The notes under the pieces were generated by a model, which saw only the letters and a program-made list of their open reading frames with translations, ran no database searches and was not told the DNA's origin. The translations under genes were made by a program, and so were the position numbers. This document shows, piece after piece, positions 1-64,000 of a DNA stretch of 64,000 nucleotides. The stretch is from Gammaproteobacteria bacterium (lineage in GTDB: Bacteria > Pseudomonadota > Gammaproteobacteria > Tethybacterales > CBDBMS01), in the NCBI GenBank assembly GCA_965207545.1, contig CBDBMS010000003.1, forward strand, positions 285,411 through 349,410. Reading direction: 5' to 3'. The first letter of the stretch is position 1, and every line of letters begins with the position of its first letter.

Positions 1-272
1 CCCGACGGATCACCGATGCGTGCAGTGAAGTCCCCGATGAGAAAGACAACCTGATGGCCGAGTTCCTGAAAATGTCTGGCCTTGTTGATGAGAACCGCAT
101 GGCCGAGATGAATGTCCGGCGAGGTCGGGTCGAATCCGGCCTTGACGCGCAACTTCCCGCCTGCACCAAGCCGTTTCCTGATCTCGTCAAGCCCGATGAT
201 TTCGCTGACGCCTCTCTGGATCAGGTTCAGTGACTTGGCTAGGGGATCCTTTGCACTCTTGGACGTGGGCAC
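1..272 (-). CDS. tyrS: tyrosyl-tRNA synthetase, N-terminal fragment running off the window start
   Basis: Minus-strand translation of nt ~240->1 reads ...[79 protein letters not shown]. This is the class I HIGH-motif region typical of TyrS (GFDPT..LHLGH...GDPS). The start is not resolved; a GTG near 272 is possible and there is no in-frame ATG. Not in the ORF track because it is partial. Confidence 0.55.
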
Positions 273-300
273 TGGCGTGTAGCCGGTCTCTACAGCCAGA

Positions 301-972
301 TCAGTGAATGGTGACTTCGCCGGGCAGGCTGTTGCGCAGGGCGTTCTCCATGAACGAGCGCACAAGAACGGCGCGCCGGCCAACACTTGGCGCCTCAAGC
401 AGGGCCTGCTTTTCATCGTCCGTGAAGGGACTTAGGATGGACAGGAGGTTGACCATCTCGTCCGGACTGCGGTCACTAAGCTCCTGTTCGGGGAAATGCA
501 GGCTTTTGTCCTCGAAATAGTCTGTGGATACGGAGAGCAGGTTCTTCAGTTCGTCCGGCAGGATCGAATCGTTCCCCGGCCTGAGATCGTCGAGAAAGCC
601 GTTCCATTCCGGAATGACTCTCCGGTATCCGTTGAAACTTCCCTCTTCCTTGGTGATTCGAAAGCGTGCCACGCCTCCGACCGCAATGACGTAGCGATCC
701 TGCGACGCTTCGGTGTAGGAGATGATACGGGCCGCACAGCCGACCGGTGACAGTTCGGGACTGTCGTCGCTCTTGTTGCTCTGGGGGGTGGGCTGGATCA
801 TGCCGATCAACCTGTGTGGAGTGGCCAGAGCGTCGTTGACCAGGCTGATGTAGCGCGGCTCGAATATGTTCAGCGGCAGGTTAAGGCCGGGAAACACGAG
901 GAACCCCCTTAACGGAAACACCGGCAACAGTTCCGGGAGATCGTTCTCCTTCAATGTCAATACGTGCTTCAT
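301..972 (-). CDS. Lon N-terminal (LON substrate-binding) domain protein
   Basis: 223-aa [34 protein letters not shown] is typical of stand-alone Lon-N domain proteins. Confidence 0.65.
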
Positions 973-1161
973 GTCGCTAGCACCGTGTCAAGTGTTGCAT
1001 GACATAACCTCATATACCTAATTATGTAGTGTGCCAGGCTATAAGATTCAACACTCGGCGGGATTTTACGGAAATAGTTCGGCCGTCATTCATATTTACC
1101 AATGAAAAGGGCGTTTCCTGCCTGGGATGCGGCTCTTCCGCATAAGGTATCATTGCAAGTC

Positions 1162-1866
1162 ATGGAACTGAAAGGGAAACTGGCCGATGTCGGCGTCATC
1201 GCCTTTGACGTCTACGGCACACTGATTGATGTCCGTGGAGTGGTTGATCTACTGTCGACCGAGTTCGGGGCTGAAGCCGGTCCAAGGCTTGCGGCAAGAT
1301 GGCGGGAAAAGCAACTTGAATACTCCTTCAGGCGCTCCCTGATGGAGCGCTACGCCGACTTTCCGACCTGTACGCGCCAGGCGCTCAGGTGGATCTGTAA
1401 CGAAGCGTCTCTCGACTGCAGCCGCCAGACGGAGGATTCGCTGATGCAGGCCTATGCCAGACTTCCGGCGTTTGCGGATGTGGGCCTGGCCCTGAAAGAA
1501 ATCCGGAAACTGGGCGGATCCATCAGGACCTACGCCTTTTCGAACGGTACGGCCACACAGGTTTTGGAGGTGCTCGGCAATGCCGGCATTGCCGGGGCGC
1601 TTGGCACCGTCGTGAGCGTTGACGACATCGGCTGCTTCAAGCCTTCGCCGAAGACCTACCGGCATTTCCTGGAGTGTGCCGGCATCCGTGATCCGGGCCA
1701 GGCTCTTCTGGTGTCCTCCAACATGTTCGATGTCATGGGTGCCGTCAGTTCGGGAATGAAGGCGGCGTGGATCAACAGGGCGGGGCAGCCGTGGGAGCCG
1801 TGGGAGTTCGAGCCGACCGTTGAACTTGCCACGCTTGAAGCCCTTCCTGATCTCATAAGCCACTGA
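1162..1866 (+). CDS. HAD-superfamily hydrolase, haloacid dehalogenase type II-like
   Basis: VIAFDVYGTLIDV is HAD motif I (DxYGT). About 235 aa from the internal Met; the ORF opens at 1102 but motif I would then sit unusually far from the N-terminus. Confidence 0.6.
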   Translation: MELKGKLADVGVIAFDVYGTLIDVRGVVDLLSTEFGAEAGPRLAARWREKQLEYSFRRSLMERYADFPTCTRQALRWICNEASLDCSRQTEDSLMQAYARLPAFADVGLALKEIRKLGGSIRTYAFSNGTATQVLEVLGNAGIAGALGTVVSVDDIGCFKPSPKTYRHFLECAGIRDPGQALLVSSNMFDVMGAVSSGMKAAWINRAGQPWEPWEFEPTVELATLEALPDLISH

Positions 1867-2036
1867 ACGCGACTGGTCAATTCCGGAAGCGGGATATTCC
1901 AGGACATGGCGGGATGAAACAAGAGCTTGGCGATCGCCTGGGATCCGGATTGCCAGCCATTTTCCCTATCCGGCGTGACCGCCCACAAGCGCTAGATGCC
2001 AGTCTTCCCGTCTGTATGTGCGCGAATGCGGGCGTG

Positions 2037-2042
2037 TATAAT
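2037..2042 (+). promoter_or_regulatory. candidate -10 hexamer (TATAAT) upstream of the CBS-domain gene
   Basis: Perfect TATAAT 36 nt upstream of the ATG at 2078; a GGAAGGGG ribosome-binding site lies just before the ATG. No convincing -35. Confidence 0.2.
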
Positions 2043-2077
2043 GGCTCTAACATCTCAAGACAGAGGAAGGGGTAGAG

Positions 2078-2533
2078 ATGAAAGTCAAGGAAGTGCTTGC
2101 TGCCAAGAAGCGCAAGGGTGAAATCATCTCTGTGGGGGTGAGTGACGACGTCGGGAAAGCGATACAGATCATGGTGGAGCATGACACGGGTTCGACCGTT
2201 GTCATGGAAGGCAGGAAGATGGTGGGGATGCTGACCTTTCGGGAGCTGCTCAAGGCCCTGTCGGAAAAGGGAACCCTTGACAGCGTGATGATCGGGGACA
2301 TCATGGATGAGGATCCCGGGGTCACCACGCCAGAAGATTCGGTGGATCAGATCAGAAACATGATGGTCAACCGGCACCTGCGCTACCTGCCGGTCATGAC
2401 CGACGGCGAACTGACGGACGTCATATCGTTCTACGACGTGGCCCGTGCGCTTGCGAAGGAGGTCGACTTCGAGAACCGGCTTCTCAAGCAGTACATATCG
2501 AACTGGCCTGAATCAGGGGAAGAGGAGGATTAA
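2078..2533 (+). CDS. CBS domain-containing protein
   Basis: 151 aa with a tandem CBS-pair signature (GVSDDVGKAIQIMVEHDTGSTVV...MVNRHLRYLPVMTDGELTDVISFYDV). Good ribosome-binding site. Confidence 0.7.
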   Translation: MKVKEVLAAKKRKGEIISVGVSDDVGKAIQIMVEHDTGSTVVMEGRKMVGMLTFRELLKALSEKGTLDSVMIGDIMDEDPGVTTPEDSVDQIRNMMVNRHLRYLPVMTDGELTDVISFYDVARALAKEVDFENRLLKQYISNWPESGEEED

Positions 2534-2537
2534 GAGC

Positions 2538-3005
2538 CGGTCTGAACGGATTGCCCGGGTCGCCTCGGAGTTGGACCGCTTGGGACTGCAGTGCCGTTCC
2601 TTCCAGTTTGAGAGCAGCGCCGCAACGGCTGCAATGGCAGCGGAGGCGGTAGGTTGCCGGCTGTCACAGATCGTCAAGTCGCTGGTGTTCGCCTGCAACG
2701 GCGGCGGACTGGTGCTGGCGCTCATCGGAGGCGAACACCGGGTCTGCACCGGCCGGCTTGCGGCGGCGGCAGGCACAGGAATTGTCAAGGCAACTGCGTT
2801 CCAAGTGAAAGAGCGGACCGGATTTGAAATCGGAGGTGTTCCTCCGCTGGGGCATCCTGACGGACTCCCTGTGTTCATGGACCGGCGCCTGATGGACGAG
2901 GACATGCTGTGGGCCGCAATGGGTTCGGCTTATGCGGTGTTCTCCATTGCGCCGCAGGATCTTGCCAAGGCGGCCGGAGCCATGGTCACCGACCTGTCGT
3001 CCTGA
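2538..3005 (+). CDS. YbaK/ProX-type aminoacyl-tRNA deacylase (Cys-tRNA(Pro) deacylase-like)
   Basis: IARVASELDRLGLQCRSFQFESS...VKSLVFACNGG..LVLALIGGEHRV...FEIGGVPPLGHPDGLPVFMDRRL aligns with YbaK. No in-frame ATG after the upstream stop at 2533; TTG candidates at 2571 and 2580. The start is unresolved; the ORF-track start at 2445 overlaps the CBS gene and is probably not real. Confidence 0.5.
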   Translation, partial: RSERIARVASELDRLGLQCRSFQFESSAATAAMAAEAVGCRLSQIVKSLVFACNGGGLVLALIGGEHRVCTGRLAAAAGTGIVKATAFQVKERTGFEIGGVPPLGHPDGLPVFMDRRLMDEDMLWAAMGSAYAVFSIAPQDLAKAAGAMVTDLSS

Positions 3006-3050
3006 CGGGAAACAGTGGATAGAATAGGGAAAGAGTGTTCGTGTTCAGCT

Positions 3051-3425
3051 ATGTCAGCCGAGAGTTTGCCGTCCATCCATCCTGTGGGCATCAAGGTGCA
3101 CCGAAAATCCAGAAGACTGGAGATGGGGTTCAACGACGGAACGTCATTCCAGTACAGCTTTGAGTTCCTGAGGGTGTTCTCGCCTTCAGCGGAGACGCGC
3201 GGCCATGGGAATTCGGATGGCAAGCTGGAGCATGGCAAAAGGGATGTTGATGTCAGCGAAGTCGAACAGGTAGGGAACTATGCTCTTCGTCCACGCTTTT
3301 CGGACGGACATGAAAGCGGCATCTATTCTTGGCGGTACCTTCATGACTTGGGCAGCAGGCAACAGGAACTGTGGGACATGTATCTTGCGGAACTGAAAGA
3401 TGCCGGACTTGGGAGGGAGCCATGA
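3051..3425 (+). CDS. DUF971 / gamma-butyrobetaine hydroxylase-like N-terminal domain protein
   Basis: PSIHPVGIKVHRKSRRLEMGFNDGTSFQYSFEFLRVFSPSAE matches the DUF971 pattern. It ends 4 nt into the ubiE start, an arrangement commonly seen next to ubiE. Confidence 0.5.
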   Translation: MSAESLPSIHPVGIKVHRKSRRLEMGFNDGTSFQYSFEFLRVFSPSAETRGHGNSDGKLEHGKRDVDVSEVEQVGNYALRPRFSDGHESGIYSWRYLHDLGSRQQELWDMYLAELKDAGLGREP

Positions 3426-4180
3426 GCGCGACCGGAACCGGAAACGCCGCGGTTGACGGCGCCAGGTTCTCGGCCGGAACCCCTCCGGCTGACAAGAGGC
3501 GCCTGGTCGACCATGTGTTCTCAAGCGTGTCGGCAAGGTACGACCTGATGAATGACCTGATGTCCATGGGCACACACCGCCTGTGGAAGCGTCAGGCCGT
3601 GTTTCTCGGCAGCTACTGCCGCGGCCAGCATGTGCTGGACCTGGCAGGCGGCAGTGGAGACATGACGCGCCTGATCGCTCCCCGCGTCGGTCCTGAGGGT
3701 CGGGTATGGCTTGCCGATGCCAGTGCCGAGATGCTTGACATGGGCATGCAGCGGACATCGCATCTGGCTCAGGTGTCCTTCGTCAGGTGCCGGGCCGAGG
3801 ATATGCCGTTCGAGGACGGCAGCTTCGACCAGGTGATGGTCGCCTTCGGTCTGCGCAACTTCTCTGACCAGCCGGCAGCGTTACGTGAGATATACCGGGT
3901 TTTGCGCCCCGGCGGATGCGTTCAGGTGCTTGAGTTTTCCCGGATCGCCCAGCCTCTACGGCAACCCTACCGCTGCTATCTGAACACGATCCTGCCACTG
4001 CTCGGCAGTCTTGTCGCCGGCGACGAGGGGAGCTATCGCTATCTGGCGGAATCAATCGAACTGCATCCGGATCAGGACCAGCTGTCATCCATCATGTTGG
4101 AAGCGGGTTTCCTATCCGTCGACTGGCTGAACTTCTCCGCCGGAATAGTCGCACTCCATCAGGGATTCCGGGGCCTGTGA
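3422..4180 (+). CDS. ubiE: ubiquinone/menaquinone biosynthesis C-methyltransferase UbiE
   Basis: VFSSVSARYDLMNDLMSMGTHRLWKR, the SAM-binding VLDLAGGSGD, and a GGGAGGGAG ribosome-binding site before the ATG at 3422. Confidence 0.85.
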   Translation: MSATGTGNAAVDGARFSAGTPPADKRRLVDHVFSSVSARYDLMNDLMSMGTHRLWKRQAVFLGSYCRGQHVLDLAGGSGDMTRLIAPRVGPEGRVWLADASAEMLDMGMQRTSHLAQVSFVRCRAEDMPFEDGSFDQVMVAFGLRNFSDQPAALREIYRVLRPGGCVQVLEFSRIAQPLRQPYRCYLNTILPLLGSLVAGDEGSYRYLAESIELHPDQDQLSSIMLEAGFLSVDWLNFSAGIVALHQGFRGL

Positions 4181-5457
4181 ACAAGTCGGCGTCCAGCCTG
4201 GCGATTTCGGCTTCGACCTTGGCCGACCCGTTGCGTTACCTGGAGGCCAGGGTGGTTGCGCGCTTTCCGGAAATCGAGAGCTGGCTTCACAGCGAGTTTC
4301 TGAAGACCCAGTCTCCTCTGTACTTCTCCGTTGATCTTCGCAACAACGGCCACAAGATCGTTCCAATAGACACCAACCTGTTTCCCGGCGGCTTTAACAA
4401 TCTGGGTCCGTCAAGCTACGGACTGGCGATCGAGGCGTTCAAGAGACGGATCTACGAGCTTTGTCCCGGCGCGAAGAAGATTCTCCTGGTTCCGGAGCGC
4501 CATACGAGAAACGCGTTTTATCTGGACAACGTTGCCGTTCTGCAGTACCTGCTCGAAAGCGCCGGCATTGCGGTCAAGGTGGGATTGACCGGGATAGCCA
4601 AGCCGCTGTCCCTGAAGTCGGGCCGGGGCGCCGACCTAGTCATTGATCCGGTCGTTCGTTCGGGAAACCGGCTTGTTGTGGGGGATTTCGAGCCTTGCGC
4701 GATTGTTCTCAACAACGACCTCACTTCCGAGAATATGGAAGAGTTCCAGGGGCTGGCCATCCCGGTCATGCCTGATCCCAGCGCCGGCTGGCAGACGCGA
4801 CGCAAGTCAAGCCACTTCTACCAGTACGAGCGGGTCGCGGCGCGTTTTGCCGAGGTGATCGACTTTGATCCCTGGTTCATAACGCCGTCGTTTTCCGTGT
4901 GCGGAAAAGTCAATGTTGGGATGAGCGAAGGTCTCGACTGCCTGGCGACCGCCAGCGACGAGACGCTCTGTGATCTGGCAGAGAACTACCGCAAGCACGG
5001 GATCAAAGAAGATCCGTTCGTAGTGGTCAAGGCGGATGCGGGAACCTATGGAATGGGCGTATTTACGGTCAGGTCCGTACAGGACATCTATGCGATGAAC
5101 CGAAAATCCCGCAAGGAGCTGTCCGTGGCAAAGGGTGGAATGCCGATCCGCGACATGCTCATACAGGAAGGCATACACACGGTGGACCAGATGGGCGGGG
5201 TGACGGCGGAGCCGGTGGTCTACGGGGTGGACGGAACCGTTGTGGGCGGTTTTTACCGGATGAACGCCCGCCGCGCCCGGGATGAGAACCTCAACTCGCC
5301 TGGCATGGCGTTTACACCCCTGCCGTTCGACACGGCGTCGCGTCCTCCCGGACCTTTCGACAGCGAGGGCGAGCGGGAAGGGTTTTCGCGGCTGTACGTC
5401 TACGGAGTTGTCGCCAGAATGGCCGCCTTGGCGGCTGCGAAGGAGTTCCAAGGCTAG
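4177..5457 (+). CDS. gshA: putative glutamate--cysteine ligase (GshA, T. ferrooxidans-type family); assignment tentative
   Basis: 426 aa with a GTG start overlapping the ubiE stop. The FSVDLRNNGHKIVPIDTNLFPGGFNNL N-terminal region and overall length resemble the small proteobacterial GshA family. Assigned from recollection of the family signature, not a search. Confidence 0.4.
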   Translation: MNKSASSLAISASTLADPLRYLEARVVARFPEIESWLHSEFLKTQSPLYFSVDLRNNGHKIVPIDTNLFPGGFNNLGPSSYGLAIEAFKRRIYELCPGAKKILLVPERHTRNAFYLDNVAVLQYLLESAGIAVKVGLTGIAKPLSLKSGRGADLVIDPVVRSGNRLVVGDFEPCAIVLNNDLTSENMEEFQGLAIPVMPDPSAGWQTRRKSSHFYQYERVAARFAEVIDFDPWFITPSFSVCGKVNVGMSEGLDCLATASDETLCDLAENYRKHGIKEDPFVVVKADAGTYGMGVFTVRSVQDIYAMNRKSRKELSVAKGGMPIRDMLIQEGIHTVDQMGGVTAEPVVYGVDGTVVGGFYRMNARRARDENLNSPGMAFTPLPFDTASRPPGPFDSEGEREGFSRLYVYGVVARMAALAAAKEFQG

Positions 5458-5515
5458 CGGGCGCCATCCGTACTATAATCAGCCCCTTATTGCACCAGCA
5501 CAGAGAAGACTGACA

Positions 5516-6085
5516 ATGGCAAAGATAAAGGCGACCGGGATCCGCATGGGAATGCTGATTGAACATGAAGGCAGGCTGTGGCGGGTCTCGAAATGCCAGC
5601 ACGTGCATGTTGGCGGCCGCGGCGGCGCCTACATGCAGGTCGAGATGAAGAACATCGAGGAAGGCACCAAGATCAACAACCGCTTCCGCACCGATGACAC
5701 AATCGAAAGGCCGTTCGTCGAATCGAGAGAGATGACCTATCTCTATCATGACGGCTCGGATCATGTGTTCATGGATTCGGAGAACTTCGAGCAGGTCCCG
5801 CTCAGCAAGGATTTTCTCGAAACCCAGGCCGGCTTCCTGATGGCGGACATGGCGGTCAACGTCAGTTTCCACGAAGGACGTCCCATTGGCATTGAACTGC
5901 CGGCGTCCGTCGCCTATCAGGTGGTCGAGACCGAACCGAACATCAAGGGGGCGACCGTTTCCGGAAGCTTCAAGCCGGCGAAACTGGAGAACGGCCTGAC
6001 CGTGATGGTTCCACAGTTCGTGTCGGAAGGCGAAAGGATCAAGGTCAGCACCGACACCGGCGAATACCTGCAGCGGACGAACTGA
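5516..6085 (+). CDS. efp: elongation factor P
   Basis: 189 aa, MAKIKATGIRMGMLIEHEGRLWRV...LYHDGSDHVFMDSENFEQV...KGATVSGSFKPAKLENG...GEYLQRTN. The modification-loop residue is Arg (VGGRGGAY) rather than Lys. Confidence 0.85.
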   Translation: MAKIKATGIRMGMLIEHEGRLWRVSKCQHVHVGGRGGAYMQVEMKNIEEGTKINNRFRTDDTIERPFVESREMTYLYHDGSDHVFMDSENFEQVPLSKDFLETQAGFLMADMAVNVSFHEGRPIGIELPASVAYQVVETEPNIKGATVSGSFKPAKLENGLTVMVPQFVSEGERIKVSTDTGEYLQRTN

Positions 6086-6277
6086 CCTGTTTTCCGGCTT
6101 TTCCGGAATCCATGCCAAAGCCAAGCATGAATTGCCGCCTCATGACTTCCTCGGACATGACTGTTTTCGTTGATTCTGTCCACGTGGGGATCCCTGCAGG
6201 GCCTTGCATCCTGTTTCCCTGAGACAGCGGCTGTATGTTTTTTCCCGTACATTTTCCTTGACTTCCCGGGGGGTGTT

Positions 6278-6315
6278 GGCCACTGTAGGTGGCCGAACGC
6301 TGTTGACATTGTCAA
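6278..6315 (+). promoter_or_regulatory. two perfect palindromes in the efp-pstS intergenic region (candidate operator sites)
   Basis: GGCCACtgtagGTGGCC at 6278-6294 and TTGACAtTGTCAA at 6303-6315, about 165 nt upstream of the pstS ATG. No canonical Pho box (CTGTCAT-N4-CTGTCAT) recognised. Confidence 0.2.
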
Positions 6316-6479
6316 GATCCATGGCAGGAACTGACTTTCATGGCATCAAAGATGGAATTCATCCGAACGGATGAAGTCAGGCGCTATTTTCGCCCGGTTG
6401 TCCCCATGATTCCGTCATTCATCCAGCGCCTCCTGCATAGAATTTGACTACAATGATTCTCTTCTTCAGGAGTCTGAAA

Positions 6480-7523
6480 ATGAAAAAGTCCATCCTCGGT
6501 CCGCTGGCCACATCGGCAGTGTCAGCCCTGCTGGCCTCGGCAGCGCTGGCTGAACGGGATCAGCTGATGATCGTCGGATCGTCGACCGTGTATCCGTTCT
6601 CAACGGTGGTTGCCGAACGCTTCGGCCGCAGCGGCTTTCGGAACCCGACAGTGGAGTCAACCGGAACCGGCGGCGGAATGAAGCTTTTCTGCAAGGGGAT
6701 CGGCACCGACAGTCCGGACATCACCAACGCCTCGCGGCGGATGAAGAAGTCGGAGTTCGAAAGCTGCCGGGCGAACGGCGTTGACGAGGTCATCGAGGTG
6801 CTCGTCGGCTACGACGGGATTGTGATTGCCAACACCAGGAAAGCGCCCCGTCTCGATGTCAGTCTCAGGGACATCTATCTTGCCTTGGCCAAGGACATTC
6901 CCGACCCTTCGGGCAAGGAGGATTTCATCCCGAACCCGCACACCACCTGGAGCGACGTCAACCCGTCCCTCCCGAATGTCAATATCCGCGTCTACGGACC
7001 GCCTCCGACATCGGGCACGAGGGATGCGTTTGCCGAGCTTGCCCTTGAAGGAGGTTGCAAGACCTTCGGCTGGGTCAGGGATCTGAAGAAAGAGGACAAG
7101 AGTCTGTACAAGGTCCGTTGTCGGTCGGTCCGCGAGGACGGCCCCTACGTCGAGGCAGGCGAAAACGACAATCTGATCATCCAGAAGCTGGTTTCGGACA
7201 GGAATACGTTCGGGATCTTTGGCTACAGCTTTCTTGACCAGAACTCGGACAAGGTTCAAGGCGCTTATGTCGACAGCAATGCTCCGGAGTTCGAGCTGAT
7301 TGCAAGCGGCGACTATCCGGTGAGCCGGCCACTCTACTTTTATGTCAAGAGGGCACACCTGGATGCGATGCCCGGTCTGGCCGAGTACGTCAACGAGTTC
7401 CTGGGCGACCGGGCCATCGGCGAGGACGGCTATCTGGTTGACCGCGGCCTGATTCCGCTCAGCAAAGGTCAGCGTGAGGAGTACTCGCTCGGCGTGAGCT
7501 CACTCGGCAACATCTCCCTGTAG
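6480..7523 (+). CDS. pstS: phosphate ABC transporter substrate-binding protein PstS
   Basis: Signal peptide MKKSILGPLATSAVSALLASAALA, then a PstS-family domain (GSSTVYPF...SRPLYFYVK). AGGAG ribosome-binding site. First gene of pstSCAB-phoU. Confidence 0.85.
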   Translation: MKKSILGPLATSAVSALLASAALAERDQLMIVGSSTVYPFSTVVAERFGRSGFRNPTVESTGTGGGMKLFCKGIGTDSPDITNASRRMKKSEFESCRANGVDEVIEVLVGYDGIVIANTRKAPRLDVSLRDIYLALAKDIPDPSGKEDFIPNPHTTWSDVNPSLPNVNIRVYGPPPTSGTRDAFAELALEGGCKTFGWVRDLKKEDKSLYKVRCRSVREDGPYVEAGENDNLIIQKLVSDRNTFGIFGYSFLDQNSDKVQGAYVDSNAPEFELIASGDYPVSRPLYFYVKRAHLDAMPGLAEYVNEFLGDRAIGEDGYLVDRGLIPLSKGQREEYSLGVSSLGNISL

Positions 7524-7584
7524 TCCGGGGAGGGTTCGTCCATGTCCGGTCCCGAAGGAGCTAGGGATTAGCAGCTGGAGCCTG

Positions 7585-8940
7585 ATGGGGCTAGTGGCGC
7601 TTGTAGCCGCCGGTTTCTTCTTTTTTGGCCGTGCCAGATCACTCGCCCTTGTACAAGGCGCGCATGCCGGAAAACTGAACTCGCTGCCGAACCACTACGG
7701 TGCGCTTTCGGCTCTGTGGGTTCTGGTTCCCGCAGTTGCGGTCATTCTTCTTTGGTCGGCCGCAGAGCCGGCGCTGGTCAAGGAGAGGATCATCGCTTCG
7801 GTTCCGACGGATCTGAAGGCAGGTCTGTCGTCCGTTGAAGTCGACCTTCTCGTTAACAAGATCCAGTCGTACCGGGAGATCGGCGCTCTGGATCCGCGCC
7901 TGCTGCCGGCGCTGGATGCGCTGAAGGGAGCCGAAGAGATGTCAGCCAGGCTCAGGATGGCGGTCGTGCTGCTCATGGCGGTTGCCACGGGCCTGGTGGT
8001 GACACTGCGTTTCCGACAGAAGACTCCGGCAAGAGGCCATGTCGAGCGCATAGTACACCTTTTTCTGGCCCTTTCGTCATGGCTGGCGGTTCTGACAACT
8101 GTGGGGATATTCCTTTCGGTGCTGGCTGAGTCGTGGAGGTTCTTCCAGATCGTCACGCCGTTCGAGTTCCTGTTCGGAACACAATGGAGTCCGCAGATTG
8201 CAATCCGCGAGGATCAGATCGGCGCTTCGGGCGCGTTCGGTTCGGTCCCTGTCTTCGGAGGAACTCTCCTGATCTCGCTTATTGCGCTTCTGATTGCCCT
8301 TCCGGTCGGACTGCTGTCGGCGATCTACATGACGGAGTACGCGACGAAGAGAGTGCGTAGCCTGGTGAAGCCGGTGCTTGAGATACTTGCGGGGATCCCG
8401 ACGGTGGTCTACGGATTCCTAGCGATCGTCACGATCGCTCCGTGGCTCCGTGGCGTGGGTGAACTGATTGGACTGGAGATTGCGTCCGAAAGTGCGTTGG
8501 TGGCCGGGGTGGTCGTGGGCATCATGATCATACCGTTCGTATCGTCCCTTTCCGACGACGTGATCAACGCCGTTCCGAACAGCCTGCGCGATGGTTCCCT
8601 GGCGCTCGGCTCCACCCGTTCGGAAATGCTTTGCCGCGTGGTGCTGCCGGCCGCGTTGCCAGGGATAGTCGGCGCCACCTTGCTGGCCGCCTCACGGGCG
8701 ATCGGCGAGACCATGATCGTCGTCATGGCTGCAGGACTGACCGCCAACCTGACGGTGAATCCGCTTGATGCCGTCACCACCGCGACCGTCCAGATTGTCA
8801 CCTTGCTGGTGGGGGACCAGGAGTTCGGGAACGTCAAGACGCTGTCGGCATTCGCTTTGGGGCTGACGCTGTTCCTGGTGACGCTGCTGTTCAACGTGGT
8901 GGCGCTCAGAATCGTGAAGAAGTACCGTGAACGCTACTGA
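7585..8940 (+). CDS. pstC: phosphate ABC transporter permease PstC (long N-terminal form)
   Basis: Multi-TM protein with the permease EAA-like region (ILAGIPTVVYGFLAIV...). Operon position between pstS and pstA. Confidence 0.85.
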   Translation: MGLVALVAAGFFFFGRARSLALVQGAHAGKLNSLPNHYGALSALWVLVPAVAVILLWSAAEPALVKERIIASVPTDLKAGLSSVEVDLLVNKIQSYREIGALDPRLLPALDALKGAEEMSARLRMAVVLLMAVATGLVVTLRFRQKTPARGHVERIVHLFLALSSWLAVLTTVGIFLSVLAESWRFFQIVTPFEFLFGTQWSPQIAIREDQIGASGAFGSVPVFGGTLLISLIALLIALPVGLLSAIYMTEYATKRVRSLVKPVLEILAGIPTVVYGFLAIVTIAPWLRGVGELIGLEIASESALVAGVVVGIMIIPFVSSLSDDVINAVPNSLRDGSLALGSTRSEMLCRVVLPAALPGIVGATLLAASRAIGETMIVVMAAGLTANLTVNPLDAVTTATVQIVTLLVGDQEFGNVKTLSAFALGLTLFLVTLLFNVVALRIVKKYRERY

Positions 8941-10219
8941 CAGTCCGGCATCCCGCAACATCACGGATCGGGTGAAACATGGTCTTGGCCGCCGCTACGC
9001 GCTGGAGGCCGTCTTCCGTTATGCAGGCCTTGCGGCAATTGGCTTCGCCACCTTGTGCGTTGTGGTTCTGCTGTCGTCGATTGCGGTGAAGGCATCGGGA
9101 GCCTTCACCCAGTCCTACATCAATGTTGAGCTGGACCTGGATCGGGAGACTCTTCAGATAGGCGCCCCCTCTTCCGACGAGATTATGGGTGCGAACTACC
9201 GTTCCGTCATCCGGAAGGGCCTGCAGGCTGTTTTCCCCGAAGTTCGCGGTCGCAGGGAGGTGAGGGAACTGACCTCGCTTCTGAGTCCGCAAGCCGAACT
9301 TCAGGTGCGCGATCGGCTGCTGGCCGATCCGGACCTGCTCGGCCGCAAGGTGTCGCTGGACCTGCTTGCATCGGCGGATGCAGACATCCAGTACCGACAG
9401 TTCCACGGAACCGGTGAGGATTTCGGCCGCATGAAGGGGCGTCAGGTGGAGATGCTCAGTACATTGATCCGGGCAGGGCAGGTGTCGACCAGGTTCAACC
9501 ACCACTTCTTCACCAGGGGGGATTCCCGCGATCCGGAAATCGCCGGCGTTCTGGGAGCCGTCATGGGCTCTTTTCTCACGCTGCTGGTTGTCGGGATGCT
9601 GTCGTTTCCGATCGGGGTCTGCGCCGCAATCTATCTGGAGGAGTTTGCGGCGCGGAACAGGTGGACCGACATCATTGAGGTGAACATCAACAATCTGGCG
9701 GCGGTTCCGTCGATCATATTCGGCCTGCTCGGGCTTGCCATCTTCATCAACCTGGCCGGCATGCCCCGGTCGGCGCCGCTGGTTGGCGGACTCGTTCTGA
9801 CGTTGATGACCCTTCCGACGGTGATCATCGCGTCACGGGCCGCGATCAAGTCGGTTCCCATGGCGATCCGCGAAGCGTCTCTCGGCATGGGAGCGTCAAA
9901 GATGCAGATGGTGTTCCACCAGGTTGTGCCGGCGGCCATGCCCGGCATCCTGACAGGCACGATTATCGGCATGGCTCAGGCGCTTGGCGAGACTGCGCCG
10001 CTGCTGATGATCGGCATGGTGGCGTTCATAGTCGACGTTCCGACGGGCGTGTTTGATTCGGCGACAACTCTTCCGGTCCAGATATTCCTCTGGGCGGACA
10101 GTCCCGAACGTGCGTTTGTGGAACGCACCTCGGCAGCGATCATGGTGCTTCTCGGCTTCCTGTTCCTGATGAACCTGTCGGCCGTGCTCCTACGCAAAAA
10201 GTTTGAAATCAGATGGTGA
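8927..10219 (+). CDS. pstA: phosphate ABC transporter permease PstA
   Basis: 430 aa, GTG start overlapping the pstC end by 14 nt. Permease core ([18 protein letters not shown]...). Confidence 0.85.
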
Positions 10220-10223
10220 CCCT

Positions 10224-11096
10224 ATGGATACAGCAATGACTCTGGACAAGGATGGCGACGCGGCCGGGATGGCTGCGGTTGGTCACGAGTGCATGTCGGA
10301 TCCGACCGGCGAGACCGCAGGCCAGCCTTTTGTGGAGGATGCCCGGTTCAGCGCACGGAACGTGTGGGTTCGCTACAGCAGCCAGGTTGCGGTTTCCGAC
10401 ATTAGCCTGGATGTCGGAAAGAACGAGGTTCTCGCCCTGATCGGGCCTTCGGGCTGCGGCAAGTCGACTTTCCTCCGATGTCTGAACCGCATGAACGACA
10501 TGATCGAAGACTGCAAGGTTTCAGGCGAGCTTGTCATGGACGGCCAAGACATCAACTCGCCACGGTGTGATGTCGTGCTTTTGAGATCCAGGGTCGGCAT
10601 GGTCTTCCAGAAGCCAAACCCCTTTCCGAAGTCGATCTACGACAACGTTGCCTACGGCCCGAGGCTTCATGGACTCTGCAGCAACAGGGCGGAGCTTGAC
10701 GAGAAAGTGGAGAAAAGCCTGGCCGCGGCGGGGCTGTGGAGCGAAGTGAAGGATTCGCTGCACAGCCGGCTCGGAATATCCCTTTCGGGCGGCCAGCAGC
10801 AGCGGCTGTGCTTGGCACGCACGATCGCTGTCGATCCCGAAGTCATTCTGATGGATGAGCCCTGTTCGTCGCTTGATCCGATCGCCACAGCGAGGGTGGA
10901 GGATCTGATCGAGGATCTGCGCAAGGCCTACACGATTGTTCTTGTCACCCACTCGATGCAGCAGGCGGCACGCGTGTCGAACCGGACCGCCTACTTCCAC
11001 CTGGGGCGCGTGGTCGAGGTTGGCAACACCGGAGAGATGTTCAAGAACCCCCGGCATCCCCTGACAGAGGGCTACCTTACCGGACGGTTTGGCTGA
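10224..11096 (+). CDS. pstB: phosphate ABC transporter ATP-binding protein PstB
   Basis: Walker [10 protein letters not shown], signature LSGGQQQRL, Walker B ILMDEP. ATG at 10224 just after the pstA stop. Confidence 0.9.
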
Positions 11097-11100
11097 TGAC

Positions 11101-11844
11101 ATGCCGGCGACAGGGCTCTGGGAGGCTCCGGTGACGCTTTTCCCGGACAAGGCGCGGCACACCTCCCACACCTTTGACAGGGAATTGGAGGACATCCATG
11201 AGCGCATCATCATGATGGGTGATCTGGCGGTCCAGCACGTTACGGATCTTCTTGACGCGATCGGCGGTTTTGATCTCGCCAAGGCGAACCGGGTTGATGC
11301 AAGCGATGCGGACCTGAACCAGCTTGAACTCGGCATAGATTCCAGTTGTACCGACGTTTTGGCAAGAAGAAGCCCGAACGCGGTTGACTTGAGATTTGTG
11401 CTGGCTGCAATCCGGTTCGTGGCGGATTGCGAGCGGATCGGTGACGAGACGTCAAGGGTTGCACGTCACCTCGTCATGATCGAGTCGCAGAAGCAGATAG
11501 CCCCGTTTCTGGACCGCATCAACCTGATTGGCCAGGCAGCCATTGACCAGGTCCGGACTGCGATCAAGGGGTACCGCCTGGCGGACATCTCGGCGGCGTA
11601 CGAGGTGTTCCGGATGGAGCGCGACCTGGACGCGGACTACCGCAATCACCTGACGTGGCTGATGAAGGATGTCAAGGACGAAGGGGACAACGCGAAACTT
11701 TTCATGTTCAACGTGCTCCATGCGTTCGAGCGGATTGGCGATCACAGCGTGAACATGGCGGAACAGGTCGTGTACATGGTCGAGGGTGTCGAACTGAGAC
11801 ATGACAAGGAGACTGAAGGCGGAGTGGCCAAGGAGGACGGCTAG
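11101..11844 (+). CDS. phoU: phosphate transport system regulator PhoU
   Basis: Two PhoU repeats (..HTSHTFDRELEDIHERIIMMGDLAVQH.. / ..FERIGDHSVNMAEQVVYMVEG..). The ATG is 5 nt after the pstB stop. Confidence 0.85.
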   Translation: MPATGLWEAPVTLFPDKARHTSHTFDRELEDIHERIIMMGDLAVQHVTDLLDAIGGFDLAKANRVDASDADLNQLELGIDSSCTDVLARRSPNAVDLRFVLAAIRFVADCERIGDETSRVARHLVMIESQKQIAPFLDRINLIGQAAIDQVRTAIKGYRLADISAAYEVFRMERDLDADYRNHLTWLMKDVKDEGDNAKLFMFNVLHAFERIGDHSVNMAEQVVYMVEGVELRHDKETEGGVAKEDG

Positions 11845-11924
11845 GCAACGCCCGGGCACCGCCTCTGACACGCCGAGCCGTGCATCCGGCGCATCTTCCG
11901 GGGATGTGCACTGTTACGGTGCCT

Positions 11925-11930
11925 TATAAT
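11925..11930 (+). promoter_or_regulatory. candidate -10 hexamer (TATAAT) upstream of ppsA
   Basis: Perfect TATAAT ending 21 nt before the ppsA ATG at 11951; no clear -35. Confidence 0.2.
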
Positions 11931-11950
11931 AGCGTGCATGGAGTTACGCC

Positions 11951-14323
11951 ATGACTGATGTGGTTTCGCTTTCCAGCTTGCGGCTGTCGGACATTGACCG
12001 TGTAGGCGGAAAGAATGCATCCTTGGGAGAAATGATCACACAGCTGGGTTCGGCAGGTGTACGCGTTCCCGAGGGTTTTGCCACCACTGCGGACTATTTC
12101 CGGAGCTTTCTCGACAAGGCATGTCTGACCGGGGACATCAGCAAGACGCTGGATCCTCTTGACGGGCATGATCCCGAAAGGATGATCTCGGTCTCGGACG
12201 AGTTGCGCCGCCGGATCGTTGAGGCCGATCTTGACCGGGGCTTCGTCACCCAGGTTCAGGATGCCTACGCCAGAATGTGCGATGCTGCCGGAACAGAGGT
12301 CTCGGTGGCAATCCGGTCGTCGGCAACGGCCGAGGATCTTCCGGACGCCTCCTTTGCAGGCCAACAGGACACCTACCTGAACGTCAGGGGCGCGGACGAG
12401 ATACTTGATTCGATCAAGCGGGTGTTTGCCTCGCTCTACACCGCCCGTGCGATCTCGTACCGTATCGACAAGGGGTTCGAGCACTCGAAAGTCGCTCTTT
12501 CCGTTGGCGTTCAGCGGATGGTGAGAAGCGACCTGGCCTCAAGCGGGGTCATGTTCACGCTCGACACCGAATCAGGCTTCGAAGGGGTGGTTTTCGTCAC
12601 GGCGTCCCACGGACTGGGCGAAATGATCGTTCAGGGAAGCGTCAATCCGGACGAGTTCTACCTGGACAAGCGCGCACTTGACGGAGGGCGTTCCTGCATT
12701 GTCCGCCGCCGGCTCGGCTCAAAGGCGAAGAAGATGGTTTTAGCCGACGAGAGCCGGGGTGGTGGCGTCTGCATCGTCGATGTGCCGCTGCCGGACCGGC
12801 AGCGCTTCTCACTGAACGACGACGATCTGGTGGAGCTGGGCCGGCATGCACGCTCCATAGAGAAGTATTACGGCCGCCACATGGACATCGAATGGAGCAA
12901 GGACGGCCTGGACGGCATGATCTACATCGTCCAGGCGCGTCCGGAGACAGTCAAGTCGAGGGAAGTTCGAGGCCATGTGGTGCAGCGCCACTCCCTGATC
13001 TCGAAAGGGGATCTCATCGTGGAGGGTCGCGCGATTGGCCAGAAGATTGGGATCGGCGTTGCCCGGATACTGCAGAGCCCTGACGAAATGGCTCGCCTCA
13101 AGCAGGGTGAGACTCTGGTTGCGGACATGACCGATCCCGATTGGGAACCGGTGATGAAACGTGCGGCGGCGATTGTCACGAACCGCGGTGGACGGACATG
13201 CCATGCGGCGATTATTGCCAGGGAACTTGGCATACCGGCCATAGTTGGCTGCGCAACCGCGACCCAAAGCATCGCCGAAGGCCAGACGGTCAGCGTCAGC
13301 TGCGCCGAGGGCGACACCGGCTACGTCTACGAAGGCAAGGCCGACTACCGCATTGACAGCATGAACTTGGGCGAAATGCCCGAAATACCTGTGAAGATGA
13401 TGATGAACGTCGCCAATCCCGACCTGGCATTCGAGTTCGCCAGCATGCCCAACAACGGGGTTGGCCTGGCCCGTCTCGAGTTCATCGCGAGCAGCATGGT
13501 CGGGGTGCATCCGCGCGCAGTTCTTGACTACGCAGGCTTGCCCGCGGAACTGCAGCGCGAAGTGCGCAAGGCGAGTTCCGGCTATGCCGATCCGCGGACT
13601 TTCTATGTCGAAAAGATCGTCGAGGGCATCGGAACCATAGCGACAGCGTTCCATCCGAAGCCGGTCATCCTCCGGCTTTCGGACTTCAAGTCCAACGAGT
13701 ATTCCGGCATGCTTGGCGGCCGGCAGTACGAGCCGCAGGAGGAGAACCCGATGATTGGATACCGGGGTGCGGCCCGCTATCTCTCCGACGGATTCAGGGA
13801 CTGCTTCGCGCTGGAGGTTGAGGCCATACGCAAGGTGCGCGATGAGATGGGTCTCGACAACGTTGAGGTCATGGTGCCGTTTGTGCGCACCGTCAGTGAG
13901 GCGTGCAGGGTGGTGGATCTGCTGAGAAGCCTGGGACTGGAACGCGGCAGGAACGGATTGCGGCTGATCATGATGTGCGAGGTGCCTTCGAACGCGATAC
14001 TGGCCGAGGAGTTTCTCGAGCATTTTGACGGGTTCTCGATCGGCTCGAATGATCTGACGCAACTGACACTTGCGCTCGACAGGGATTCAGGCCTGATCGC
14101 GGGCCAGTTTGACGAACGCGATCCGGCGGTCAAGTTCCTGATCGCCCGGGCCATACAGACTTGCGTTGTACAGGACAAGTACATCGGCATTTGCGGTCAA
14201 GGGCCATCCGACCATGTCGACTTGGCCCATTGGCTGGTGGAACAGGGCATCGCCAGTCTTTCGCTCAATCCTGATTCGATTGTCGAGACTTGGATGTCAA
14301 TTGCTAAAATCAAGGGACAATAG
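11951..14323 (+). CDS. ppsA: phosphoenolpyruvate synthase
   Basis: 790 aa. N-terminal PEP-utilisers region (VGGKNASLGEM), phospho-His domain (GGRTCHAAIIARELGIPAIVG) and C-terminal PEP-binding TIM barrel. Confidence 0.9.
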   Translation: MTDVVSLSSLRLSDIDRVGGKNASLGEMITQLGSAGVRVPEGFATTADYFRSFLDKACLTGDISKTLDPLDGHDPERMISVSDELRRRIVEADLDRGFVTQVQDAYARMCDAAGTEVSVAIRSSATAEDLPDASFAGQQDTYLNVRGADEILDSIKRVFASLYTARAISYRIDKGFEHSKVALSVGVQRMVRSDLASSGVMFTLDTESGFEGVVFVTASHGLGEMIVQGSVNPDEFYLDKRALDGGRSCIVRRRLGSKAKKMVLADESRGGGVCIVDVPLPDRQRFSLNDDDLVELGRHARSIEKYYGRHMDIEWSKDGLDGMIYIVQARPETVKSREVRGHVVQRHSLISKGDLIVEGRAIGQKIGIGVARILQSPDEMARLKQGETLVADMTDPDWEPVMKRAAAIVTNRGGRTCHAAIIARELGIPAIVGCATATQSIAEGQTVSVSCAEGDTGYVYEGKADYRIDSMNLGEMPEIPVKMMMNVANPDLAFEFASMPNNGVGLARLEFIASSMVGVHPRAVLDYAGLPAELQREVRKASSGYADPRTFYVEKIVEGIGTIATAFHPKPVILRLSDFKSNEYSGMLGGRQYEPQEENPMIGYRGAARYLSDGFRDCFALEVEAIRKVRDEMGLDNVEVMVPFVRTVSEACRVVDLLRSLGLERGRNGLRLIMMCEVPSNAILAEEFLEHFDGFSIGSNDLTQLTLALDRDSGLIAGQFDERDPAVKFLIARAIQTCVVQDKYIGICGQGPSDHVDLAHWLVEQGIASLSLNPDSIVETWMSIAKIKGQ

Positions 14324-14380
14324 CCTGGTATCCGGACATGTTTCCGTATCAGCACACTGGTTAGGAAAAAAGGAGTTTCG

Positions 14381-15265
14381 ATGAAGATTTTCAGACTGAT
14401 CCTGTCTCTGCTGGTGCTCTTTGTAGGAGTAGCAGCCGCAGCATACACCGTCATAATGTTTCAGGATCCCAGGCTCTCGACGCTGGTCATCAACGTCAAG
14501 AGGCTTGTTCCCGCGGAGATCGCCAATTTTCTGCCCATGATGCTCATGGATGTTCAGGTTTCTGCCATGTGGCTGCTGGGAGGTGTGGCGGCGTTCCTCA
14601 TAACGCTTGCAGGCCTGATTTGGCCTCCAAGGGTGTTCGGCGAGATGCAGCTGAAAAAGCGGGTGCGTGAACTCGAAAGGAAGAACCAGAAGACGGATCG
14701 GGGGCTCAAGCTCGATGCGGCTCCGACGGATGCTCCTGCTGCGCCAGCGACAGGAAAAAAGAAACTTCCGACCTTTAGAGCCAAGCAGCTTCAGAAGGGC
14801 ATGGACGGACAGGAGGGTGTTGCCACTCCCGAGAGTGTCAGTACGGCGGTCATGCGTGAACTGATCAACAAGGAGCAACAGACGATCGACCGCCAGATCG
14901 CCACCGAAATCATAGAGAAGTCCTATCCGGGCTTGTCGCCCATCATCCCGAAGTTCTATGACGAGCAGAGTCTGGTGTCGTTCTCAAGACAGATCATCGC
15001 CATCCTGCGGATCAAGGCCAAGCTGGACGACACAAACCTTTCAAGCTACCAGTTTTCGCAGTTCCAGGAAAAGGTTTACCAGATGGAGGAGGAGAAGCTG
15101 CTCCATCAGCTTGAGCCGGTTGACTCCTCCGTCATTCCCGACGACTGCAAGTCAATGATCGGGCAGATATTCGACATCAAGAGCTACCGTCAGGTGCAGC
15201 AAGACCTTAGGGCCGGCCGTGACGACTGGACCGCAAGATCCGTCAAGGACCTTTTGCCGAAGTGA
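14381..15265 (+). CDS. hypothetical membrane protein (two N-terminal TM helices, Lys/Glu/Gln-rich soluble tail)
   Basis: 294-aa ORF with a ribosome-binding site (AAGGAG). Composition is AT-richer and Lys-rich compared with its neighbours. No recognisable family. Confidence 0.4.
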   Translation: MKIFRLILSLLVLFVGVAAAAYTVIMFQDPRLSTLVINVKRLVPAEIANFLPMMLMDVQVSAMWLLGGVAAFLITLAGLIWPPRVFGEMQLKKRVRELERKNQKTDRGLKLDAAPTDAPAAPATGKKKLPTFRAKQLQKGMDGQEGVATPESVSTAVMRELINKEQQTIDRQIATEIIEKSYPGLSPIIPKFYDEQSLVSFSRQIIAILRIKAKLDDTNLSSYQFSQFQEKVYQMEEEKLLHQLEPVDSSVIPDDCKSMIGQIFDIKSYRQVQQDLRAGRDDWTARSVKDLLPK

Positions 15266-15295
15266 TCAGGCTGAGGCGTCGGGTCTGACGGACTG

Positions 15296-16033
15296 GTGGC
15301 GTCCTCGTACGGCAGGCGCCTGGTCGGTTCGGTCGTCTTTCTCGTCTGGCTGACTCTGGTCACCGTCGCGTTCTCGCTGCTGGCCATACCGCTTTTTCCG
15401 CTTCCGGCGCGGATCAGGCACCGCATCATCGGACACTGGAACGCGTGCGTTTTGCACGGGGCCCGGATCCTGTGCGGCATTGACTGGAAGGCCATCGGTC
15501 TTGAGCGGCTTCCGAAGCCCCCTTTCGTGATCCTGTCCAATCATCAGTCCGCATGGGAGACCCTAGGCTTTCATCTGGTCTTTCCTTCGCCACTTGTCTA
15601 CGTGATGAAGCGCCAGTTGCTGCTGATCCCCTTTTTCGGCTGGGGCGTGGCTGCGATGAGTCCGATCGCAATAGCGCGCTCACGGCAGCGCAAGGCGCTT
15701 GCCAAGCTTGCCAGGCAAGGGGAGGACCGCATTGCCAAAGGCTTCTCGATAGTGATTTTCCCCGAAGGGACGCGGATGCAGGTCGGGTGTCCCGGAGACT
15801 ATGCGCCAGGAGGCGCCTGGCTCGCCAAGCGCCTTGGAATCGCGGTCGTTCCCGTGGCGGTGAACAGCGGCATGTGCTGGCCGCGCAACGCATGGGTCAA
15901 GAGCGCCGGGTGCGTAACCGTCAGCATCGGCGAGGCGATTGAGACCGGCGACAAGCCGGCCAAGGAGATCAACGAGACCGCCCGCACATGGATACAGGGC
16001 GAACAGGAGCGACTGGAGGGCGTCTCCGCCTAG
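15296..16033 (+). CDS. lysophospholipid / 1-acyl-sn-glycerol-3-phosphate acyltransferase family protein (PlsC-like)
   Basis: NHQSAWET (the HX4D acyltransferase motif, variant NHQSxxE) and FPEGTR motifs, with an N-terminal TM helix. Confidence 0.6.
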   Translation: MASSYGRRLVGSVVFLVWLTLVTVAFSLLAIPLFPLPARIRHRIIGHWNACVLHGARILCGIDWKAIGLERLPKPPFVILSNHQSAWETLGFHLVFPSPLVYVMKRQLLLIPFFGWGVAAMSPIAIARSRQRKALAKLARQGEDRIAKGFSIVIFPEGTRMQVGCPGDYAPGGAWLAKRLGIAVVPVAVNSGMCWPRNAWVKSAGCVTVSIGEAIETGDKPAKEINETARTWIQGEQERLEGVSA

Positions 16034-17322
16034 TGACCCATTTCGGTGAACGTTTCCTTCGCCGCAGTGAGCGTTCTGTCCAGGATTCCCGCCTCGGCGT
16101 GGGCGATGCTGGCGAAGCCGGCCTCGAACATGGAAGGCGCAATGTAGACACCCCTTGACAGCATGCCGTGGAAGAACCGTCTGAAGGCTTCCTCATCCGC
16201 CTGTGCAGCCTCCTCAAGGTTCTCCGGTGTCCGTTTGCTGAAGTGCAGGCCAATCATGGCGCCGACGGACTGTGCACGGAAAGATATCCCTTCGGCCGTT
16301 GCCGTTTCTTCCAGGCCTGCACACAGCTGCCTGCAGAAAGATGCGATCCGTTCAATGAACCCGTCCTGCAGGACGATCCGCATTGTTGCCAGTCCGCATG
16401 CCATGGCAACCGGATTGCCCGATAGCGTTCCAGCCTGATAGACGGGACCTGTCGGCGCCAGTCTTTTCATGATCTCCCTTTTCCCGCCCACAGCGGCAAC
16501 TGCCATTCCGCCACCGATCACCTTGCCGAGGCAGGTGAGGTCCGGCTCAGTGCCGAGCAGTCCCTGTGCGCATCTGCGATCCACCCTGAACCCGGTCATC
16601 ACCTCGTCGAACACGAGCACGGATCCGTGGCGGTCGCAGGCTTCACGCAGGCACGACAGGAATCCGTCCCGCGGCATGACGAGGTTCATGTTGCCGGCGA
16701 TGGGCTCGACGATGACACCGGCGATTCGGTCGCCCCTCCTCTTGAACAGGTCACGGACGGCATCAGCGTCGTTGTAGGGCAGCACAACCGTGTCGGCCGC
16801 AACTCCCTTGGTGACTCCGGCCGAGGACGGATTGCCCAAGGTCATTGCTCCCGATCCAGCCTTGACGAGCAGGCTGTCGGAATGTCCGTGATAGCAGCCA
16901 TCGAACTTGACGATGACTTCACGTTGGGTGTGGCCACGGGCGGCACGTATGGCAGTCATTACGCTTTCCGTCCCGGAGCTTACGGTCCGCACCATGTCGA
17001 TCGAGCCGACTGCTCCGGTGATCGTTTCGGCAAACTCGACTTCGGATGGCGTCGGCGCGCCGAAGCTGATTCCGTTACGCAGTGCACGTTCGGTCGCCTC
17101 GACAACCTCCTTGTTGGCATGCCCGACGATTGCCGGTCCCCAGGAGCCGATGTAGTCGATGTAGCTGTTCCCGTCGACATCGAAGAGCAGGCAGCCCTCA
17201 GCCTTTTCAACGAAGAAAGGCGTGCCGCCCACCGCCTTGAACGCCCTGACCGGGGAGTTGACGCCTCCCGGGATCAGCCTCTGCGCGTCGGCAAAGAGCC
17301 TAGACGATCGTTTCGTTTCCAT
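16030..17322 (-). CDS. hemL: glutamate-1-semialdehyde 2,1-aminomutase
   Basis: 430 aa. LIPGGVNSPVRAF...DVDGNSYIDYIGSWGPAIVGH...VFDEVMTGFR are HemL hallmarks. Confidence 0.9.
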   Translation of the reverse strand: METKRSSRLFADAQRLIPGGVNSPVRAFKAVGGTPFFVEKAEGCLLFDVDGNSYIDYIGSWGPAIVGHANKEVVEATERALRNGISFGAPTPSEVEFAETITGAVGSIDMVRTVSSGTESVMTAIRAARGHTQREVIVKFDGCYHGHSDSLLVKAGSGAMTLGNPSSAGVTKGVAADTVVLPYNDADAVRDLFKRRGDRIAGVIVEPIAGNMNLVMPRDGFLSCLREACDRHGSVLVFDEVMTGFRVDRRCAQGLLGTEPDLTCLGKVIGGGMAVAAVGGKREIMKRLAPTGPVYQAGTLSGNPVAMACGLATMRIVLQDGFIERIASFCRQLCAGLEETATAEGISFRAQSVGAMIGLHFSKRTPENLEEAAQADEEAFRRFFHGMLSRGVYIAPSMFEAGFASIAHAEAGILDRTLTAAKETFTEMGH

Positions 17323-17965
17323 TGAACATGCGGGTCAACTGTGCAGCCGCTATTCTAATGTCGGCGGCGCCGAATATTCCGTTGCATACGGCGATGGCAT
17401 CGACGCCGGTCGCCAGCGTGCTTGCCGCATTGTGCGGTTCGATGCCTCCGATGGCGACTACCGTGGCGCCTGGAAACATCTCTCTGGCCTCGCGCAACTC
17501 CGTGTGTGTGCATTGCACGGCTTGGGGCTTCGTTTTCGTCGGGTGCACCGCCCCGAACGAGATGTAGTCGGCTCCCTGGCCGAGAGCGGCCGCCGCATGA
17601 CTGACCGAATTGCGGCACGAGACGCCAACAAGGATTTCATGACCCACTCTCCGTCGCACCTGTGCAGGAGAGGCGTCGTCAGGTCCGACATGGATGCCGT
17701 CAGCCTGCGCTTCGAGTGCGATGTCCACATCGTCGTTGACGACGAGAACTGCGCCACGCGTTAGCGTCAGTTTCCTGAGCTGTTGCGCCTGGCATGCAAA
17801 CACGCCGCGATCCGCGCCCTTGTAGCGCAGTTGCAGCGCCGACACCCCTCCGTCAAGTGCCTGGCGGCACAGATGCAGCAGTTCGTCGCCATCTTCCATG
17901 GACGGGGTAAGCGCATAGACGCCCCTAACATGCCGTCGCAGGTCAGACCTTGGCGGCAATGGCAT
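17300..17965 (-). CDS. thiE: thiamine-phosphate synthase
   Basis: 221 aa. GVYALTP...GGVSALQLRYKG...ADGIHVG...DYISFGAVHPTKTK matches ThiE. Overlaps the hemL start by 23 nt. Confidence 0.8.
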   Translation of the reverse strand: MPLPPRSDLRRHVRGVYALTPSMEDGDELLHLCRQALDGGVSALQLRYKGADRGVFACQAQQLRKLTLTRGAVLVVNDDVDIALEAQADGIHVGPDDASPAQVRRRVGHEILVGVSCRNSVSHAAAALGQGADYISFGAVHPTKTKPQAVQCTHTELREAREMFPGATVVAIGGIEPHNAASTLATGVDAIAVCNGIFGAADIRIAAAQLTRMFNGNETIV

Positions 17966-18779
17966 CCATCAACCGTGTCGGAAGCGTGCGCTTGAGCCAC
18001 CAGAACAGCGAGGTCGGTATCGTGATGCGGTACTGGGCGCGTGGACTGGATGCGTCGAGAGCCTTGACGAGAGCCTTGCAGACGGCTTCCGGTCCAAGCG
18101 TAAAGAGTCTCTCCGCCGGTGACCGGACGCCTTTGCGCCAGTTCGCGTCGGCTCTCTGGTAGGCCTCCTTGAAGCGGCTGCCTTCAATGTCGACATGCCT
18201 GTGATGCATCTTCATGGCAGTGTCTCTGAACCGGGACACGATCGGTCCGGGTTGAATCGACACGACATGGATGCCGGTGCCGGCGAGTTCCAGCCTCAAT
18301 GTGCCCGCCATGCCCTCGACAGCGTGCTTGGATGCGTTGTACGCGCCGCGGTGACGCATGCAGACGAAGCCCAGAACCGAACTGTTGAACACGATTCGCC
18401 CTTCACCCTGGATACGCATGATTCTTATGGCATGACGCGTCATTTCATGGAAGCCGAGCACATTGGTTCTTAGCAGATCCTCGAACGCCTCGCGCTTGAG
18501 ATCCTCCATGGCGCTCATGATGCCATAACCCGCATTGTTGAACAGGGCGTCGAGCCGCCCGTCGGTCTGTTCCAAAACATGCTCAAATCCCCGGGCGACA
18601 CTGTCCGGATCGTCGACGTCAATGTGCATGGCGGCCAGCCCCATGTCGCGCAGCTCCTTGACATCCTCTTCTCTCCGGGCGCTTGCGAACACCTCCCAGT
18701 TTCCGCTGCGGGCGAGATGAAGCGCACAGTGGCGTCCAATGCCCGTCGAGCATCCGGATATCAGTATCGTTCTCTTCAT
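17943..18779 (-). CDS. SDR-family short-chain dehydrogenase/reductase
   Basis: Start at the internal Met (MKRTILISGCSTGIGRHCA, a Rossmann TGxxxGIG motif). NNAG and the YNASKHAVEG catalytic motif. The 36 codons upstream in the ORF track are probably not translated. Confidence 0.75.
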   Translation of the reverse strand: MKRTILISGCSTGIGRHCALHLARSGNWEVFASARREEDVKELRDMGLAAMHIDVDDPDSVARGFEHVLEQTDGRLDALFNNAGYGIMSAMEDLKREAFEDLLRTNVLGFHEMTRHAIRIMRIQGEGRIVFNSSVLGFVCMRHRGAYNASKHAVEGMAGTLRLELAGTGIHVVSIQPGPIVSRFRDTAMKMHHRHVDIEGSRFKEAYQRADANWRKGVRSPAERLFTLGPEAVCKALVKALDASSPRAQYRITIPTSLFWWLKRTLPTRLMDAIAAKV

Positions 18780-19347
18780 CCTTGCAGTGCGTCTCCGAAC
18801 CTCTTCGGCAGAACAGACCGGAAAGCGCGGGGCAGACCGGCGCACCGCCTTTCCGGCTGGCGCGGTGTCCAGCATGTGTCGAACCAATGCATCTGCGCGA
18901 AGTATATAATTCCGCTGATTATAAGCCCCGTGCCGTCGGCCGCCCGTCTGGGCGACGGCGGTGCTGATACGGGAAAAGGGAATCCAGACATGGTTCAGCC
19001 AATTACAGATCGTTGCCTATGTGACGCGACCGCTACGGGTTTGTCACCGAGCCGATATGGCCCTGCAACCGCCACTGCGAGACCTGCGGAAGGCTGAACG
19101 GTGAAATGATGTCCCACGAATACCTTGCAGGCAGTGGCGGCCGGCCGGCTTGCCGGCTCTGTGCGGTGTGCCCTTCGCCTGTTTGGAAAGAGAGCCCGGC
19201 TATGCCTGATGTCAGCGTTGTCGCTGCCGGCAGCCTGGACGATTCTGCCGTCTTCAAGCTCAGCATGGAGATGTGTGTCCGGTCTGCTGTGGCATGGAAC
19301 TCCCCGAATCCGGACTTCAGGCAATCTCCGGGAATATCGGGGCCGAA

Positions 19348-19683
19348 ATGAGGCGTTTGCCCAAGGATGGCGGTTTTGCGGACGGCTTTCTCCGTGGCTG
19401 TGCCGACTGCATTCCGACGGTTCCAGGCTATCTGAGCATCGGCTTCTCCGCTGGTGCGTTGGCCAAGGTGGCGGGGATGAGCGAAGCGGAGATCGTCCTG
19501 ATGTCGCTTCTTCTTTACGCCGGATCGGCACAGTTCGTTGTTGCCGGCATGCTGCTGTCAGGCGCCTTGGGCGTAACCATTGTGCTTTCCGTCTTCTTCG
19601 TCAATCTGCGCCATCTGCTGATGTCTGCATATCTTGCCCCGTTCTTCCGGCAAGGGACGCCGACGGAAAAGGCTATGCCTTAG
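19348..19683 (+). pseudogene. azlC: truncated azlC (AzlC-family branched-chain amino acid exporter), N-terminal ~110 aa only
   Basis: GFADGFLRGCADCIPTVPGYLSIGFSAGALAKVAGMSEAEIVLMSLLLYAGSAQFVVAGMLL...VNLRHLLMSAYL matches the first half of AzlC (typically ~230 aa). The ORF terminates early and is followed by ~270 nt of AT-rich non-coding sequence. Confidence 0.5.
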
Positions 19684-19958
19684 TTTGGGATGCAATGAAC
19701 GGCCGCAATGTGCTTGTGACCTACTTCATTCCCGGCGCCGGAGAAGGCAATCCGGAAGACTTGAAAAACTGGGAAAACCGCCAAAGGAAACGGAAGGAAA
19801 ACAGGAAGTGAAGTCCGCCGCGGATGGCCCCAGTACATCCATCTGATGAGTTTAGCGCCTCTGTTACGCAACGTCCCCAGGCATTCATTACAAAGGAATT
19901 GGCACGGCGGACGGTTTCATTGTACACGATCAGGTTCGTTTTGGGATAAGGATTTGCC

Positions 19959-20387
19959 TTGGGCTTTTGCAAGAATTCGGACATGGATCATGAACACGCA
20001 CAGTTCGGCCCTGTGGAATTGTCGGACGAACATCAGCATCAGCTGGCCAGCGCCACTACGGACGGCGCGCCGAATGCGACGCTGACCGACGACAAGGGAT
20101 CGTCCGTGCCGGTGACCAAGCCGTATCTGACGGTCGTTGCGGCGGCTATTCTCGGGCGCCCCAACGCGCAGGGCGAAATCGCGGGCCGTGACGGCCGGCG
20201 CTACATTGCGGTGTCGGTGATGACTGCGCTGGTGGCGCAGGAACTGGTCCCCGCAGATGGGAACTGGGATGAGATGCTGCCGTGGATTCTTGCCGGCATC
20301 GTCTGTCTGCTGTGCGCCGCCGGGACGCGAAGTCTTTTTCTGACGGTGGCTTTCGGCATGATGGCGGTCACGCTGCTGGGCAGCTGA
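19959..20387 (+). CDS. AzlD-like small membrane protein; the N-terminal ~50 aa of the ORF are probably not part of the native protein
   Basis: The C-terminal ~90 aa (YLTVVAAAILG...RYIAVSVMTALVAQELVPADG...LPWILAGIVCLLCAAGTRSLFLTVAFGMMAVTLL) resemble AzlD. TTG start per the ORF track; the real start is unclear. Confidence 0.4.
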   Translation: MGFCKNSDMDHEHAQFGPVELSDEHQHQLASATTDGAPNATLTDDKGSSVPVTKPYLTVVAAAILGRPNAQGEIAGRDGRRYIAVSVMTALVAQELVPADGNWDEMLPWILAGIVCLLCAAGTRSLFLTVAFGMMAVTLLGS

Positions 20388-20407
20388 CCAGTGCAGCCTG
20401 AAGTTTT

Positions 20408-21046
20408 CTAGCTGGCTTTCCCCTCCCTTTTGAAGTTGCACAGGTCCGCGATGGGACACTTCCCGCACTTGGGTGTCCGCGCTGTGCAGATGTAGCGGCC
20501 ATGAAGTATGAGCCAGTGGTGCGCATTCATTTTGTAACGTGCCGGCACCCGTTCGACGAGCAGGTCCTCGACCTCGCGCGGCGTCCGTCCCGGCGCCAGC
20601 CCGGTCCGGTTGCCCACCCGGAATATGTGCGTGTCGACCGCTATGGTTGGCTCGCCGAACGCCACATTGAGGACGACGTTGGCGGTTTTTCTGCCGACGC
20701 CAGGCAGACTCTCCAGCGATTCGCGGCTGTGTGGAATCTCGCCGGAATGCTTATCCAGAAGCGTTTCAGAGAGGCCGATGACGTTCTTCGCCTTGTTACG
20801 AAACAGGCCGATGGTGCGTATGTGCCGCATGAGTCCGGCTTCACCGAGCCGGATCATCTCCTCGGGGGTGTCCACCTCCCTGAACAGGAGCTGTGTTGCC
20901 GCATTGACGCCCTTGTCGGTGGCCTGGGCGGACAGGACCACGGCGACAAGAAGCTGATAGGGATTGCCGTGCCGGAGTTCCGTCTTCGGTTCGGGAGATA
21001 TCCGGGAGAGTCTCCTGAAGACCTCTGCGTATTCCTTCCTGTCCAT
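20408..21046 (-). CDS. nth: endonuclease III
   Basis: Helix-hairpin-helix glycosylase (LPGVGRKTANVVL) and a C-terminal 4Fe-4S cluster, CTARTPKCGKCPIADLC. Start at the internal Met, MDRKEY. Confidence 0.85.
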   Translation of the reverse strand: MDRKEYAEVFRRLSRISPEPKTELRHGNPYQLLVAVVLSAQATDKGVNAATQLLFREVDTPEEMIRLGEAGLMRHIRTIGLFRNKAKNVIGLSETLLDKHSGEIPHSRESLESLPGVGRKTANVVLNVAFGEPTIAVDTHIFRVGNRTGLAPGRTPREVEDLLVERVPARYKMNAHHWLILHGRYICTARTPKCGKCPIADLCNFKREGKAS

Positions 21047-21056
21047 GCCTGTTCCG

Positions 21057-22514
21057 TCAGTTGCGCCAGAACATGGGGTGGAGCGCCACCATGAATGCCA
21101 GTATCTCAAGGCGGCCGAGAAGCATGGCGAATGTGCACAGCCAGGTCTGGACATCGGTCAGGCCACTGTAGTTGCCGGCTGGTCCGACATCGCCGAGACC
21201 CGGACCGGTGTTGCTGATCGAAGCGACTGCCGCGGAGAAGGCGGTGAGAAAGTCCATCCCGGTTGCGATCAGCAGCAGCATGAGAACTAGCGCACTGGCG
21301 AAGTAGGCGATGATGAAGAAGAGCACCGAGACGATGATCCGGTTCGGCAGCGCCGCCGAGCCGAACTTGGTGTCGTAGAAGGCTTTTGGATGGAGCAGTT
21401 TAAGCCGCTCGGTGCCGATCTGCCGGAACAGGATCAGGCTCCGGACCATCTTCACGCCGCCGCCGGTCGATCCGCCGCAGGCGGCGAAGTTCGCAAGCGC
21501 CAGCATGAGCATCGGTGCGAACAGCGGCCAGGCGTTGAAGTCCGTGTTCGAGTAGCCGGTGGTCGTCGCGATCGACACGGTGTTGAATGCGGCGTAGCGG
21601 AGGCTTTCGCCGAAAGTGTCGTAGCTGCCCTGTGCCCACAGGAACAGGGTGACGCAGGCAACTGCCGCGGCCATCACCGCCAGAAACGACTTGATCTCGA
21701 TGTCGCCCAGATACGCTCTCGGGCTGCGGTTGAGGAACGCCGCAAAATGGGTTGCGAAGTTCATGCCGGCAATCAGCATGAATACGATGGCGACACACTC
21801 GATCACCACGGAGTCAAAGTGGCCGAAGCTTGCGTCGTGTGACGAGAAGCCGCCGAGCGCCAGCGTCGTCATGCTGTGGACCGCCGCATCGAACCAGGTC
21901 ATTCCGGCCAGCCAGTAGGAAAACATGCACAGCAGGGTCAGGCCGAGGTAGATGAGCCACAGACCCTTGGCCGTCTTGGTGATCTGCGGCGTCAGGTTCT
22001 GCTCCTTGAGCGGTCCCGGAAGCTCCGTGGTGAGCAGCTGGCGCCCCCCCACGCCGAGGAACGGCAGGATCGCGATCGTTAGCACGATCAGTCCCATCCC
22101 GCCCAGCCAAATCATCTCGCCACGCCAGAAGTTCAGTGACGGCGGGAGTTCATCGATCCCGCTCAGGACGGTTCCGCCGGAAGCCGTCATTCCCGAAGCG
22201 GCCTCGAAGTAGGCCTCGGTCAGCGATATGTCGTCAACGATCATCATGATCGGCACGGCGCCGAACAGCGGCAGCAGAATCCAGACTTGGAGCACCAGGA
22301 AGAATCCGTGGCGCTGACGCAGGTCGCTGCGTGTGCGGACCGTGAGCGCCATGGCCGCCGCGCCGCAGGAGGCCGAAAGCGCGCTGGTCACCACGAACGC
22401 CTCCCATTGCCCGTCACCGACTGCGAGAGACACGGGCAGCGGCAACAGGGCAAGCAGGCCGAACAGGACCAGCACCTTTCCCGAAAGGTTGAAAGTGTGC
22501 AGCCAGCGTGACAT
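21057..22514 (-). CDS. trkH: Trk-type potassium uptake protein TrkH
   Basis: 485-aa polytopic membrane protein with the TrkH family pattern (…TASGGTVLSGI…GGFSSHDAS…STTGYS…). Adjacent to trkA. Confidence 0.8.
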   Translation of the reverse strand: MSRWLHTFNLSGKVLVLFGLLALLPLPVSLAVGDGQWEAFVVTSALSASCGAAAMALTVRTRSDLRQRHGFFLVLQVWILLPLFGAVPIMMIVDDISLTEAYFEAASGMTASGGTVLSGIDELPPSLNFWRGEMIWLGGMGLIVLTIAILPFLGVGGRQLLTTELPGPLKEQNLTPQITKTAKGLWLIYLGLTLLCMFSYWLAGMTWFDAAVHSMTTLALGGFSSHDASFGHFDSVVIECVAIVFMLIAGMNFATHFAAFLNRSPRAYLGDIEIKSFLAVMAAAVACVTLFLWAQGSYDTFGESLRYAAFNTVSIATTTGYSNTDFNAWPLFAPMLMLALANFAACGGSTGGGVKMVRSLILFRQIGTERLKLLHPKAFYDTKFGSAALPNRIIVSVLFFIIAYFASALVLMLLLIATGMDFLTAFSAAVASISNTGPGLGDVGPAGNYSGLTDVQTWLCTFAMLLGRLEILAFMVALHPMFWRN

Positions 22515-22520
22515 GAATGC

Positions 22521-23885
22521 CTAGAAGAAGCCTGCTCCGGCAGAGAGGAACTTGACGGTCTTGCGCACTGAATCGCGCTGCGAGACGAAGACGATCACGT
22601 GATCGCCCTGTTGCAGGACGAGGTCGTTGTGGGCGATGCACACCTTGTCGTCGCGCACAATGGCTCCCGGCATCACGTTGGGCGGCCAGGCGATCGACTT
22701 GATTGGCCGCCCGACCAGGTTGGAATCCTGCTCGGTGCCGTGCAGGACCGCTTCGAGCGCCTCAGCGGCTCCGCGCCTGAGCAGGTGTACCGCTGTGACG
22801 TCCGCCTGGCGTATGTACGTCAGCAGCGGACCGGTGGTGACCTCAGCCGGCGGAATCGCGATGTCAATGTCGTTGTCCTGGAGCACGTCCACGTAGGAGG
22901 CGCGGTTGACCAGAACGACCAGTTTGGCGGCGCCCATCCGCTTGGCGAGCAGCGAGGACATCACATTGGTCTCGTCGTCGTTGGTGACGGCGCAGTAGAC
23001 GTCGGATTCGCCGAACCCCTCCTCGCGCGCAAGGTTTTCGTCGGTTGCGTCGCCGCACAGGACGAGAGTCCTCTTGAGCGAGCGCGACAGGTACGCACAA
23101 CGCTCCCGGCTGCGCTCGAGAATCTTGACCTTGTGGTCCCTCTCAAGCGCCTTGGCTAAGCTCAGGCCCACGTTTCCGCCGCCGGAGATGAAGATTGACC
23201 GGTGTTCCCGGTTGACGTCGCTGAACTCGTTGACCACCTTGTCGAAATTGTCGGTGTCGGACACGAAGAACACCTCGTCGCCGGCGACGATGTCGGTCTT
23301 GCCGTCCGGAAACACCGACAGGTTGCCCCTGTAAATCGCCACGATGCGGAAGTCAACGTCCGGTGTCCGCGCCTGGATCGTCTCGATGCTGGTCTCGGTT
23401 GGGATCTTGTCGCCGGTGACCTTGACGACGCCGAGCAGGACGCGCCCCTTGGCGAACTTGTGGACCTGGAGACAGTTCGGATGCTGGATCGAATCGAGAA
23501 TATAGTTGGTCACCACCTGCTCGGGGAAAAACACGAAGTTGACGCCGAAGAGCTCTTCAGCGGTCTTTCCCAGCTCCTCGTCCCGGATGCGTGCGACCAG
23601 GTTCGGCGTATTGAACGTGTTCTTGCAGATACGGCATGCAACAAGGTTCACTGCGTCATTGGCGGTGACCGCAAGCACGAGTTCCGCGTCCTCGGCGCCG
23701 GCCTGGCGCAGGATGCCCGGATGTGCCGCATTGCCTATCACCGTCTTGATGTCGCACAGGTCCTGCAGCCTGCGCAGCTTGTCACCGTTGGTGTCGACGA
23801 CCGTGATGTCAGTGTCGGCGTTGCTGTGCAGCCTTTCGGTGACCGACTGGCCAACGCGTCCGGCGCCAAGTATGACAATCTGCAT
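22521..23885 (-). CDS. trkA: Trk system potassium uptake NAD-binding protein TrkA
   Basis: Two RCK/NAD-binding Rossmann domains (MQIVILGAGRVGQSV and IFISGGGNVGLSLA). About 454 aa from the internal Met. Confidence 0.85.
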   Translation of the reverse strand: MQIVILGAGRVGQSVTERLHSNADTDITVVDTNGDKLRRLQDLCDIKTVIGNAAHPGILRQAGAEDAELVLAVTANDAVNLVACRICKNTFNTPNLVARIRDEELGKTAEELFGVNFVFFPEQVVTNYILDSIQHPNCLQVHKFAKGRVLLGVVKVTGDKIPTETSIETIQARTPDVDFRIVAIYRGNLSVFPDGKTDIVAGDEVFFVSDTDNFDKVVNEFSDVNREHRSIFISGGGNVGLSLAKALERDHKVKILERSRERCAYLSRSLKRTLVLCGDATDENLAREEGFGESDVYCAVTNDDETNVMSSLLAKRMGAAKLVVLVNRASYVDVLQDNDIDIAIPPAEVTTGPLLTYIRQADVTAVHLLRRGAAEALEAVLHGTEQDSNLVGRPIKSIAWPPNVMPGAIVRDDKVCIAHNDLVLQQGDHVIVFVSQRDSVRKTVKFLSAGAGFF

Positions 23886-23887
23886 TC

Positions 23888-25150
23888 CTACTCCCTGACC
23901 TGGCCTTCGCCAAGGACTATCCATTTCTCAACCGTCAGGGCGCGTACGCCGACGGGTCCCCGCACATGGATCCGATCCGTCGAAATGCCGATTTCGGCGC
24001 CAAGGCCGTAGATGCCGCCGTCGGCAAAACGCGTGGACGCATTGGCGATGACGGAACTGGAATCGATCTCCCTAAGGAACCGCCACAGGTTGCGCTGGCT
24101 TTCGGTAATGATGGCGTCGGTATGTCCGGAGCCGTGGCGCGCAATGTGCGCCACAGCCTCGTCAATCCCGTCGACGACCTTGACGGCGAGAATCAGGTCG
24201 AGGTACTCGGTGTCCCAGTCGGCGTCCGTTGCGGGGACACACGCGTCTCCGATAGCCGCCGCCGTTTCCGGGCAGCCTCTCAGTTCAACGCCGGCAAGGC
24301 ATTCCTCCAGCCGAGGCAGAAGCCTGTCGGCGATATTCCTGTGCACGAGGAGTGTTTCCATGGCGTTGCACACTCCCGGCCGCTGCATTTTGGCATTGGC
24401 GAGGATCGGCAGCGCCGTTTCGACATCGGCGCTTTCGTCGACGAACACGTGGCAGTTGCCGTCAAGGTGCTTGATGACCGTGATCGAGGTCTGTTCGGAG
24501 ACGGCCTTGATAAGGCCCTTGCCTCCACGCGGGATCACCACGTCGATGAGTCCGTTCAGCTTGAGCAGTTCGGAGACGACCGCGCGGTCGGTGCTTCCCA
24601 TCACGTTGATTGCGGATGCAGGGAGGTTGGCCTTGCCGAGAGCCCGGTGAACACAGGCGGCTAACGCCGCGTTCGAGTGCTTGGCCTCCGAGCCTCCGCG
24701 CAACACGGCGCCGTTGCCTGACATCAGGCATAGCGCCGCGGCGTCGACAGTGACGCCCGGGCGTGATTCGTAGATGACCAGCACAACTCCGATTGGCGTG
24801 CGCATCCTGCCAATGCCAAGTCCCGCTTGTGTGCGGCGCAGTTCGCCAATCTCGCCGACAGGATCGTCAAGAGCGGCGATTTCCTCGACCGAGGCGGCGA
24901 TTCCCTCGATGCGCGCCTCGTCAAGGAGCAGCCGGTCTAGCAGAGCCGCGCTGAGTCCGCTGCTCCCGCCGCTGTCCATGTCTTTCCGGTTCTGCGTGAC
25001 AATGTCGCCGGAATTGGCGCGGATGTCGGCTGCCAGGGCGTGAAGCGCTTTGCGCTTCACCGATGTTGCCGCACATGCCAGGCTTTGCGCCCCTTGGCGA
25101 GCCGCCTCGGCCGCCGCTCTCGCCTGCTTTTGGGCCTTTCCGTCACTCAT
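23888..25150 (-). CDS. proA: gamma-glutamyl phosphate reductase
   Basis: ProA family (…VVLVIYESRPGVTVDAAALCLMSGNGAVLRGGSEA…CNAMETLLVH…). Confidence 0.85.
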   Translation of the reverse strand: MSDGKAQKQARAAAEAARQGAQSLACAATSVKRKALHALAADIRANSGDIVTQNRKDMDSGGSSGLSAALLDRLLLDEARIEGIAASVEEIAALDDPVGEIGELRRTQAGLGIGRMRTPIGVVLVIYESRPGVTVDAAALCLMSGNGAVLRGGSEAKHSNAALAACVHRALGKANLPASAINVMGSTDRAVVSELLKLNGLIDVVIPRGGKGLIKAVSEQTSITVIKHLDGNCHVFVDESADVETALPILANAKMQRPGVCNAMETLLVHRNIADRLLPRLEECLAGVELRGCPETAAAIGDACVPATDADWDTEYLDLILAVKVVDGIDEAVAHIARHGSGHTDAIITESQRNLWRFLREIDSSSVIANASTRFADGGIYGLGAEIGISTDRIHVRGPVGVRALTVEKWIVLGEGQVRE

Positions 25151-26169
25151 TCCAGCCTCCTGCGCATAGGTCGGACCTTCTGTCCGTCATTCATGATCAG
25201 TTGGAGGAAACCTGCTATCGACAGGAAATCGTCCCACGGATCCACTGCGGTGCCGCCCAGACCCTTGATATGCAGGTCGGCCTGTTGTGCGCGGTCAAGG
25301 ACATCGATCATTCTGGCCCGATCCACACCTGCCGCCGCCCGATCGATCGCCGTTTTACGCTCTCCCCAGACTCCGGGATGTCTGCGGCCTTCGTAGGCGG
25401 CGAGCAGCGCCCGTGCCTGGTCGGCCAGCGCCCAGAGAACCAGAGGTTCCGGCGCGCCTTCGTTGCGGAGGCTGGTCAGGGCGTGTCCCACGCTCTTCGG
25501 TGACCGCGACTGGATGGCCTCATGGACGGAAAACACGTTATGCCGCGACAGGTTGACGAGTCCCGCCCTGAGCTGGTCGGCGTCAAGCCTGCTCTCCGGG
25601 AACAGGAGCGAGATCTTGAGCAGCTCCTGGCTCGCCGCAAGCAGGTTGCCCTCGGTCATCTCGACGAACAGCGCCATTGCATCGGAGGTCGTCGAATGTC
25701 CGGAGCGTGCGAGGCGATCCGAAACCCATTTGGGAAACCTGGCACGGTCAATCTTCGGCACCGCAACGCAGGTGCAGGCATCCTGGAGTTCGCGGAACCA
25801 CTGGGTTTTGCGGATACGCCATTCGAGTTCATGCATGCAGATGACGATCCGGTCTCCGGTTCCGTCAAGTCGGCGGGCGATTTCCGCAAGCACCTTCCCG
25901 GCCTTGGCGTCAGGCGTTCCGCAGAACATCACCTCCAGGTGCCGTGATTCGCCGAACAGCGAAAGGTTTTCCGTTCCCGAACGTATGTCGTCGACATTTC
26001 CGCTCTTGTCCATCCGGACGGCAATGTGTTCGTCGGCCTTGCAGAAAGAGCGTATCATGCTGCGGCACTCGTCAACGATGAGTTCCTCGCCGCCGTGGAC
26101 AAGATAGGCGCACGAGTGCCGGCCACCGGTCAGGTGCCGCTCCAGACTTTCGGGAGTGAGGCTCTTCAC
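25147..26169 (-). CDS. holA: DNA polymerase III delta subunit
   Basis: 340 aa with a HolA-like architecture (YLVHGGEELIVDE…EGNLLAASQELLKISLL). Conserved position next to lptE. Confidence 0.7.
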   Translation of the reverse strand: MKSLTPESLERHLTGGRHSCAYLVHGGEELIVDECRSMIRSFCKADEHIAVRMDKSGNVDDIRSGTENLSLFGESRHLEVMFCGTPDAKAGKVLAEIARRLDGTGDRIVICMHELEWRIRKTQWFRELQDACTCVAVPKIDRARFPKWVSDRLARSGHSTTSDAMALFVEMTEGNLLAASQELLKISLLFPESRLDADQLRAGLVNLSRHNVFSVHEAIQSRSPKSVGHALTSLRNEGAPEPLVLWALADQARALLAAYEGRRHPGVWGERKTAIDRAAAGVDRARMIDVLDRAQQADLHIKGLGGTAVDPWDDFLSIAGFLQLIMNDGQKVRPMRRRLE

Positions 26170-26678
26170 TGTTTGCCGATCTCGCGTTGGATGTGGAACC
26201 AGATGCGGTCAAGCGCTGTCCGGCGCATCGCGTCGAACAGGCTGCGCCTTTCCTCGCGCTTGGCGAGATGGCTTGATTCGTTGTGGGTGACCACTTCGCG
26301 CACGGAGAACGAGCCGTTATTGACGTTCTCGCCGTTTCTGCTGATGCCGAAGGTGATCCTGTACACAAGACGGTACTTGTTGACGGTGCCGATTTCCGTA
26401 AGCGAGACAATGTCCTCGCTTTCGGTTCCGTTGACGGTAACGCGCAGCGCGGCATCATCGGAGACAGCCAGTCCCTGTCTGCCGAGGAAACTCTCGAGAT
26501 CGCCGCGCAGCCGGGCATCGTCGGACGTGACTGCGACACTGCCGGCGTGTGCGTGTTCCGTCCAGTCGTCAACCGCAAAGCCGCAACCGCCGAAGGACGC
26601 CAGAAACAGGGCGGACATTCCTAGCATTGCTGTGGCCGCGAAACTCACTGAAAGTTGCTGGCTTGCCGTTCGAGGCAT
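26166..26678 (-). CDS. lptE: LPS-assembly lipoprotein LptE
   Basis: 170 aa, lipobox ASFGGC|G, size and position matching the leuS-lptE-holA gene order. Weak sequence family resemblance. Start uncertain (internal Met alternatives exist). Confidence 0.6.
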   Translation of the reverse strand: MPRTASQQLSVSFAATAMLGMSALFLASFGGCGFAVDDWTEHAHAGSVAVTSDDARLRGDLESFLGRQGLAVSDDAALRVTVNGTESEDIVSLTEIGTVNKYRLVYRITFGISRNGENVNNGSFSVREVVTHNESSHLAKREERRSLFDAMRRTALDRIWFHIQREIGKQ

Positions 26679-28108
26679 GGATGGCTTGCCCGGCGTTGCG
26701 GATTTTCCATGAACAGCGCGGCCACTGTTCGGGCGCAGGAGTTGTTCGACAGCGTTGAGTGGGTTGAGTTCAGTCTGAAGTGCTGAACCCCCGGCATGCC
26801 TCCGATGGTGCTGTCGACGATGCTATCCGGGGTGATCGGATCGAGAGTGCCTGACAGTACGAGCATCGGATGGCCGTTGGATGCTATCTCCTCGGGCTTG
26901 ATGGGATTGCCAACATTCCAGGTGCCTGTGCAGAAGTCCTTCATGTGACGGCTTGCCGTCTCCGCCCCCCACGCTGTCTCGAGCGGGGGGATTTCGTCGC
27001 TGATGAACGGAACCATCTCGCGGCAGGTGATCGAGTAGTAGAGCGCCTCCTCGATCATGTCAAGACGGTAGAACCAGGCCAGGTTGCTGGCATATTCGCT
27101 GGAGAGCTTGCTCTGCCCTGTGATGGCGAGATCGCGCAGGTAGCGGGGCAGGTTGCTGACAAGGCCCTGGCTGTAGAAGGCCAGCAGCACGGATGCCATC
27201 AGCCGGTGCCGGTTGAGCACCATTTCTCCCGCATCGGTTCCGGCGGCACGGTAGGCCACCTTGGCAGGGTTTGCGTCGAGGCGGCTGGCGGCCGCGCGGA
27301 TGTTGCTTCTCATGTCTCCGTAGGTTCTGGAACAGGCGTTGAGCCCCAGACACTTTTCAGCGATCTGGCCGAACAGCCGGTCAAAATGGATTATGGGTGA
27401 AAGGGAACTCGCTTGCGGGATCGTCGGTGAATCCAGCAGGATCTGGCGGACTGACGCCGGATAGGATCTGGTCAGATCGAAGGCAATCCGCGCCCCGTAG
27501 GAGATGCCGATCAGGTCGAGCTGTGCGATGCCAAGTTCGCGCCTTAGGATCTCGAAGTCATGTGCGCTTGACATGGTGGTGTAATGTTCGAGCCCGATGC
27601 CGCTGTCTTGCAGACGACTGAGACAGGCGCCGGCCGATATTTTCTGGAAATCCATCTCTTCAGCCACCGAGAGGTCGTGTGACAGCAGCCAGGGGATCTC
27701 GTTGCGCATCTCCCGGCATTTGAGGCGGGGGGTTTCAACGGCTCCCCGCTGCTCCATGAGAATCAGGCCGCGGTCAGCACCGAGCACCTCAATCCTGAAC
27801 TGCTCCCAGTAGCCGAGTTCTGCGAGCGAGGCAATCCCGACGCGTGCGCCCGGTCCGCCTCCGCCGAGTACGATCGCCATGTGGCGGCTGTCGTCCGGAC
27901 CGAGCCGGATGACAGGTATTGACAGTCGCCTGGCATCCGGCTCGGCATGGTTTTCCGGAACGTCCAGGACGCCGCAGAGACTTTCCCGCGGAAGCTGGCG
28001 CTGATTGACCCAGCATTCGACTTCGGAGAATGTTCCGCCGGAATCTTCCGCCTGTGCAGCCGGCGATGCGGCAAGGAGAAGGGCGGCGAACAGAGGGGTT
28101 GTGCGCAT
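26645..28108 (-). CDS. secreted alpha/beta-hydrolase (S33 / TAP-like peptidase family)
   Basis: Signal peptide MRTTPLFAALLLAASPAAQA|ED. Nucleophile elbow GISYGARIAFDL (GxSxG). 487 aa. Confidence 0.55.
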   Translation of the reverse strand: MRTTPLFAALLLAASPAAQAEDSGGTFSEVECWVNQRQLPRESLCGVLDVPENHAEPDARRLSIPVIRLGPDDSRHMAIVLGGGGPGARVGIASLAELGYWEQFRIEVLGADRGLILMEQRGAVETPRLKCREMRNEIPWLLSHDLSVAEEMDFQKISAGACLSRLQDSGIGLEHYTTMSSAHDFEILRRELGIAQLDLIGISYGARIAFDLTRSYPASVRQILLDSPTIPQASSLSPIIHFDRLFGQIAEKCLGLNACSRTYGDMRSNIRAAASRLDANPAKVAYRAAGTDAGEMVLNRHRLMASVLLAFYSQGLVSNLPRYLRDLAITGQSKLSSEYASNLAWFYRLDMIEEALYYSITCREMVPFISDEIPPLETAWGAETASRHMKDFCTGTWNVGNPIKPEEIASNGHPMLVLSGTLDPITPDSIVDSTIGGMPGVQHFRLNSTHSTLSNNSCARTVAALFMENPQRRASHPCLERQASNFQ

Positions 28109-28110
28109 GG

Positions 28111-30573
28111 CTAGACCACTAGGTTGACGATGCGGCCCTTGACGGCAATGATCCGCCTGATCTGGCGGTTGTCGATGTGTCTGGCGACATCAGGGTGCTC
28201 CAGCGCCAGGCGCCGGAGCGTGTCTTCGCCGTCGTCCGGACTGGCCGATATCTGCCCCCGGACCTTGCCGTTGACCTGTACGGCAAGCGTAAGGGTCGAT
28301 TTCCGTGCCGGGTCGAAGCGGCTCTCTGGCCAGGCGGCGTCCATGACAAGCCCCTTGAAGCCGAACCGCTCCCAAAGTTCCTGCGTTATGTGCGGCACAA
28401 TCGGAGCAAGCATCCGCAGCAGAACCGAGATCGCCTCGGCGAGAAGCGCCTGCCCCTGGGGATCGCCCATGAACACGCCGCGACAGGCCTCAATGTGGTT
28501 GATGATCTTCATCCCGGCCGACGGAATGTTGTTGAGGCGGTAGCGTGTCATGTCGTAATCCGCCTTGTGAAAGATCTCATCGACCATCTCCCTGAACGCC
28601 TTGCCTTCGGAACTCAACGATTCGGCCTGCACCTCGCCTGCGTTGCCGACTCCGTCTTCTCCGCCGGCAGCGCAGGAGAAATCCCAGAGCCGTTGCAGAA
28701 AGCGGTGGCATCCCTTGACGCCGTTGTCGGACCATTCGAGTCTCTGCTCGGGCGGAGCGGCGAACACGATGAACAGCCGCGCGGTGTCGGCGCCGTAGTT
28801 GTCGATAAGTTCCTGGGGATCGACGGTGTTGCCCGTGGATTTGGACATCTTCGAGCCGTCCTTGAGCACCATGCCTTGGCACAGCAGCCGCGTGAACGGC
28901 TCGGGGGCGTTAAGCCCTTCCGGCAACATCCCGGTGTCGCGCATCATCTTGTGGAAGAAACGAGCATAGAGCAGATGGAGCACCGCATGCTCTATGCCGC
29001 CGATGTACTGGTCGACCGGCAGCCAGTAGGCCGCTCGCCGGTCAACCATGCCGGTCGTGCAGTCCGGACTTGCGAAACGTGCGAAGTACCATGAGGATTC
29101 GACAAAGGTGTCCATGGTGTCGGTCTCCCTTTTCGCCTCTCCGCCGCAGCGCGGACAGCGGCACTTCGCAATGGCTGCCAGATCCTTCTGGGAACGGATG
29201 CTCCGTTCCGTCGGCAACTCGACCGGAAGGTCCTTCTCGGGCACGGCCATCTCGCCGCACTCCGGACAGTGGATCACCGGGATCAGGCAGCCCCAGTAGC
29301 GCTGCCGGGAGAAGCCCCAGTCCCGCAGACGGTACTGGATCTCCCGCTTTGCCATTCCGTTGGGTGCGAGTTTCGCCTCGATGCGGTCGAACGCCTGCCG
29401 GAATCCAAGGCCGTCGAGTTCACCGCTGTTGCAGGTGATTCCGTATCCGGTCGCCGCCGCCGTTCCGTCATGCGGCACGTCATCGGGATCGCGGACGACT
29501 GTGCGCACAGGAAGCCCGTGTTCTGCGGCAAACTCGAAGTCCCGCTGATCATGCGCCGGCACGCCCATGACGGCGCCTTCGCCGTAGTCCATGAGCACGT
29601 AACTGGCAACCCATACCGGTATGGACGATCCGTCGACCGGGTTCTCCGCCTCCACGCCGAGAGGCATGCCCAGCTTGGCATGCCGCACCTGCGCCGATTC
29701 CGAGGTGCCCGTCTTGCCGCACTCGGTGACAAAAGCGGCGATCTCCACGTTTCGGGCGGCGATTTCGTCGACAAGCGGATGCCGCGCGGCAAGGGCAATG
29801 TAGGTGGTTCCCATTAGGGTGTCCGGCCGTGTCGTGAACACGCGCAATGTCCGGCTGTTTCCCTTGATCCTGAATCCGATGTTCAGCCCCTCGCTACGTC
29901 CGATCCACTTGCGCTGCATGGTCTTGACGGATTCGGGCCATCCGTCAAGCCGGTCCAACTCCTCAAGCAGTTCGTCGGCATATGCGGTGATGCGCATGAA
30001 GTACATCGGGATTTCGCGCTGCTCAACGGGAACCCCGGAGCGCCAGCCGCGGCCGTCAATGACCTGCTCATTGGCGAGAACGGTTTGGTCGACCGGATCC
30101 CAGTTCACCGTTCCGGTCTTGCGGTAGACGAGTCCTTTCTCGAACAGGCGCGACACCAGGAGCTGCTCCCAGCGATAGTAGTCCGAGGTGCAGGTTGCCA
30201 GTTCGCGCGTCCAATCGATGGCAAGCCCCAGCCGCTGCAGCTGGCTGCGCATCTCGCCGATGTTGGCATGGGTCCACTCTGCCGGGTGGATGTCGCTCTC
30301 GATCGCGGCATTCTCGGCTGGCAGGCCGAAGGCGTCCCAGCCCATCGGCTGCAGCACGTTTCTGCCCCGCATGCGCCAGTAACGCGAGATCGCATCGCCG
30401 ATCGTGTAGTTGCGCACATGCCCCATGTGGAGTTTCCCGGACGGGTAGGGAAACATGGAGAGGCAGTAGAACTTTTCCCGTTCGGCATGTTCGCCGACCT
30501 GAAAGGCCTTTTTTTCCTCCCAGAGCTGCTGGACTCTCCGCTCCAATCCAGCAAAGGGATAGCGACTTTTCAT
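28111..30573 (-). CDS. leuS: leucyl-tRNA synthetase
   Basis: 820 aa from the ATG (MKSRYPF...). HIGH motif ([15 protein letters not shown]) and KMSKS (KMSKSTGN). Confidence 0.92.
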
Positions 30574-30664
30574 TATGGTGGGGATTATAAGTCCGTCAGG
30601 CTTCAAACGACTAGAGTGCGAGGCTTGCCGACGGTGACGTCCGCCTGCCGGCGGAGGAAAGCAC

Positions 30665-31504
30665 TCAGGTGGTTCTCAGCAGTTCGTTGATCGAGGTTTT
30701 TGCGCGTGTCTTCTCGTCCACTCTCTTGACGATCACGGCGCAGTAGAGGGAGTGGCTGCCATCCTTGCCGGGCAACGATCCGGAAACCACCACGCTGCCG
30801 GCCGGAATCCTTCCGTACGAGACCTCGCCGGTTTCGCGGTCGTATATCTTGGTGCTTTGCCCGACATATACGCCCATGGAGATCACGGATCCCCTGCCGA
30901 CGATGACGCCTTCGACGACCTCGGAGCGTGCGCCGATGAAGCAGTCGTCCTCGATGATGGTGGGAGAGGCCTGCAGCGGCTCCAGAACGCCTCCTATGCC
31001 GACGCCGCCGGAAAGGTGCACATTCCTGCCGATCTGGGCGCAGGAGCCCACCGTTGCCCAGGTGTCAACCATGGTGCCCTGGCCGACATAGGCCCCTATG
31101 TTGACATAGCTTGGCATCATCACGACGTCCCGGGCGATGTGGCTTCCCTTTCTGGCGACGGCCGGCGGGACAATGCGGCAGCCGTCCCGGCCGAAGTCTT
31201 CGCCGCCGTAGTCCGCGAATTTCAAGGCAACCTTGTCGTAGTAGCCGGTCCATCCGCCTTCGATTCGGCGGTTATCGTGAATGCGAAAGTAAAGGAGCAC
31301 GGCCTTTTTCAACCATTCGTTCACCTGCCAGGTTCCATCCGGCATGGGTTCGGCGACCCGCATGGCTCCTGAATCCAGCAGGGAGATGGCCTCCTCCACA
31401 GCGGTCCGGAGATCATCATCGGCATTTGCCGGCGTGATCCCGCTTCGCCGTTCGTATGCGGATTCGATATGTTGCTTCAGTTGCTCCGGTGTCATGGCTG
31501 GCAT
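30665..31504 (-). CDS. dapD: 2,3,4,5-tetrahydropyridine-2,6-dicarboxylate N-succinyltransferase
   Basis: Near-collinear with the proteobacterial DapD family (…[48 protein letters not shown]…SINELLRTT). Confidence 0.9.
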
Positions 31505-31605
31505 CCTTTCCTGGTCGGCGGATTATAAGGCGGCCGGCCGATTGGCTGTACACTTTGCTGTAACACATGACCTGTCGCTAACGCAAAGATGACCCAGCCA
31601 CGAGG

Positions 31606-32511
31606 ATGATTCTTCACGTCTTTTTGCGGATTTTTGCGTGTCTTGCGTCCATGGCCCTTGTCATGACCTGCGGTCCTGTCTCGGCTTTGGACCACAAGTT
31701 CAAGGTTGCAACGACCTTTACGGTGATCGCTGACATGGCCGCCAACGTTGCGGGTGATGCGGCGGTGGTGGTGTCGATAACCAAGCCGGGAGCCGAGATC
31801 CATGGATATGAGCCGACGCCTAAGGACATTCTGAGAGCGCAGGATGCTGATCTCATCCTGTGGAACGGCATGGGCCTGGAACTTTGGTTTGAGCAGTTCT
31901 TCCACAACCTGGACGGGGTTCCTTCAGCGATCCTGACGGAGGGCATCAAGCCAATCAGCATCAGCGCCGGCTCCTACAAGGGCCGACCCAATCCCCACGC
32001 CTGGATGTCGCTTGAAAGCGCACTGGTTTACGTGGACAACATCCGTGATGCACTTGCGGAGCATGATCCGGAGAATGCGGCCGCCTACCGCGCCAACGCG
32101 GCCGCCTACGCCGGAAGGATCAGGGATGCCATTGCCCCCCTGAGGATGGCTGCGCTCTCAATACCTGAGCCGGCGCGCTGGCTTGCCACCTGCGAAGGGG
32201 CGTTCAGCTATCTGGCGCGTGACTTCGGGCTTAGGGAGCTCTATTTGTGGCCGATTAATGCGGATCAGATCGGGTCACCCAGGCAGGTGGCCGGGATGAT
32301 TGACGCAGTGCGCAGCCACGGGGTGCGCGCAGTGTTTTGCGAGAGCACTGTCTCGGACGAGCCGGTCCGGCAGGTGGCGCGCGAAACCGGTGTCAGCTTT
32401 GGCGGCGTTCTCTACGTTGATTCGCTTAGCGGCAAGGACGGGCCCGTGCCGACGTACCTGGATCTGCTGCGCGTTACGTCGCAAACCGTTGTGGAGGGGC
32501 TGACGCAGTGA
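31606..32511 (+). CDS. metal (Mn/Fe/Zn) ABC transporter substrate-binding protein, cluster-9 TroA/SitA/MntC-type
   Basis: Signal peptide, metal-coordinating His/Glu/Asp positions (…EIHGYEPTPKD… HAWMSLE…). First gene of a four-gene ABC operon. Confidence 0.75.
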   Translation: MILHVFLRIFACLASMALVMTCGPVSALDHKFKVATTFTVIADMAANVAGDAAVVVSITKPGAEIHGYEPTPKDILRAQDADLILWNGMGLELWFEQFFHNLDGVPSAILTEGIKPISISAGSYKGRPNPHAWMSLESALVYVDNIRDALAEHDPENAAAYRANAAAYAGRIRDAIAPLRMAALSIPEPARWLATCEGAFSYLARDFGLRELYLWPINADQIGSPRQVAGMIDAVRSHGVRAVFCESTVSDEPVRQVARETGVSFGGVLYVDSLSGKDGPVPTYLDLLRVTSQTVVEGLTQ

Positions 32512-33371
32512 CGGACAGGCATGGCTCCGGAGGAACGGGAATCGAGGCCAAAGGCCTGACGGTTGCCTACCGTGGCGGCACTGTTGCGCTTCGGGACGTG
32601 ACCTTTGCAATCCCGGAAGGGTCCATCACTGCCTTGGTGGGGGTGAATGGCGCCGGCAAGTCGACCTTGTTCAAGGCCATCATGGGGTTCGTGCCGATCA
32701 CGGCCGGCGAGATCTCGCTTCTGGACATGGACATCGGAGAGGCGTTGCGACGCCATATGGTTTCGTACGTGCCCCAGGCGGAGGAGGTTGACTGGGAGTT
32801 TCCGGTGCTGGTCGAAGACGTGGTGATGATGGGCCGCTACGGTCACATGTCATCGTGGCGTGTGCCGTCGCATGAGGACCGGAAGGCTGTCGATGCCGCC
32901 CTCGAACGGGCGGACATGTCGGCGCATCGCCGCCGGCAGATTGGTGAACTTTCGGGAGGCCAGAAAAAGCGGGTGTTCCTGGCGCGGGCGATGGCGCAGG
33001 ATGGGCGGATTGTGTTGCTTGACGAGCCGTTCACCGGTGTGGACGTCAAGACGGAGGCGGCGATCACTGCTGTGCTGCGCGAGTTGAAGGGCGAGGGCAG
33101 GGTGATGCTGGTATCGACCCACAACCTTGGCTCTGTGCCCGAGTTTTGCGATCGAACGGTTCTTCTTGACGGCACTGTTCTTGCCTCCGGACCGACTTCC
33201 GAAGTGTTCACGCACGCCAACCTGGAGATCGCGTTCGGTGGTGCGCTGCGACGCTTCGTTCTTGGCGGCAAGGATCTCCATCGCGACGACGACAGCCGCA
33301 CGGTGACTGTCATTACGGACGACGAGCGGCCGTTTGTGGTCTACGACGAGAACCGGAGCGAAGGGAAATGA
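32508..33371 (+). CDS. metal ABC transporter ATP-binding protein (SitB/MntB-type)
   Basis: Walker A GVNGAGKST, signature LSGGQKKRV, Walker B VLLDEPF. Confidence 0.85.
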   Translation: MTDRHGSGGTGIEAKGLTVAYRGGTVALRDVTFAIPEGSITALVGVNGAGKSTLFKAIMGFVPITAGEISLLDMDIGEALRRHMVSYVPQAEEVDWEFPVLVEDVVMMGRYGHMSSWRVPSHEDRKAVDAALERADMSAHRRRQIGELSGGQKKRVFLARAMAQDGRIVLLDEPFTGVDVKTEAAITAVLRELKGEGRVMLVSTHNLGSVPEFCDRTVLLDGTVLASGPTSEVFTHANLEIAFGGALRRFVLGGKDLHRDDDSRTVTVITDDERPFVVYDENRSEGK

Positions 33372-34228
33372 GCGGACTGCTGCTGGAGCCGTTCTCGTAC
33401 GGCTACATGACCACCGCGATCTGGGTGAGCGCGATGGTCGGGTCGGTGTGTGCATTCCTGTCCGCCTACCTGATGCTCAAGGGCTGGTCCCTGATCGGCG
33501 ATGCGCTGAGCCATTCGGTTGTGCCGGGCGTGGCTGGAGCCTACATGCTTGGCCTCCCGTTCTCAGTTGGCGCCTTCCTTTCAGGCGGTCTTGCGGCGGC
33601 GACCATGCTTTTCATCAAGGCGAGCAGCGGACTCAAGCAGGACACCGTAATAGGCGTGGTTTTCGCATCCTACTTCGGTCTCGGCCTGTTCATGGTCTCG
33701 CTGTCACCCGTCCCAGTCGACATCCGCAGGATTGCGCTTGGCAACGTACTGGCCGTCAATCCGGTGGATATCCTTCAGCTTGCAGTCATCAGCCTGGTCA
33801 CTGTGCTGATCCTGCTGTGGAAATGGCGTGACCTGATGGTGGTTTTCTTCGACGAGCGCCATGCGCGCGCGGTTGGGCTCAGCCCTCCGTTTCTCAACGC
33901 GCTGTTCTTCACGCTGCTTTCCGCCTGTTGTGTGGCCGCCCTCCAGACTGTGGGCGCGTTCCTGGTGCTCGCCCTAGTGGTCACCCCGGGCGCCACTGCC
34001 TATCTGCTCACCGACCGGTTTCCGGTGCTGATTGTCATCAGCGTTGCGCTTGGCGCAGCAACAAGCGCATCCGGCGCCTACATCAGCTACTTCCTTGACG
34101 GAGCGACTGGCGGGGTCATCGTAGTTCTCCAGGTGCTGGTGTTTCTTCTGGTGTTCCTGTTCGCACCGAAGCGGGGCTATCTTGCCATGCGCAAGGCGTC
34201 CTCCGCAGGTCCGGCTCCGGTGCGATGA
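33368..34228 (+). CDS. metal ABC transporter permease (SitC/MntC-type)
   Basis: 286-aa polytopic membrane protein of the ABC-3 permease family. 4-nt overlap with both neighbours. Confidence 0.8.
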   Translation: MSGLLLEPFSYGYMTTAIWVSAMVGSVCAFLSAYLMLKGWSLIGDALSHSVVPGVAGAYMLGLPFSVGAFLSGGLAAATMLFIKASSGLKQDTVIGVVFASYFGLGLFMVSLSPVPVDIRRIALGNVLAVNPVDILQLAVISLVTVLILLWKWRDLMVVFFDERHARAVGLSPPFLNALFFTLLSACCVAALQTVGAFLVLALVVTPGATAYLLTDRFPVLIVISVALGAATSASGAYISYFLDGATGGVIVVLQVLVFLLVFLFAPKRGYLAMRKASSAGPAPVR

Positions 34229-35076
34229 GCGCTCTTTCCCTTTGGGATGCGCTGACGCCGTTCCGGAACGAGTTCATGGCCAATGCGCTGGCGATGGGGC
34301 TCCTGGTTGGTCTGCCAACGGCGCTGCTGTCGTGCTTTCTGGTTCTCAAGGGCTGGTCCCTGATGGGCGATGCGATCTCGCATGCAGTGCTGCCCGGAAT
34401 CGTTCTGGCCTACATCGTGCAGGTTCCGCTGGTGCTGGGTGCGCTAGCCGCCGCTATGGCCTGTTCGCTGTTGACCGGCTTCCTGGCAGAGAACAGCCGG
34501 GTCAAGCCCGATACCGCCATGGGGATCGTGTTCTCCGGCATGTTCGGTCTTGGGGTCGTCATGTTCGCCAAGGTGCAGAGCGAAGTCCATCTCGACCACA
34601 TTCTGTTCGGCAACATGCTGGGTGTCGACCGGCAGGACCTTGTGCACGCGGCACTGATCGCGCTTCCGGTGGCGGCTGTGCTGTGCTGGAAGCACCGCGA
34701 CCTGATCCTTTTCTCGTTCGATCCCGTGCAGGCGAGGGCGGTGGGCCTAAGGACCGGATGGCTTCACTACGGCCTGCTGGCAATGGTGTCGATGACCGTG
34801 GTGGCCACCCTGAAGGCGGCCGGGATCATTCTTGCCATCGGGCTGCTGATCATACCGGGGGCGATTGCGTTCCTGCTGACGCGCAGCCTGCCATTGATGC
34901 TGTTGGCAGCGGTAGGCCTGAACTGGCTTGCAGCGTTTGCCGGTCTCATCGGCAGCTTCCACCTAGACAGTGCGCCGGCACCGACAATCATCCTCTGTTT
35001 GTCGTTCCTCTTTGTCGTTGCCTTTCTTTTCAGGGCATTCGCCGGATCCACAGGGGAAAGGCGAACATCTTCCTAA
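34225..35076 (+). CDS. metal ABC transporter permease (SitD/MntD-type)
   Basis: 283-aa ABC-3 permease, paralogous to the preceding gene. Confidence 0.8.
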   Translation: MSALSLWDALTPFRNEFMANALAMGLLVGLPTALLSCFLVLKGWSLMGDAISHAVLPGIVLAYIVQVPLVLGALAAAMACSLLTGFLAENSRVKPDTAMGIVFSGMFGLGVVMFAKVQSEVHLDHILFGNMLGVDRQDLVHAALIALPVAAVLCWKHRDLILFSFDPVQARAVGLRTGWLHYGLLAMVSMTVVATLKAAGIILAIGLLIIPGAIAFLLTRSLPLMLLAAVGLNWLAAFAGLIGSFHLDSAPAPTIILCLSFLFVVAFLFRAFAGSTGERRTSS

Positions 35077-35090
35077 CCGTATAATGGCTC

Positions 35091-35996
35091 ATGGCAGGCA
35101 CAACAGTCGGGGTGATACAGGCATCGTTTGACGGCACGTCGAGCAGGAACATCGAAAAGGCTGTCAAACTGGTCCGCAAGGCGCACCGGAAAGGTGCGCG
35201 GATCGTGCTTGTTCCCGAACTGTTCTCGCATCCCTATTTCTGCAAGACCCAGCGTCCGGAGTTCCTTAGCCATGCCGAGACGGTCGGGGAATCCGGCCCG
35301 GTGAGACGCATGGCGGAACTTGCCGCCGAACTGGGGGTCGTGATCCCGGTGAGCTTCTACGAACGCGCTGGCAACGTGCGCTTTAATTCAGTGGCAGTGA
35401 TTGATGCCGGCGGCGACGTGCTGGGGGTGTACCGCAAGTCACACATCCCGGACGGGCCAGGCTACCAGGAGAAGTTCTACTTTTCCCCCGGGAACACGGG
35501 ATTCCGGGTTTGGCATACACGCCACGGCTGCATTGGCGTCGGAATCTGCTGGGACCAGTGGTTTCCAGAGGCGGCGCGGAGCATGGCATTGATGGGAGCC
35601 GATCTGCTTCTCTACCCGACGGCAATTGGCAACGAGCCGCATGCTCCCGGCATTGATTCCCTCCTGCACTGGAGAAATGTGATGCGCGGTCATGCGGCCG
35701 CCAACATGGTTCCCGTTCTGGCCGCCAACCGCGTAGGCCGTGAGGAACAGACTGATGCGCTCGGCGGACAGCTGGCAATGTCGTTCTACGGAAAGTCGTT
35801 CGTTGCGGATCAGACCGGAGCGCTTGCCGCCGAGGCGGACGGCGAGGATGGCGCCGTCCTCTGTGTCGAGTTTGACTTTGCGGAAATTGGGCGAATGCGG
35901 ACCGAATGGGGTTTGTTCCGTGACCGGCGGCCCGACCTGTACACGCCTTTGATGAGCCTGGATTGTTCCGACTCGGAGCTGTCCAGGCGACGATAA
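35091..35996 (+). CDS. aguB: N-carbamoylputrescine amidase
   Basis: CN-hydrolase family with near-collinear similarity to AguB (…VLVPELFSHPYFC…RFNSVAVIDAGGDVLGVYRKSHIPDGPGYQEKFYF…IGVGICWDQWFPE…). Confidence 0.88.
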   Translation: MAGTTVGVIQASFDGTSSRNIEKAVKLVRKAHRKGARIVLVPELFSHPYFCKTQRPEFLSHAETVGESGPVRRMAELAAELGVVIPVSFYERAGNVRFNSVAVIDAGGDVLGVYRKSHIPDGPGYQEKFYFSPGNTGFRVWHTRHGCIGVGICWDQWFPEAARSMALMGADLLLYPTAIGNEPHAPGIDSLLHWRNVMRGHAAANMVPVLAANRVGREEQTDALGGQLAMSFYGKSFVADQTGALAAEADGEDGAVLCVEFDFAEIGRMRTEWGLFRDRRPDLYTPLMSLDCSDSELSRRR

Positions 35997-36123
35997 CGCC
36001 TGGTCTCGGCCGAAAGTACAGGCTGTCGCCGGATTCCGGTTGGCCGACATATATTTTTGGTTTACAATACAATATCTTGTCAAATTCCATGCAGGAAACT
36101 GAAGAACTTGGCATGGAATTTTA

Positions 36124-39100
36124 TTGTCTATGGTACATGATGAACAATCTGACAGCGTTCGCAAAATGAGCCGGTTGCCGCATCCGGCCAGACGGGCCTG
36201 TCGTTCAGAACGGGGCTTCATCCATATTCTGCTGGTGGTGCTGGTGACGTTCGGCATCACCGTCTATGGGTTTCTTCCGTCACTTGAAGAGGCGCTCATC
36301 AGCAAGACCCGCCTGGAACATGAAAGATATTCCGATCTGTTCCGGGCCCGCGACGCTCTGCAGAAGTATGCCCTCTTGGGTCCGGACGACAGAGGGAGCG
36401 ACAGATCTGAAATGCCCGGGGTGGGAGTGCGGCGCTTTCTGCTTCCCTGTCCCGATCTTCCTGCCAGCGGCGAGGTGTTCTCCGATGGCATTAGCGAGAA
36501 CTCATGCTTGGGACCGGCCGGCAGCATTGATGTCAAGCGTGACATTGATCTTGACCTGAATGACGATCTGGACAGTATCCAGGCCACAAGCACCAAAGGG
36601 AACTTCATCGGTTTTCTGCCATCCCGGGTTGCCAATCCTCACGATGCCAACAGGCCGCCGCTGGGCATTCTGGGCGAGACCAACGAGACGAACAGCCGGA
36701 ACAAACTGATCTATCTTGTTTCGCCCAACCTGATCCGCCGCGACCGGCCACTTAACCCAACCAGCCTTGCCCGCCGTTCGGAGGACTGGCTTGAGCTGGA
36801 TAACGTCATTGACAGCACGTACTCGACCACGGATGGTCCCGTCCAACTGGAGAAGCAAAGCAACCGCATTGCGCTGATGATAATGGCGTCCGGAACCAAC
36901 ACTCCGGTGTGCAGTGCCGAATCGCCCAACTCAGCTGCCCAAAGAGTTGGCAGCTGGGTTGACCTGTTCTATGACTCTTCCGACCGTACAGCGGACTGCA
37001 CGTATCCGCCCTCCTACCGGCTGGACGGGAAGCAGCACAACCGCTCGCTCAGCCGTCTCTCCTACGTGAGCGCCGAACAGCTTATCACAGGAGGAAGTGC
37101 AGACTTTGAGGACATCGAGGTTAGCGGCAGGCCGGTGAATGACGTTGTTGCAGGGAACCTCAACGGAGTCGGGGTTGCAGATCTTCTCAAGGGCTATTAC
37201 GCCCGCTACGGCCACTATCCGGATCCGGCCGCATTTGACATCGTCACCGGCGCCGGCTACCTTGCTCCACTGCCGCATATCAGCGACGAGCCCCATTCGG
37301 ATTCGCTCTATCGGCGGGGCGGCCTGTCCCTGGAGGGGATCAGCGCGATGCACCACATGAATGCCACAGTTGTCACAGTTGGCGCCCTTGTCAGCCCCCA
37401 AGCGAAACGGATCCGGGTCAATCTGCCGGAGGACATTGCCTTTGACAACGGATCGGGCGGGGCAGGCAGCATCCTTCAGGTTCCTCCGTTCAACACTTTT
37501 CAGCTCAATCCCGGCAGCCACCTGAAGCTTGCCTCAACAGACGGTTTCATACCGGTGAACCTAACGTTGCCGACCGAAACGGCTTTCCGGACCATGGCAA
37601 CGCTTGGTTTCAAGCCGCTTGATCTTACCGCGGCGAGCGGGTTGGTGACAACCAATGTACGGCTACAGATGGGGAGCACCGTCACAATGGGCAATGATGT
37701 GGCAGCCGGCCGCGCCTACCGCAGCCACCATGAAACCTTTCTTCCTCCCGGCATGCAGGTGTTGACGGAATCGCAGTTTCTGACGCTCTTCGTCCCGAAC
37801 ACCCATTTGAATTTTGGCGGTGGTGTGACCATCACCCAAACCTCAATAGTCAATTTCCCCACAGATGAGGTCGTGGCGGTGGAGGGGATTGACGTGCGCG
37901 TTCCAAACAGTGCGGTTGTCGAGGAGTTACTTGCGGTGCAGTCGACCGGCGGGATCATGGTGGGTGCGGCCGGGCAGGGTGGCGTAGCGAGGAGCTTCGA
38001 GATCGAAGGGGACGTCATTGCGCTTGGCGTGATTCCCCATGCGGCCAGCCCTGATGTCACCATAGACGGGACCACCTACGTCAACTCCACTACAGAGGCG
38101 GATCTGCCTCTTCTGGCTCCGCTAAGGGTCTCCAACAAGGGCTTTCTGCCGGTCGACCACATTCCCGATCTAAACGTCGTGTGTGCCAGCGTCAACGTTG
38201 CGGTGGTGTCGCTGGTTTCTCCCGGCGGCGGCTGTGGATCTCCCTACCTGCCCAATGCGAATGTCGTGCTGGCGCCGGTCGAATCCGGCGCACTGAGGCT
38301 GTTGCTTCCGTCCGACATGGAATTCCTGTCGTTCCCGAGCGAAGAGGGCCACGGGGTGATGGTCGAATCCTTCCCGATCCTCAATGCCGCCGCGCGTGAT
38401 GCCGCCTTTGTTCCCAACGAGGCGCCGAGTGCCTTCCGTATGCCGGAAGCCGACTACCAGGTTCTGGACGGTTCCGGCGTATCCTCGTTTCCCTCCGCAC
38501 TGCTAGCCGGAATTGGCGTGAACACGGCGCTGGAGAGGAAGCCAGTTCCGATCAGTCTTCCGGCCGGTTCACAGCTGGTGATGCCTCTTTCCAGTTCCAC
38601 GTCACTGACACTTGGAAAGGGTTTTGATCTGCCTTTCGCCTATGCGGTTGTTCCTGCGGGCACCCGGCTTCCCGGCGTGCTTCCGCCGGGGTCGATCAGG
38701 CCTGATGGCCGTAAGGTTCCGTCAGTGCCGGCAAGCGATTTGGTGGAGGATGACATTCTTTTGCCGCGCGGCGGCATTGTCCACTTCAACAACCACCTGC
38801 CGGACGGGAACCGCCTGGTGCTGGCCTCCACATCCCTGCCGAACTACAGCGATCTGTCCATCAGAGGTGAGATGCGGAACTTGGCGTTTGAGGTTGTGGA
38901 GTCCATGGCGGTGCTCTATTCAGCCGGTTCAGGAGTGCCCACGCGGCTCACCTTGGAGAGCGGCTGCTTCGTGATGCCCTACCGCACCGCCTGGTACTGT
39001 GAGGAGGAGGTCTACAGAATACAGGATTCGGGTGATTTCCTGGAGACGGTCGGCAATTCACTGGTGGAGGTGGGCATCCAGAAGACCGATTTCCACCATG

Positions 39101-42100
39101 TCATGGAAGGGAACACGGATTACCGCTGGAGCTACAGGAGTGGAAATGCACTGGGTTTCGTCACCGCCGACAGTGTTGGAACCGCTCCGCCCGCCGGCGC
39201 GCCGATTCCTTCCCTCTATCTTGACGAGTCCACACGCATCCTCGCACCTGTCGGCGCCACGGTTCGAATTGCCGTAGATGCCGCCGGCGGCGAGCCGGGT
39301 CTTGCGATCAGCACCACTCTCGCGCCGATGCTTCTGAACCGGTATGCCGAGCAGTTGCGCGGCGATTCTCTTTACGTGATGGATTTGGACGCTGCCGACA
39401 GGTTCAGCCTGCCGGCAACGCCGCGGTCCGGCGGCAATCGGATCGACACGATACCGCTGAGGAACCAGCTCATCACCGTATCCCAGGCATTAGATTTTGA
39501 ACGCACCCGACTCATCTTCAACAGCGCCAATGTTTATTCCAGCCCGATTGAAACGACCGCGGACATACTTCTCACTCCTGGCGTTGATTCGATCCAGCCA
39601 GTAATAACGCTCAACTACAGCTTGACACCCTATTCTGACATGCTGCTGACCGGCACGGTCTCCGGTGCGGCGGTCAGCGTGACGGTACCGGCCGGCTCGA
39701 TTGTTGAGGTTGAATCGACACCGAGCGATTTTACGGTGTTGTCGCCAGAGGTGGTTCTGACCCGGACCGAGATCAGGCGCATCGCTCCGCATTTCGGCGG
39801 AGTGAATCTCGATCCTGCGATCATGCTGATCACGGTGTCGGCGGCTGTCTTGCGACAAACTGCGGAGCCTTTCCAAGTGGTGCGGATCAAGCCGGCACGG
39901 GGCGGAGGCTCGGTCAGCCGTGGCCGTTCGAAACTGTATACCCACTACGAGATCATGGGGGTCTTGCGCGAACAGGTGACGGTTCTTTTCGACAGCCCGT
40001 TTGAGCTTGATGCCTACACGTTTGAGCAGGGCGGTGACGCAGTGCGAAGGCTTGTAGTCAACGGCACCTTGGGCATGGATTCACGCATTTATCCGGAGGT
40101 TGCCATACACTTCTGGACCATCGACTTTGGGGTGAGCGACAATATCAATAACCAGCTAGTAGCCCCTCCTAACGTGGAGACCGCAACGCTCTACAGAGAT
40201 ACGTTCTCGGGTGACCAATATCCGGCGATTCCCAAGTACGCCGCCGGAACCGATCCGGGCAACCAGTTTGTGATGCCGGCTGGAACACGGGTTCTGCTGC
40301 CGGGTGCGAGTGCCTACGACTTTGGAACCGGCGAAATCAGTTCGGACCGGATTGTGTTCCTGCCGTCCCCAGTGTATGCAAATCCGGAGCTTGTAAGCAC
40401 AGTGACCATGTACGAGTTCCGCTCGCACCGTCTCGGCAACAATTTCAGTTCGGAGGTTGTGCTGTCGACAGCAACGGGCGAGACGAGCATTGATCTCGCC
40501 CCGCCACTGAGAACCACGCTCAGCGGTCTTGACCTGTTCACACCATCCGGAGGTGCGCTGTTGCGCGAGATTGACGGAGGGGCGATCGATTCCGAATTGG
40601 CAGGGGTGATGGTGACGACGCTGATTGAGGACCTGCCGGCGGGCTCCTGGCTCGACATTGCCGGCGGCAAGGTGCAGTGGCGCGGCACGGATCCGAGCTT
40701 GCCGGTGGAATCGATGCCTTCGGCGCTGGCGACCGTGCTTCGCGACACCCCGATGGTCTATGCCGTTGCGAACGAGTGCCGGCGCACCGCGTATCCGCAC
40801 CGCAGGGACTTCGGTCCCGAGTGCGCCTTGCGCGAGGGCGAAGGCCTCAAAATGAACGTTGCCGCAGGCTCTTGGCTGGATCTTCCGGAGGAGAAGGCGC
40901 TGGCGTCCCGTCGCATGGTGATTCGGGCCACGCCGGGTTCGCTCCTGTCGCCGACGATTTCCGTTTCGGTGCCGGCGTATGACCGGGACGCGATGAGGGA
41001 TGCCACAAGCACCGTCTATAACGACGTTCTTTGGGCGGAGGTGGACATGGGGGCGGCAGAACTCGTGCTGGTCACACTTGAATCGATGGTGCCGACAGGA
41101 ACTACGCTCTCATTCGCTTCATCCGGAACATTCCCGCATCTGCTTGATGCAGTGTTCCACGCTCCGGAACAGGGACTGGAGGTGGTTTACCTGAACGACG
41201 GCCAGAGCCTGTTTTCGGCGCTTTCGATGGCAGTCGACGACGGATACGGCAGTTTGGATTTCGTCAAGGCGCAGGTGACAACGAACCTGACTCTCTATCC
41301 GGGGGGGCAGTTCCAACTGTCGGACGGTTCCCTGTCGCGGGGCCACCGGCTGGTCGAGGTGCCTGCGGACGCGGCAATCACGATGGGTCCGGCAGTTCTG
41401 GTCACCAACGGAGGTCCCAACGCGGAAGGCCTGCTTAGCAACGGGGGCTGGCGTGGCGACATGACGCTTCAGGGTTTCCGTCCGCATCCGGGGAGTTCGT
41501 ACAACCTGACTGTTGACATGATGGGCAATCCTGCCTATGGCTACGACTATGACGGGTTGCCGGTCGTTGAGCGTGCGCCGCTGATCACCAGTACAAGCCA
41601 AGGCAGCCAGTTCCTGGACACCACGGGCAGCTACATGATGAAACCCGGATATGCCTGGAACGGTCTTATCGCCTCAGCGGCAACGATTTCCCTGCAAGAC
41701 ATGACACAGAGCAACTTCCGCACCGAAACGGCCTACCAAAACCGTGGCGGAGTGTTTGTCCGGCGCTATCCCGACTTGGACAGCTTTGCCAGAATGGGTT
41801 CGCACAATGTGATCCAGCTGGATGGCACGACGCGCACAGCCACGCTGCCTCTCCCGACTGTTGCAGTCACCGTATTCGCATCGGGCACCCGGGCGGGCCT
41901 GGAGTTCGATCTGTACGAGGCCGATCCGATCTTGGTGACATTTCACCTGTCCCATCTTTCCGCCGTAACCCTGGACGCCTCAACGCCGTTGCTGATGGAC
42001 GAGCATGGCACGGAGGATTTTCCGGTTGCGCGGAGAATCTACAATCCGAGCAGGCTGGTAGAGCCCTTTGTTGAAGAGGTTGTGTACGAGATTGATCCGG

Positions 42101-45100
42101 ATCTTCTGGCCGTTTATTCCGACAGTGCGTCAGCCCTGGTGACATTCGCGGGTCTCGACTACCAGGACGAGCTGGAGGTGAACTTCCATCCGAGAAGGCG
42201 TTCACGTGCCAGCGGGGTGGGGATGCACGTTTCGCATATGGCGCCCAACTTCTCCAGCCAATCCAACTCAATCGACCTGCTTGCGATGAACGACCTGTCC
42301 ACTATCAGCATTGACGAGGACGTTGCGGATCTGGCTGTGGAGGCAGCCGATTTCCTCCATGCGTACCGCGGTTCGGTGGTTGTCCACGAGCAGACTGCAG
42401 CAGGCTTGAACAGCACGGTGACCGTGTCGCCATTCCAACGTCCCCGCAACACCTACCAGGTGACGATCGGCACCGGCCAGCGGGCTGACGACGGCGCCAT
42501 TGCAAGCGGCGGCGGGCTGTTCGGCCTGCCGGTGCCAAGCGACTATGCAGTTACGGTTTCAGTGTCGCTTCGCGCAGATGTTCCCCAGGCGACGGCTCTT
42601 CCTGCATCGGTTTTTCACGAGGAACACTTCACCACGATACCTGCCAACCTGGAAATAGGCCGCAACGCGTTTTTCTCACTGAACAGAAGGCACGGGATCC
42701 AGACGACGCTGAAGTTCGGCTCCGACTTCACAATAGACGGCTATGCGTCGATCTGGCCGCAGAGTTCGCAGGGCGTTCAGAGCGGCTGGGGCTTTTCCGG
42801 CTTTACGGGGGACGGTTCGTATCAACTTTACTTCGAGAGGATGGCCGCGGAATTTGTGGATGGACCGCCTCCGGAAATCTGGCTCATGTTCCCCGAGCCG
42901 TATGCGAGTCTTCCATCGGCCGACGGCTCCATGATTGACGTCTATGCCGGAAGCATGATCAATCCCGTAACCGGTGAGATCATCCAGGCGCGGCCGTTTC
43001 CGGCAAGGGCTACGCTCACCCTGGGAGGCGGCGGAGCATCCGGCGCCATAGGCGGAACGGATGCAGACACGCCACGTCCGGTTTTGGCCACCCCGTTGGA
43101 TCCGCGGGTTCATCTCTACAACAGCTATAGCCTGCCGGTTGCCGCCGGACAGGCGCAATTTGACCCATTGCTTGTCCGGACGGCAGACGAATGGCAGGAC
43201 ACCATGGGCACAGCGGTGACACCGACCGGAGTCACCTTTTCCGGCGCCGCGGTGGATCCGCTCAGCACGCGTCACATACCACTGTGCTTTGACGACCAGA
43301 GCCGTCTGGCCGAGACGGCCGTACTCGGATGCCAGTCAGTGTTCACCGATGTGGACATGAATCTGCCCAACATGTCTACGCGAATCATTGCCGACCTGGG
43401 AGGGGCAGCCACTAGCACCATTGCCTGGGACGTTTCGAAATCGGAAACTTGGCTGGTGGAGAACGCCGCACATCCGTCCGCTTCGCTTGTGCACCGGGAT
43501 GTACATACCTTGGACGAGCTGTTGCTGAAGACCAGAAACAGAACAAACAGGTCACTTCGAAACGTCACGGAGATCCGGATTCCGGGCAATGAGGAACTCG
43601 TTGTCAACGCCTTCACACAGGCGCCAGAAGGGATTTCCGATTTCCGGTTTCCGTCCGGTTCCTGGGCGCGGGTAGGCGTTCCGGAGGGAACAGGACCGCT
43701 CACCAACCTGTCAGTGGGGATTGGCAACTGGGCATTCCCGAGCAGGGTGAGGCCGATACGCGGCACAATTAACCTTGATGTGGAATACGACGTTGCAATT
43801 GACCCGATAACACTGGACTGCGGGGGTTGCACGGTGACGGAGACAGACGTAACAGTGCCTATTAACGGCGTCGACACAACGATGCCGTCCCTGAGCGTCA
43901 CTGCGCCGCTGTCGCCAACGGAAACCTATGAGGCGAGCTATCCCTATCTGCACTTTACGGGCGCAAACGCGCCTCATCCCACGCTTGGACTGGCCTATCA
44001 GACTCCGATGGCCATAGGCACCCCCATGGTGTCCGGAGGCACATTGGTCGCGGCAACAACGTTGTCGCTGACAACATGGGCGGCATCCATTGCATTCGCA
44101 CCGGTCACCGGAGGAACGGGCGAGCTTCCGCTGAGGGTGTCGAACACTGACGACCGCGACAGGTTCCAGATCGACATGAAGCAGAACTTGTGGATAACTC
44201 TGCAGGACGATGTGGATGTGACCTATACATACCGTGGCGTGGTCACCACCCTGTTTCTTCCCGAAGGCACAATTGTGAATCCGATTGTGGGCACTTACCT
44301 GATTCCGCCCGGCGTGGGAGGTCGGCATGAGCGTCTGGAAAGCAGATCAAGCGCGCTTCTGGTGCCGAAAGGGCATCTGTCACTGACGCGGCCGGGACTG
44401 ATTCTTCCGAAAGGGGCGAGATTCCATGCGGCTCAAGGCGCACAGCTTGAAAACGTTCAGGCGGCGGTGTTTCACAGTCCGTATCCGCTGGAGAACGCCA
44501 AGGGTTGCGCAGTGGCTTCCGCGGCGCCTTTCGACCAGGTCCACGAAGGCGTGGTCCAGGGAGGCGCCACCCGGACAAGCGATCCGGTCTCAAGCGGTCA
44601 CATCTGCACGTATCTTGACACGCCGGAGAACACCGACTTCGACAATGTCTTCGACTACTACAGCGGGTCGCAGCGTTCACGTGGCAGAGTGGACCAGCCG
44701 ATTGACACCAATGACAGGGTCTACGCCCTGGGCGGACGTCTTGTCGGCGCGTTCCTGACCACCGTGTCCGCATCCATAGCGCCGCAGGCGATCACGCCGG
44801 GGCTGACGATCATCACTCCGGCAATTTCAGTGGCTGTGACAACGGCCATCCCGGTCACGACGCTGACACCGGCGGTGGTTCCGTTTGACGGCCCGACACC
44901 TCCGCCACTGGTGCCGCCGGTGCCGCCGGTGGGAGATAAGGAGTTTCTGCCTACCGGCGGAACAATTGTGACACACGACCCTCACCCCGCCGACGGTACG
45001 GAGTCCCAATTCAGTGTCCGCCCCGGGGTCATAATATTCAACAACATACACTTTACTGTTCCTCCCGGATCAGATGGTTATTTGCCGATATCGTTGGTCA

Positions 45101-45405
45101 TCGGTGGCACCTCCAGGTTGGTATCAGGAGTCGACTATAGGATAACCTTTAGGGATTTGCCTGCTACTGACTGTCCGGATTTTGACAGCGCGACTGCTCC
45201 GAAGACCTGTTACTTTTTCGTGCCAGACGACGTAAGTTTTTCCAGAACACTCTCCGACGGAAGAATATTTCACACCATCCAATTAGCTGTATCTTTTAGT
45301 GTACCGACGGTTGATCCAGTCGACCAAGACGTGGAGGTCTCGATAGTACTGTTCCCTGGCACTTCCCAGGAGGTCCGTTATACACTACCATTCAGCTTCA
45401 TATGA
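36124..45405 (+). CDS. giant (3093 aa) prepilin-like surface protein with an atypical Glu5-less N-terminus; first gene of the giant-pilin-like operon
   Basis: Single uninterrupted 9.3-kb ORF. Probable real start at the ATG at 36166 (MSRLPHPARRACRSERG|FIHILLVVLVTFGITVYG): a basic leader, Gly-1, Phe+1 and a ~20-residue hydrophobic helix, but no Glu+5. Shares the post-helix LPCPD motif module with the three downstream paralogues. No other recognisable domains. The 3' ~400 nt are AT-richer. Confidence 0.6.
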   Translation: MSMVHDEQSDSVRKMSRLPHPARRACRSERGFIHILLVVLVTFGITVYGFLPSLEEALISKTRLEHERYSDLFRARDALQKYALLGPDDRGSDRSEMPGVGVRRFLLPCPDLPASGEVFSDGISENSCLGPAGSIDVKRDIDLDLNDDLDSIQATSTKGNFIGFLPSRVANPHDANRPPLGILGETNETNSRNKLIYLVSPNLIRRDRPLNPTSLARRSEDWLELDNVIDSTYSTTDGPVQLEKQSNRIALMIMASGTNTPVCSAESPNSAAQRVGSWVDLFYDSSDRTADCTYPPSYRLDGKQHNRSLSRLSYVSAEQLITGGSADFEDIEVSGRPVNDVVAGNLNGVGVADLLKGYYARYGHYPDPAAFDIVTGAGYLAPLPHISDEPHSDSLYRRGGLSLEGISAMHHMNATVVTVGALVSPQAKRIRVNLPEDIAFDNGSGGAGSILQVPPFNTFQLNPGSHLKLASTDGFIPVNLTLPTETAFRTMATLGFKPLDLTAASGLVTTNVRLQMGSTVTMGNDVAAGRAYRSHHETFLPPGMQVLTESQFLTLFVPNTHLNFGGGVTITQTSIVNFPTDEVVAVEGIDVRVPNSAVVEELLAVQSTGGIMVGAAGQGGVARSFEIEGDVIALGVIPHAASPDVTIDGTTYVNSTTEADLPLLAPLRVSNKGFLPVDHIPDLNVVCASVNVAVVSLVSPGGGCGSPYLPNANVVLAPVESGALRLLLPSDMEFLSFPSEEGHGVMVESFPILNAAARDAAFVPNEAPSAFRMPEADYQVLDGSGVSSFPSALLAGIGVNTALERKPVPISLPAGSQLVMPLSSSTSLTLGKGFDLPFAYAVVPAGTRLPGVLPPGSIRPDGRKVPSVPASDLVEDDILLPRGGIVHFNNHLPDGNRLVLASTSLPNYSDLSIRGEMRNLAFEVVESMAVLYSAGSGVPTRLTLESGCFVMPYRTAWYCEEEVYRIQDSGDFLETVGNSLVEVGIQKTDFHHVMEGNTDYRWSYRSGNALGFVTADSVGTAPPAGAPIPSLYLDESTRILAPVGATVRIAVDAAGGEPGLAISTTLAPMLLNRYAEQLRGDSLYVMDLDAADRFSLPATPRSGGNRIDTIPLRNQLITVSQALDFERTRLIFNSANVYSSPIETTADILLTPGVDSIQPVITLNYSLTPYSDMLLTGTVSGAAVSVTVPAGSIVEVESTPSDFTVLSPEVVLTRTEIRRIAPHFGGVNLDPAIMLITVSAAVLRQTAEPFQVVRIKPARGGGSVSRGRSKLYTHYEIMGVLREQVTVLFDSPFELDAYTFEQGGDAVRRLVVNGTLGMDSRIYPEVAIHFWTIDFGVSDNINNQLVAPPNVETATLYRDTFSGDQYPAIPKYAAGTDPGNQFVMPAGTRVLLPGASAYDFGTGEISSDRIVFLPSPVYANPELVSTVTMYEFRSHRLGNNFSSEVVLSTATGETSIDLAPPLRTTLSGLDLFTPSGGALLREIDGGAIDSELAGVMVTTLIEDLPAGSWLDIAGGKVQWRGTDPSLPVESMPSALATVLRDTPMVYAVANECRRTAYPHRRDFGPECALREGEGLKMNVAAGSWLDLPEEKALASRRMVIRATPGSLLSPTISVSVPAYDRDAMRDATSTVYNDVLWAEVDMGAAELVLVTLESMVPTGTTLSFASSGTFPHLLDAVFHAPEQGLEVVYLNDGQSLFSALSMAVDDGYGSLDFVKAQVTTNLTLYPGGQFQLSDGSLSRGHRLVEVPADAAITMGPAVLVTNGGPNAEGLLSNGGWRGDMTLQGFRPHPGSSYNLTVDMMGNPAYGYDYDGLPVVERAPLITSTSQGSQFLDTTGSYMMKPGYAWNGLIASAATISLQDMTQSNFRTETAYQNRGGVFVRRYPDLDSFARMGSHNVIQLDGTTRTATLPLPTVAVTVFASGTRAGLEFDLYEADPILVTFHLSHLSAVTLDASTPLLMDEHGTEDFPVARRIYNPSRLVEPFVEEVVYEIDPDLLAVYSDSASALVTFAGLDYQDELEVNFHPRRRSRASGVGMHVSHMAPNFSSQSNSIDLLAMNDLSTISIDEDVADLAVEAADFLHAYRGSVVVHEQTAAGLNSTVTVSPFQRPRNTYQVTIGTGQRADDGAIASGGGLFGLPVPSDYAVTVSVSLRADVPQATALPASVFHEEHFTTIPANLEIGRNAFFSLNRRHGIQTTLKFGSDFTIDGYASIWPQSSQGVQSGWGFSGFTGDGSYQLYFERMAAEFVDGPPPEIWLMFPEPYASLPSADGSMIDVYAGSMINPVTGEIIQARPFPARATLTLGGGGASGAIGGTDADTPRPVLATPLDPRVHLYNSYSLPVAAGQAQFDPLLVRTADEWQDTMGTAVTPTGVTFSGAAVDPLSTRHIPLCFDDQSRLAETAVLGCQSVFTDVDMNLPNMSTRIIADLGGAATSTIAWDVSKSETWLVENAAHPSASLVHRDVHTLDELLLKTRNRTNRSLRNVTEIRIPGNEELVVNAFTQAPEGISDFRFPSGSWARVGVPEGTGPLTNLSVGIGNWAFPSRVRPIRGTINLDVEYDVAIDPITLDCGGCTVTETDVTVPINGVDTTMPSLSVTAPLSPTETYEASYPYLHFTGANAPHPTLGLAYQTPMAIGTPMVSGGTLVAATTLSLTTWAASIAFAPVTGGTGELPLRVSNTDDRDRFQIDMKQNLWITLQDDVDVTYTYRGVVTTLFLPEGTIVNPIVGTYLIPPGVGGRHERLESRSSALLVPKGHLSLTRPGLILPKGARFHAAQGAQLENVQAAVFHSPYPLENAKGCAVASAAPFDQVHEGVVQGGATRTSDPVSSGHICTYLDTPENTDFDNVFDYYSGSQRSRGRVDQPIDTNDRVYALGGRLVGAFLTTVSASIAPQAITPGLTIITPAISVAVTTAIPVTTLTPAVVPFDGPTPPPLVPPVPPVGDKEFLPTGGTIVTHDPHPADGTESQFSVRPGVIIFNNIHFTVPPGSDGYLPISLVIGGTSRLVSGVDYRITFRDLPATDCPDFDSATAPKTCYFFVPDDVSFSRTLSDGRIFHTIQLAVSFSVPTVDPVDQDVEVSIVLFPGTSQEVRYTLPFSFI

Positions 45406-46982
45406 GTAAGGCTGGCCAGGGAACGTCCATGAACCGGAGCGGGAGCCTCCGTGCCGTTGCGCGGCCGCGTGGCGTCCGAGGCTACTCGATTGTGGAGCTG
45501 ACGATTGTGCTGGTGGCGGGTGCGCTTCTGGCGAGCGGACCCATTCTTCTGATCCAAAACAAGGTTCTTCAGGACAACTATGATTCGGTGGCGCGCCAAT
45601 TGGAAGTGATCAGGTTCAACGTGGCTGACTATGCGGCATCACACCGGACGGTTGAGCGCCACGTCGAGGTGGCCGGCACCGTTCATGCACTGCCGGGAGG
45701 GCGCCCCTATCTGCCGTGTCCGGACGTGACGGGTGACGGCATTGAGGATCGCATGGGCCTGACCATTCCACAGACAGTCACGGTTGCGCCCGGCGCTGCC
45801 ATAGGAAGCGCCGAAGGGCAATGCGTGAGCAGCCTGGGCTGGCTTCCGCATGCGACCCTGGGCAGCCAGCCGGCCGATCCCTGGGGGAACCGCCTTGTCT
45901 ACCGTGTGGACATGGTGATGTCCAATGCGTTGGTTGGCTTCGGTCCCGGACAGCGTGCCGGCTCCTACGATCTGGCGGGCTTGGTGAGAAGCAATGCCTC
46001 GGGCCCCCCCTCGTATCCGCTTCTTTCGGCTCGGGGAGGGACCGCCTTGTATCTGCCTCCGGTAATCTGCGTTGGCGGCTATCCCGCCACCGACAACGAC
46101 CATTCCTGTCCCAATGGCGACTACAAGGGCAGTGTTGTTCCGGCGGGGGCTTCAATAGGTCTAACGCTGGCATCATGGTCGGACATCAGCGGACTGCCGG
46201 AAGTGTACAGCACGGTTGATTCGGGTTCCTATTCGATGTCAGTTCACGACGGTCTTGCATTTGTCATCCTCTCCCCCGGACGGCACTATAGGCCTCCCTT
46301 ATATCAACAAGCCGAGGTTGGAACGGCGGTAGCCGGTGTGTGTACGAGATCAACGAGCGCCCAGGGAGCGGCTGGGATTGAGAACTCAGACACCTACAAC
46401 TATAATCAGCTTCATGGCAGCCTGTGCGGCACGCGTTCGACCGCATCCCCTCTGTTCTACCTGCCCCTGCGGCCTAATGCGTATGCCGCGTATGAATCGG
46501 AGAGTGACGGATCGAGCGCTAGCGACGACCAGGCTGCCTGGATGTCGACAGGGGAGCTGATGGGTCTGCTTGACGACCTGGCAGTCTTTCCCGTCAGCGC
46601 ATTTCCGGTGATTCCGGGATCAGCGTCAGTTCTGACAGGGCAGGGCGTTTCGGTCTCGGCGTCGCCGGCGACTGTCACGTTGCAGCCTGGCGTTGCATCA
46701 GCCGTGACACTTAATGCCAGTGCGGCGGCCACCTTGGCGCTGGATCTCCCGGGCAGTGATTCGGTCTACCACTTTCTCATGGATGTCGCAGGAACAACCG
46801 TCACGGTCTGTACGAGTCTGCTGACCTGTGAGTTGAACCTGTCCAGCGGCGACACCGAACTGAGCATTCTTTCCAGTGGCACAGTCACGGCAGAGATAAC
46901 CCTTTCTGGCGGCGGAAAGCTGGTGCTTGCCCGTCAGCCCCTGCCAACCAGCATAGCCGTTCCATGGGCGCCCTCGCCATGA
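45402..46982 (+). CDS. large (526 aa) type IV prepilin-like protein (class III signal peptide)
   Basis: ATGA overlap with the upstream gene. The N-terminus ...RGVRG|YSIVELTIVLVAGALLASG has Gly-1, Glu+5 and a hydrophobic alpha1 helix. GRPYLPCPDVTGDGIEDR and WGNRLVYRV motifs shared with the paralogues. Confidence 0.65.
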   Translation: MSKAGQGTSMNRSGSLRAVARPRGVRGYSIVELTIVLVAGALLASGPILLIQNKVLQDNYDSVARQLEVIRFNVADYAASHRTVERHVEVAGTVHALPGGRPYLPCPDVTGDGIEDRMGLTIPQTVTVAPGAAIGSAEGQCVSSLGWLPHATLGSQPADPWGNRLVYRVDMVMSNALVGFGPGQRAGSYDLAGLVRSNASGPPSYPLLSARGGTALYLPPVICVGGYPATDNDHSCPNGDYKGSVVPAGASIGLTLASWSDISGLPEVYSTVDSGSYSMSVHDGLAFVILSPGRHYRPPLYQQAEVGTAVAGVCTRSTSAQGAAGIENSDTYNYNQLHGSLCGTRSTASPLFYLPLRPNAYAAYESESDGSSASDDQAAWMSTGELMGLLDDLAVFPVSAFPVIPGSASVLTGQGVSVSASPATVTLQPGVASAVTLNASAAATLALDLPGSDSVYHFLMDVAGTTVTVCTSLLTCELNLSSGDTELSILSSGTVTAEITLSGGGKLVLARQPLPTSIAVPWAPSP

Positions 46983-49900
46983 GAGATTGCGTCAGCAGAT
47001 TCAGCCGGTCTTTCCGAACCGGACGAAAAGGTGCGGACTGTCCCGGGTTCCGTACACGCGCGGGCGGCTTCACGATCGTGGAGATGGCGATCGTGCTTGT
47101 GGTGCTGGGCCTGCTTCTGAGTTCGGCCTTGACTCCTCTGCGGCACCGCTGGGAGAACGGGAAGTACGAAGATGAACGGGAGAGGATCGAGCAGCGTCGC
47201 CAGGCGTTGGTTGCGTATGCTACGCAGAACCGGACGGAAGAGCGTACCGTTGTGCTTGAAGACCTGGGCTGGAGCTACACGATCCCGGCGGGACGTCCCT
47301 ATCTGCCGTGTCCGGACATTGACGGCGATGGTCTTGAAGACCGGCTGGCGACGAGTGGACTTCCTGATTCTGGGACTGCAATCACTCTTGAAAGCGCATC
47401 AAATTTCCGGGGGATTGCGGCGGCCGGGGGATGCCAGCACTACCAAGGACTGTTCCCGTGGGGTTCGGTTGGCACTGAAGCGAATGACACTTGGGGGCGT
47501 CTCTACATCTACCGTGTACATCCGTCGTTCAGCAACAATGTGTCGGGTTTCGATCACCTGACAAGAGCGGACGTCTACGACGAGACGTCAGGCCTGGTCG
47601 TCAGCACGGTGACGGTTAACTATGCCGGCAAGGATCTGGTTCCGACCTCGGCCATCTCCAACGACAGCATCAGGTTTCTCTACAACACCGAACTGAGCGA
47701 CCAGGCCACGGTGACAGTGACAACCTATCAGAGTCTCTACGAATCGACAGCGACAACCACGACAGCGACGATTAACGGCGTAACGGCAGTGCTGGTTCAT
47801 GACGAGCGTCCATTTGGCGTCTGTGCGCCGGGGGTGAGGGCGGCGGCCGGAGCGACAGTTACAATGAGTGCGCACTGTCCCGATGCCGATGCGGTGGCCG
47901 GCGTGGCGCTTACGATGAGCACTGCGAGCAACGTGGTCGAGTTCGACCCTCCACGCACAGGGATCAGCGGGCCGCTCCTCGTTCGCGCCTACATGGGGAG
48001 CGACAACGGAGCGGATGCCGACGACATCCCCAGGAGTTTCAAGGAGGGGGTCGTGTTCGGAGTGGTGTCGACCGGACAGAACGGCTACGGCGGCTTTGTC
48101 CGGAATGCAGCCGGAGGCCTGGCGTGTGGCAGTCATCCTGTTCCCGACGAGCCGTCGCCGGAGGTGATGCATTTGAGTCTGCTAAAAAACGTGAGCGGTC
48201 ACTGCAGCACATTGCCTACCAGCTACGCCCCCCATTATGAAGGAAACCTGTACTATCTGCCGCGCACCGAGCCGACAACTTTCGAAGCGGACTCGGAAAC
48301 AAGCTCACCTGTTGGCTTTGATGACGTGATTGGCTGGATGGGGCCAGATGAGTTCGTCGGAAAGCTGGCTCGGCAGGATGTGTTTCCAGTTGAAATGTAT
48401 CCGTACATAGGACTTCCGCTCGATTCGACAACCGTTGCAATGTCGGTGGCGCCGGCACTGGGGGTTGACTACACCGGAGCTCCGGGTTCCTCTGTGACGA
48501 TTGACCCTGCGCGTGATGCATCGGGGAGTGCCCGCTTTGTGGGCAGGACGGATCCGCCGCTGCCGCTGTCGGATGGCACGACGATTTCCCTGACGGTACA
48601 GGTGGACCAGGAAGACGGAAACACGACCCAGGTTCCATTCCGGTTCGACACCGAGGATGTGACCCTGACGCTGGAAGCAACCGGCGCCCCGTGCGTGGAC
48701 GACATGGACACCCCCTTGCCTGAGATAACGGGTGGTGACAGCTGTCTGATCTCGGTAACAGGCCGCGTGCCGGCGGATATTCTGCTGAGCGTGACCGGGG
48801 TGACGGTGGATGACTTTGTCAATGCAGCGGCAACCATCCAGATGGTGCCCTTTATCGGCACAAGCCCGACGGTGTCGCTAGCTCATCCTTCCGTCGCGAT
48901 CCTGACGCCGAACAGCGCGGCCGGCAGCATTGTGTTTGCCCCCTCGGACGTGTTCTACACACCGGCGGTTGCGCCAGGTTTGGAGATGCTGGCGACATTG
49001 CAGGCTCTGTACATACCTGAGGCCGACGGAGTGCCGCAGACGCTGACACTGGAGGCGGCGTCCATTCCGGCAGGCGTGACACTGACGCTGGGAGGAGTGC
49101 CGTCATGCATCTCCGTCGGCGTGAACATGTGCGAGTATCGGTTCGGCGGCATGACGACAGAATTTGATGCGACACTTTCTGCCCAGGATCTAACCACGGC
49201 CGCGTCCTTCTCGGTTACAGTGGCTGGCGGGGGTGCGGTTCTGACGATCCGCACCCGCACAGCGCCATTCGTCGATGAATTCAGGGTTCTTGGCGGATCG
49301 GCGGCGACAACCTATTTTCGCACAGGAGCCCCCGTGCTGAAGCGTTTTGCACTCAAGGGGGGCGGTCTTCAGCCTCTGGAGCGGCTTACGGTGACGGTCT
49401 CGATCAGCAGCAACAGGATGACTTCGTCGGAGAAGTTCATCAATACGGACATCAGTGTCGCAACGCCGGAGGCGGAGTGCTACGACAATGTGATGGTGCC
49501 GCCTGTACAGGCAACGATGGTTGGACACGGCGACCACTGCGTATTCGAACTGACTGGAAGCAACGAGGCGCGGTTTCTTCTGCGGCTGAACGAACTGCGG
49601 CCTGAGCTGATCACCCTGACGACCACGCCAACGGGCTTGGAGCTGGCCCTTCGGGAAACGACGTCCACTGCGCCCGGAGTGTATTTCGATCCGAGGGTGC
49701 TTCCGTACATCACCGCGACGCCCACGCCTGGAGCAACAAGGCTGGCCGGAGCCACACTTCATGTGTCCACAGGAACCGGAGCCGCCCCGTCAAGTGACTT
49801 TGTGTTCACGCTGACCTCGGCACCGCCGAGTCCGATCGTGCTGGCTGCCGCATTTGCCGCCGGTGTGACGCCGTCAACCTGCAGTTTTTCCGGTGGGACG

Positions 49901-52900
49901 ACACTGTGCGCGCTGACTGTGGCGTCGACTTCGTTACCGAGCGGAACCTATGAGACGGATGTTACGGTTGATCTGACAAGCGTTCAGGAGTTGGTGTCAG
50001 CGGGTACGCCAACGCTTACGATTCTCTGGGAAGCCCATCCGGTGCTTCTGACGCGTCCTATTCCCAACACCAACCCCTATCTCTCTTTCCTGCCGGACAC
50101 AGCATCGTTTCCCGCGGCTGTGAATCCGGAGAACCGACCCTTCGGTCTTGTGACCATGGACTATGGAAACTTGGCAGGCAACCGGGACATTACGCTAAGT
50201 GCAACCGGTTTGCCGGCGCTGGCGGCGCTGACGCTAGAGGAGGGAGTACTGACGCCTTTGACTTGCCGGATCACTGCCGGGACGCCTTGCACTGTCAGTG
50301 TCGCGAACGATCTTGGCGCTGTCGTGTTTATGGGCTCGATCGAGAACGCCCATGTGCTTTCCGCCGGAGACACAGTGACAGTTCAATGGAACGGCAATGA
50401 CGTTCTGGAAGTGGAGGCTCTCCCGGCTCAGCCGCTCAATGTTGTGGGAAGTCCCGCCACGGTTCGCTATGCGCCAACACCGCCTGGCCGCGGAATTCTG
50501 CAGGCGTTCGAGAGAGTGACCGTCGATTACTCCCCTGTCGACCCTGCGCTGACGTCCATCACGTTGGCAATCACCGCAAGCGGTTTGCAGACCGGCAACT
50601 CGCTTTCCGGCGATCCGATGCTCCCGGGTCAGAATGTCCAGTTCACCCCGGCAGCCAGTGTGCAGCCTGTCACATTGACGACCACCACTCCCGGCGATTT
50701 TACGTTCAGCCTAAACCTGACGCTTGCACCGAACCGTTTGGAGACAGGTTCGACAATGGCGCTGTCGGCGGAAGGCCTCCCGTTTCTCTCGATTCAACCG
50801 GCGACGCTAGGTTTCATGCCGGCGTCAGTAGGCTACGTCAACGCACCTGGAGGAATGAGGTCTCTTTTCGATGTCAACCTGATCTACAGCGGCAACGTCA
50901 GCGCAGCCGTGGCCAATGTGTTCCTGGAGCATGAGGGCTTTGATTTTCCTCAGGCTTCAGACCGGTTCCTGCTCTCGCTGAACACGACTCCTCCGGAGAC
51001 GTGCGACCTGCACAGGAATGCACCTGCGACATGTGACTGGACTTTCCCGCTGACAGGCGGCATGGCCAACATTCCAGTCGACGTCAGCCAATTCAGCGAC
51101 ATTGGGGGCGGTACCGCGTATCTGAAGTACCGCGGGGTAACCGTGCTTACCTTTATGCCTGCCATGCCAACGCTCAGTATTTCCCCAAACATGGCAACAT
51201 TTGATTCACTATTGGATGGTGCTCAACCAGCCATAGCAAGATTTTCCTATAGCCAGGGCCATCCAGGCGCGTTAGCTACGGACGTCACATTGACAGTAAG
51301 CGGGATAAGAGCCGGGAATTCTCATGTTCTACAGGCTACCGGCATCAACTGTTTTTTGGGCGCTGACGGTGAATGCGCATTCAGTTTTACGACTGGGTCC
51401 GACGGGACATACAATCTTGATCCCTTCGCCGTGACGCAATTTGATCGTGACTCTCAAGGTCCCCACCCGATTACAGTCAGCTGGAACGGCCAGGAGATTT
51501 TTGTGTGGACACCCATCCCGCCGTCGATCTCTGCCAATCCCGACAGATTTCAATTTAGGGCGGGTACGTCAGGGAACAACAGCGATCGTGTTAGCCCTCC
51601 TGTCACAGTCACGTATTCTTCACGCGATGTTAACTTATCAGAGGCCGTTCTCACCGTCACTGCATCCGGCCTTGCGAGCGGAGCCACCATCGCGATGGAC
51701 TTGGACATCATGCCGGCACAGTCATGCAGTTTCACTCGCGTTGCGGCCGAATGTGTTGTCACCTTGGAGAGTCCGTCGTCGACTGGGGAGTTCGAGCAGG
51801 AGTTGAGGACCACACTGGAGAACCCTGTTGCCCAGGGAGACGCCAATATGACGCTCTCAACGATAGACACCGACTTCTACATATTGGCACCCGCCTCTGT
51901 GACGCTCGGCTTTGCCCCCAACAGTGGACTGTTTGATCAACTGGGTATTGGGAGGCGCGACCACAGACCGGCATTTTCCTATAGCCAGGGTCTTCCAGGT
52001 GCGTCAAATACGACCGTCACATTGACAGTGAGCGGGCTGATGGGCACAGGTAATGGCTTAAATATGGACGTTGGTACCAATAGTTGCTCCCTGGGCCAGC
52101 TGATTGGCACTTTTGAGTGTGAACTCACTTTCACAACTCAAGCTGACGGGACGTTCAGTGCGAGCAGCCTGCTTAGGCTTCTCAGAGTTCAAGATCAAGA
52201 TGGCAACCCGGTCACAATCAGCTGGGACGGCCAGGAGGTTTTCGTGTTCGAACCGACACCGCCGTCGATCTCTGCCAGTCCCGACAGCTCTGCGTTTACG
52301 CCGACAGCCACTCCTCAGGTTTTCCGTTCCGTGCTCTCTTACGCTTCGCGTGACACCGGCTTGTCAAGAGCCACGATTACTGTCACTGCATCCGGCTTGC
52401 AGACTAACGTCACGGTTAGGTCGCGCTTCGACACCTCTCCAAGGCGAACATGCGACTTCACCACTGTTGCATCCCAATGCGTTCTCACATTGAGCGGACC
52501 GGATAGCTCCGGAACCTTCGATCATGAGATGACGGTCACATTGAGAAATCCTGATGACCAAGGCCAGTCCAATGTGACGCTCTCATGGGAAGACAATGAC
52601 TTCTACACCCTTTCGGTTCCAATGTCGTTGCTTAGCTTTACTCCCCGCGGGTTGTTGTTCCCCTTCAACGTAGAAGCTGTCAGAATTGCTGGTTTCTACA
52701 ACCAGAGACCTCCTGCATTTAGCTACTACACATCCAGTGGTGCAGGAACTTATGATGTCACGCTGGCCGAAAGCGGATTACAAACCGGCAACCAAATTTT
52801 CTTAAATTTGGACAGGTTCGGCGTTGATGAGTGCTCTCTAGTCGAAGATGGTACCTGCTCGTTCGCCGTTACCGTTGGTGCCAACAATTTTGCTAGCTTC

Positions 52901-53809
52901 GACTCAATAAGCTTTAGGACAGCCAGCTTTGCCGATCAGACCAATACGGTCACTATAAGTTGGGACAGCACTCCCGTCTTGATAGTTACACCGCCATCGC
53001 CAGGTTCAAATGCCGACTTCGGTTTTGATGCGACTGCTGCGTCTTTCAGGCAGGGCGCCAATCTTCTCGATGTGGCTGACAGGATCATCACGGTTGGCTT
53101 TGATTACGATTATGACAACCCAGCCCAGCCAGGCGGCTTTATGGGTCGAATACCCGCTCCCTTACTCACACTCACTGTCACCGGTTTGCAGACTCAAGTG
53201 AGCTTGGACACCAGCATACGCGGCAGCCAGTGCTCGTGGACTACCAACGGCTTGGGATGTGTTTATAACATGAGTGACTCGGGAACTGAGGGCATGTTCA
53301 GCGACACGTTGCTTATGACCTTGAAAATGGCGGGGAGACAGGGGACAAGTGCGATCACGCTTCAATGGACTCATCCCGTCTCGGGAACGAGCGCCGACGT
53401 GCTTACACTGACTCCGGCTGCACCGGCGGAGAGCTTGCGGTTCGATCCGATGACGGTTACATACACGCCTTCCTCTGGAACAACACCGGCATCTCTAGGT
53501 GATGTGACCCTCAACTACAACTCCGCCTCCGATTCGGCGGTCAGACAGTTTGTCACAATCACCTGGAACGCCTCTAATATGTCTTCGATTGACGAGATCG
53601 AGTTTCGTAACAGGTACATAGGCGTTAACCAGACGGCAACGCTCAGTCCCACGGAGACGACCGCTACGGTCGGTGTTGAAGGCAACTACGGCATTCTCTC
53701 ATCTGCCGTTACCATTTACGCAACGGATCCAAGTTCCCTTGGATCCGAGACGGTTGAAATCGACTGGGAGGGCGATACCGTTCTTGAGATTGAGGCGGCA
53801 ACACCATGA
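46964..53809 (+). CDS. giant (2281 aa) type IV prepilin-like protein with a long repeat-containing C-terminal extension
   Basis: Likely start ATG at 46979 (ATGA overlap with the upstream stop). ...RTRAGG|FTIVEMAIVLVVLGLLLSS has Gly-1, Phe+1 and Glu+5. GRPYLPCPDIDGDGLEDR and WGRLYIYRV motifs. The C-terminal third contains ~245-aa degenerate internal repeats and is AT-richer. Confidence 0.65.
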   Translation: MGALAMRDCVSRFSRSFRTGRKGADCPGFRTRAGGFTIVEMAIVLVVLGLLLSSALTPLRHRWENGKYEDERERIEQRRQALVAYATQNRTEERTVVLEDLGWSYTIPAGRPYLPCPDIDGDGLEDRLATSGLPDSGTAITLESASNFRGIAAAGGCQHYQGLFPWGSVGTEANDTWGRLYIYRVHPSFSNNVSGFDHLTRADVYDETSGLVVSTVTVNYAGKDLVPTSAISNDSIRFLYNTELSDQATVTVTTYQSLYESTATTTTATINGVTAVLVHDERPFGVCAPGVRAAAGATVTMSAHCPDADAVAGVALTMSTASNVVEFDPPRTGISGPLLVRAYMGSDNGADADDIPRSFKEGVVFGVVSTGQNGYGGFVRNAAGGLACGSHPVPDEPSPEVMHLSLLKNVSGHCSTLPTSYAPHYEGNLYYLPRTEPTTFEADSETSSPVGFDDVIGWMGPDEFVGKLARQDVFPVEMYPYIGLPLDSTTVAMSVAPALGVDYTGAPGSSVTIDPARDASGSARFVGRTDPPLPLSDGTTISLTVQVDQEDGNTTQVPFRFDTEDVTLTLEATGAPCVDDMDTPLPEITGGDSCLISVTGRVPADILLSVTGVTVDDFVNAAATIQMVPFIGTSPTVSLAHPSVAILTPNSAAGSIVFAPSDVFYTPAVAPGLEMLATLQALYIPEADGVPQTLTLEAASIPAGVTLTLGGVPSCISVGVNMCEYRFGGMTTEFDATLSAQDLTTAASFSVTVAGGGAVLTIRTRTAPFVDEFRVLGGSAATTYFRTGAPVLKRFALKGGGLQPLERLTVTVSISSNRMTSSEKFINTDISVATPEAECYDNVMVPPVQATMVGHGDHCVFELTGSNEARFLLRLNELRPELITLTTTPTGLELALRETTSTAPGVYFDPRVLPYITATPTPGATRLAGATLHVSTGTGAAPSSDFVFTLTSAPPSPIVLAAAFAAGVTPSTCSFSGGTTLCALTVASTSLPSGTYETDVTVDLTSVQELVSAGTPTLTILWEAHPVLLTRPIPNTNPYLSFLPDTASFPAAVNPENRPFGLVTMDYGNLAGNRDITLSATGLPALAALTLEEGVLTPLTCRITAGTPCTVSVANDLGAVVFMGSIENAHVLSAGDTVTVQWNGNDVLEVEALPAQPLNVVGSPATVRYAPTPPGRGILQAFERVTVDYSPVDPALTSITLAITASGLQTGNSLSGDPMLPGQNVQFTPAASVQPVTLTTTTPGDFTFSLNLTLAPNRLETGSTMALSAEGLPFLSIQPATLGFMPASVGYVNAPGGMRSLFDVNLIYSGNVSAAVANVFLEHEGFDFPQASDRFLLSLNTTPPETCDLHRNAPATCDWTFPLTGGMANIPVDVSQFSDIGGGTAYLKYRGVTVLTFMPAMPTLSISPNMATFDSLLDGAQPAIARFSYSQGHPGALATDVTLTVSGIRAGNSHVLQATGINCFLGADGECAFSFTTGSDGTYNLDPFAVTQFDRDSQGPHPITVSWNGQEIFVWTPIPPSISANPDRFQFRAGTSGNNSDRVSPPVTVTYSSRDVNLSEAVLTVTASGLASGATIAMDLDIMPAQSCSFTRVAAECVVTLESPSSTGEFEQELRTTLENPVAQGDANMTLSTIDTDFYILAPASVTLGFAPNSGLFDQLGIGRRDHRPAFSYSQGLPGASNTTVTLTVSGLMGTGNGLNMDVGTNSCSLGQLIGTFECELTFTTQADGTFSASSLLRLLRVQDQDGNPVTISWDGQEVFVFEPTPPSISASPDSSAFTPTATPQVFRSVLSYASRDTGLSRATITVTASGLQTNVTVRSRFDTSPRRTCDFTTVASQCVLTLSGPDSSGTFDHEMTVTLRNPDDQGQSNVTLSWEDNDFYTLSVPMSLLSFTPRGLLFPFNVEAVRIAGFYNQRPPAFSYYTSSGAGTYDVTLAESGLQTGNQIFLNLDRFGVDECSLVEDGTCSFAVTVGANNFASFDSISFRTASFADQTNTVTISWDSTPVLIVTPPSPGSNADFGFDATAASFRQGANLLDVADRIITVGFDYDYDNPAQPGGFMGRIPAPLLTLTVTGLQTQVSLDTSIRGSQCSWTTNGLGCVYNMSDSGTEGMFSDTLLMTLKMAGRQGTSAITLQWTHPVSGTSADVLTLTPAAPAESLRFDPMTVTYTPSSGTTPASLGDVTLNYNSASDSAVRQFVTITWNASNMSSIDEIEFRNRYIGVNQTATLSPTETTATVGVEGNYGILSSAVTIYATDPSSLGSETVEIDWEGDTVLEIEAATP

Positions 53810-55248
53810 TGAAGCGGGCCACATCACCGGCAACAGGTTCAGGTGCGGGCAGTCGCAGCGCCTTTGGTTTCTTCCGGATCGGTCTTGGTCCGTCGAGTTC
53901 CCATACTGTGGGTCCGATGCGTGCGGCCCGTGACTTCTGTGTTGATCTGCGTGACAAGGGCGTTCTGGAGAGCGTATCGCGCGTCCAGGCGTTTCTGCAT
54001 GGTTCGCTGGCGGCGACCGGAGTGGGACATGGCACCGATCGCGCCGTAGTTCTCGGCCTCTCAGGCGAAGTCCCCGAGGAAGTTGATCCGGTTGCGGCGG
54101 TGGAACTCGTGGAATCGGTTCGTGCACAAGGGAGAATCAGGCTTCTTGGTGTCCATGAGGTCGAGTTTGACATGTCGAAAGACATTGTCATGATCCGCCG
54201 TCCGTTGCCAACCCATCCGAACGGAATGGTTTTCGAGGCGGCGGATGCCTCTGACAGGAAATTGGGCAAGGCTGAACGCTATTCGGTTGGCGGCGGGTTT
54301 GTTACTGGTCCTGAAGATTCCGCCGGAGAGGAACAGGAAAACGTTGAATATCCATATCCTTTTGGCACCGGTGTGGAGCTTCTTGCAATGTGTGCACGGA
54401 AGGGCCTATCGGTGTCGGAGCTGATGATGGCGAATGAATGTGCACAAGGACTCGATGAGAGCGAAGTCCGTGCAGGACTGCTTGCCGTCTGGAATGCGAT
54501 GGTTGCTTGCATAGATGCGGGTTGTTCGAACAGTGGGATCCTTCCGGGTGGTCTTAGGGTGCGTCGCCGCGCACCGGATCTGTATGCGCAGCTGAAGACG
54601 GAGCACGGCTCGAACACCGACGACCTGCATATCTTGGACTGGGTTAACCTCTATGCGTTGGCGGTGAACGAAGAGAATGCGGCTGGCGGCCGCGTGGTGA
54701 CCGCACCGACAAATGGTGCGGCTGGGGTGGTTCCAGCGGTGTTGCGCTACTTTTCGGACTTTCGCGTTGCTAGGGCAGGACGTTGCATGGAGGACGAAAT
54801 AGTGTCGTTTCTGCTTGCTGCCGCGGCGGTGTGCGTCCTGTTCAAGCGCAATGCATCAATATCAGGAGCCGAGGTCGGATGCCAGGGCGAGATTGGTTCG
54901 GCATGTGCAATGGCTGCTGCGGGTTTGACGGAGGTTTCCGGCGGCACGCCGGAACAGGTGGAGAATGCCGCTGAAATAGGGCTTGAGCACAATCTTGGCC
55001 TAACTTGTGATCCGGTTGGAGGGCTTGTACAGATCCCGTGCATAGAGCGTAATGCTCAGGCGGCCGTCAAGGCGATCAATGCTTCCCGCATAGCGTTGCG
55101 TGGCGATGGCACACATCAGGTCTCGCTGGACCAGGTGATCAAGACAATGTGGAACACCGGACAGGACATGAAGCTTAAGTACAAGGAGACCGCTCGCGGA
55201 GGACTGGCTGCTACGGTTAAAATACCAGTGAATGTGGTTGAATGTTAG
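53806..55248 (+). CDS. sdaA: L-serine dehydratase (iron-sulfur, single-chain)
   Basis: [19 protein letters not shown]...[33 protein letters not shown]...[26 protein letters not shown]...[22 protein letters not shown] is collinear with SdaA. Start and stop both overlap the flanking prepilin-like genes. Confidence 0.88.
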
Positions 55249-56780
55249 GCATGGACAGCAAAGGGAAGAATAGGCTTGGTTGCGCGGGTGTGTCTCAGCG
55301 GGGCTACTCGCTGGTCGAGTTAGCCATTGTTCTGGCAGCTTTGGGGCTGTTTCTGGGTGGTGCGACGGTGCCCCTGTTTCAGCTCTACCGTAATTCCGCC
55401 ATTGACAAGACGGAGCAGCGCTTGGCGGATGTACATGCGGCGATAGCGGGTTATGCGGTCCGCCATAGGACTCCCGGACTTAGATATGTCGTAGAGACGC
55501 AGATTACCGATGCTTCGGGCAATCGGAGGTCGGATACGCGTTCCTACTGGATTCCCGCCAATCGACCCTATCTTCCGTGCCCGGACTACAACAGCGATGG
55601 CATTGAGAACAGAGTTGATCCGATGGCGGTTATCATGAGTCAGTTGATCAATGGGCATGTTGTTGATGTCAAGCCGGTCACTCTTAATCCGGCTGCGACG
55701 TATCCCTTGCTTCAGGAGATGCAGAATGAGAAGGATTTCACCACTGCAAATGCAGGAGTGAGAATGCGGTCGCTGGCTGAATATGGCGTGTGTGCGCACC
55801 ATCCGGGACATACCAGTGATTCGTCAAACTCGCACAATGCCAATGACCGGGGAGTGTTGCCTTGGCGTACACTCGGGGTTCTGCCGACGGATCGTTGGGG
55901 TGGAAGATTCACTTATCGTGCCGATACCGTTTACGCCTCGGCGCTTACTGGCTTTGGTCACGACACTTCGATCGACAGCTATGACCCTAGGGTGCCAATG
56001 CACTATCTCCAGAACGGCGGAAATCTGCGTCTCATGTCGCTGAGAAGGCCGTCAGTGTCGAATGGAGCTGCCGTCAACGATACCTTGACTCCCAAGTCCA
56101 TGGTGCCTTCAATGGTATGTTCGGAACCAGACTATAATGATGGCGGTGGAGAACGTCTTCACGTGTGCGATCCGGTTCGTCCTAATTCTACCGGTCTGAT
56201 TACCAGAATTAACTCGTCGATCAGTAGCTCCAACACTCAGCCTGAGCATGAGCTCCTTGTGGGAAGCGTTGCCACTGCCCAAGTTGGGCATACGCAGGAA
56301 AACATACGTCCGATACCGTTTCCTCTGGATCTTCTGACCGCGAGCAACCTTCCAGGTCACACATCGGCTGTACAGGTCGGAGGTGTTGTTGAAGGTCTCC
56401 CATACGTGGTTCTTTCCCATGGTCCGAACCAGCATTTTGCTGTTAAGCACCGCGAGGCGGCAGATGCTTTTGAAACCTTGTCCTCTTCGACCAGTCAGTG
56501 GAATCCTTGTCTTGTGGGTAGAGATTCCGTCAGAAGCAACGGCAGACTTAATACAGACGCCTCGATATTCGAGGCTCATAACAGTCCTTGTCCTGTGATA
56601 TACGCATCTGGCGCCAATAGGCAATATCCAACCTATCTGTTTGTCAAAAAGCTTGGCCCAAGTTGGGATGATGATTTCGATGACATCATTGAGTGGCGAA
56701 CCAGGAGCCAGCTTTTGGCCGATCTGTCTGAAGCTGGTGTCCTACCTGCTGCGGGTCTGCCATTGCTTTTAGTGCGTTAG
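55242..56780 (+). CDS. large (512 aa) type IV prepilin-like protein (class III signal peptide)
   Basis: ...GVSQRG|YSLVELAIVLAALGLFLGG has Gly-1 and Glu+5. NRPYLPCPDYNSDGIENR and WGGRFTYRA motifs. The 3' half is AT-richer. An alternative ATG at 55251 exists. Confidence 0.65.
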   Translation: MLGMDSKGKNRLGCAGVSQRGYSLVELAIVLAALGLFLGGATVPLFQLYRNSAIDKTEQRLADVHAAIAGYAVRHRTPGLRYVVETQITDASGNRRSDTRSYWIPANRPYLPCPDYNSDGIENRVDPMAVIMSQLINGHVVDVKPVTLNPAATYPLLQEMQNEKDFTTANAGVRMRSLAEYGVCAHHPGHTSDSSNSHNANDRGVLPWRTLGVLPTDRWGGRFTYRADTVYASALTGFGHDTSIDSYDPRVPMHYLQNGGNLRLMSLRRPSVSNGAAVNDTLTPKSMVPSMVCSEPDYNDGGGERLHVCDPVRPNSTGLITRINSSISSSNTQPEHELLVGSVATAQVGHTQENIRPIPFPLDLLTASNLPGHTSAVQVGGVVEGLPYVVLSHGPNQHFAVKHREAADAFETLSSSTSQWNPCLVGRDSVRSNGRLNTDASIFEAHNSPCPVIYASGANRQYPTYLFVKKLGPSWDDDFDDIIEWRTRSQLLADLSEAGVLPAAGLPLLLVR

Positions 56781-56979
56781 TTTCTAGCCTCTAGGCTTCT
56801 GATGATTGCCAAGTCTTCTTGGAAGCGCGGCTGACCATCGGATAAGGGGTTGTGCTTGATCAAAGTGCCGAGACTAGCTCCGGATTTCAAGGTTTCGCCG
56901 AGATGATGGATTCTTTTCCCACCTGTGCCTGTTGCTTTTGTTTGCGTGATGTTTACAGGTAGAATACCCAGTTCATTCA

Positions 56980-57005
56980 CCCCCCCCCCCCCCCCCCCCC
57001 CCCCC
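56980..57005 (+). repeat. homopolymeric poly(C) tract, 26 nt
   Basis: Uninterrupted C26 in the AT-rich intergenic region. It lies ~15 nt downstream of a TAGAAT hexamer and ~255 nt upstream of the first in-frame ATG of the tandem-repeat adhesin gene. Confidence 0.85.
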
Positions 57006-57260
57006 TTATTTTTGGTCTGACCGCTCAAAGACAAGTTGGAGGGCATCCAGCAGCAGCATAGTCAGTATTAGGGGTTGCCCTATTTATGCGTTGTATGTCT
57101 CACTGGTTAATTGTGTTGTCAAGGCATCCAGTAATTCCAGTGAGATTGTTGAACCACAATGTTACTCCATGCAATTACTGCAAAAAAGAATTGGCATTAC
57201 TCACAAATTTGTGTGGAGCATTGATCCTTGCAAAAAGTGAATTTCCAATTTCATTAAACC

Positions 57261-60200
57261 ATGCGTATGCATTATTTAGTACAGTGTGTACTGGTCATGA
57301 TTCTGCTGATCTTTCCGAATGCATTGACCCAGGAGGTGCTTCCTGCCATGTCTCGAATGCCTATGCTTCATTGCAATTTCGTAGGTGATAATGAATGCCC
57401 CGTAGGGAGTGCTGTCATTACAATCTCAAAGATGCCTATGACTGGCGAGGATGGTACAGATGATGAAATTAAAGTCGCATTAACGGTTATACCAGACAAC
57501 CTGGTCACGGTGTGGGTAACTAGTTCGGATCTTAGCGAGGCGGTGGTTTCACCAATGTCGTTGGTGTTTGATGAGATCAACTGGCGTAGTGGAGTGACGG
57601 TGACGGTGACGGGCATTGACGATGAGGTCGACGACGGTGACATTAACTACGAGATTCGCCTGTCGACGAGAGCTATTCCTGACGACCTCCACTATGCGGC
57701 AGTTCTGACGGCCAGCACGACCGGGACCAACAGCGACGACGACATGGCCGGCCTGTCGGTGCCGCCGGGGCGCCTGGCGACCAGCGAGGCGGGAGCCACG
57801 GCGCGGTTCCCGGTGTCGCTGTCGAGCGAGCCGACCGGTCTGGTGACGGTGTCGGTGTCCAGCTCGGATGCCGGCGAGGCGACGGCGGCGCCGCCGTCGC
57901 TGGTGTTTGATGCCGACAGCTGGGACACGGCGCTGACGGTGACGGTGACGGGCGTTGACGACGAGATTGACGACGGCGACGTCGCCTACGAGATCGACCT
58001 GTCGGTGAGCGCGGCGCCGGCCGGCAGCCCCTATGCGGGCCTGACGGCCGACGTGGCCGGGACCAACAGCGACGACAGCGACATGGCCGGCCTGTCGGTG
58101 CCGCCGGGGCGCCTGACGACCAGCGAGGCGGGAGCCACGGCGCGGTTCACGGTGTCGCTGTCGAGCGAGCCGACCGGCCCGGTGACGGTGACGGTGTCCA
58201 GCTCGGATGCCGGCGAGGCGACGGCGGCGCCGCCGTCGCTGGTGTTTGACGCCGACAGCTGGGACACGGCGCTGACGGTGACGGTGACGGGCGTCGACGA
58301 CGAGATTGACGACGGCGACGCCGACTACGAGATCGACCTGTCGGTGAGCGCCTCGCCGGCCGGCAGCCCCTACGCGGGCCTGACGGCCGACGTGGCCGGA
58401 ACCAACAGCGACGACGACATGGCCGGCCTGTCGGTGCCGCCGGGGCGCTTGGCGACCAGCGAGGCGGGAGGCACGGCACGGTTCACGGTGTCGCTGGCGA
58501 GCGAGCCGACCGGCCCGGTGACGGTGTCGGTGTCCAGCTCGGATGCCGGCGAGGCGACGGCGGCGCCGTCGTTGCTGGTGTTTAACGCCGGCAGCTGGGA
58601 CACGGCGCTGACGGTGACGGTGACGGGCATTGACGACAAGATTGACGACGGCGACGTCGACTACGGGATCCGCCTGTCGGTGAGCGCGGCGCCGGCCGGC
58701 AGCCCCTATAAGAGGATGTTGATTACGGTACTAGGAACAAATTCGGACGATGATACGGGCGAATTGCTAGTTCCTTCGACCTCCTTTTTAACTGATGAGG
58801 ATGGAGGGCAAGGAGTTTTCGCAGTTAGCCTTTCCAGCAATCCGTTTGGAATGGTGACGGTATCAGTGACAAGTGGTGATTTAACGGAAGGCATTCCCAC
58901 ATTGCCAACACTAGTGTTCAGCCCGTCAAATTGGAATGTAGGACTTTCCGTAACAGTTTTGGGACAGGATGATACCATTGCAGACGGAGATACGAAGTAT
59001 AAGATAAGTCTTTCGGTAAGCGGAGTAGATGAGGGGAGTGTATACACAGGTTCCACAGCTATTGTCACTGGCATTAACGCTGAAAACGAGACGATTGAAA
59101 TAATCACTTCTCCAGATTTTGTAAGGACGGGGGAGGGGGGCGTGAATGCAATGATTACCGTTAAGCTCTCAAGCAAACCAAGAGGTGCAGTGTATGTACA
59201 GGTAGACAGTTCTAATGACGCGGAGGCAAGAGTTTCTCAGACACTGAGGTTCCGCAAGGCAACCTGGAATATTGGACAAACACTCGAGGTGTTAGGTGTA
59301 GATGATAATGTTGCGGATGGTGTGATTGGCTATGAGATCTTTCTGATAGCTCAGGCATCAAAAAGAAACCCTTATCGTAATGTAAGAACAACAGTTTTAG
59401 GGAGCAATGCGGATGATGAACTAGCTGAACTGGTAATTGATTCATCATCTATTGCAACTGGTGAAGATGGCGCAACAGATAGTTTTAAAGTGTCGCTGTC
59501 GAGCGAGCCGACCGGCCTGGTGACGGTGTCGGTGTCCAGTTCGGATGCCGGCGAGGCGACGGCGTCGCCGCCGTCGCTGGTGTTTGACGCCGACAGCTGG
59601 GAGACGGCGCTGACGGTGACGGTGACGGGCGTCGACGACGAGATCGACGACGGCGACGTCGCCTACGAGATCGAACTGTCGGTGAGCGCGGCGCCGGCCG
59701 GCAGCCCCTACGTGGGCCTGACGGCCGAGGTGGCCGGGACCAACAGCGACGACAGCGACATGGCGGGCCTGTCGGTGCCGCCGGGGCGCCTGGCGACCAG
59801 CGAGGCGGGAGCCACGGCGCGGTTCACGGTGTCGCTGTCGAGCGAGCCGACCGGCCTGGTGACGGTGTCGGTGTCCAGTTCGGATGCCGGCGAGGCGACG
59901 GCGACGCCGCCGTCGCTGGTGTTTGACGCCGACAGCTGGGACACGGCGCTGACGGTGACGGTGACGGGCGTCGACGACGAGATCGACGACGGCAGCGTCG
60001 CCTACGAGATCGAGCTGTCGGTGAGCGCGGCGCCGGCCGGCAGCCCCTACGCGGGCCTGACGGCCGAGGTGGCCGGGACCAACAGCGACGACAGCGACAT
60101 GGCGGGCCTGTCGGTGCCGCCGGGGCGCCTGGCGACCAGCGAGGCGGGAGCCACGGCGCGGTTCACGGTGTCGCTGTCGAGCGAGCCGATCGGCCTGGTG

Positions 60201-63200
60201 ACGGTGTCGGTGTCCAGTTCGGATGCCGGCGAGGCGACGGCGGCGCCGTCGTCGCTGGTGTTTGACGCCGACAGCTGGGACACGGCGCTGACGGTGACGG
60301 TGACGGGCGTCGACGACGAGATCGACGACGGCAACGTCGCCTACGAGATCAAGCTGTCGGTGAGCGCGGCGCCGGCCGGCAGCCCCTACGTAGGCCTGAC
60401 GGCCGACGTGGCCGGGACCAACAGCGACGACAGCGACATGGCGGGCCTGTCGGTGCCGCCGGGGCGCCTGGCGACCAGCGAGGCGGGAGCCACGGCGCGG
60501 TTCACGGTGTCGCTGTCGAGCGAGCCGATCGGCCTGGTGACGGTGTCGGTGTCCAGTTCGGATGCCGGCGAGGCGACGGCGGCGCCGTCGTCGCTGGTGT
60601 TTGACGCCGACAGCTGGGACACGGCGCTGACGGTGACGGTGACGGGCGTCGACGACGAGATCGACGACGGCAGCGTCGCCTACGAGATCGAGCTGTCGGT
60701 GAGCGCGGCGCCGGCCGGCAGCCCCTACGCGGGCCTGACGGCCGACGTGGCCGGGACCAACAGCGACGACAGCGACATGGCCGGCCTGTCGGTGCCGCCG
60801 GGGCGCCTGGCGACCAGCGAGGCGGGAGCCACGGCGCGGTTCACGGTGTCGCTGGCGAGCGAGCCGACCGGCCTGGTGACGGTGTCGGTGTCCAGTTCGG
60901 ATGCCGGCGAGGCGACGGCGGCGCCGTCGTCGCTGGTGTTTGACGCCGACAGCTGGGACACGGCGCTGACGGTGACGGTGACGGGCGTCGACGACGAGAT
61001 TGACGACGGCAGCGTCGCCTACGAGATCGAGCTGTCGGTGAGCGCGGCGCCGGCCGGCAGCCCCTACGTGGGCCTGACGGCCGACGTGGCCGGGACCAAC
61101 AGCGACGACAGCGACATGGCGGGCCTGTCGGTGCCGCCGGGGCGCCTGGCGACCAGCGAGGCGGGAGCCACGGCGCGGTTCACGGTGTCGCTGTCGAGCG
61201 AGCCGACCGGCCCGGTGACGGTGTCGGTGTCCAGTTCGGATGCCGGCGAGGCGACGGCGGCGCCGTCGTCGCTGGTGTTCGGCGCCGACAGCTGGGACAC
61301 GGCGCTGACGGTGACGGTGACGGGCGTCGACGACGAGATCGACGACGGCAGCGTCGCCTACGAGATCGAGCTGTCGGTGAGCGCGGCGCCGGCCGGCAGC
61401 CCCTACGTGGGCCTGACGGCCGACGTGGCCGGGACCAACAGCGACGACAGCGACATGGCCGGCCTGTCGGTGCCGCCGGGGCGCCTGGCGACCAGCGAGG
61501 CGGGAGCCACGGCGCGGTTCACGGTGTCGCTGGCGAGCGAGCCGACCGGCCTGGTGACGGTGTCGGTGTCCAGTTCGGATGCCGGCGAGGCGACGGCGGC
61601 GCCGTCGTCGCTGGTGTTTGACGCCGACAGCTGGGACACGGCGCTGACGGTGACGGTGACGGGCGTCGACGACGAGATCGACGACGGCAGCGTCGCCTAC
61701 GAGATCGAGCTGTCGGTGAGCGCGGCGCCGGCCGGCAGCCCCTACGCGGGCCTGACGGCCGACGTGGCCGGGACCAACAGCGACGACAGCGACATGGCGG
61801 GCCTGTCGGTGCCGCCGGGGCGCCTGGCGACCAGCGAGGCGGGAGCCACGGCGCGGTTCACGGTGTCGCTGTCGAGCGAGCCGACCGGCCTGGTGACGGT
61901 GTCGGTGTCCAGTTCGGATGCCGGCGAGGCGACGGCGGCGCCGTCGTCGCTGGTGTTCGGCGCCGACAGCTGGGACACGGCGCTGACGGTGACGGTGACG
62001 GGCGTCGACGACGAGATCGACGACGGCAGCGTCGCCTACGAGATCGAGCTGTCGGTGAGCGCGGCGCCGGCCGGCAGCCCCTACGTGGGCCTGACGGCCG
62101 AGGTGGCCGGGACCAACAGCGACGACAGCGACATGGCGGGCCTGTCGGTGCCGCCGGGGCGCCTGGCGACCAGCGAGGCGGGAGCCACGGCGCGGTTCAC
62201 GGTGTCGCTGGCGAGCGAGCCGACCGGCCTGGTGACGGTGTCGGTGTCCAGTTCGGATGCCGGCGAGGCGACGGCGGCGCCGTCGTCGCTGGTGTTTGAC
62301 GCCGACAGCTGGGACACGGCGCTGACGGTGACGGTGACGGGCGTCGACGACGAGATCGACGACGGCAGCGTCGCCTACGAGATCGAGCTGTCGGTGAGCG
62401 CGGCGCCGGCCGGCAGCCCCTACGCGGGCCTGACGGCCGAGGTGGCCGGGACCAACAGCGACGACAGCGACATGGCGGGCCTGTCGGTGCCGCCGGGGCG
62501 CCTGGCGACCAGCGAGGCGGGAGCCACGGCGCGGTTCACGGTGTCGCTGTCGAGCGAGCCGACCGGCCTGGTGACGGTGTCGGTGTCCAGTTCGGATGCC
62601 GGCGAGGCGACGGCGGCGCCGTCGTCGCTGGTGTTTGACGCCGACAGCTGGGACACGGCGCTGACGGTGACGGTGACGGGCGTCGACGACGAGATCGACG
62701 ACGGCAGCGTCGCCTACGAGATCGAGCTGTCGGTGAGCGCGGCGCCGGCCGGCAGCCCCTACGTAGGCCTGACGGCCGACGTGGCCGGGACCAACAGCGA
62801 CGACAGCGACATGGCCGGCCTGTCGGTGCCGCCGGGGCGCCTGGCGACCAGCGAGGCGGGAGCCACGGCGCGGTTCACGGTGTCGCTGTCGAGCGAGCCG
62901 ACCGGCCCGGTGACGGTGTCGGTGTCCAGTTCGGATGCCGGCGAGGCGACGGCGGCGCCGTCGTCGCTGGTGTTCGGCGCCGACAGCTGGGACACGGCGC
63001 TGACGGTGACGGTGACGGGCGTCGACGACGAGATTGACGACGGCAGCGTCGCCTACGAGATCGAGCTGTCGGTGAGCGCGGCGCCGGCCGGCAGCCCCTA
63101 CGCGGGCCTGACGGCCGACGTGGCCGGGACCAACAGCGACGACAGCGACATGGCGGGCCTGTCGGTGCCGCCGGGGCGCCTGGCGACCAGCGAGGCGGGA

Positions 63201-64000
63201 GCCACGGCGCGGTTCACGGTGTCGCTGTCGAGCGAGCCGACCGGCCTGGTGACGGTGTCGGTGTCCAGCTCGGATGCCGGCGAGGCGACGGCGACGCCGC
63301 CGTCGCTGGTGTTTGACGCCGACAGCTGGGACACGGCGCTGACGGTGACGGTGACGGGCGTCGACGACGAGATCGACGACGGCAGCGTCGCCTACGAGAT
63401 CGAGCTGTCGGTGAGCGCGGCGCCGGCCGGCAGCCCCTACGCGGGCCTGACGGCCGAGGTGGCCGGGACCAACAGCGACGACAGCGACATGGCGGGCCTG
63501 TCGGTGCCGCCGGGGCGCCTGGCGACCAGCGAGGCGGGAGCCACGGCGCGGTTCACGGTGTCGCTGTCGAGCGAGCCGATCGGCCTGGTGACGGTGTCGG
63601 TGTCCAGTTCGGATGCCGGCGAGGCGACGGCGGCGCCGTCGTCGCTGGTGTTTGACGCCGACAGCTGGGACACGGCGCTGACGGTGACGGTGACGGGCGT
63701 CGACGACGAGATCGACGACGGCAACGTCGCCTACGAGATCAAGCTGTCGGTGAGCGCGGCGCCGGCCGGCAGCCCCTACGTAGGCCTGACGGCCGACGTG
63801 GCCGGGACCAACAGCGACGACAGCGACATGGCGGGCCTGTCGGTGCCGCCGGGGCGCCTGGCGACCAGCGAGGCGGGAGCCACGGCGCGGTTCACGGTGT
63901 CGCTGTCGAGCGAGCCGATCGGCCTGGTGACGGTGTCGGTGTCCAGTTCGGATGCCGGCGAGGCGACGGCGGCGCCGTCGTCGCTGGTGTTTGACGCCGA
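57261..64000 (+). CDS. giant tandem-repeat surface adhesin-like protein (Calx-beta / cadherin-like ~113-aa repeats), 5' portion; ORF continues beyond the window end
   Basis: Frame opens after a TAA at 57255. The first ATG is at 57261 with a plausible Sec signal (MRMHYLVQCVLVMILLIFPNALTQ). The ORF then consists of repeats of ...GLSVPPGRLATSEAGATARFTVSLSSEPTGLVTVSVSSSDAGEATAAPSSLVFDADSWDTALTVTVTGVDDEIDDGSVAYEIELSVSAAPAGSPYAGLTADVAGTNSDDSDMA. It is not in the ORF track because it has no stop within the window. The minus-strand 78-95-aa ORFs at 339-nt spacing are antisense artefacts. Confidence 0.6.
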   Translation, partial: MRMHYLVQCVLVMILLIFPNALTQEVLPAMSRMPMLHCNFVGDNECPVGSAVITISKMPMTGEDGTDDEIKVALTVIPDNLVTVWVTSSDLSEAVVSPMSLVFDEINWRSGVTVTVTGIDDEVDDGDINYEIRLSTRAIPDDLHYAAVLTASTTGTNSDDDMAGLSVPPGRLATSEAGATARFPVSLSSEPTGLVTVSVSSSDAGEATAAPPSLVFDADSWDTALTVTVTGVDDEIDDGDVAYEIDLSVSAAPAGSPYAGLTADVAGTNSDDSDMAGLSVPPGRLTTSEAGATARFTVSLSSEPTGPVTVTVSSSDAGEATAAPPSLVFDADSWDTALTVTVTGVDDEIDDGDADYEIDLSVSASPAGSPYAGLTADVAGTNSDDDMAGLSVPPGRLATSEAGGTARFTVSLASEPTGPVTVSVSSSDAGEATAAPSLLVFNAGSWDTALTVTVTGIDDKIDDGDVDYGIRLSVSAAPAGSPYKRMLITVLGTNSDDDTGELLVPSTSFLTDEDGGQGVFAVSLSSNPFGMVTVSVTSGDLTEGIPTLPTLVFSPSNWNVGLSVTVLGQDDTIADGDTKYKISLSVSGVDEGSVYTGSTAIVTGINAENETIEIITSPDFVRTGEGGVNAMITVKLSSKPRGAVYVQVDSSNDAEARVSQTLRFRKATWNIGQTLEVLGVDDNVADGVIGYEIFLIAQASKRNPYRNVRTTVLGSNADDELAELVIDSSSIATGEDGATDSFKVSLSSEPTGLVTVSVSSSDAGEATASPPSLVFDADSWETALTVTVTGVDDEIDDGDVAYEIELSVSAAPAGSPYVGLTAEVAGTNSDDSDMAGLSVPPGRLATSEAGATARFTVSLSSEPTGLVTVSVSSSDAGEATATPPSLVFDADSWDTALTVTVTGVDDEIDDGSVAYEIELSVSAAPAGSPYAGLTAEVAGTNSDDSDMAGLSVPPGRLATSEAGATARFTVSLSSEPIGLVTVSVSSSDAGEATAAPSSLVFDADSWDTALTVTVTGVDDEIDDGNVAYEIKLSVSAAPAGSPYVGLTADVAGTNSDDSDMAGLSVPPGRLATSEAGATARFTVSLSSEPIGLVTVSVSSSDAGEATAAPSSLVFDADSWDTALTVTVTGVDDEIDDGSVAYEIELSVSAAPAGSPYAGLTADVAGTNSDDSDMAGLSVPPGRLATSEAGATARFTVSLASEPTGLVTVSVSSSDAGEATAAPSSLVFDADSWDTALTVTVTGVDDEIDDGSVAYEIELSVSAAPAGSPYVGLTADVAGTNSDDSDMAGLSVPPGRLATSEAGATARFTVSLSSEPTGPVTVSVSSSDAGEATAAPSSLVFGADSWDTALTVTVTGVDDEIDDGSVAYEIELSVSAAPAGSPYVGLTADVAGTNSDDSDMAGLSVPPGRLATSEAGATARFTVSLASEPTGLVTVSVSSSDAGEATAAPSSLVFDADSWDTALTVTVTGVDDEIDDGSVAYEIELSVSAAPAGSPYAGLTADVAGTNSDDSDMAGLSVPPGRLATSEAGATARFTVSLSSEPTGLVTVSVSSSDAGEATAAPSSLVFGADSWDTALTVTVTGVDDEIDDGSVAYEIELSVSAAPAGSPYVGLTAEVAGTNSDDSDMAGLSVPPGRLATSEAGATARFTVSLASEPTGLVTVSVSSSDAGEATAAPSSLVFDADSWDTALTVTVTGVDDEIDDGSVAYEIELSVSAAPAGSPYAGLTAEVAGTNSDDSDMAGLSVPPGRLATSEAGATARFTVSLSSEPTGLVTVSVSSSDAGEATAAPSSLVFDADSWDTALTVTVTGVDDEIDDGSVAYEIELSVSAAPAGSPYVGLTADVAGTNSDDSDMAGLSVPPGRLATSEAGATARFTVSLSSEPTGPVTVSVSSSDAGEATAAPSSLVFGADSWDTALTVTVTGVDDEIDDGSVAYEIELSVSAAPAGSPYAGLTADVAGTNSDDSDMAGLSVPPGRLATSEAGATARFTVSLSSEPTGLVTVSVSSSDAGEATATPPSLVFDADSWDTALTVTVTGVDDEIDDGSVAYEIELSVSAAPAGSPYAGLTAEVAGTNSDDSDMAGLSVPPGRLATSEAGATARFTVSLSSEPIGLVTVSVSSSDAGEATAAPSSLVFDADSWDTALTVTVTGVDDEIDDGNVAYEIKLSVSAAPAGSPYVGLTADVAGTNSDDSDMAGLSVPPGRLATSEAGATARFTVSLSSEPIGLVTVSVSSSDAGEATAAPSSLVFDA
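57405..64000 (+). repeat. tandem array of ~339-bp (113-codon) coding repeats, about 19-20 units in the window; units after ~59500 are near-identical
   Basis: Periodic recurrence of the same 339-nt unit (minus-strand ORF ends at 59944, 60283, 60622 ... 63673 give an exact 339-nt period). The ~58690-59500 block holds diverged, AT-richer units. Confidence 0.85.

What the first reader, a model, noticed from the sequence alone, without database searches (positions are those of the whole stretch)
56980..57005. 26-nt poly(C) homopolymer immediately upstream of the giant repeat-adhesin gene — candidate slipped-strand phase-variation switch
- An uninterrupted run of 26 C lies in an AT-rich intergenic region. 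It sits ~15 nt downstream of a -10-like TAGAAT (56960-56965) and ~255 nt upstream of the first in-frame ATG (57261) of the tandem-repeat adhesin.
- Long poly-C/G tracts are hypermutable by slipped-strand mispairing and are an established ON/OFF switch for surface-antigen genes, for example the C-tracts in Bordetella fim promoters and poly-G/C tracts in Neisseria and Campylobacter.
- A C26 tract is far beyond what occurs by chance in a 62% GC genome. Its placement in front of an adhesin-like gene fits a phase-variable promoter or leader.
Basis: partly seen in the sequence, partly recalled or inferred. Interest (0 to 1): 0.7.

Follow-up and report, generated by a model that had tools for sequence, protein, structure and literature searches.

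The report
Long poly-C tract before giant adhesin
A run of 26 cytosines really does sit just upstream of a giant repeat surface-protein gene, and near-identical 22- and 27-C runs sit at the 5' end of related giant genes in two unrelated uncultured bacteria, so it is most likely a hypermutable on/off (or volume) switch for an expensive adhesin, though switching itself could not be tested.

Summary
C26 lies at 56980-57005 and is the only homopolymer of 8 nt or more in the 64 kb window (chance about 4e-10). It sits in a 480-nt AT-rich gap, 255 nt before ATG 57261 of a Calx-beta-like giant ORF (339-nt units x18.6) that runs off the window.

New evidence: loci were fetched only by protein similarity to that ORF's N-terminus. 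Two of them, from different hosts (flank GC 0.44 and 0.72, against 0.60 here), carry sense-strand C22 (L005) and C27 (L013) at the 5' end of their giant genes. These three are the only homopolymers of 9 nt or more in about 264 kb examined. The tract is therefore real and tied to this gene family, not an artefact or a chance event.

In L013 the tract lies inside the 5' ORF, in frame. In L005 an upstream ATG is in frame only at C20/23/26. In the window no tract length can fuse an upstream start to the giant ORF, so any coupling must act through the promoter or leader.

The best reading is a slipped-strand contingency tract (confidence about 0.5). Length variation could not be tested: there are no reads and no close strains. 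The closest precedents are the Bordetella fim C-stretches (up to C22) and the Moraxella uspA1 G tract. It is a new member of a known kind, in environmental bacteria.

The parts
56980..57005 (+). Uninterrupted C26 homopolymer (G26 on the - strand). It is poly-C on the sense strand of the downstream giant gene.
   Evidence: It is the only homopolymer of 8 nt or more in the window, with a chance expectation of about 4e-10.
56781..57260 (+). A 480-nt AT-rich intergenic and leader region between the prepilin-like gene and the giant ORF. GC is 0.43 without the tract: 0.48 to its left and 0.40 to its right.
   Evidence: There is no Rfam family and no consensus + strand promoter or intrinsic terminator. 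The 321-nt leader fold is not exceptional (z -1.5), and most of the tract is unpaired in the minimum-energy fold and all of it in the centroid.
56960..56965 (+). TAGAAT, a -10-like hexamer 14 nt upstream of the tract. Its best -35 partner by eye is TTGTTT at a 16-nt spacing, 8 of 12 matches overall.
   Evidence: It was not reported by the consensus scan. Its function is inferred only.
57007..57012 (+). TATTTT, an alternative -10-like hexamer 1 nt after the tract. This would give a Bordetella fim-like layout, with the C-stretch just upstream of a -10. It has no -35 and no TG extension.
   Evidence: read by eye. This is an inference.
56925..57020 (+). A short ORF that reads through the tract as poly-Pro: GTG 56925 or ATG 56949, giving ..MFTGRIPSSFT-P8-LFLV*. 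It has no Shine-Dalgarno sequence and is probably not translated.
57007..57240 (+). A frame that stays open for 77 codons from the tract to TGA 57238-57240, 20 nt before ATG 57261. It joins the upstream ATG or GTG only at tract lengths of C22, C25 or C28. It never joins the giant ORF.
   Evidence: The chance of such an open frame is 0.013 by mononucleotide shuffling and 0.07 by a first-order Markov model, so this is suggestive only.
57261..64000 (+). Giant repeat surface-protein ORF, open to the window end (at least 2246 codons). It has an N-terminal signal-peptide-like segment, MRMHYLVQCVLVMILLIFPNALT|QE, followed by Calx-beta-like domains. An alternative start at ATG 57348 follows an AGGAGG.
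   Evidence: (Calx-beta E 1.7e-17, 64 bits against a cut-off of 27).
57721..64000 (+). Tandem array of 339-nt (113-aa) units, 18.6 copies within the window, at GC about 0.73. It has a higher-order repeat: an exact 731-nt repeat at an offset of 3390 nt, which is 10 units.
55242..56780 (+). Upstream neighbour: a 512-aa protein with a prepilin-type N-terminal cleavage/methylation motif (G|YSLVELAIVLA). It is the last gene of a + strand row running from 36124 to 56780, and it ends 199 nt before the tract.
   Evidence: TIGR02532, 19 bits against a cut-off of 16.3. Relatives keep the operon but not the giant gene or the tract.

Best explanation
The C26 run is a genuine hypermutable homopolymer, a contingency tract. 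It belongs to the 5' control region of the giant Calx-beta-like surface-protein gene.

**Proposed mechanism**
- During replication the tract gains or loses C residues by slipped-strand mispairing. At 26 nt this should happen at very high frequency, so the population carries a mix of lengths.
- Different lengths would give different expression of a very costly adhesin, either on/off or graded.
- In this window the coupling cannot be a frameshift of the adhesin ORF itself. It must act before or at the leader.

**Possible routes in this window**
1. Altered geometry of a promoter that flanks the tract (TAGAAT 14 nt upstream, or TATTTT 1 nt downstream).
2. An altered property of the C-rich 5' leader RNA.
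3. A change in how far an upstream reading frame is translated across the 255-nt leader, which would change how exposed the leader is to Rho.

In the two related loci the same kind of tract sits inside, or immediately in front of, the signal-peptide coding segment. There, a classical translational frame switch is possible.

**What is shown and what is inferred**
- Shown: the tract exists, is not a chance event, recurs at the same place in three unrelated genomes, always on the sense strand, and has the frame relationships described.
- Inferred: hypermutability (from established knowledge of homopolymer slippage) and any effect on expression.
For: 1. The tract is real and exceptional.
2. It recurs independently.
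   - Loci were fetched by protein homology to the giant ORF's N-terminus, not by any DNA feature.
   - L005 has C22 at 7161-7182, 27 nt before a TTG start with an AGGA Shine-Dalgarno. That start opens a signal-peptide plus Calx-beta-like ORF.
   - L013 has C27 at 9388-9414 inside the ORF MFRRVAYS-P8-...-signal peptide. No ATG, GTG or TTG lies between the tract and the signal peptide.
3. These three tracts are the only homopolymers of 9 nt or more in the 64 kb window plus about 200 kb of fetched loci. Four loci show the 5' end of a multi-kb repeat gene of this family, and three of them carry a tract.
4. The hosts differ: flank GC is 0.44, 0.60 and 0.72, the neighbouring genes differ, and the leaders cannot be aligned. 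The feature is therefore conserved or convergent, not one inherited accident.
5. All three tracts are poly-C on the sense strand. Each lies downstream of a promoter-like site: TAGAAT here, TTGACA-17-TAAAGT in L005 and TGGACA-16-TATGTT with a TG extension in L013 (0 expected in shuffles).
6. The frame logic in the relatives fits an ON/OFF design. L013 is in frame at C27. In L005 the ATG at 7145 is in frame only at C20, C23 or C26, and the assembly has C22.
7. There are precedents.
   - C-stretches of 20-22 nt in B. bronchiseptica fim2/fim3 promoters, and coding tracts in the surface-protein genes tcfA and bapC (PMC1891110).
   - A G(n) tract upstream of the uspA1 ORF that changes mRNA about 20-fold (PMC7302503).
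   - Homopolymers placed preferentially at the 5' ends of genes (PMC2831843).
Against: - No length polymorphism was observed. The source genome is not in the position index. The closest LeuRS relative is only 69% identical. An exact-flank search with a variable gap found nothing in metagenomes.
- The promoter is not mapped, and no consensus sigma-70 site brackets the tract here.
- The tract lies 255 nt from the start codon here, against 27 nt in L005 and intragenic in L013, so a single shared mechanism is not obvious.
- Known switches work with 8-15 nt. The convergent length of 22-27 nt hints at an additional or different constraint.
- Frame arguments are fragile. Homopolymer length in long-read consensus can be off by 1-2 nt, L013 has only about 5x coverage (from its contig name), and the L005 gene is broken by non-homopolymer frameshifts.
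- One relative with its 5' end visible (L006) has no tract.
Confidence: 0.5

Rival explanations
1. Fixed RNA-level element rather than a switch. The sense-strand poly-C is transcribed into an unstructured, C-rich, G-poor 5' leader. There it works as a very strong loading (rut) site for Rho, or for another C-binding factor. The giant gene would then be attenuated unless translation or an antiterminator protects the transcript. Tract length matters only above a threshold.
For: - All three tracts are C on the sense strand and lie downstream of promoter-like hexamers.
- The tract is largely unpaired in the minimum-energy fold of each leader, even in the 70% GC L013 leader.
- The C/G ratio is 3.1-4.6 in 78-nt windows over the tract and about 0.7-1.1 in the rest of the leader.
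- The convergent length of 22-27 nt is longer than a simple switch needs.
- Poly(C) is the classical strongest activator of Rho (own knowledge of Rho biochemistry).
- A 255-nt untranslated leader follows the tract here.
Against: - A rut site does not need a perfect homopolymer. An uninterrupted 26-mer is mutationally costly to maintain, yet no interruptions have accumulated in any of the three tracts.
- In L013 the tract appears to be translated, which would mask it from Rho when the gene is ON.
- No termination data are available.
- This reading is compatible with the switch model rather than exclusive of it.
Confidence: 0.2
2. The tract is real but currently has no function. It is a slippage-expanded remnant, for example of an ancestral poly-Pro-coding 5' ORF extension like the one in L013, left in the leader after the gene acquired its own start at 57261.
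For: - In the window the tract cannot be joined to the giant ORF at any length.
- The short ORF through the tract has no Shine-Dalgarno sequence.
- The L005 gene looks degraded by frameshifts.
- L006 does without a tract.
Against: - Uninterrupted 22-27-nt tracts are unstable. Without selection they should shrink or pick up interruptions, yet three lineages keep perfect runs of similar length at the same place.
- The giant ORF in the window is intact over 6.7 kb.
Confidence: 0.12
3. Sequencing or assembly artefact: a poly-G/C technical run or a chimeric join.
For: - Long C/G runs in public assemblies are often technical. Of 120 IMG/VR stretches with a C or G run of 22 nt or more, 95 lie within 100 nt of a stretch end.
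- The exact length of a 26-mer is uncertain in any long-read consensus.
Against: - The tract is internal to a contig of 1,583,133 nt.
- The adjoining 6.3-kb array has exact repeats up to 731 nt. That could hardly be assembled from short reads, so a two-colour poly-G artefact is unlikely (inference).
- Both flanks are non-coding, AT-rich and of similar composition, which is improbable for a random chimeric junction.
- The same feature appears at the same functional position in two other assemblies from other organisms and samples (ERZ21742408 and ERZ25068400).
- None of the IMG/VR tracts lies next to this domain family.
Confidence: 0.07
4. The tract serves the upstream operon, for example as a Rho-dependent terminator after the prepilin-like gene that ends at 56780, and is only next to the adhesin gene by accident.
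For: - It lies 199 nt after the stop of the last gene of a long co-directional row.
- No intrinsic terminator was found there.
Against: - Relatives that keep the same operon (L002, L003) have neither the tract nor the giant gene downstream.
- In L005 and L013 the genes upstream of the tract are divergently oriented, so the only shared partner is the downstream giant gene.
Confidence: 0.05

Closest known systems
Bordetella fimbrial promoter 'C-stretch' (fim2, fim3, fimX, fimN)
   Same: - It is a long uninterrupted poly-C in the upstream region of a surface-structure gene.
- Its length changes by slippage and sets transcript level.
- B. bronchiseptica RB50 carries C22 (fim3) and C20 (fim2), the same length class as C26, C22 and C27 here (PMC1891110).
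- A -10-like TATTTT follows the tract here by 1 nt.
   Different: - In Bordetella the stretch lies between an activator-binding region or 'fim box' and the -10 box of a small fimbrial subunit gene. Here no activator site or fim box is known.
- Promoter-like hexamers lie upstream of the tract in all three loci.
- The gene here is a giant Calx-beta-like repeat protein.
- The start codon is 255 nt away.
- The organisms are uncultured and environmental.
Moraxella catarrhalis uspA1 G(n) tract upstream of the ORF
   Same: A homopolymer upstream of an adhesin ORF whose length changes mRNA level in a graded way, with no frameshift: 21-fold between G10 and G12 (PMC7302503). This is the best analogue for a tract outside the ORF, as in this window.
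   Different: - The uspA1 tract is 8-13 nt of G.
- The target there is a trimeric autotransporter.
- Here the tract is twice as long and C on the sense strand.
- Its effect on mRNA is untested.
Intragenic 5' homopolymer frameshift switches (Bordetella tcfA and bapC; Neisseria, Campylobacter and Listeria inlA type)
   Same: The tract lies near the 5' end of a surface-protein ORF, so that a change of one base switches the reading frame. L013 fits this layout, with the tract in frame before the signal peptide. L005 fits it conditionally. Sources: PMC1891110 and PMC2831843.
   Different: In the window itself stops in all three frames separate the tract from ATG 57261, so this layout is not met here. 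The tracts are also much longer than the usual 7-17 nt.
Rho utilisation (rut) sites in long 5' leaders
   Same: A C-rich, G-poor, unstructured RNA segment near the 5' end of a long transcript. The untranslated leader downstream gives Rho room to act.
   Different: Natural rut sites are about 70-80 nt of mixed, C-biased sequence, not perfect homopolymers. No Rho dependence has been shown here.

Membership tests
Simple-sequence-repeat contingency locus (slipped-strand phase variation) | An uninterrupted homopolymer longer than the hypermutability threshold, roughly 8 nt or more of G/C | tested here: met
   C26 at 56980-57005.
Simple-sequence-repeat contingency locus (slipped-strand phase variation) | The tract lies in the promoter, 5' leader or 5' coding part of the controlled gene | tested here: met
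   The tract is 255 nt upstream of the first possible start of the giant ORF, in the only intergenic gap before it. The same position class is seen in L005 (27 nt before the start) and L013 (inside the 5' ORF).
Simple-sequence-repeat contingency locus (slipped-strand phase variation) | The controlled gene encodes a surface or host/environment-interaction protein | tested here: met
   A signal-peptide-like N-terminus and Calx-beta-like tandem domains. The protein's function as an adhesin is inferred from this architecture.
Simple-sequence-repeat contingency locus (slipped-strand phase variation) | Tract length varies within a population or between close strains | not testable with these tools
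   No reads are available. The source genome is absent from the position index. No close strain was found in genome or metagenome collections.
Simple-sequence-repeat contingency locus (slipped-strand phase variation) | A change in tract length changes expression of the gene | not testable with these tools
   This needs reporter fusions or paired length and expression data.
Bordetella fim-type promoter C-stretch | The C-stretch lies between an activator-binding region or fim box and the -10 box | tested here: inconclusive
   A weak -10-like TATTTT lies 1 nt after the tract. No consensus promoter was detected. No activator site is known for this organism. Promoter-like sites lie upstream of the tract in L005 and L013.
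Bordetella fim-type promoter C-stretch | The controlled gene is a fimbrial major subunit | tested here: not met
   The downstream gene is a giant Calx-beta-like repeat protein.
Intragenic 5' homopolymer frameshift switch | The tract is inside the ORF, so that a change of one base moves the protein in or out of frame | tested here: not met
   For tract lengths C18-C30, no frame links an upstream start through the tract to the ORF beginning at 57261, and an in-frame TAA lies at 57255. The feature is met in L013 and conditionally in L005.
uspA1-type homopolymer in the 5' untranslated region | The tract lies between the transcription start and the start codon | tested here: inconclusive
   TAGAAT 14 nt upstream would place the tract at about +8 to +33, but that hexamer fails the consensus scan and the transcription start is unmapped.
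Rho utilisation (rut) site | A C-rich, G-poor, unstructured RNA segment upstream of an untranslated stretch | tested here: met
   C/G is 3.1-4.6 in 78-nt windows over the tract. Most of the tract is unpaired in the minimum-energy fold. A 255-nt leader follows it.
Rho utilisation (rut) site | Rho-dependent termination downstream | not testable with these tools
   This needs Term-seq with and without bicyclomycin, or in vitro assays.
Poly-G/C sequencing or assembly artefact | The run lies at a contig end or joins unrelated sequence, and is not reproducible in independent data | tested here: not met
   The tract is internal to a 1.58-Mb contig. Both flanks are AT-rich and intergenic. It recurs at the same functional site in two other assemblies. 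By contrast, 95 of 120 IMG/VR runs lie at stretch ends.

The most novel reading that the evidence does not exclude
A conserved 5' module of giant Calx-beta-like adhesin genes in diverse uncultured bacteria: a sense-strand poly-C of 22-27 nt that does two jobs at once.

- As DNA, it is a hypermutable counter that changes the reading frame of a short 5' ORF. That ORF is fused to the signal peptide in L013 and L005. In this window it is a leader ORF that ends 20 nt before the adhesin start.
- As RNA, it is a near-ideal Rho loading site.

In OFF lengths the leader is left untranslated, and Rho aborts transcription of the tens-of-kb gene at its very beginning. The cell then pays nothing for a silent giant gene.

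The module may travel with the gene. The giant genes keep GC 0.60-0.68 in hosts of GC 0.44-0.72.
Probability: 0.12. Interest if true: 0.8.

Novelty: new member of a known kind. Interest (0 to 1): 0.6.

Why it matters
Contingency loci are known almost only from host-adapted pathogens and commensals. Here the same device appears in front of giant adhesin genes in three unrelated, uncultured environmental bacteria. At least one of them is a deep-branching gammaproteobacterium, whose closest LeuRS relative is 69% identical.

If the tracts do switch, stochastic control of very costly surface proteins is a general strategy outside pathogens. Long-read metagenomes, which preserve such tracts and report per-read lengths, could then be mined for it directly.

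The unusual and convergent tract length (22-27 nt) and its strict sense-strand orientation also raise a testable question: does a homopolymer act both as a mutational switch and as an RNA signal, for example for Rho?

Tried and rejected
**Searches for the source genome or close strains, to compare tract lengths**
- Exact-protein look-ups for window genes and for their database copies failed.
- Both genome-contig scans were uninformative: there was no relative of the pilin-like protein, and only a 57% sdaA match in a Hyphomonadaceae MAG.
- An exact-flank pattern with a variable gap found nothing in metagenome contigs.
- The second metagenome scan, an alignment query, was lost to a tool error.
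- Cluster look-ups gave no organism names.

**Known RNA elements**
- There was no Rfam family and no tRNA in the window.

**Consensus promoter and terminator**
- None was found on the + strand around the tract.

**Repeats, mobile-element ends or palindromes around the tract**
- Nothing meaningful was found.

**Minus-strand ORF 56777-57046 through the tract (poly-Gly)**
- It has an arbitrary-looking sequence and overlaps the pilin-like gene's end. I judged it spurious.

**Translational fusion of an upstream start to the giant ORF**
- This is excluded for C18-C30.

**Leader ORF after the tract**
- The open frame is only marginally unusual, p 0.013-0.07, so I kept it as a speculation only.

**Leader homology among the window, L005 and L006**
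- There is none. A shared 'CCCCTTATTTTT' in L006 is treated as coincidence.

**RfaH ops-like 'GGTAG' in ACAGGTAGAATA**
- Only about 6 of 12 consensus positions match by eye. I rejected it.

**IMG/VR scans**
- The alignment query gave 4 moderate-size genes without tracts.
- The C22 pattern gave mostly end-of-contig runs, none next to this domain family.

**PDB sequence search with a repeat pair**
- No match was found.

**Literature**
- No paper in the library links Calx-beta or giant adhesins with homopolymer switches.

Full report
**1. The observation**

The window has an uninterrupted run of 26 C at 56980-57005. A census of all homopolymers shows nothing else longer than 7 nt in the 64,000 bases. 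At the window's C frequency (0.288) the expected number of C26 runs is about 4e-10.

The run lies in a 480-nt gap (56781-57260) whose GC without the tract is 0.43, against 0.60 for the window. TAGAAT is at 56960-56965, 14 nt before the tract.

The giant ORF cannot start before ATG 57261, because an in-frame TAA lies at 57255. The tract is therefore 255 nt upstream of the coding sequence. It would be 342 nt upstream if the real start is ATG 57348, which is preceded by AGGAGG.

The ORF is open to the end of the window (2246 codons). It starts with a signal-peptide-like segment, contains a Calx-beta domain by Pfam (E 1.7e-17), and consists mostly of 339-nt tandem units (18.6 copies). GC is 60%, not 62%. 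The TAGAAT has no -35 partner good enough for a consensus scan.

**2. Context**

The window is chromosomal. It carries gshA, pstSCA, PEP synthase, trkAH, leuS, dapD and znuABC. The organism is a deep-branching, uncultured gammaproteobacterium. Its LeuRS is in the protein collection from a 1,583,133-nt contig. The next best match is 69% identical, and then 55-59% to assorted proteobacteria, mostly gammaproteobacterial where a name is given.

Upstream of the tract is a + strand row of overlapping genes, none with a Pfam hit except sdaA and the last gene:
- a 3093-aa protein;
- a 526-aa protein and a 2281-aa protein, both with prepilin-like N-termini;
- an L-serine dehydratase;
- a 512-aa protein with a prepilin-type N-terminus.

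Two relatives keep this row but are followed by unrelated genes. L002 has a methyltransferase, toxin-antitoxin genes and a transposase fragment; L003 has an MFS transporter. Neither has a giant gene or a homopolymer. The tract therefore goes with the giant gene, not with the pilin-like operon.

**3. Real or artefact?**

- The tract is internal to a megabase contig.
- The neighbouring 6.3-kb array contains exact repeats up to 731 nt. That implies long-read assembly (inference) and argues against a two-colour poly-G artefact.
- Both flanks are non-coding, AT-rich and similar in composition, which is unlikely for a random chimeric join.
- For comparison, 95 of 120 stretches in IMG/VR with a C or G run of 22 nt or more have it within 100 nt of a stretch end. 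Technical runs are common, but they look different.
- The exact length, 26 give or take 1-2, remains uncertain in any long-read consensus.

**4. Recurrence: the key new result**

I searched the protein collection with the first 230 residues of the giant ORF. I then fetched the genomic context of several hits, chosen only by protein similarity.

*L005* (ENA ERZ21742408, a 1,783,595-nt contig):
- It carries C22 at 7161-7182, at the end of a 480-nt AT-rich gap of GC 0.34.
- The tract lies 27 nt before a TTG start with an AGGA Shine-Dalgarno. That start opens MIPRQHLRRLAATLGLIFFIICVLPGTAQA|AKG, followed by Calx-beta-like repeats and a continuation of more than 3600 aa.

*L013* (ENA ERZ25068400, a 90-kb contig):
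- It carries C27 at 9388-9414.
- The ORF from TTG 9366 reads MFRRVAYS-P8-...RVSARAVALLLLAIAAGGAAGPAAAQ|DTY, followed by the same repeat family.
- No ATG, GTG or TTG lies between the tract and the signal peptide.

*How strong the association is:*
- Across the window plus about 200 kb of fetched loci, these three are the only homopolymers of 9 nt or more.
- With a profile of the domain, four loci show the 5' end of a multi-kb gene of this family. Three have a tract. The fourth (L006, a Nanopore assembly polished with Pilon, judging by its contig name) does not.
- The hosts are clearly different. Flank GC is 0.44 (L005), 0.60 (window) and 0.72 (L013), the neighbouring genes differ, and the leaders do not align.
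- In L005 and L013 the upstream genes are divergent, so the only common partner of the tract is the downstream giant gene.
- All three tracts are C on the sense strand.

**5. Anatomy relative to transcription and translation**

Promoter-like sites lie upstream of the tract in the relatives:
- L005 has TTGACA-17-TAAAGT, ending 26 nt before the tract.
- L013 has TGGACA-16-TATGTT with a TG extension, about 275 nt before the tract, where shuffles give none.
- In the window only the weak TAGAAT is available upstream, with a weak TATTTT immediately downstream.

In RNA folds of all three leaders the tract is largely unpaired. In the window the C/G ratio over the tract is 3.1-4.6, against about 0.7-1.1 further down the leader.

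Frame analysis gives three different pictures:
- In L013 the tract is inside the ORF and in frame at C27.
- In L005 the upstream ATG at 7145 (MIIKVT-Pn-) is in frame with the signal-peptide ORF only at C20, C23 or C26. The assembly has C22, although a TTG start after the tract is also available.
- In the window no length from C18 to C30 connects an upstream start to the giant ORF. At C22, C25 or C28 an ORF from GTG 56925 or ATG 56949 would run 77 codons past the tract to a TGA 20 nt before ATG 57261. That open frame is only marginally unusual (p 0.013-0.07), and the upstream starts lack a Shine-Dalgarno sequence.

**6. Interpretation**

The tract is real, non-random and specifically associated with the 5' end of giant Calx-beta-like surface-protein genes.

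The best-supported mechanism is a slipped-strand contingency tract that makes expression of a very costly adhesin heterogeneous in the population. This rests on three things:
- established knowledge that slippage rises steeply with homopolymer length;
- the target being a surface protein;
- the frame layout in L013 and L005.

In this window the coupling must be pre-translational or leader-mediated. I put this at about 0.5.

The rivals are:
- **Fixed RNA signal (about 0.2).** The poly-C would act most plausibly as a Rho loading site. This is favoured by the strict sense-strand orientation, the unpaired state and the convergent length of 22-27 nt. It is compatible with, rather than exclusive of, the switch.
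- **Functionless remnant (about 0.12).** This is hard to square with three perfect runs of similar length.
- **Artefact (about 0.07).**
- **Terminator for the upstream operon (about 0.05).** This is contradicted by the relatives.

**7. Comparison with known systems**

- The closest are the Bordetella fim promoter C-stretches. They reach C20-C22 in B. bronchiseptica RB50 and set transcript levels. The coding-region tracts of the Bordetella surface-protein genes tcfA and bapC are also close (PMC1891110).
- For a tract outside the ORF, the best analogue is the G(n) tract upstream of Moraxella uspA1, which changes mRNA about 20-fold (PMC7302503).
- Homopolymers at the 5' ends of genes as inactivation devices are widespread (PMC2831843).

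The defining feature of a contingency locus, observed length variation linked to expression, could not be tested. The fim-type and intragenic sub-types are not met in this window. I therefore file it as working like a contingency tract, with membership unproven.

I found no paper in the library linking Calx-beta or giant adhesins to homopolymer switches.

**8. Verdict**

This is a new member of a known kind. What is notable is its length, its recurrence across unrelated uncultured bacteria and its attachment to giant adhesin genes. Interest is 0.6.

The decisive test is cheap: count per-read tract lengths in the long-read data of the three samples.

Noticed in passing
window 36124-56780 (+): This is an operon-like row of overlapping genes.
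- It encodes proteins of 3093, 526, 2281 and 512 aa, none with a Pfam domain beyond an N-terminal prepilin-type motif. The motifs are GYSIVELTIVLV in the 526-aa protein, GFTIVEMAIVLV in the 2281-aa protein and GYSLVELAIVLA in the 512-aa protein.
- These look like giant pilin- or pseudopilin-like proteins.
- An L-serine dehydratase gene (53806-55248) is embedded between them.
- The synteny, including sdaA, is kept in a distant relative, L002.
   Followed up: partly
window 57721-64000: The 339-nt repeat array has GC about 0.73, against 0.60 for the genome, and only 0.53-0.58 in the divergent first and middle units. It also has a higher-order repeat: an exact 731-nt match at an offset of 3390 nt, which is 10 units. 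This suggests recent block duplication or gene conversion.
   Followed up: partly
L005 7183-17191; L013 9415-11275; window 57261-64000: The giant genes have GC 0.60-0.68 whatever the host flank GC (0.44, 0.72, 0.60). In L005 the jump from 0.34 to 0.60 happens exactly at the C22 tract. This suggests either horizontal transfer of the gene, perhaps together with its tract, or a strong compositional constraint on the repeat domain.
   Followed up: partly
L005 7210-9436: The giant gene of L005 is split into at least four ORFs by frameshifts. One that I examined is a 1-nt insertion in a non-homopolymer context, relative to the next repeat copy. The gene is either decaying or carries consensus errors in its repeats, which weakens any frame argument for that locus.
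   Followed up: partly
L013 8400-8960: The 1-kb GC-rich gap upstream of the C27 tract contains several direct repeats. About 45 nt of '...gatcttcgagcttcccggaac...' occurs three times, and about 50 nt of 'cgtcctgggagcggcgcgtcctgacggacgcgggcgtcccgcccgca' occurs twice. Their role is unknown (by eye).
   Followed up: no
L006 9716-9735: About 95 nt upstream of the homologous giant gene's ATG in L006, the sequence 'CTACCCCTTATTTTTTC' resembles the 3' junction of the window tract (C26-TTATTTTTGG). The surrounding leaders do not align, so I treat this as coincidence. L006 appears to be a Nanopore assembly polished with Pilon (from its contig name), so a collapsed tract cannot be strictly excluded.
   Followed up: partly
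IMG/VR loci L014-L133: Of 120 viral-contig stretches with a C or G run of 22 nt or more, 95 have it within 100 nt of a stretch end. This is the signature of technical poly-G/C or of assembly breaks. The other 25 are internal and were not examined further.
   Followed up: no
window 57331-57350: A strong Shine-Dalgarno sequence (AGGAGG) lies 11 nt before the in-frame ATG 57348, whereas ATG 57261 has none. If 57348 is the real start, the protein has no N-terminal signal peptide and would need another export route, for example type I secretion. The C-terminus lies outside the window.
   Followed up: no

What the first reader, a model, noticed from the sequence alone, without database searches (positions are those of the whole stretch)
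57261..64000. Open-ended giant adhesin-like gene made of ~20 tandem 113-aa Calx-beta/cadherin-like repeats, most of them nearly identical at the DNA level
- From 57261 a single frame stays open to the window end (>2240 codons). It is absent from the ORF track only because it has no stop within the window.
- After a short signal-like N-terminus it consists solely of 339-nt repeats encoding ...SLVFDADSWDTALTVTVTGVDDEIDDGSVAYEI...
- The ...W.T..TVTVTGVDD..DDG...Y.I... signature is typical of Calx-beta/cadherin-like domains in giant RTX-type adhesins, a family assignment made from recollection.
- Units after ~59500 differ by only a handful of substitutions: SEP(T/I)G(L/P)V, SLV(F)(D/G)ADSW, DDG(S/N/D)VAYEI(E/K/D)L, A/V at PY(A/V)G, and D/E at TA(D/E)VAG. 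This implies very recent expansion or ongoing gene conversion.
- Such arrays are prone to copy-number variation, and short-read assemblers often collapse them. The real length may differ.
Basis: partly seen in the sequence, partly recalled or inferred. Interest (0 to 1): 0.6.

Follow-up and report, generated by a model that had tools for sequence, protein, structure and literature searches.

The report
Giant autotransporter with Calx-beta-like repeat stalk

Summary
From ATG 57261 one frame stays open to 64000 (2,246 codons, no stop). It holds 19 full 339-nt units and part of a 20th. From 59490 onward the units are 97-100% identical in DNA.

I recovered the full product from a protein library. 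P0156 has 4,633 aa, matches the window ORF at 2,217 of 2,217 positions from Met30, and lies on the same 1.58-Mb contig. It has 37 domains, no RTX motif, and a C-terminal module of about 440 aa. That module matches Pfam Autotransporter (34 bits, cutoff 26), and its model is closest to EstA, NalP and Hbp translocators.

With the Sec-type signal peptide encoded from 57261, this is a classical (type Va) autotransporter. Its passenger is a Calx-beta-like Ig-domain stalk, not a beta-helix. RTX/type I secretion is not supported.

The array shows multi-unit block duplications and recombinant variant patterns, as in variable-length "Periscope" surface proteins.

Homogenised units have GC3 of 0.92-0.97, against 0.39-0.54 for old units of the same gene. 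Two unrelated genomes show the same direction of shift, which suggests GC-biased gene conversion.

Adhesin function, calcium binding and copy-number variation are inferred, not shown.

The parts
56980..57005 (+). Poly-C tract of 26 bases, 255 nt upstream of the ATG. Possibly a slipped-strand (phase-variation) element in the promoter or leader, or a sequencing/assembly artefact.
   Evidence: It is the only homopolymer of 9 or more bases in the 64-kb window and was read directly. There is no Rfam match and no sigma-70-like site on the + strand. Any function is inferred only.
57261..64000 (+). In-window part of the giant autotransporter gene (codons 1-2246). By the source's own gene call the ORF ends at about 71249, outside the window.
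   Evidence: There are no stops in 2,246 codons. P0156 (4,633 aa) is identical to the window ORF over 2,217 aa from Met30. It lies on the same 1,583,133-bp contig as other window proteins.
57261..57329 (+). Sec-type (SPase I) signal peptide, aa 1-23: MRMH / YLVQCVLVMILLIF / PNALT, then QE.
   Evidence: Hydropathy peaks at 3.6 (Kyte-Doolittle, 10-residue window). There is a basic n-region, Pro at the start of the c-region, and A-x-T at positions -3 to -1. Family members with intact N-termini also carry signal peptides. No dedicated predictor was available.
57348..57350 (+). Alternative in-frame ATG (Met30), used by the source's gene call. It is preceded by AGGAGG at 57331-57336.
   Evidence: Starting here would remove the signal peptide that a type V protein needs, so I regard 57261 as the true start.
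57405..57740 (+). Domain 1: an old, divergent Calx-beta-like domain at the distal (N-terminal) tip, with low GC3 (0.54).
   Evidence: It is 45% aa identical to the consensus unit and 70.7% identical in DNA over 57500-57673.
57721..58708 (+). Block A: units 2-4 of the expanded high-GC unit family.
   Evidence: They are 92-96% identical in DNA to the block-B consensus, with GC3 of 0.92-0.96.
58709..59489 (+). Low-GC island: the end of unit 4, divergent domains 5 and 6, and the first third of unit 7.
   Evidence: There is no DNA similarity to the consensus and GC3 is 0.39-0.40. Domains 5 and 6 are 46% and 38% aa identical to the consensus. The breakpoints lie inside units, not at domain borders.
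59490..64000 (+). Block B: the homogenised array, from unit 7 (last two thirds) to unit 20 (partial). It continues outside the window to unit 37, at about 69926.
   Evidence: Identity to the consensus is 97-100%, with 15 variable sites per 339 nt. Units 8-10 recur as 18-20 with 1 mismatch in 881 nt. At protein level units 8-13 equal units 18-23 exactly. GC3 is 0.96-0.97.
62472..62807 (+). One representative domain (unit 16) in structural phase: MAGLSVPP...TNSDDS, 112 aa.

Best explanation
The gene encodes a classical (type Va) autotransporter of about 4,660 residues.

**Export (inferred from the architecture).**
- A Sec signal peptide takes the protein across the inner membrane.
- The C-terminal module of about 440 aa inserts in the outer membrane as a beta-barrel.
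- The passenger is threaded out through the barrel, C-terminus first.

**Passenger.** It is not the usual beta-helix. It is a chain of 37 Calx-beta-like Ig-type domains of about 112 aa each. Every domain has a conserved acidic cluster (E15, E45, D73, D77, N108, D110) in the loops at its C-terminal pole, next to the junction with the following domain.

**Proposed mechanism (inferred).**
- The domains fold one after another outside the cell.
- They bind calcium at the junctions.
- They form a stiff, highly acidic stalk, probably more than 100 nm long.
- The stalk displays the old, divergent N-terminal domains (1, 5, 6) at its tip, as in fibrillar adhesins.

**Array evolution.**
- Thirty of the 37 units belong to one young family kept nearly identical by unequal crossing-over and gene conversion. 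This should make stalk length variable between cells or strains, as in 'Periscope' proteins.
- The same recombination may have driven third-codon positions of these units to 96% G+C through GC-biased gene conversion.

**Shown versus inferred.**
- Shown here: the architecture, the fold class, the barrel assignment, the recombination signatures and the GC3 contrast.
- Inferred: adhesion, calcium binding, the order of folding, length variation and the cause of the GC3 shift.
For: **The ORF and its full product.**
- P0156 matches the window ORF at 2,217 of 2,217 aa, has 37 domains and a 440-aa tail, and lies on the same 1.58-Mb contig.

**The C-terminal barrel.**
- The tail scores 34.1 bits against Pfam Autotransporter PF03797 (cutoff 26, E 3e-8). 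Three of the five other giant-array tails tested also score above the cutoff.
- The AlphaFold2 model of the tail shows helices followed by a long run of antiparallel strands, and the protein ends in ...LLKF.

**The signal peptide.** Members of the same barrel family with intact N-termini also have signal peptides.

**The repeat domain.**
- Pfam Calx-beta scores 85 bits on aa 1-913.
- The model has pLDDT 97.
- NCX1 CBD1/CBD12 align over 103-108 of 112 residues.
- The protein has 716 D+E against 143 K+R.

**Recombination.**
- 20 of 105 pairs of variable sites show all four gametes.
- A six-unit block is duplicated exactly, and units diverge toward the array edge.
- Breakpoints lie inside units.

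**GC3.**
- In the window gene, homogenised units have GC3 of 0.92-0.97 and old units 0.39-0.54. Housekeeping genes in the window have 0.64-0.79.
- The same direction is seen in L007 and L020, and a diverged array (L011) is flat.

**Literature.**
- Type Va proteins need a Sec signal. Sequential folding of Ig-like domains drives type Ve secretion (PMC6555100).
- The Periscope concept is in PMC8201768 and PMC9704523.
Against: **Weak points in the domain calls.**
- A single consensus unit scores only 21.8 bits against Calx-beta, below the cutoff of 27.
- A Pfam scan of the full 4,633-aa protein lists only DUF6836. Neither Calx-beta nor Autotransporter appears, so both calls rest on sub-sequence scans.
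- The fold searches do not single out Calx-beta. PapD-like, MSP/ASH and S-layer Ig domains score equally well.

**Weak points in the barrel assignment.**
- The barrel model has moderate confidence (pLDDT 77, 14-sequence alignment) and about 18 strand segments, where classical translocators have 12.
- NCBIfam and PDB sequence searches give nothing.

**The start codon.** The source annotation starts at Met30, which has a strong Shine-Dalgarno sequence and no signal peptide. ATG 57261 has no obvious one.

**Limits of the data.**
- The DNA beyond 64000 was never seen.
- The repeat number depends on an assembly I could not check.
- The GC3 pattern rests on three arrays only.
Confidence: 0.72

Rival explanations
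1. It is an RTX-type giant adhesin exported by type I secretion (LapA / MpIBP / SiiE type).
For: - Calx-beta-like and cadherin-like repeats do occur in RTX adhesins. LapA is one example (PMC12153261, PMC7616799).
- The protein is very acidic and probably binds calcium.
- 7 of the 150 giant representatives of this domain family carry three or more RTX nonapeptides.
Against: - The full product contains no GGxGxD motif.
- Its C-terminus is an autotransporter barrel.
- It has an N-terminal Sec-type signal peptide.
- No ABC, MFP or TolC genes lie in the 57 kb upstream.
- None of the 120 closest homologues has RTX repeats.
Confidence: 0.02
2. The gene is real, but the array as assembled is partly an artefact. 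The true copy number differs, and the exact multi-unit duplications come from the assembler looping through a repeat.
For: - Units 8-13 recur exactly as units 18-23, with 1 mismatch in 881 nt in the window.
- About 10 kb of 339-nt repeats at 97-100% identity is hard to assemble.
- A 26-base homopolymer lies just upstream.
Against: - The contig is 1.58 Mb, and related giant arrays also sit on contigs of 0.8-1.1 Mb. That fits long-read assemblies.
- The 30 units carry 16 distinct protein variants in a non-periodic order, which a collapsed or looped assembly would not produce.
- The reading frame is intact over 13.9 kb.
Confidence: 0.2
3. The passenger is not an adhesin. It is cleaved and released, or retained, as a calcium-binding matrix, spacer or S-layer-like coat protein.
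For: - No recognisable adhesive or enzymatic head domain is present. After the signal peptide only about 25 residues precede domain 1.
- S-layer SbsC domains are among the best fold matches.
- The protein has an extreme negative charge.
- Many homologues consist of the array alone.
Against: - The divergent tip domains (1, 5, 6) are preserved within an otherwise homogenised array. This suggests a specialised distal function.
- Long repetitive stalks on type V barrels are typical of adhesins (PMC6555100, PMC9704523).
Confidence: 0.2
4. The high GC3 of the expanded units comes from horizontal acquisition of that unit from a high-GC donor (for example Myxococcota) followed by amplification. GC-biased gene conversion is not the cause.
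For: - GC3 of 0.96 is far above the host genes (0.64-0.79). The old units and neighbouring genes are below them.
- The closest named homologues are from high-GC Myxococcota.
- The gene is absent from the syntenic site of a relative, so it is an accessory gene.
Against: - Two unrelated low-GC genomes show the same direction of shift, restricted to their homogenised units.
- No donor closer than about 45% identity was found.
- The breakpoints lie inside units.
Confidence: 0.3

Closest known systems
Classical (type Va) autotransporter adhesins (pertactin, Ag43, AIDA-I, ShdA)
   Same: - It has an N-terminal Sec signal and a C-terminal outer-membrane barrel of the Autotransporter family (Pfam above threshold).
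- The best fold matches of the tail are EstA, NalP and Hbp.
- The passenger lies N-terminal to the barrel.
- A helix precedes the barrel, and the protein ends in an aromatic residue.
   Different: - Described passengers are beta-helices, or catalytic domains with or without a beta-helix stalk. The 2022 review (PMC9289746) gives three types and no Ig-like arrays.
- Here the passenger is 37 tandem Ig-type domains with no beta-helix or autochaperone region.
- The barrel module is longer than usual (about 340 strand-region residues, about 18 strand segments in the model).
Inverse (type Ve) autotransporters: intimin, invasin and relatives
   Same: - They have long repetitive stalks of Ig-like domains displayed from a type V barrel.
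- Repeat number varies (2-47 BIg repeats).
- Secretion is thought to be driven by sequential domain folding (PMC6555100, PMC9704523).
   Different: - Their barrel is N-terminal, and the passenger emerges N-to-C.
- Their domains are of the BIg families, not Calx-beta-like.
- In this protein the topology is the opposite.
Periscope proteins (SasG, Rib, Sgo0707, Esp, CdrA)
   Same: - They are single-chain surface proteins with long arrays of nearly identical domains.
- High DNA identity between repeats allows intragenic recombination and length change (PMC8201768, PMC9704523).
   Different: - Length variation between strains, the defining behaviour, could not be tested here.
- Calx-beta does not occur in the main text of the Periscope paper searched for it (PMC8201768).
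- The anchoring is by a type Va barrel.
Calx-beta-containing calcium-dependent adhesins (BapP of Pseudoalteromonas tunicata; LapA)
   Same: - They contain Calx-beta-type beta-sandwich repeats.
- Their proposed role is calcium-dependent surface adhesion.
- BapP also has a Sec/SPI signal peptide (PMC12153261).
   Different: - BapP has a beta-propeller head, 12 mixed repeats and no autotransporter barrel.
- LapA is an RTX / type I substrate with a single Calx-beta domain.
Uncharacterised giant proteins from (meta)genomes with the same architecture (P0154, P0244, P0296 and 12 others)
   Same: - They share the same stalk domain family and the same barrel family: 16 of the 150 best giant representatives.
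- P0154 (7,219 aa, 59 domains) also has nearly identical repeats.
   Different: - They come from other organisms; the barrels are only 16-31% identical.
- None carries a name or has any experimental study.

Membership tests
Type Va (classical) autotransporter | C-terminal outer-membrane translocator beta-domain (Pfam PF03797) | tested here: met
   The 449-aa tail of the full product scores 34.1 bits against a cutoff of 26 (E 3e-8), covering profile positions 16-200 of 255. Caveat: the family is not listed when the whole 4,633-aa protein is scanned, and NCBIfam gives no hit.
Type Va (classical) autotransporter | Fold of the C-terminal module: a beta-barrel like known translocators, preceded by a linker helix | tested here: met
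Type Va (classical) autotransporter | 12-stranded barrel | tested here: inconclusive
   The model shows about 18 strand segments over about 340 residues, and TonB-dependent receptors align over more than 300 residues. No coordinates were available to count strands in the barrel wall.
Type Va (classical) autotransporter | N-terminal Sec signal peptide | tested here: met
   Read from ATG 57261, the N-terminus has canonical n, h and c regions. Relatives with intact N-termini have signal peptides. Caveats: the source's gene call starts at Met30 and so lacks it, and no signal-peptide predictor was available.
Type Va (classical) autotransporter | Beta-helical passenger or autochaperone region (typical, not strictly defining) | tested here: not met
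   The passenger is 37 Ig-type domains that run straight into the linker helices. No pertactin-like or other beta-helix family was found.
Calx-beta domain (PF03160) | Sequence match above the Pfam gathering score | tested here: inconclusive
   The first 913 aa score 85.2 bits (cutoff 27), with the best stretch in unit 4. The consensus unit alone scores 21.8 bits. Only 11 of 55 related domains match at E<0.01, and the family is not listed in the full-length scan.
Calx-beta domain (PF03160) | Seven-strand Greek-key beta-sandwich like the NCX1/CALX calcium-binding domains | tested here: met
Calx-beta domain (PF03160) | Calcium bound by acidic residues in the loops at one pole of the domain | not testable with these tools
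   Conserved E15, E45, D73, D77, N108 and D110 fall in the A-B, C-D and E-F loops and after strand G of the model. By strand order these lie at the same pole. Binding itself was not tested.
RTX adhesins exported by type I secretion (LapA, MpIBP, SiiE) | C-terminal RTX nonapeptide repeats and secretion signal | tested here: not met
   There are no GGxGxD motifs in the 4,633-aa product. The C-terminus is a beta-barrel.
RTX adhesins exported by type I secretion (LapA, MpIBP, SiiE) | No Sec signal; an N-terminal retention module | tested here: not met
   A Sec-type signal peptide is followed after about 25 residues by the first repeat domain.
RTX adhesins exported by type I secretion (LapA, MpIBP, SiiE) | Adjacent ABC transporter, membrane-fusion and outer-membrane genes | tested here: inconclusive
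   None were found in the 57 kb upstream. The DNA downstream of the gene could not be obtained.
Periscope proteins | Single-chain surface protein with a long array of highly identical, independently folding tandem domains | tested here: met
   30 of the 37 units differ by 0-15 of 113 residues. DNA identity is 97-100% in the window. The domain model is a compact sandwich.
Periscope proteins | Repeat number varies between related strains or within populations | not testable with these tools
   No second strain or reads were available. Indirect signs of recombination are the four-gamete pairs and the block duplications.
Inverse (type Ve) autotransporter | N-terminal beta-barrel followed by Ig-like repeats | tested here: not met
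   The N-terminus is a signal peptide plus 25 residues, and then domain 1. The barrel is C-terminal.

The most novel reading that the evidence does not exclude
This gene and its 15 or more uncharacterised relatives would form a fourth structural class of classical autotransporters.

- The passenger would be a calcium-stiffened chain of Calx-beta-like Ig domains. It would be exported C-to-N by sequential domain folding, and its length would be tuned by intragenic recombination.
- That recombination would leave a measurable GC-biased gene-conversion footprint, with GC3 driven to 0.96.
- Homogenised repeat arrays would then serve as natural reporters of biased gene conversion in bacteria.
Probability: 0.3. 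Interest if true: 0.7.

Novelty: new variant of a known kind. Interest (0 to 1): 0.5.

Why it matters
**For type V secretion.**
- Classical autotransporters are thought to depend on a beta-helical passenger whose stepwise folding pulls the chain out.
- This protein has a type Va barrel and a 4,200-residue passenger built only of Ig-type domains. It shows that the same topology can carry the kind of stalk known from inverse autotransporters.
- It therefore offers a test of whether sequential domain folding, possibly helped by calcium, is enough for C-to-N export.

**For genome evolution.**
- Within one gene, homogenised units have GC3 of 0.92-0.97 and old units 0.39-0.54. Two unrelated genomes show the same direction of shift.
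- This is a simple, checkable prediction for GC-biased gene conversion in bacteria, which is still debated.

**For annotation.**
- The source's gene call probably cuts off the signal peptide.
- Whole-protein HMM scans miss both key domains, so such genes are easily left as 'hypothetical'.

Tried and rejected
**Reaching the DNA beyond 64000. All attempts failed.**
- Scans of genome contigs and metagenome contigs found only relatives at 26-42% identity.
- The look-up of encoding contigs returned 'not on record' for five proteins of the source, although four window proteins and P0127 are in the protein collection.
- The 3' part was finally obtained only as protein, through the exhaustive profile search.

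**Homology search with the N-terminal 823 aa.**
- There was no orthologue, only generic Calx-beta arrays of 1,440 aa or less.

**Homology search with the barrel.**
- There were no hits.

**PDB sequence searches.**
- The domain profile, the barrel sequence and the barrel profile all gave nothing.

**NCBIfam on the barrel.**
- There were no hits.

**Rfam on the leader and poly-C region.**
- There were only chance-level hits.

**Promoter and terminator scan.**
- Nothing was found on the + strand.

**Synteny.**
- The conserved pilin-like cluster next door exists in a relative without the Calx-beta gene.
- I therefore dropped the idea that the two are functionally linked.

**Lipoprotein anchoring.**
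- Many homologues use it.
- Here LVQC is not a lipobox, because Q is at position -1.

- They could not separate Calx-beta from PapD-like, MSP or S-layer Ig folds.

**Literature.**
- I found no description of a type Va autotransporter with an Ig-like or Calx-beta array passenger.
- I found nothing on biased gene conversion in bacterial repeat arrays.
- The library is incomplete, so absence there is weak evidence.
Full report
**1. The observation**

- The frame that starts at ATG 57261 is preceded by an in-frame TAA at 57255. It runs without a stop to the end of the window, 2,246 codons in all.
- The other five frames carry 18-142 stops.
- Tandem Repeats Finder reports a single array at 57721-64000, with period 339, 18.6 copies and 87% matches.
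- Anchoring on the VTVTG(V/I)DD motif gives 19 complete units of 111-113 residues and a partial 20th.
- Units 8-19 differ at 15 of 339 nucleotide positions, 4 synonymous and 11 non-synonymous.

**2. Anatomy of the in-window part**

Comparison with the consensus of units 8-19 divides the gene into five parts.

| Part | Coordinates | Relation to the consensus |
|---|---|---|
| Signal-like N-terminus and divergent domain 1 | 57261-57740 | 70.7% DNA identity over 57500-57673 |
| Block A (units 2-4) | 57721-58708 | 92-96% identical |
| Island (domains 5, 6, start of unit 7) | 58709-59489 | no detectable DNA similarity |
| Block B | 59490-64000 | 97-100% identical |

- The breakpoints lie inside units, not at domain borders. 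Events at the DNA level would produce this pattern.
- Base composition follows the same map. GC3 is 0.92-0.97 in blocks A and B.
- GC3 is 0.39-0.54 in the N-terminus and in domains 1, 5 and 6, and 0.72 in the hybrid unit 7.
- Housekeeping genes of the window have GC3 of 0.64-0.79.
- Among the 15 variable sites of units 8-19, 20 of 105 site pairs show all four allele combinations. Recombination or conversion between units has therefore shuffled them.
- Units 8-10 recur as units 18-20 with one mismatch in 881 nt.

**3. Getting beyond the window**

- The source contig could not be fetched. Both collection scans returned only distant relatives.
Exact look-up nevertheless shows that the source is in the protein collection, on a contig of 1,583,133 bp.
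- I built a 55-sequence alignment of the domain (A1) and searched it against 1.84 billion representative proteins.
- Among the hits was P0156 (4,633 aa). It is identical to the window ORF at all 2,217 comparable positions, counted from Met30. It sits on a single contig of 1,583,133 bp.
- P0156 is therefore the source's own call of this gene. The gene ends at about 71249.
- The protein has 37 domains, occupying about 57405-69926, and then a C-terminal module of about 440 residues.
- In the full array, units 8-13 recur exactly as units 18-23, and shorter two-unit blocks recur elsewhere.
- The last four units diverge step by step toward the C-terminal module. Unequal crossing-over, with weaker homogenisation at the array edge, would produce this pattern.

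**4. The repeat domain**

- The first 913 residues score 85 bits against Pfam Calx-beta, whose cutoff is 27.
- A single consensus unit scores only 21.8 bits, and only 11 of 55 related domains match at E<0.01.
- A scan of the whole 4,633-aa protein lists only DUF6836, from summed partial matches, and not Calx-beta. This is probably an effect of HMMER's filters on a very repetitive sequence, but I could not verify that.
- The AlphaFold2 model of one unit is very confident (pLDDT 97.2) and is an all-beta sandwich.
- The conserved residues E15, E45, D73, D77, N108 and D110 fall in the A-B, C-D and E-F loops and just after the last strand. By strand order these are all at the C-terminal pole, next to the following domain.
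- From memory of the CBD1 structure, this is the arrangement of the calcium sites in NCX1 CBD1. Here it is an inference.
- The protein has 716 acidic and 143 basic residues.
- I call the unit a Calx-beta-like Ig-type domain, a distant member at best.
- The subfamily is very common: 30,574 representative clusters match, 9,543 of them at E of 1e-30 or better. Some proteins have up to about 68 domains and 7,900 residues.

**5. The export route**

- The C-terminal 449 residues match Pfam Autotransporter beta-domain above threshold (34.1 bits, cutoff 26, E 3e-8). Three of the five other giant-array tails tested also score above the cutoff.
- An AlphaFold2 model of this module (pLDDT 76.8) shows helices, a disordered stretch, a short helix and then long antiparallel strands up to the terminal ...LLKF.
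- The full protein has no RTX nonapeptide.
- Read from ATG 57261, the N-terminus is a textbook Sec signal peptide: MRMH, a 14-residue hydrophobic core, then PNALT|QE.
- A type V protein must cross the inner membrane through Sec (PMC6555100). I therefore take 57261 as the true start. The source's Met30 call would then be an error, although Met30 has the better Shine-Dalgarno sequence.
- A local profile of the barrel finds it in 16 of the 150 best giant representatives. Those with intact N-termini have signal peptides.
- The architecture 'signal peptide, Calx-beta-like array, autotransporter barrel' is thus a recurrent, unnamed family. One member, P0154 (7,219 aa, 59 domains), also has nearly identical repeats.
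- Other members of the domain family end in T9SS-like or transmembrane-plus-basic tails or begin with lipoboxes. Only 7 of 150 carry RTX motifs.

**6. How it most likely works**

- Shown: the architecture, the fold class and the recombination signatures.
- Inferred from established knowledge of type V secretion (PMC6555100):
  - the signal peptide directs Sec export;
  - the barrel inserts in the outer membrane;
  - the passenger emerges C-terminus first, so that unit 37 folds first and domain 1 last.
- Sequential folding of Ig-like domains is known to drive secretion in inverse autotransporters. I propose the same happens here in the opposite direction, with calcium binding at the domain junctions stiffening the chain.
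- With 37 domains the stalk should exceed 100 nm. This is my estimate from the size of Ig-type domains.
- The old, divergent domains 1, 5 and 6 sit near the distal tip and are the best candidates for a specific binding function.
- The near-identity of 30 units should allow gain and loss of units, as described for Periscope proteins (PMC8201768, PMC9704523).

**7. The GC3 contrast**

- The young units have almost saturated G+C at third positions, while the old units of the same gene are below the genome level.
- Among the loci fetched, only two carry homogenised arrays, and both show the same direction of shift.

| Locus | Array | GC3, homogenised units | GC3, other units |
|---|---|---|---|
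| L007 (Croceitalea) | 5 copies, 95% identical | 0.42-0.46 | about 0.27 |
| L020 | 3 copies, 96% identical | 0.59-0.61 | about 0.34 |
| L011 (control) | 71% identical | flat, 0.22-0.38 | flat, 0.22-0.38 |

- This fits GC-biased gene conversion acting where conversion is frequent. Three cases do not prove it, and transfer from a high-GC donor remains possible for this gene.
- I found no paper that describes this for bacterial repeat arrays.

**8. Context**

- The window is ordinary proteobacterial chromosome of about 60% GC. It carries pstSCA, ppsA, hemL, trkAH, proA, holA, leuS, dapD, a metal ABC transporter and aguB.
- The gene follows a cluster of pilin-like genes.
- In a relative that keeps this cluster (L023), a methyltransferase, a toxin-antitoxin pair and a transposase fragment occupy the corresponding place. 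The autotransporter is therefore an accessory gene in a variable spot.
- A 26-base poly-C tract lies 255 nt upstream of the start. It is the only long homopolymer in the window. It could be a slipped-strand switch for this surface protein or an artefact.

**9. Comparison with what is known**

- A 2022 classification of classical autotransporters recognises three passenger types, all beta-helical or catalytic. It does not mention Ig-like arrays (PMC9289746).
- Long Ig-like stalks are described for the inverse (type Ve) class (PMC6555100).
- Calx-beta repeats are known from BapP and LapA (PMC12153261).
- This protein combines type Va topology with a type Ve-like, Periscope-like stalk built of a Calx-beta-like domain.
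- I rate it a new variant of a known kind. It is common in sequence databases but, as far as I could find, not described.

**10. Verdict**

The gene is a giant, repetitive, Calx-beta-like, recently homogenised surface protein.
- It is an autotransporter, not an RTX adhesin.
- Interest is moderate.

Noticed in passing
window 36124-56780 (+), and L023 1-11581: Four ORFs just upstream begin with a prepilin-type motif (G|YSIVE, G|FTIVE, G|YSLVE; degenerate G|FIHIL in the largest).

- They are 3,093, 526, 2,281 and 512 aa long and appear translationally coupled.
- All share an (R)PYLPCPD motif about 100 residues in.
- They have no Pfam or NCBIfam family apart from a weak N_methyl hit.
- The three smaller ones share an N-terminal module of 170-230 aa.
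- An L-serine dehydratase gene (53806-55248) sits inside the cluster.
- The cluster, including the dehydratase, is conserved in a distant relative.

Pilin-like proteins of 2,000-3,000 residues are unusual.
   Followed up: partly
window 56980-57005: A run of 26 C lies 255 nt upstream of the giant gene's ATG. It is the only homopolymer of 9 or more bases in the 64 kb. It may be a phase-variation tract or a sequencing/assembly artefact.
   Followed up: partly
window 57261 versus 57348: The source's gene call (P0156) starts at Met30 (ATG 57348, AGGAGG 11 nt upstream). This omits a canonical Sec signal peptide encoded from ATG 57261. For an autotransporter the longer form is the plausible one.
   Followed up: yes
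L007 10088-11814; L020 9518-10545; control L011 10045-13012: In two unrelated low-GC genomes, the homogenised units of Calx-beta-like arrays have GC3 raised by about 0.15-0.25 over the other units of the same ORF. A diverged array shows no rise. The direction matches the window gene.
   Followed up: partly
window 59730-64000 and beyond (units 8-13 and 18-23 of P0156): A six-unit block (678 aa) is repeated exactly ten units later, and two-unit blocks recur elsewhere. This is either real multi-unit unequal crossing-over or a sign that the assembler looped through the array.
   Followed up: partly
window about 50000-58000: G+C falls to 0.52-0.57 here, against about 0.60 elsewhere. GC3 is low in the last pilin-like gene (0.54) and in the serine dehydratase gene (0.58). 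The whole right-hand end of the window may be an island of foreign or fast-evolving genes.
   Followed up: no
window 45402-46982: The 526-aa pilin-like protein clusters at 90% identity or more with two shorter proteins (176 and 167 aa) on the same 1.58-Mb contig. Partial paralogous copies therefore exist elsewhere in the genome.
   Followed up: no
P0156 (full-length product), Pfam scan: Scanning the whole 4,633-aa protein returns only DUF6836 (114.6 bits, from summed partial matches to the VTVTGVDDEIDDG region). It misses both Calx-beta and Autotransporter, which score above threshold on sub-sequences. Automatic annotation of such repetitive giants is likely to be misleading.
   Followed up: partly
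window 26645-28108 (-): A 487-aa ORF between holA and leuS has no NCBIfam match. lptE usually occupies this position, but this ORF is much longer than a typical LptE (the LptE comparison is from my own knowledge).
   Followed up: no
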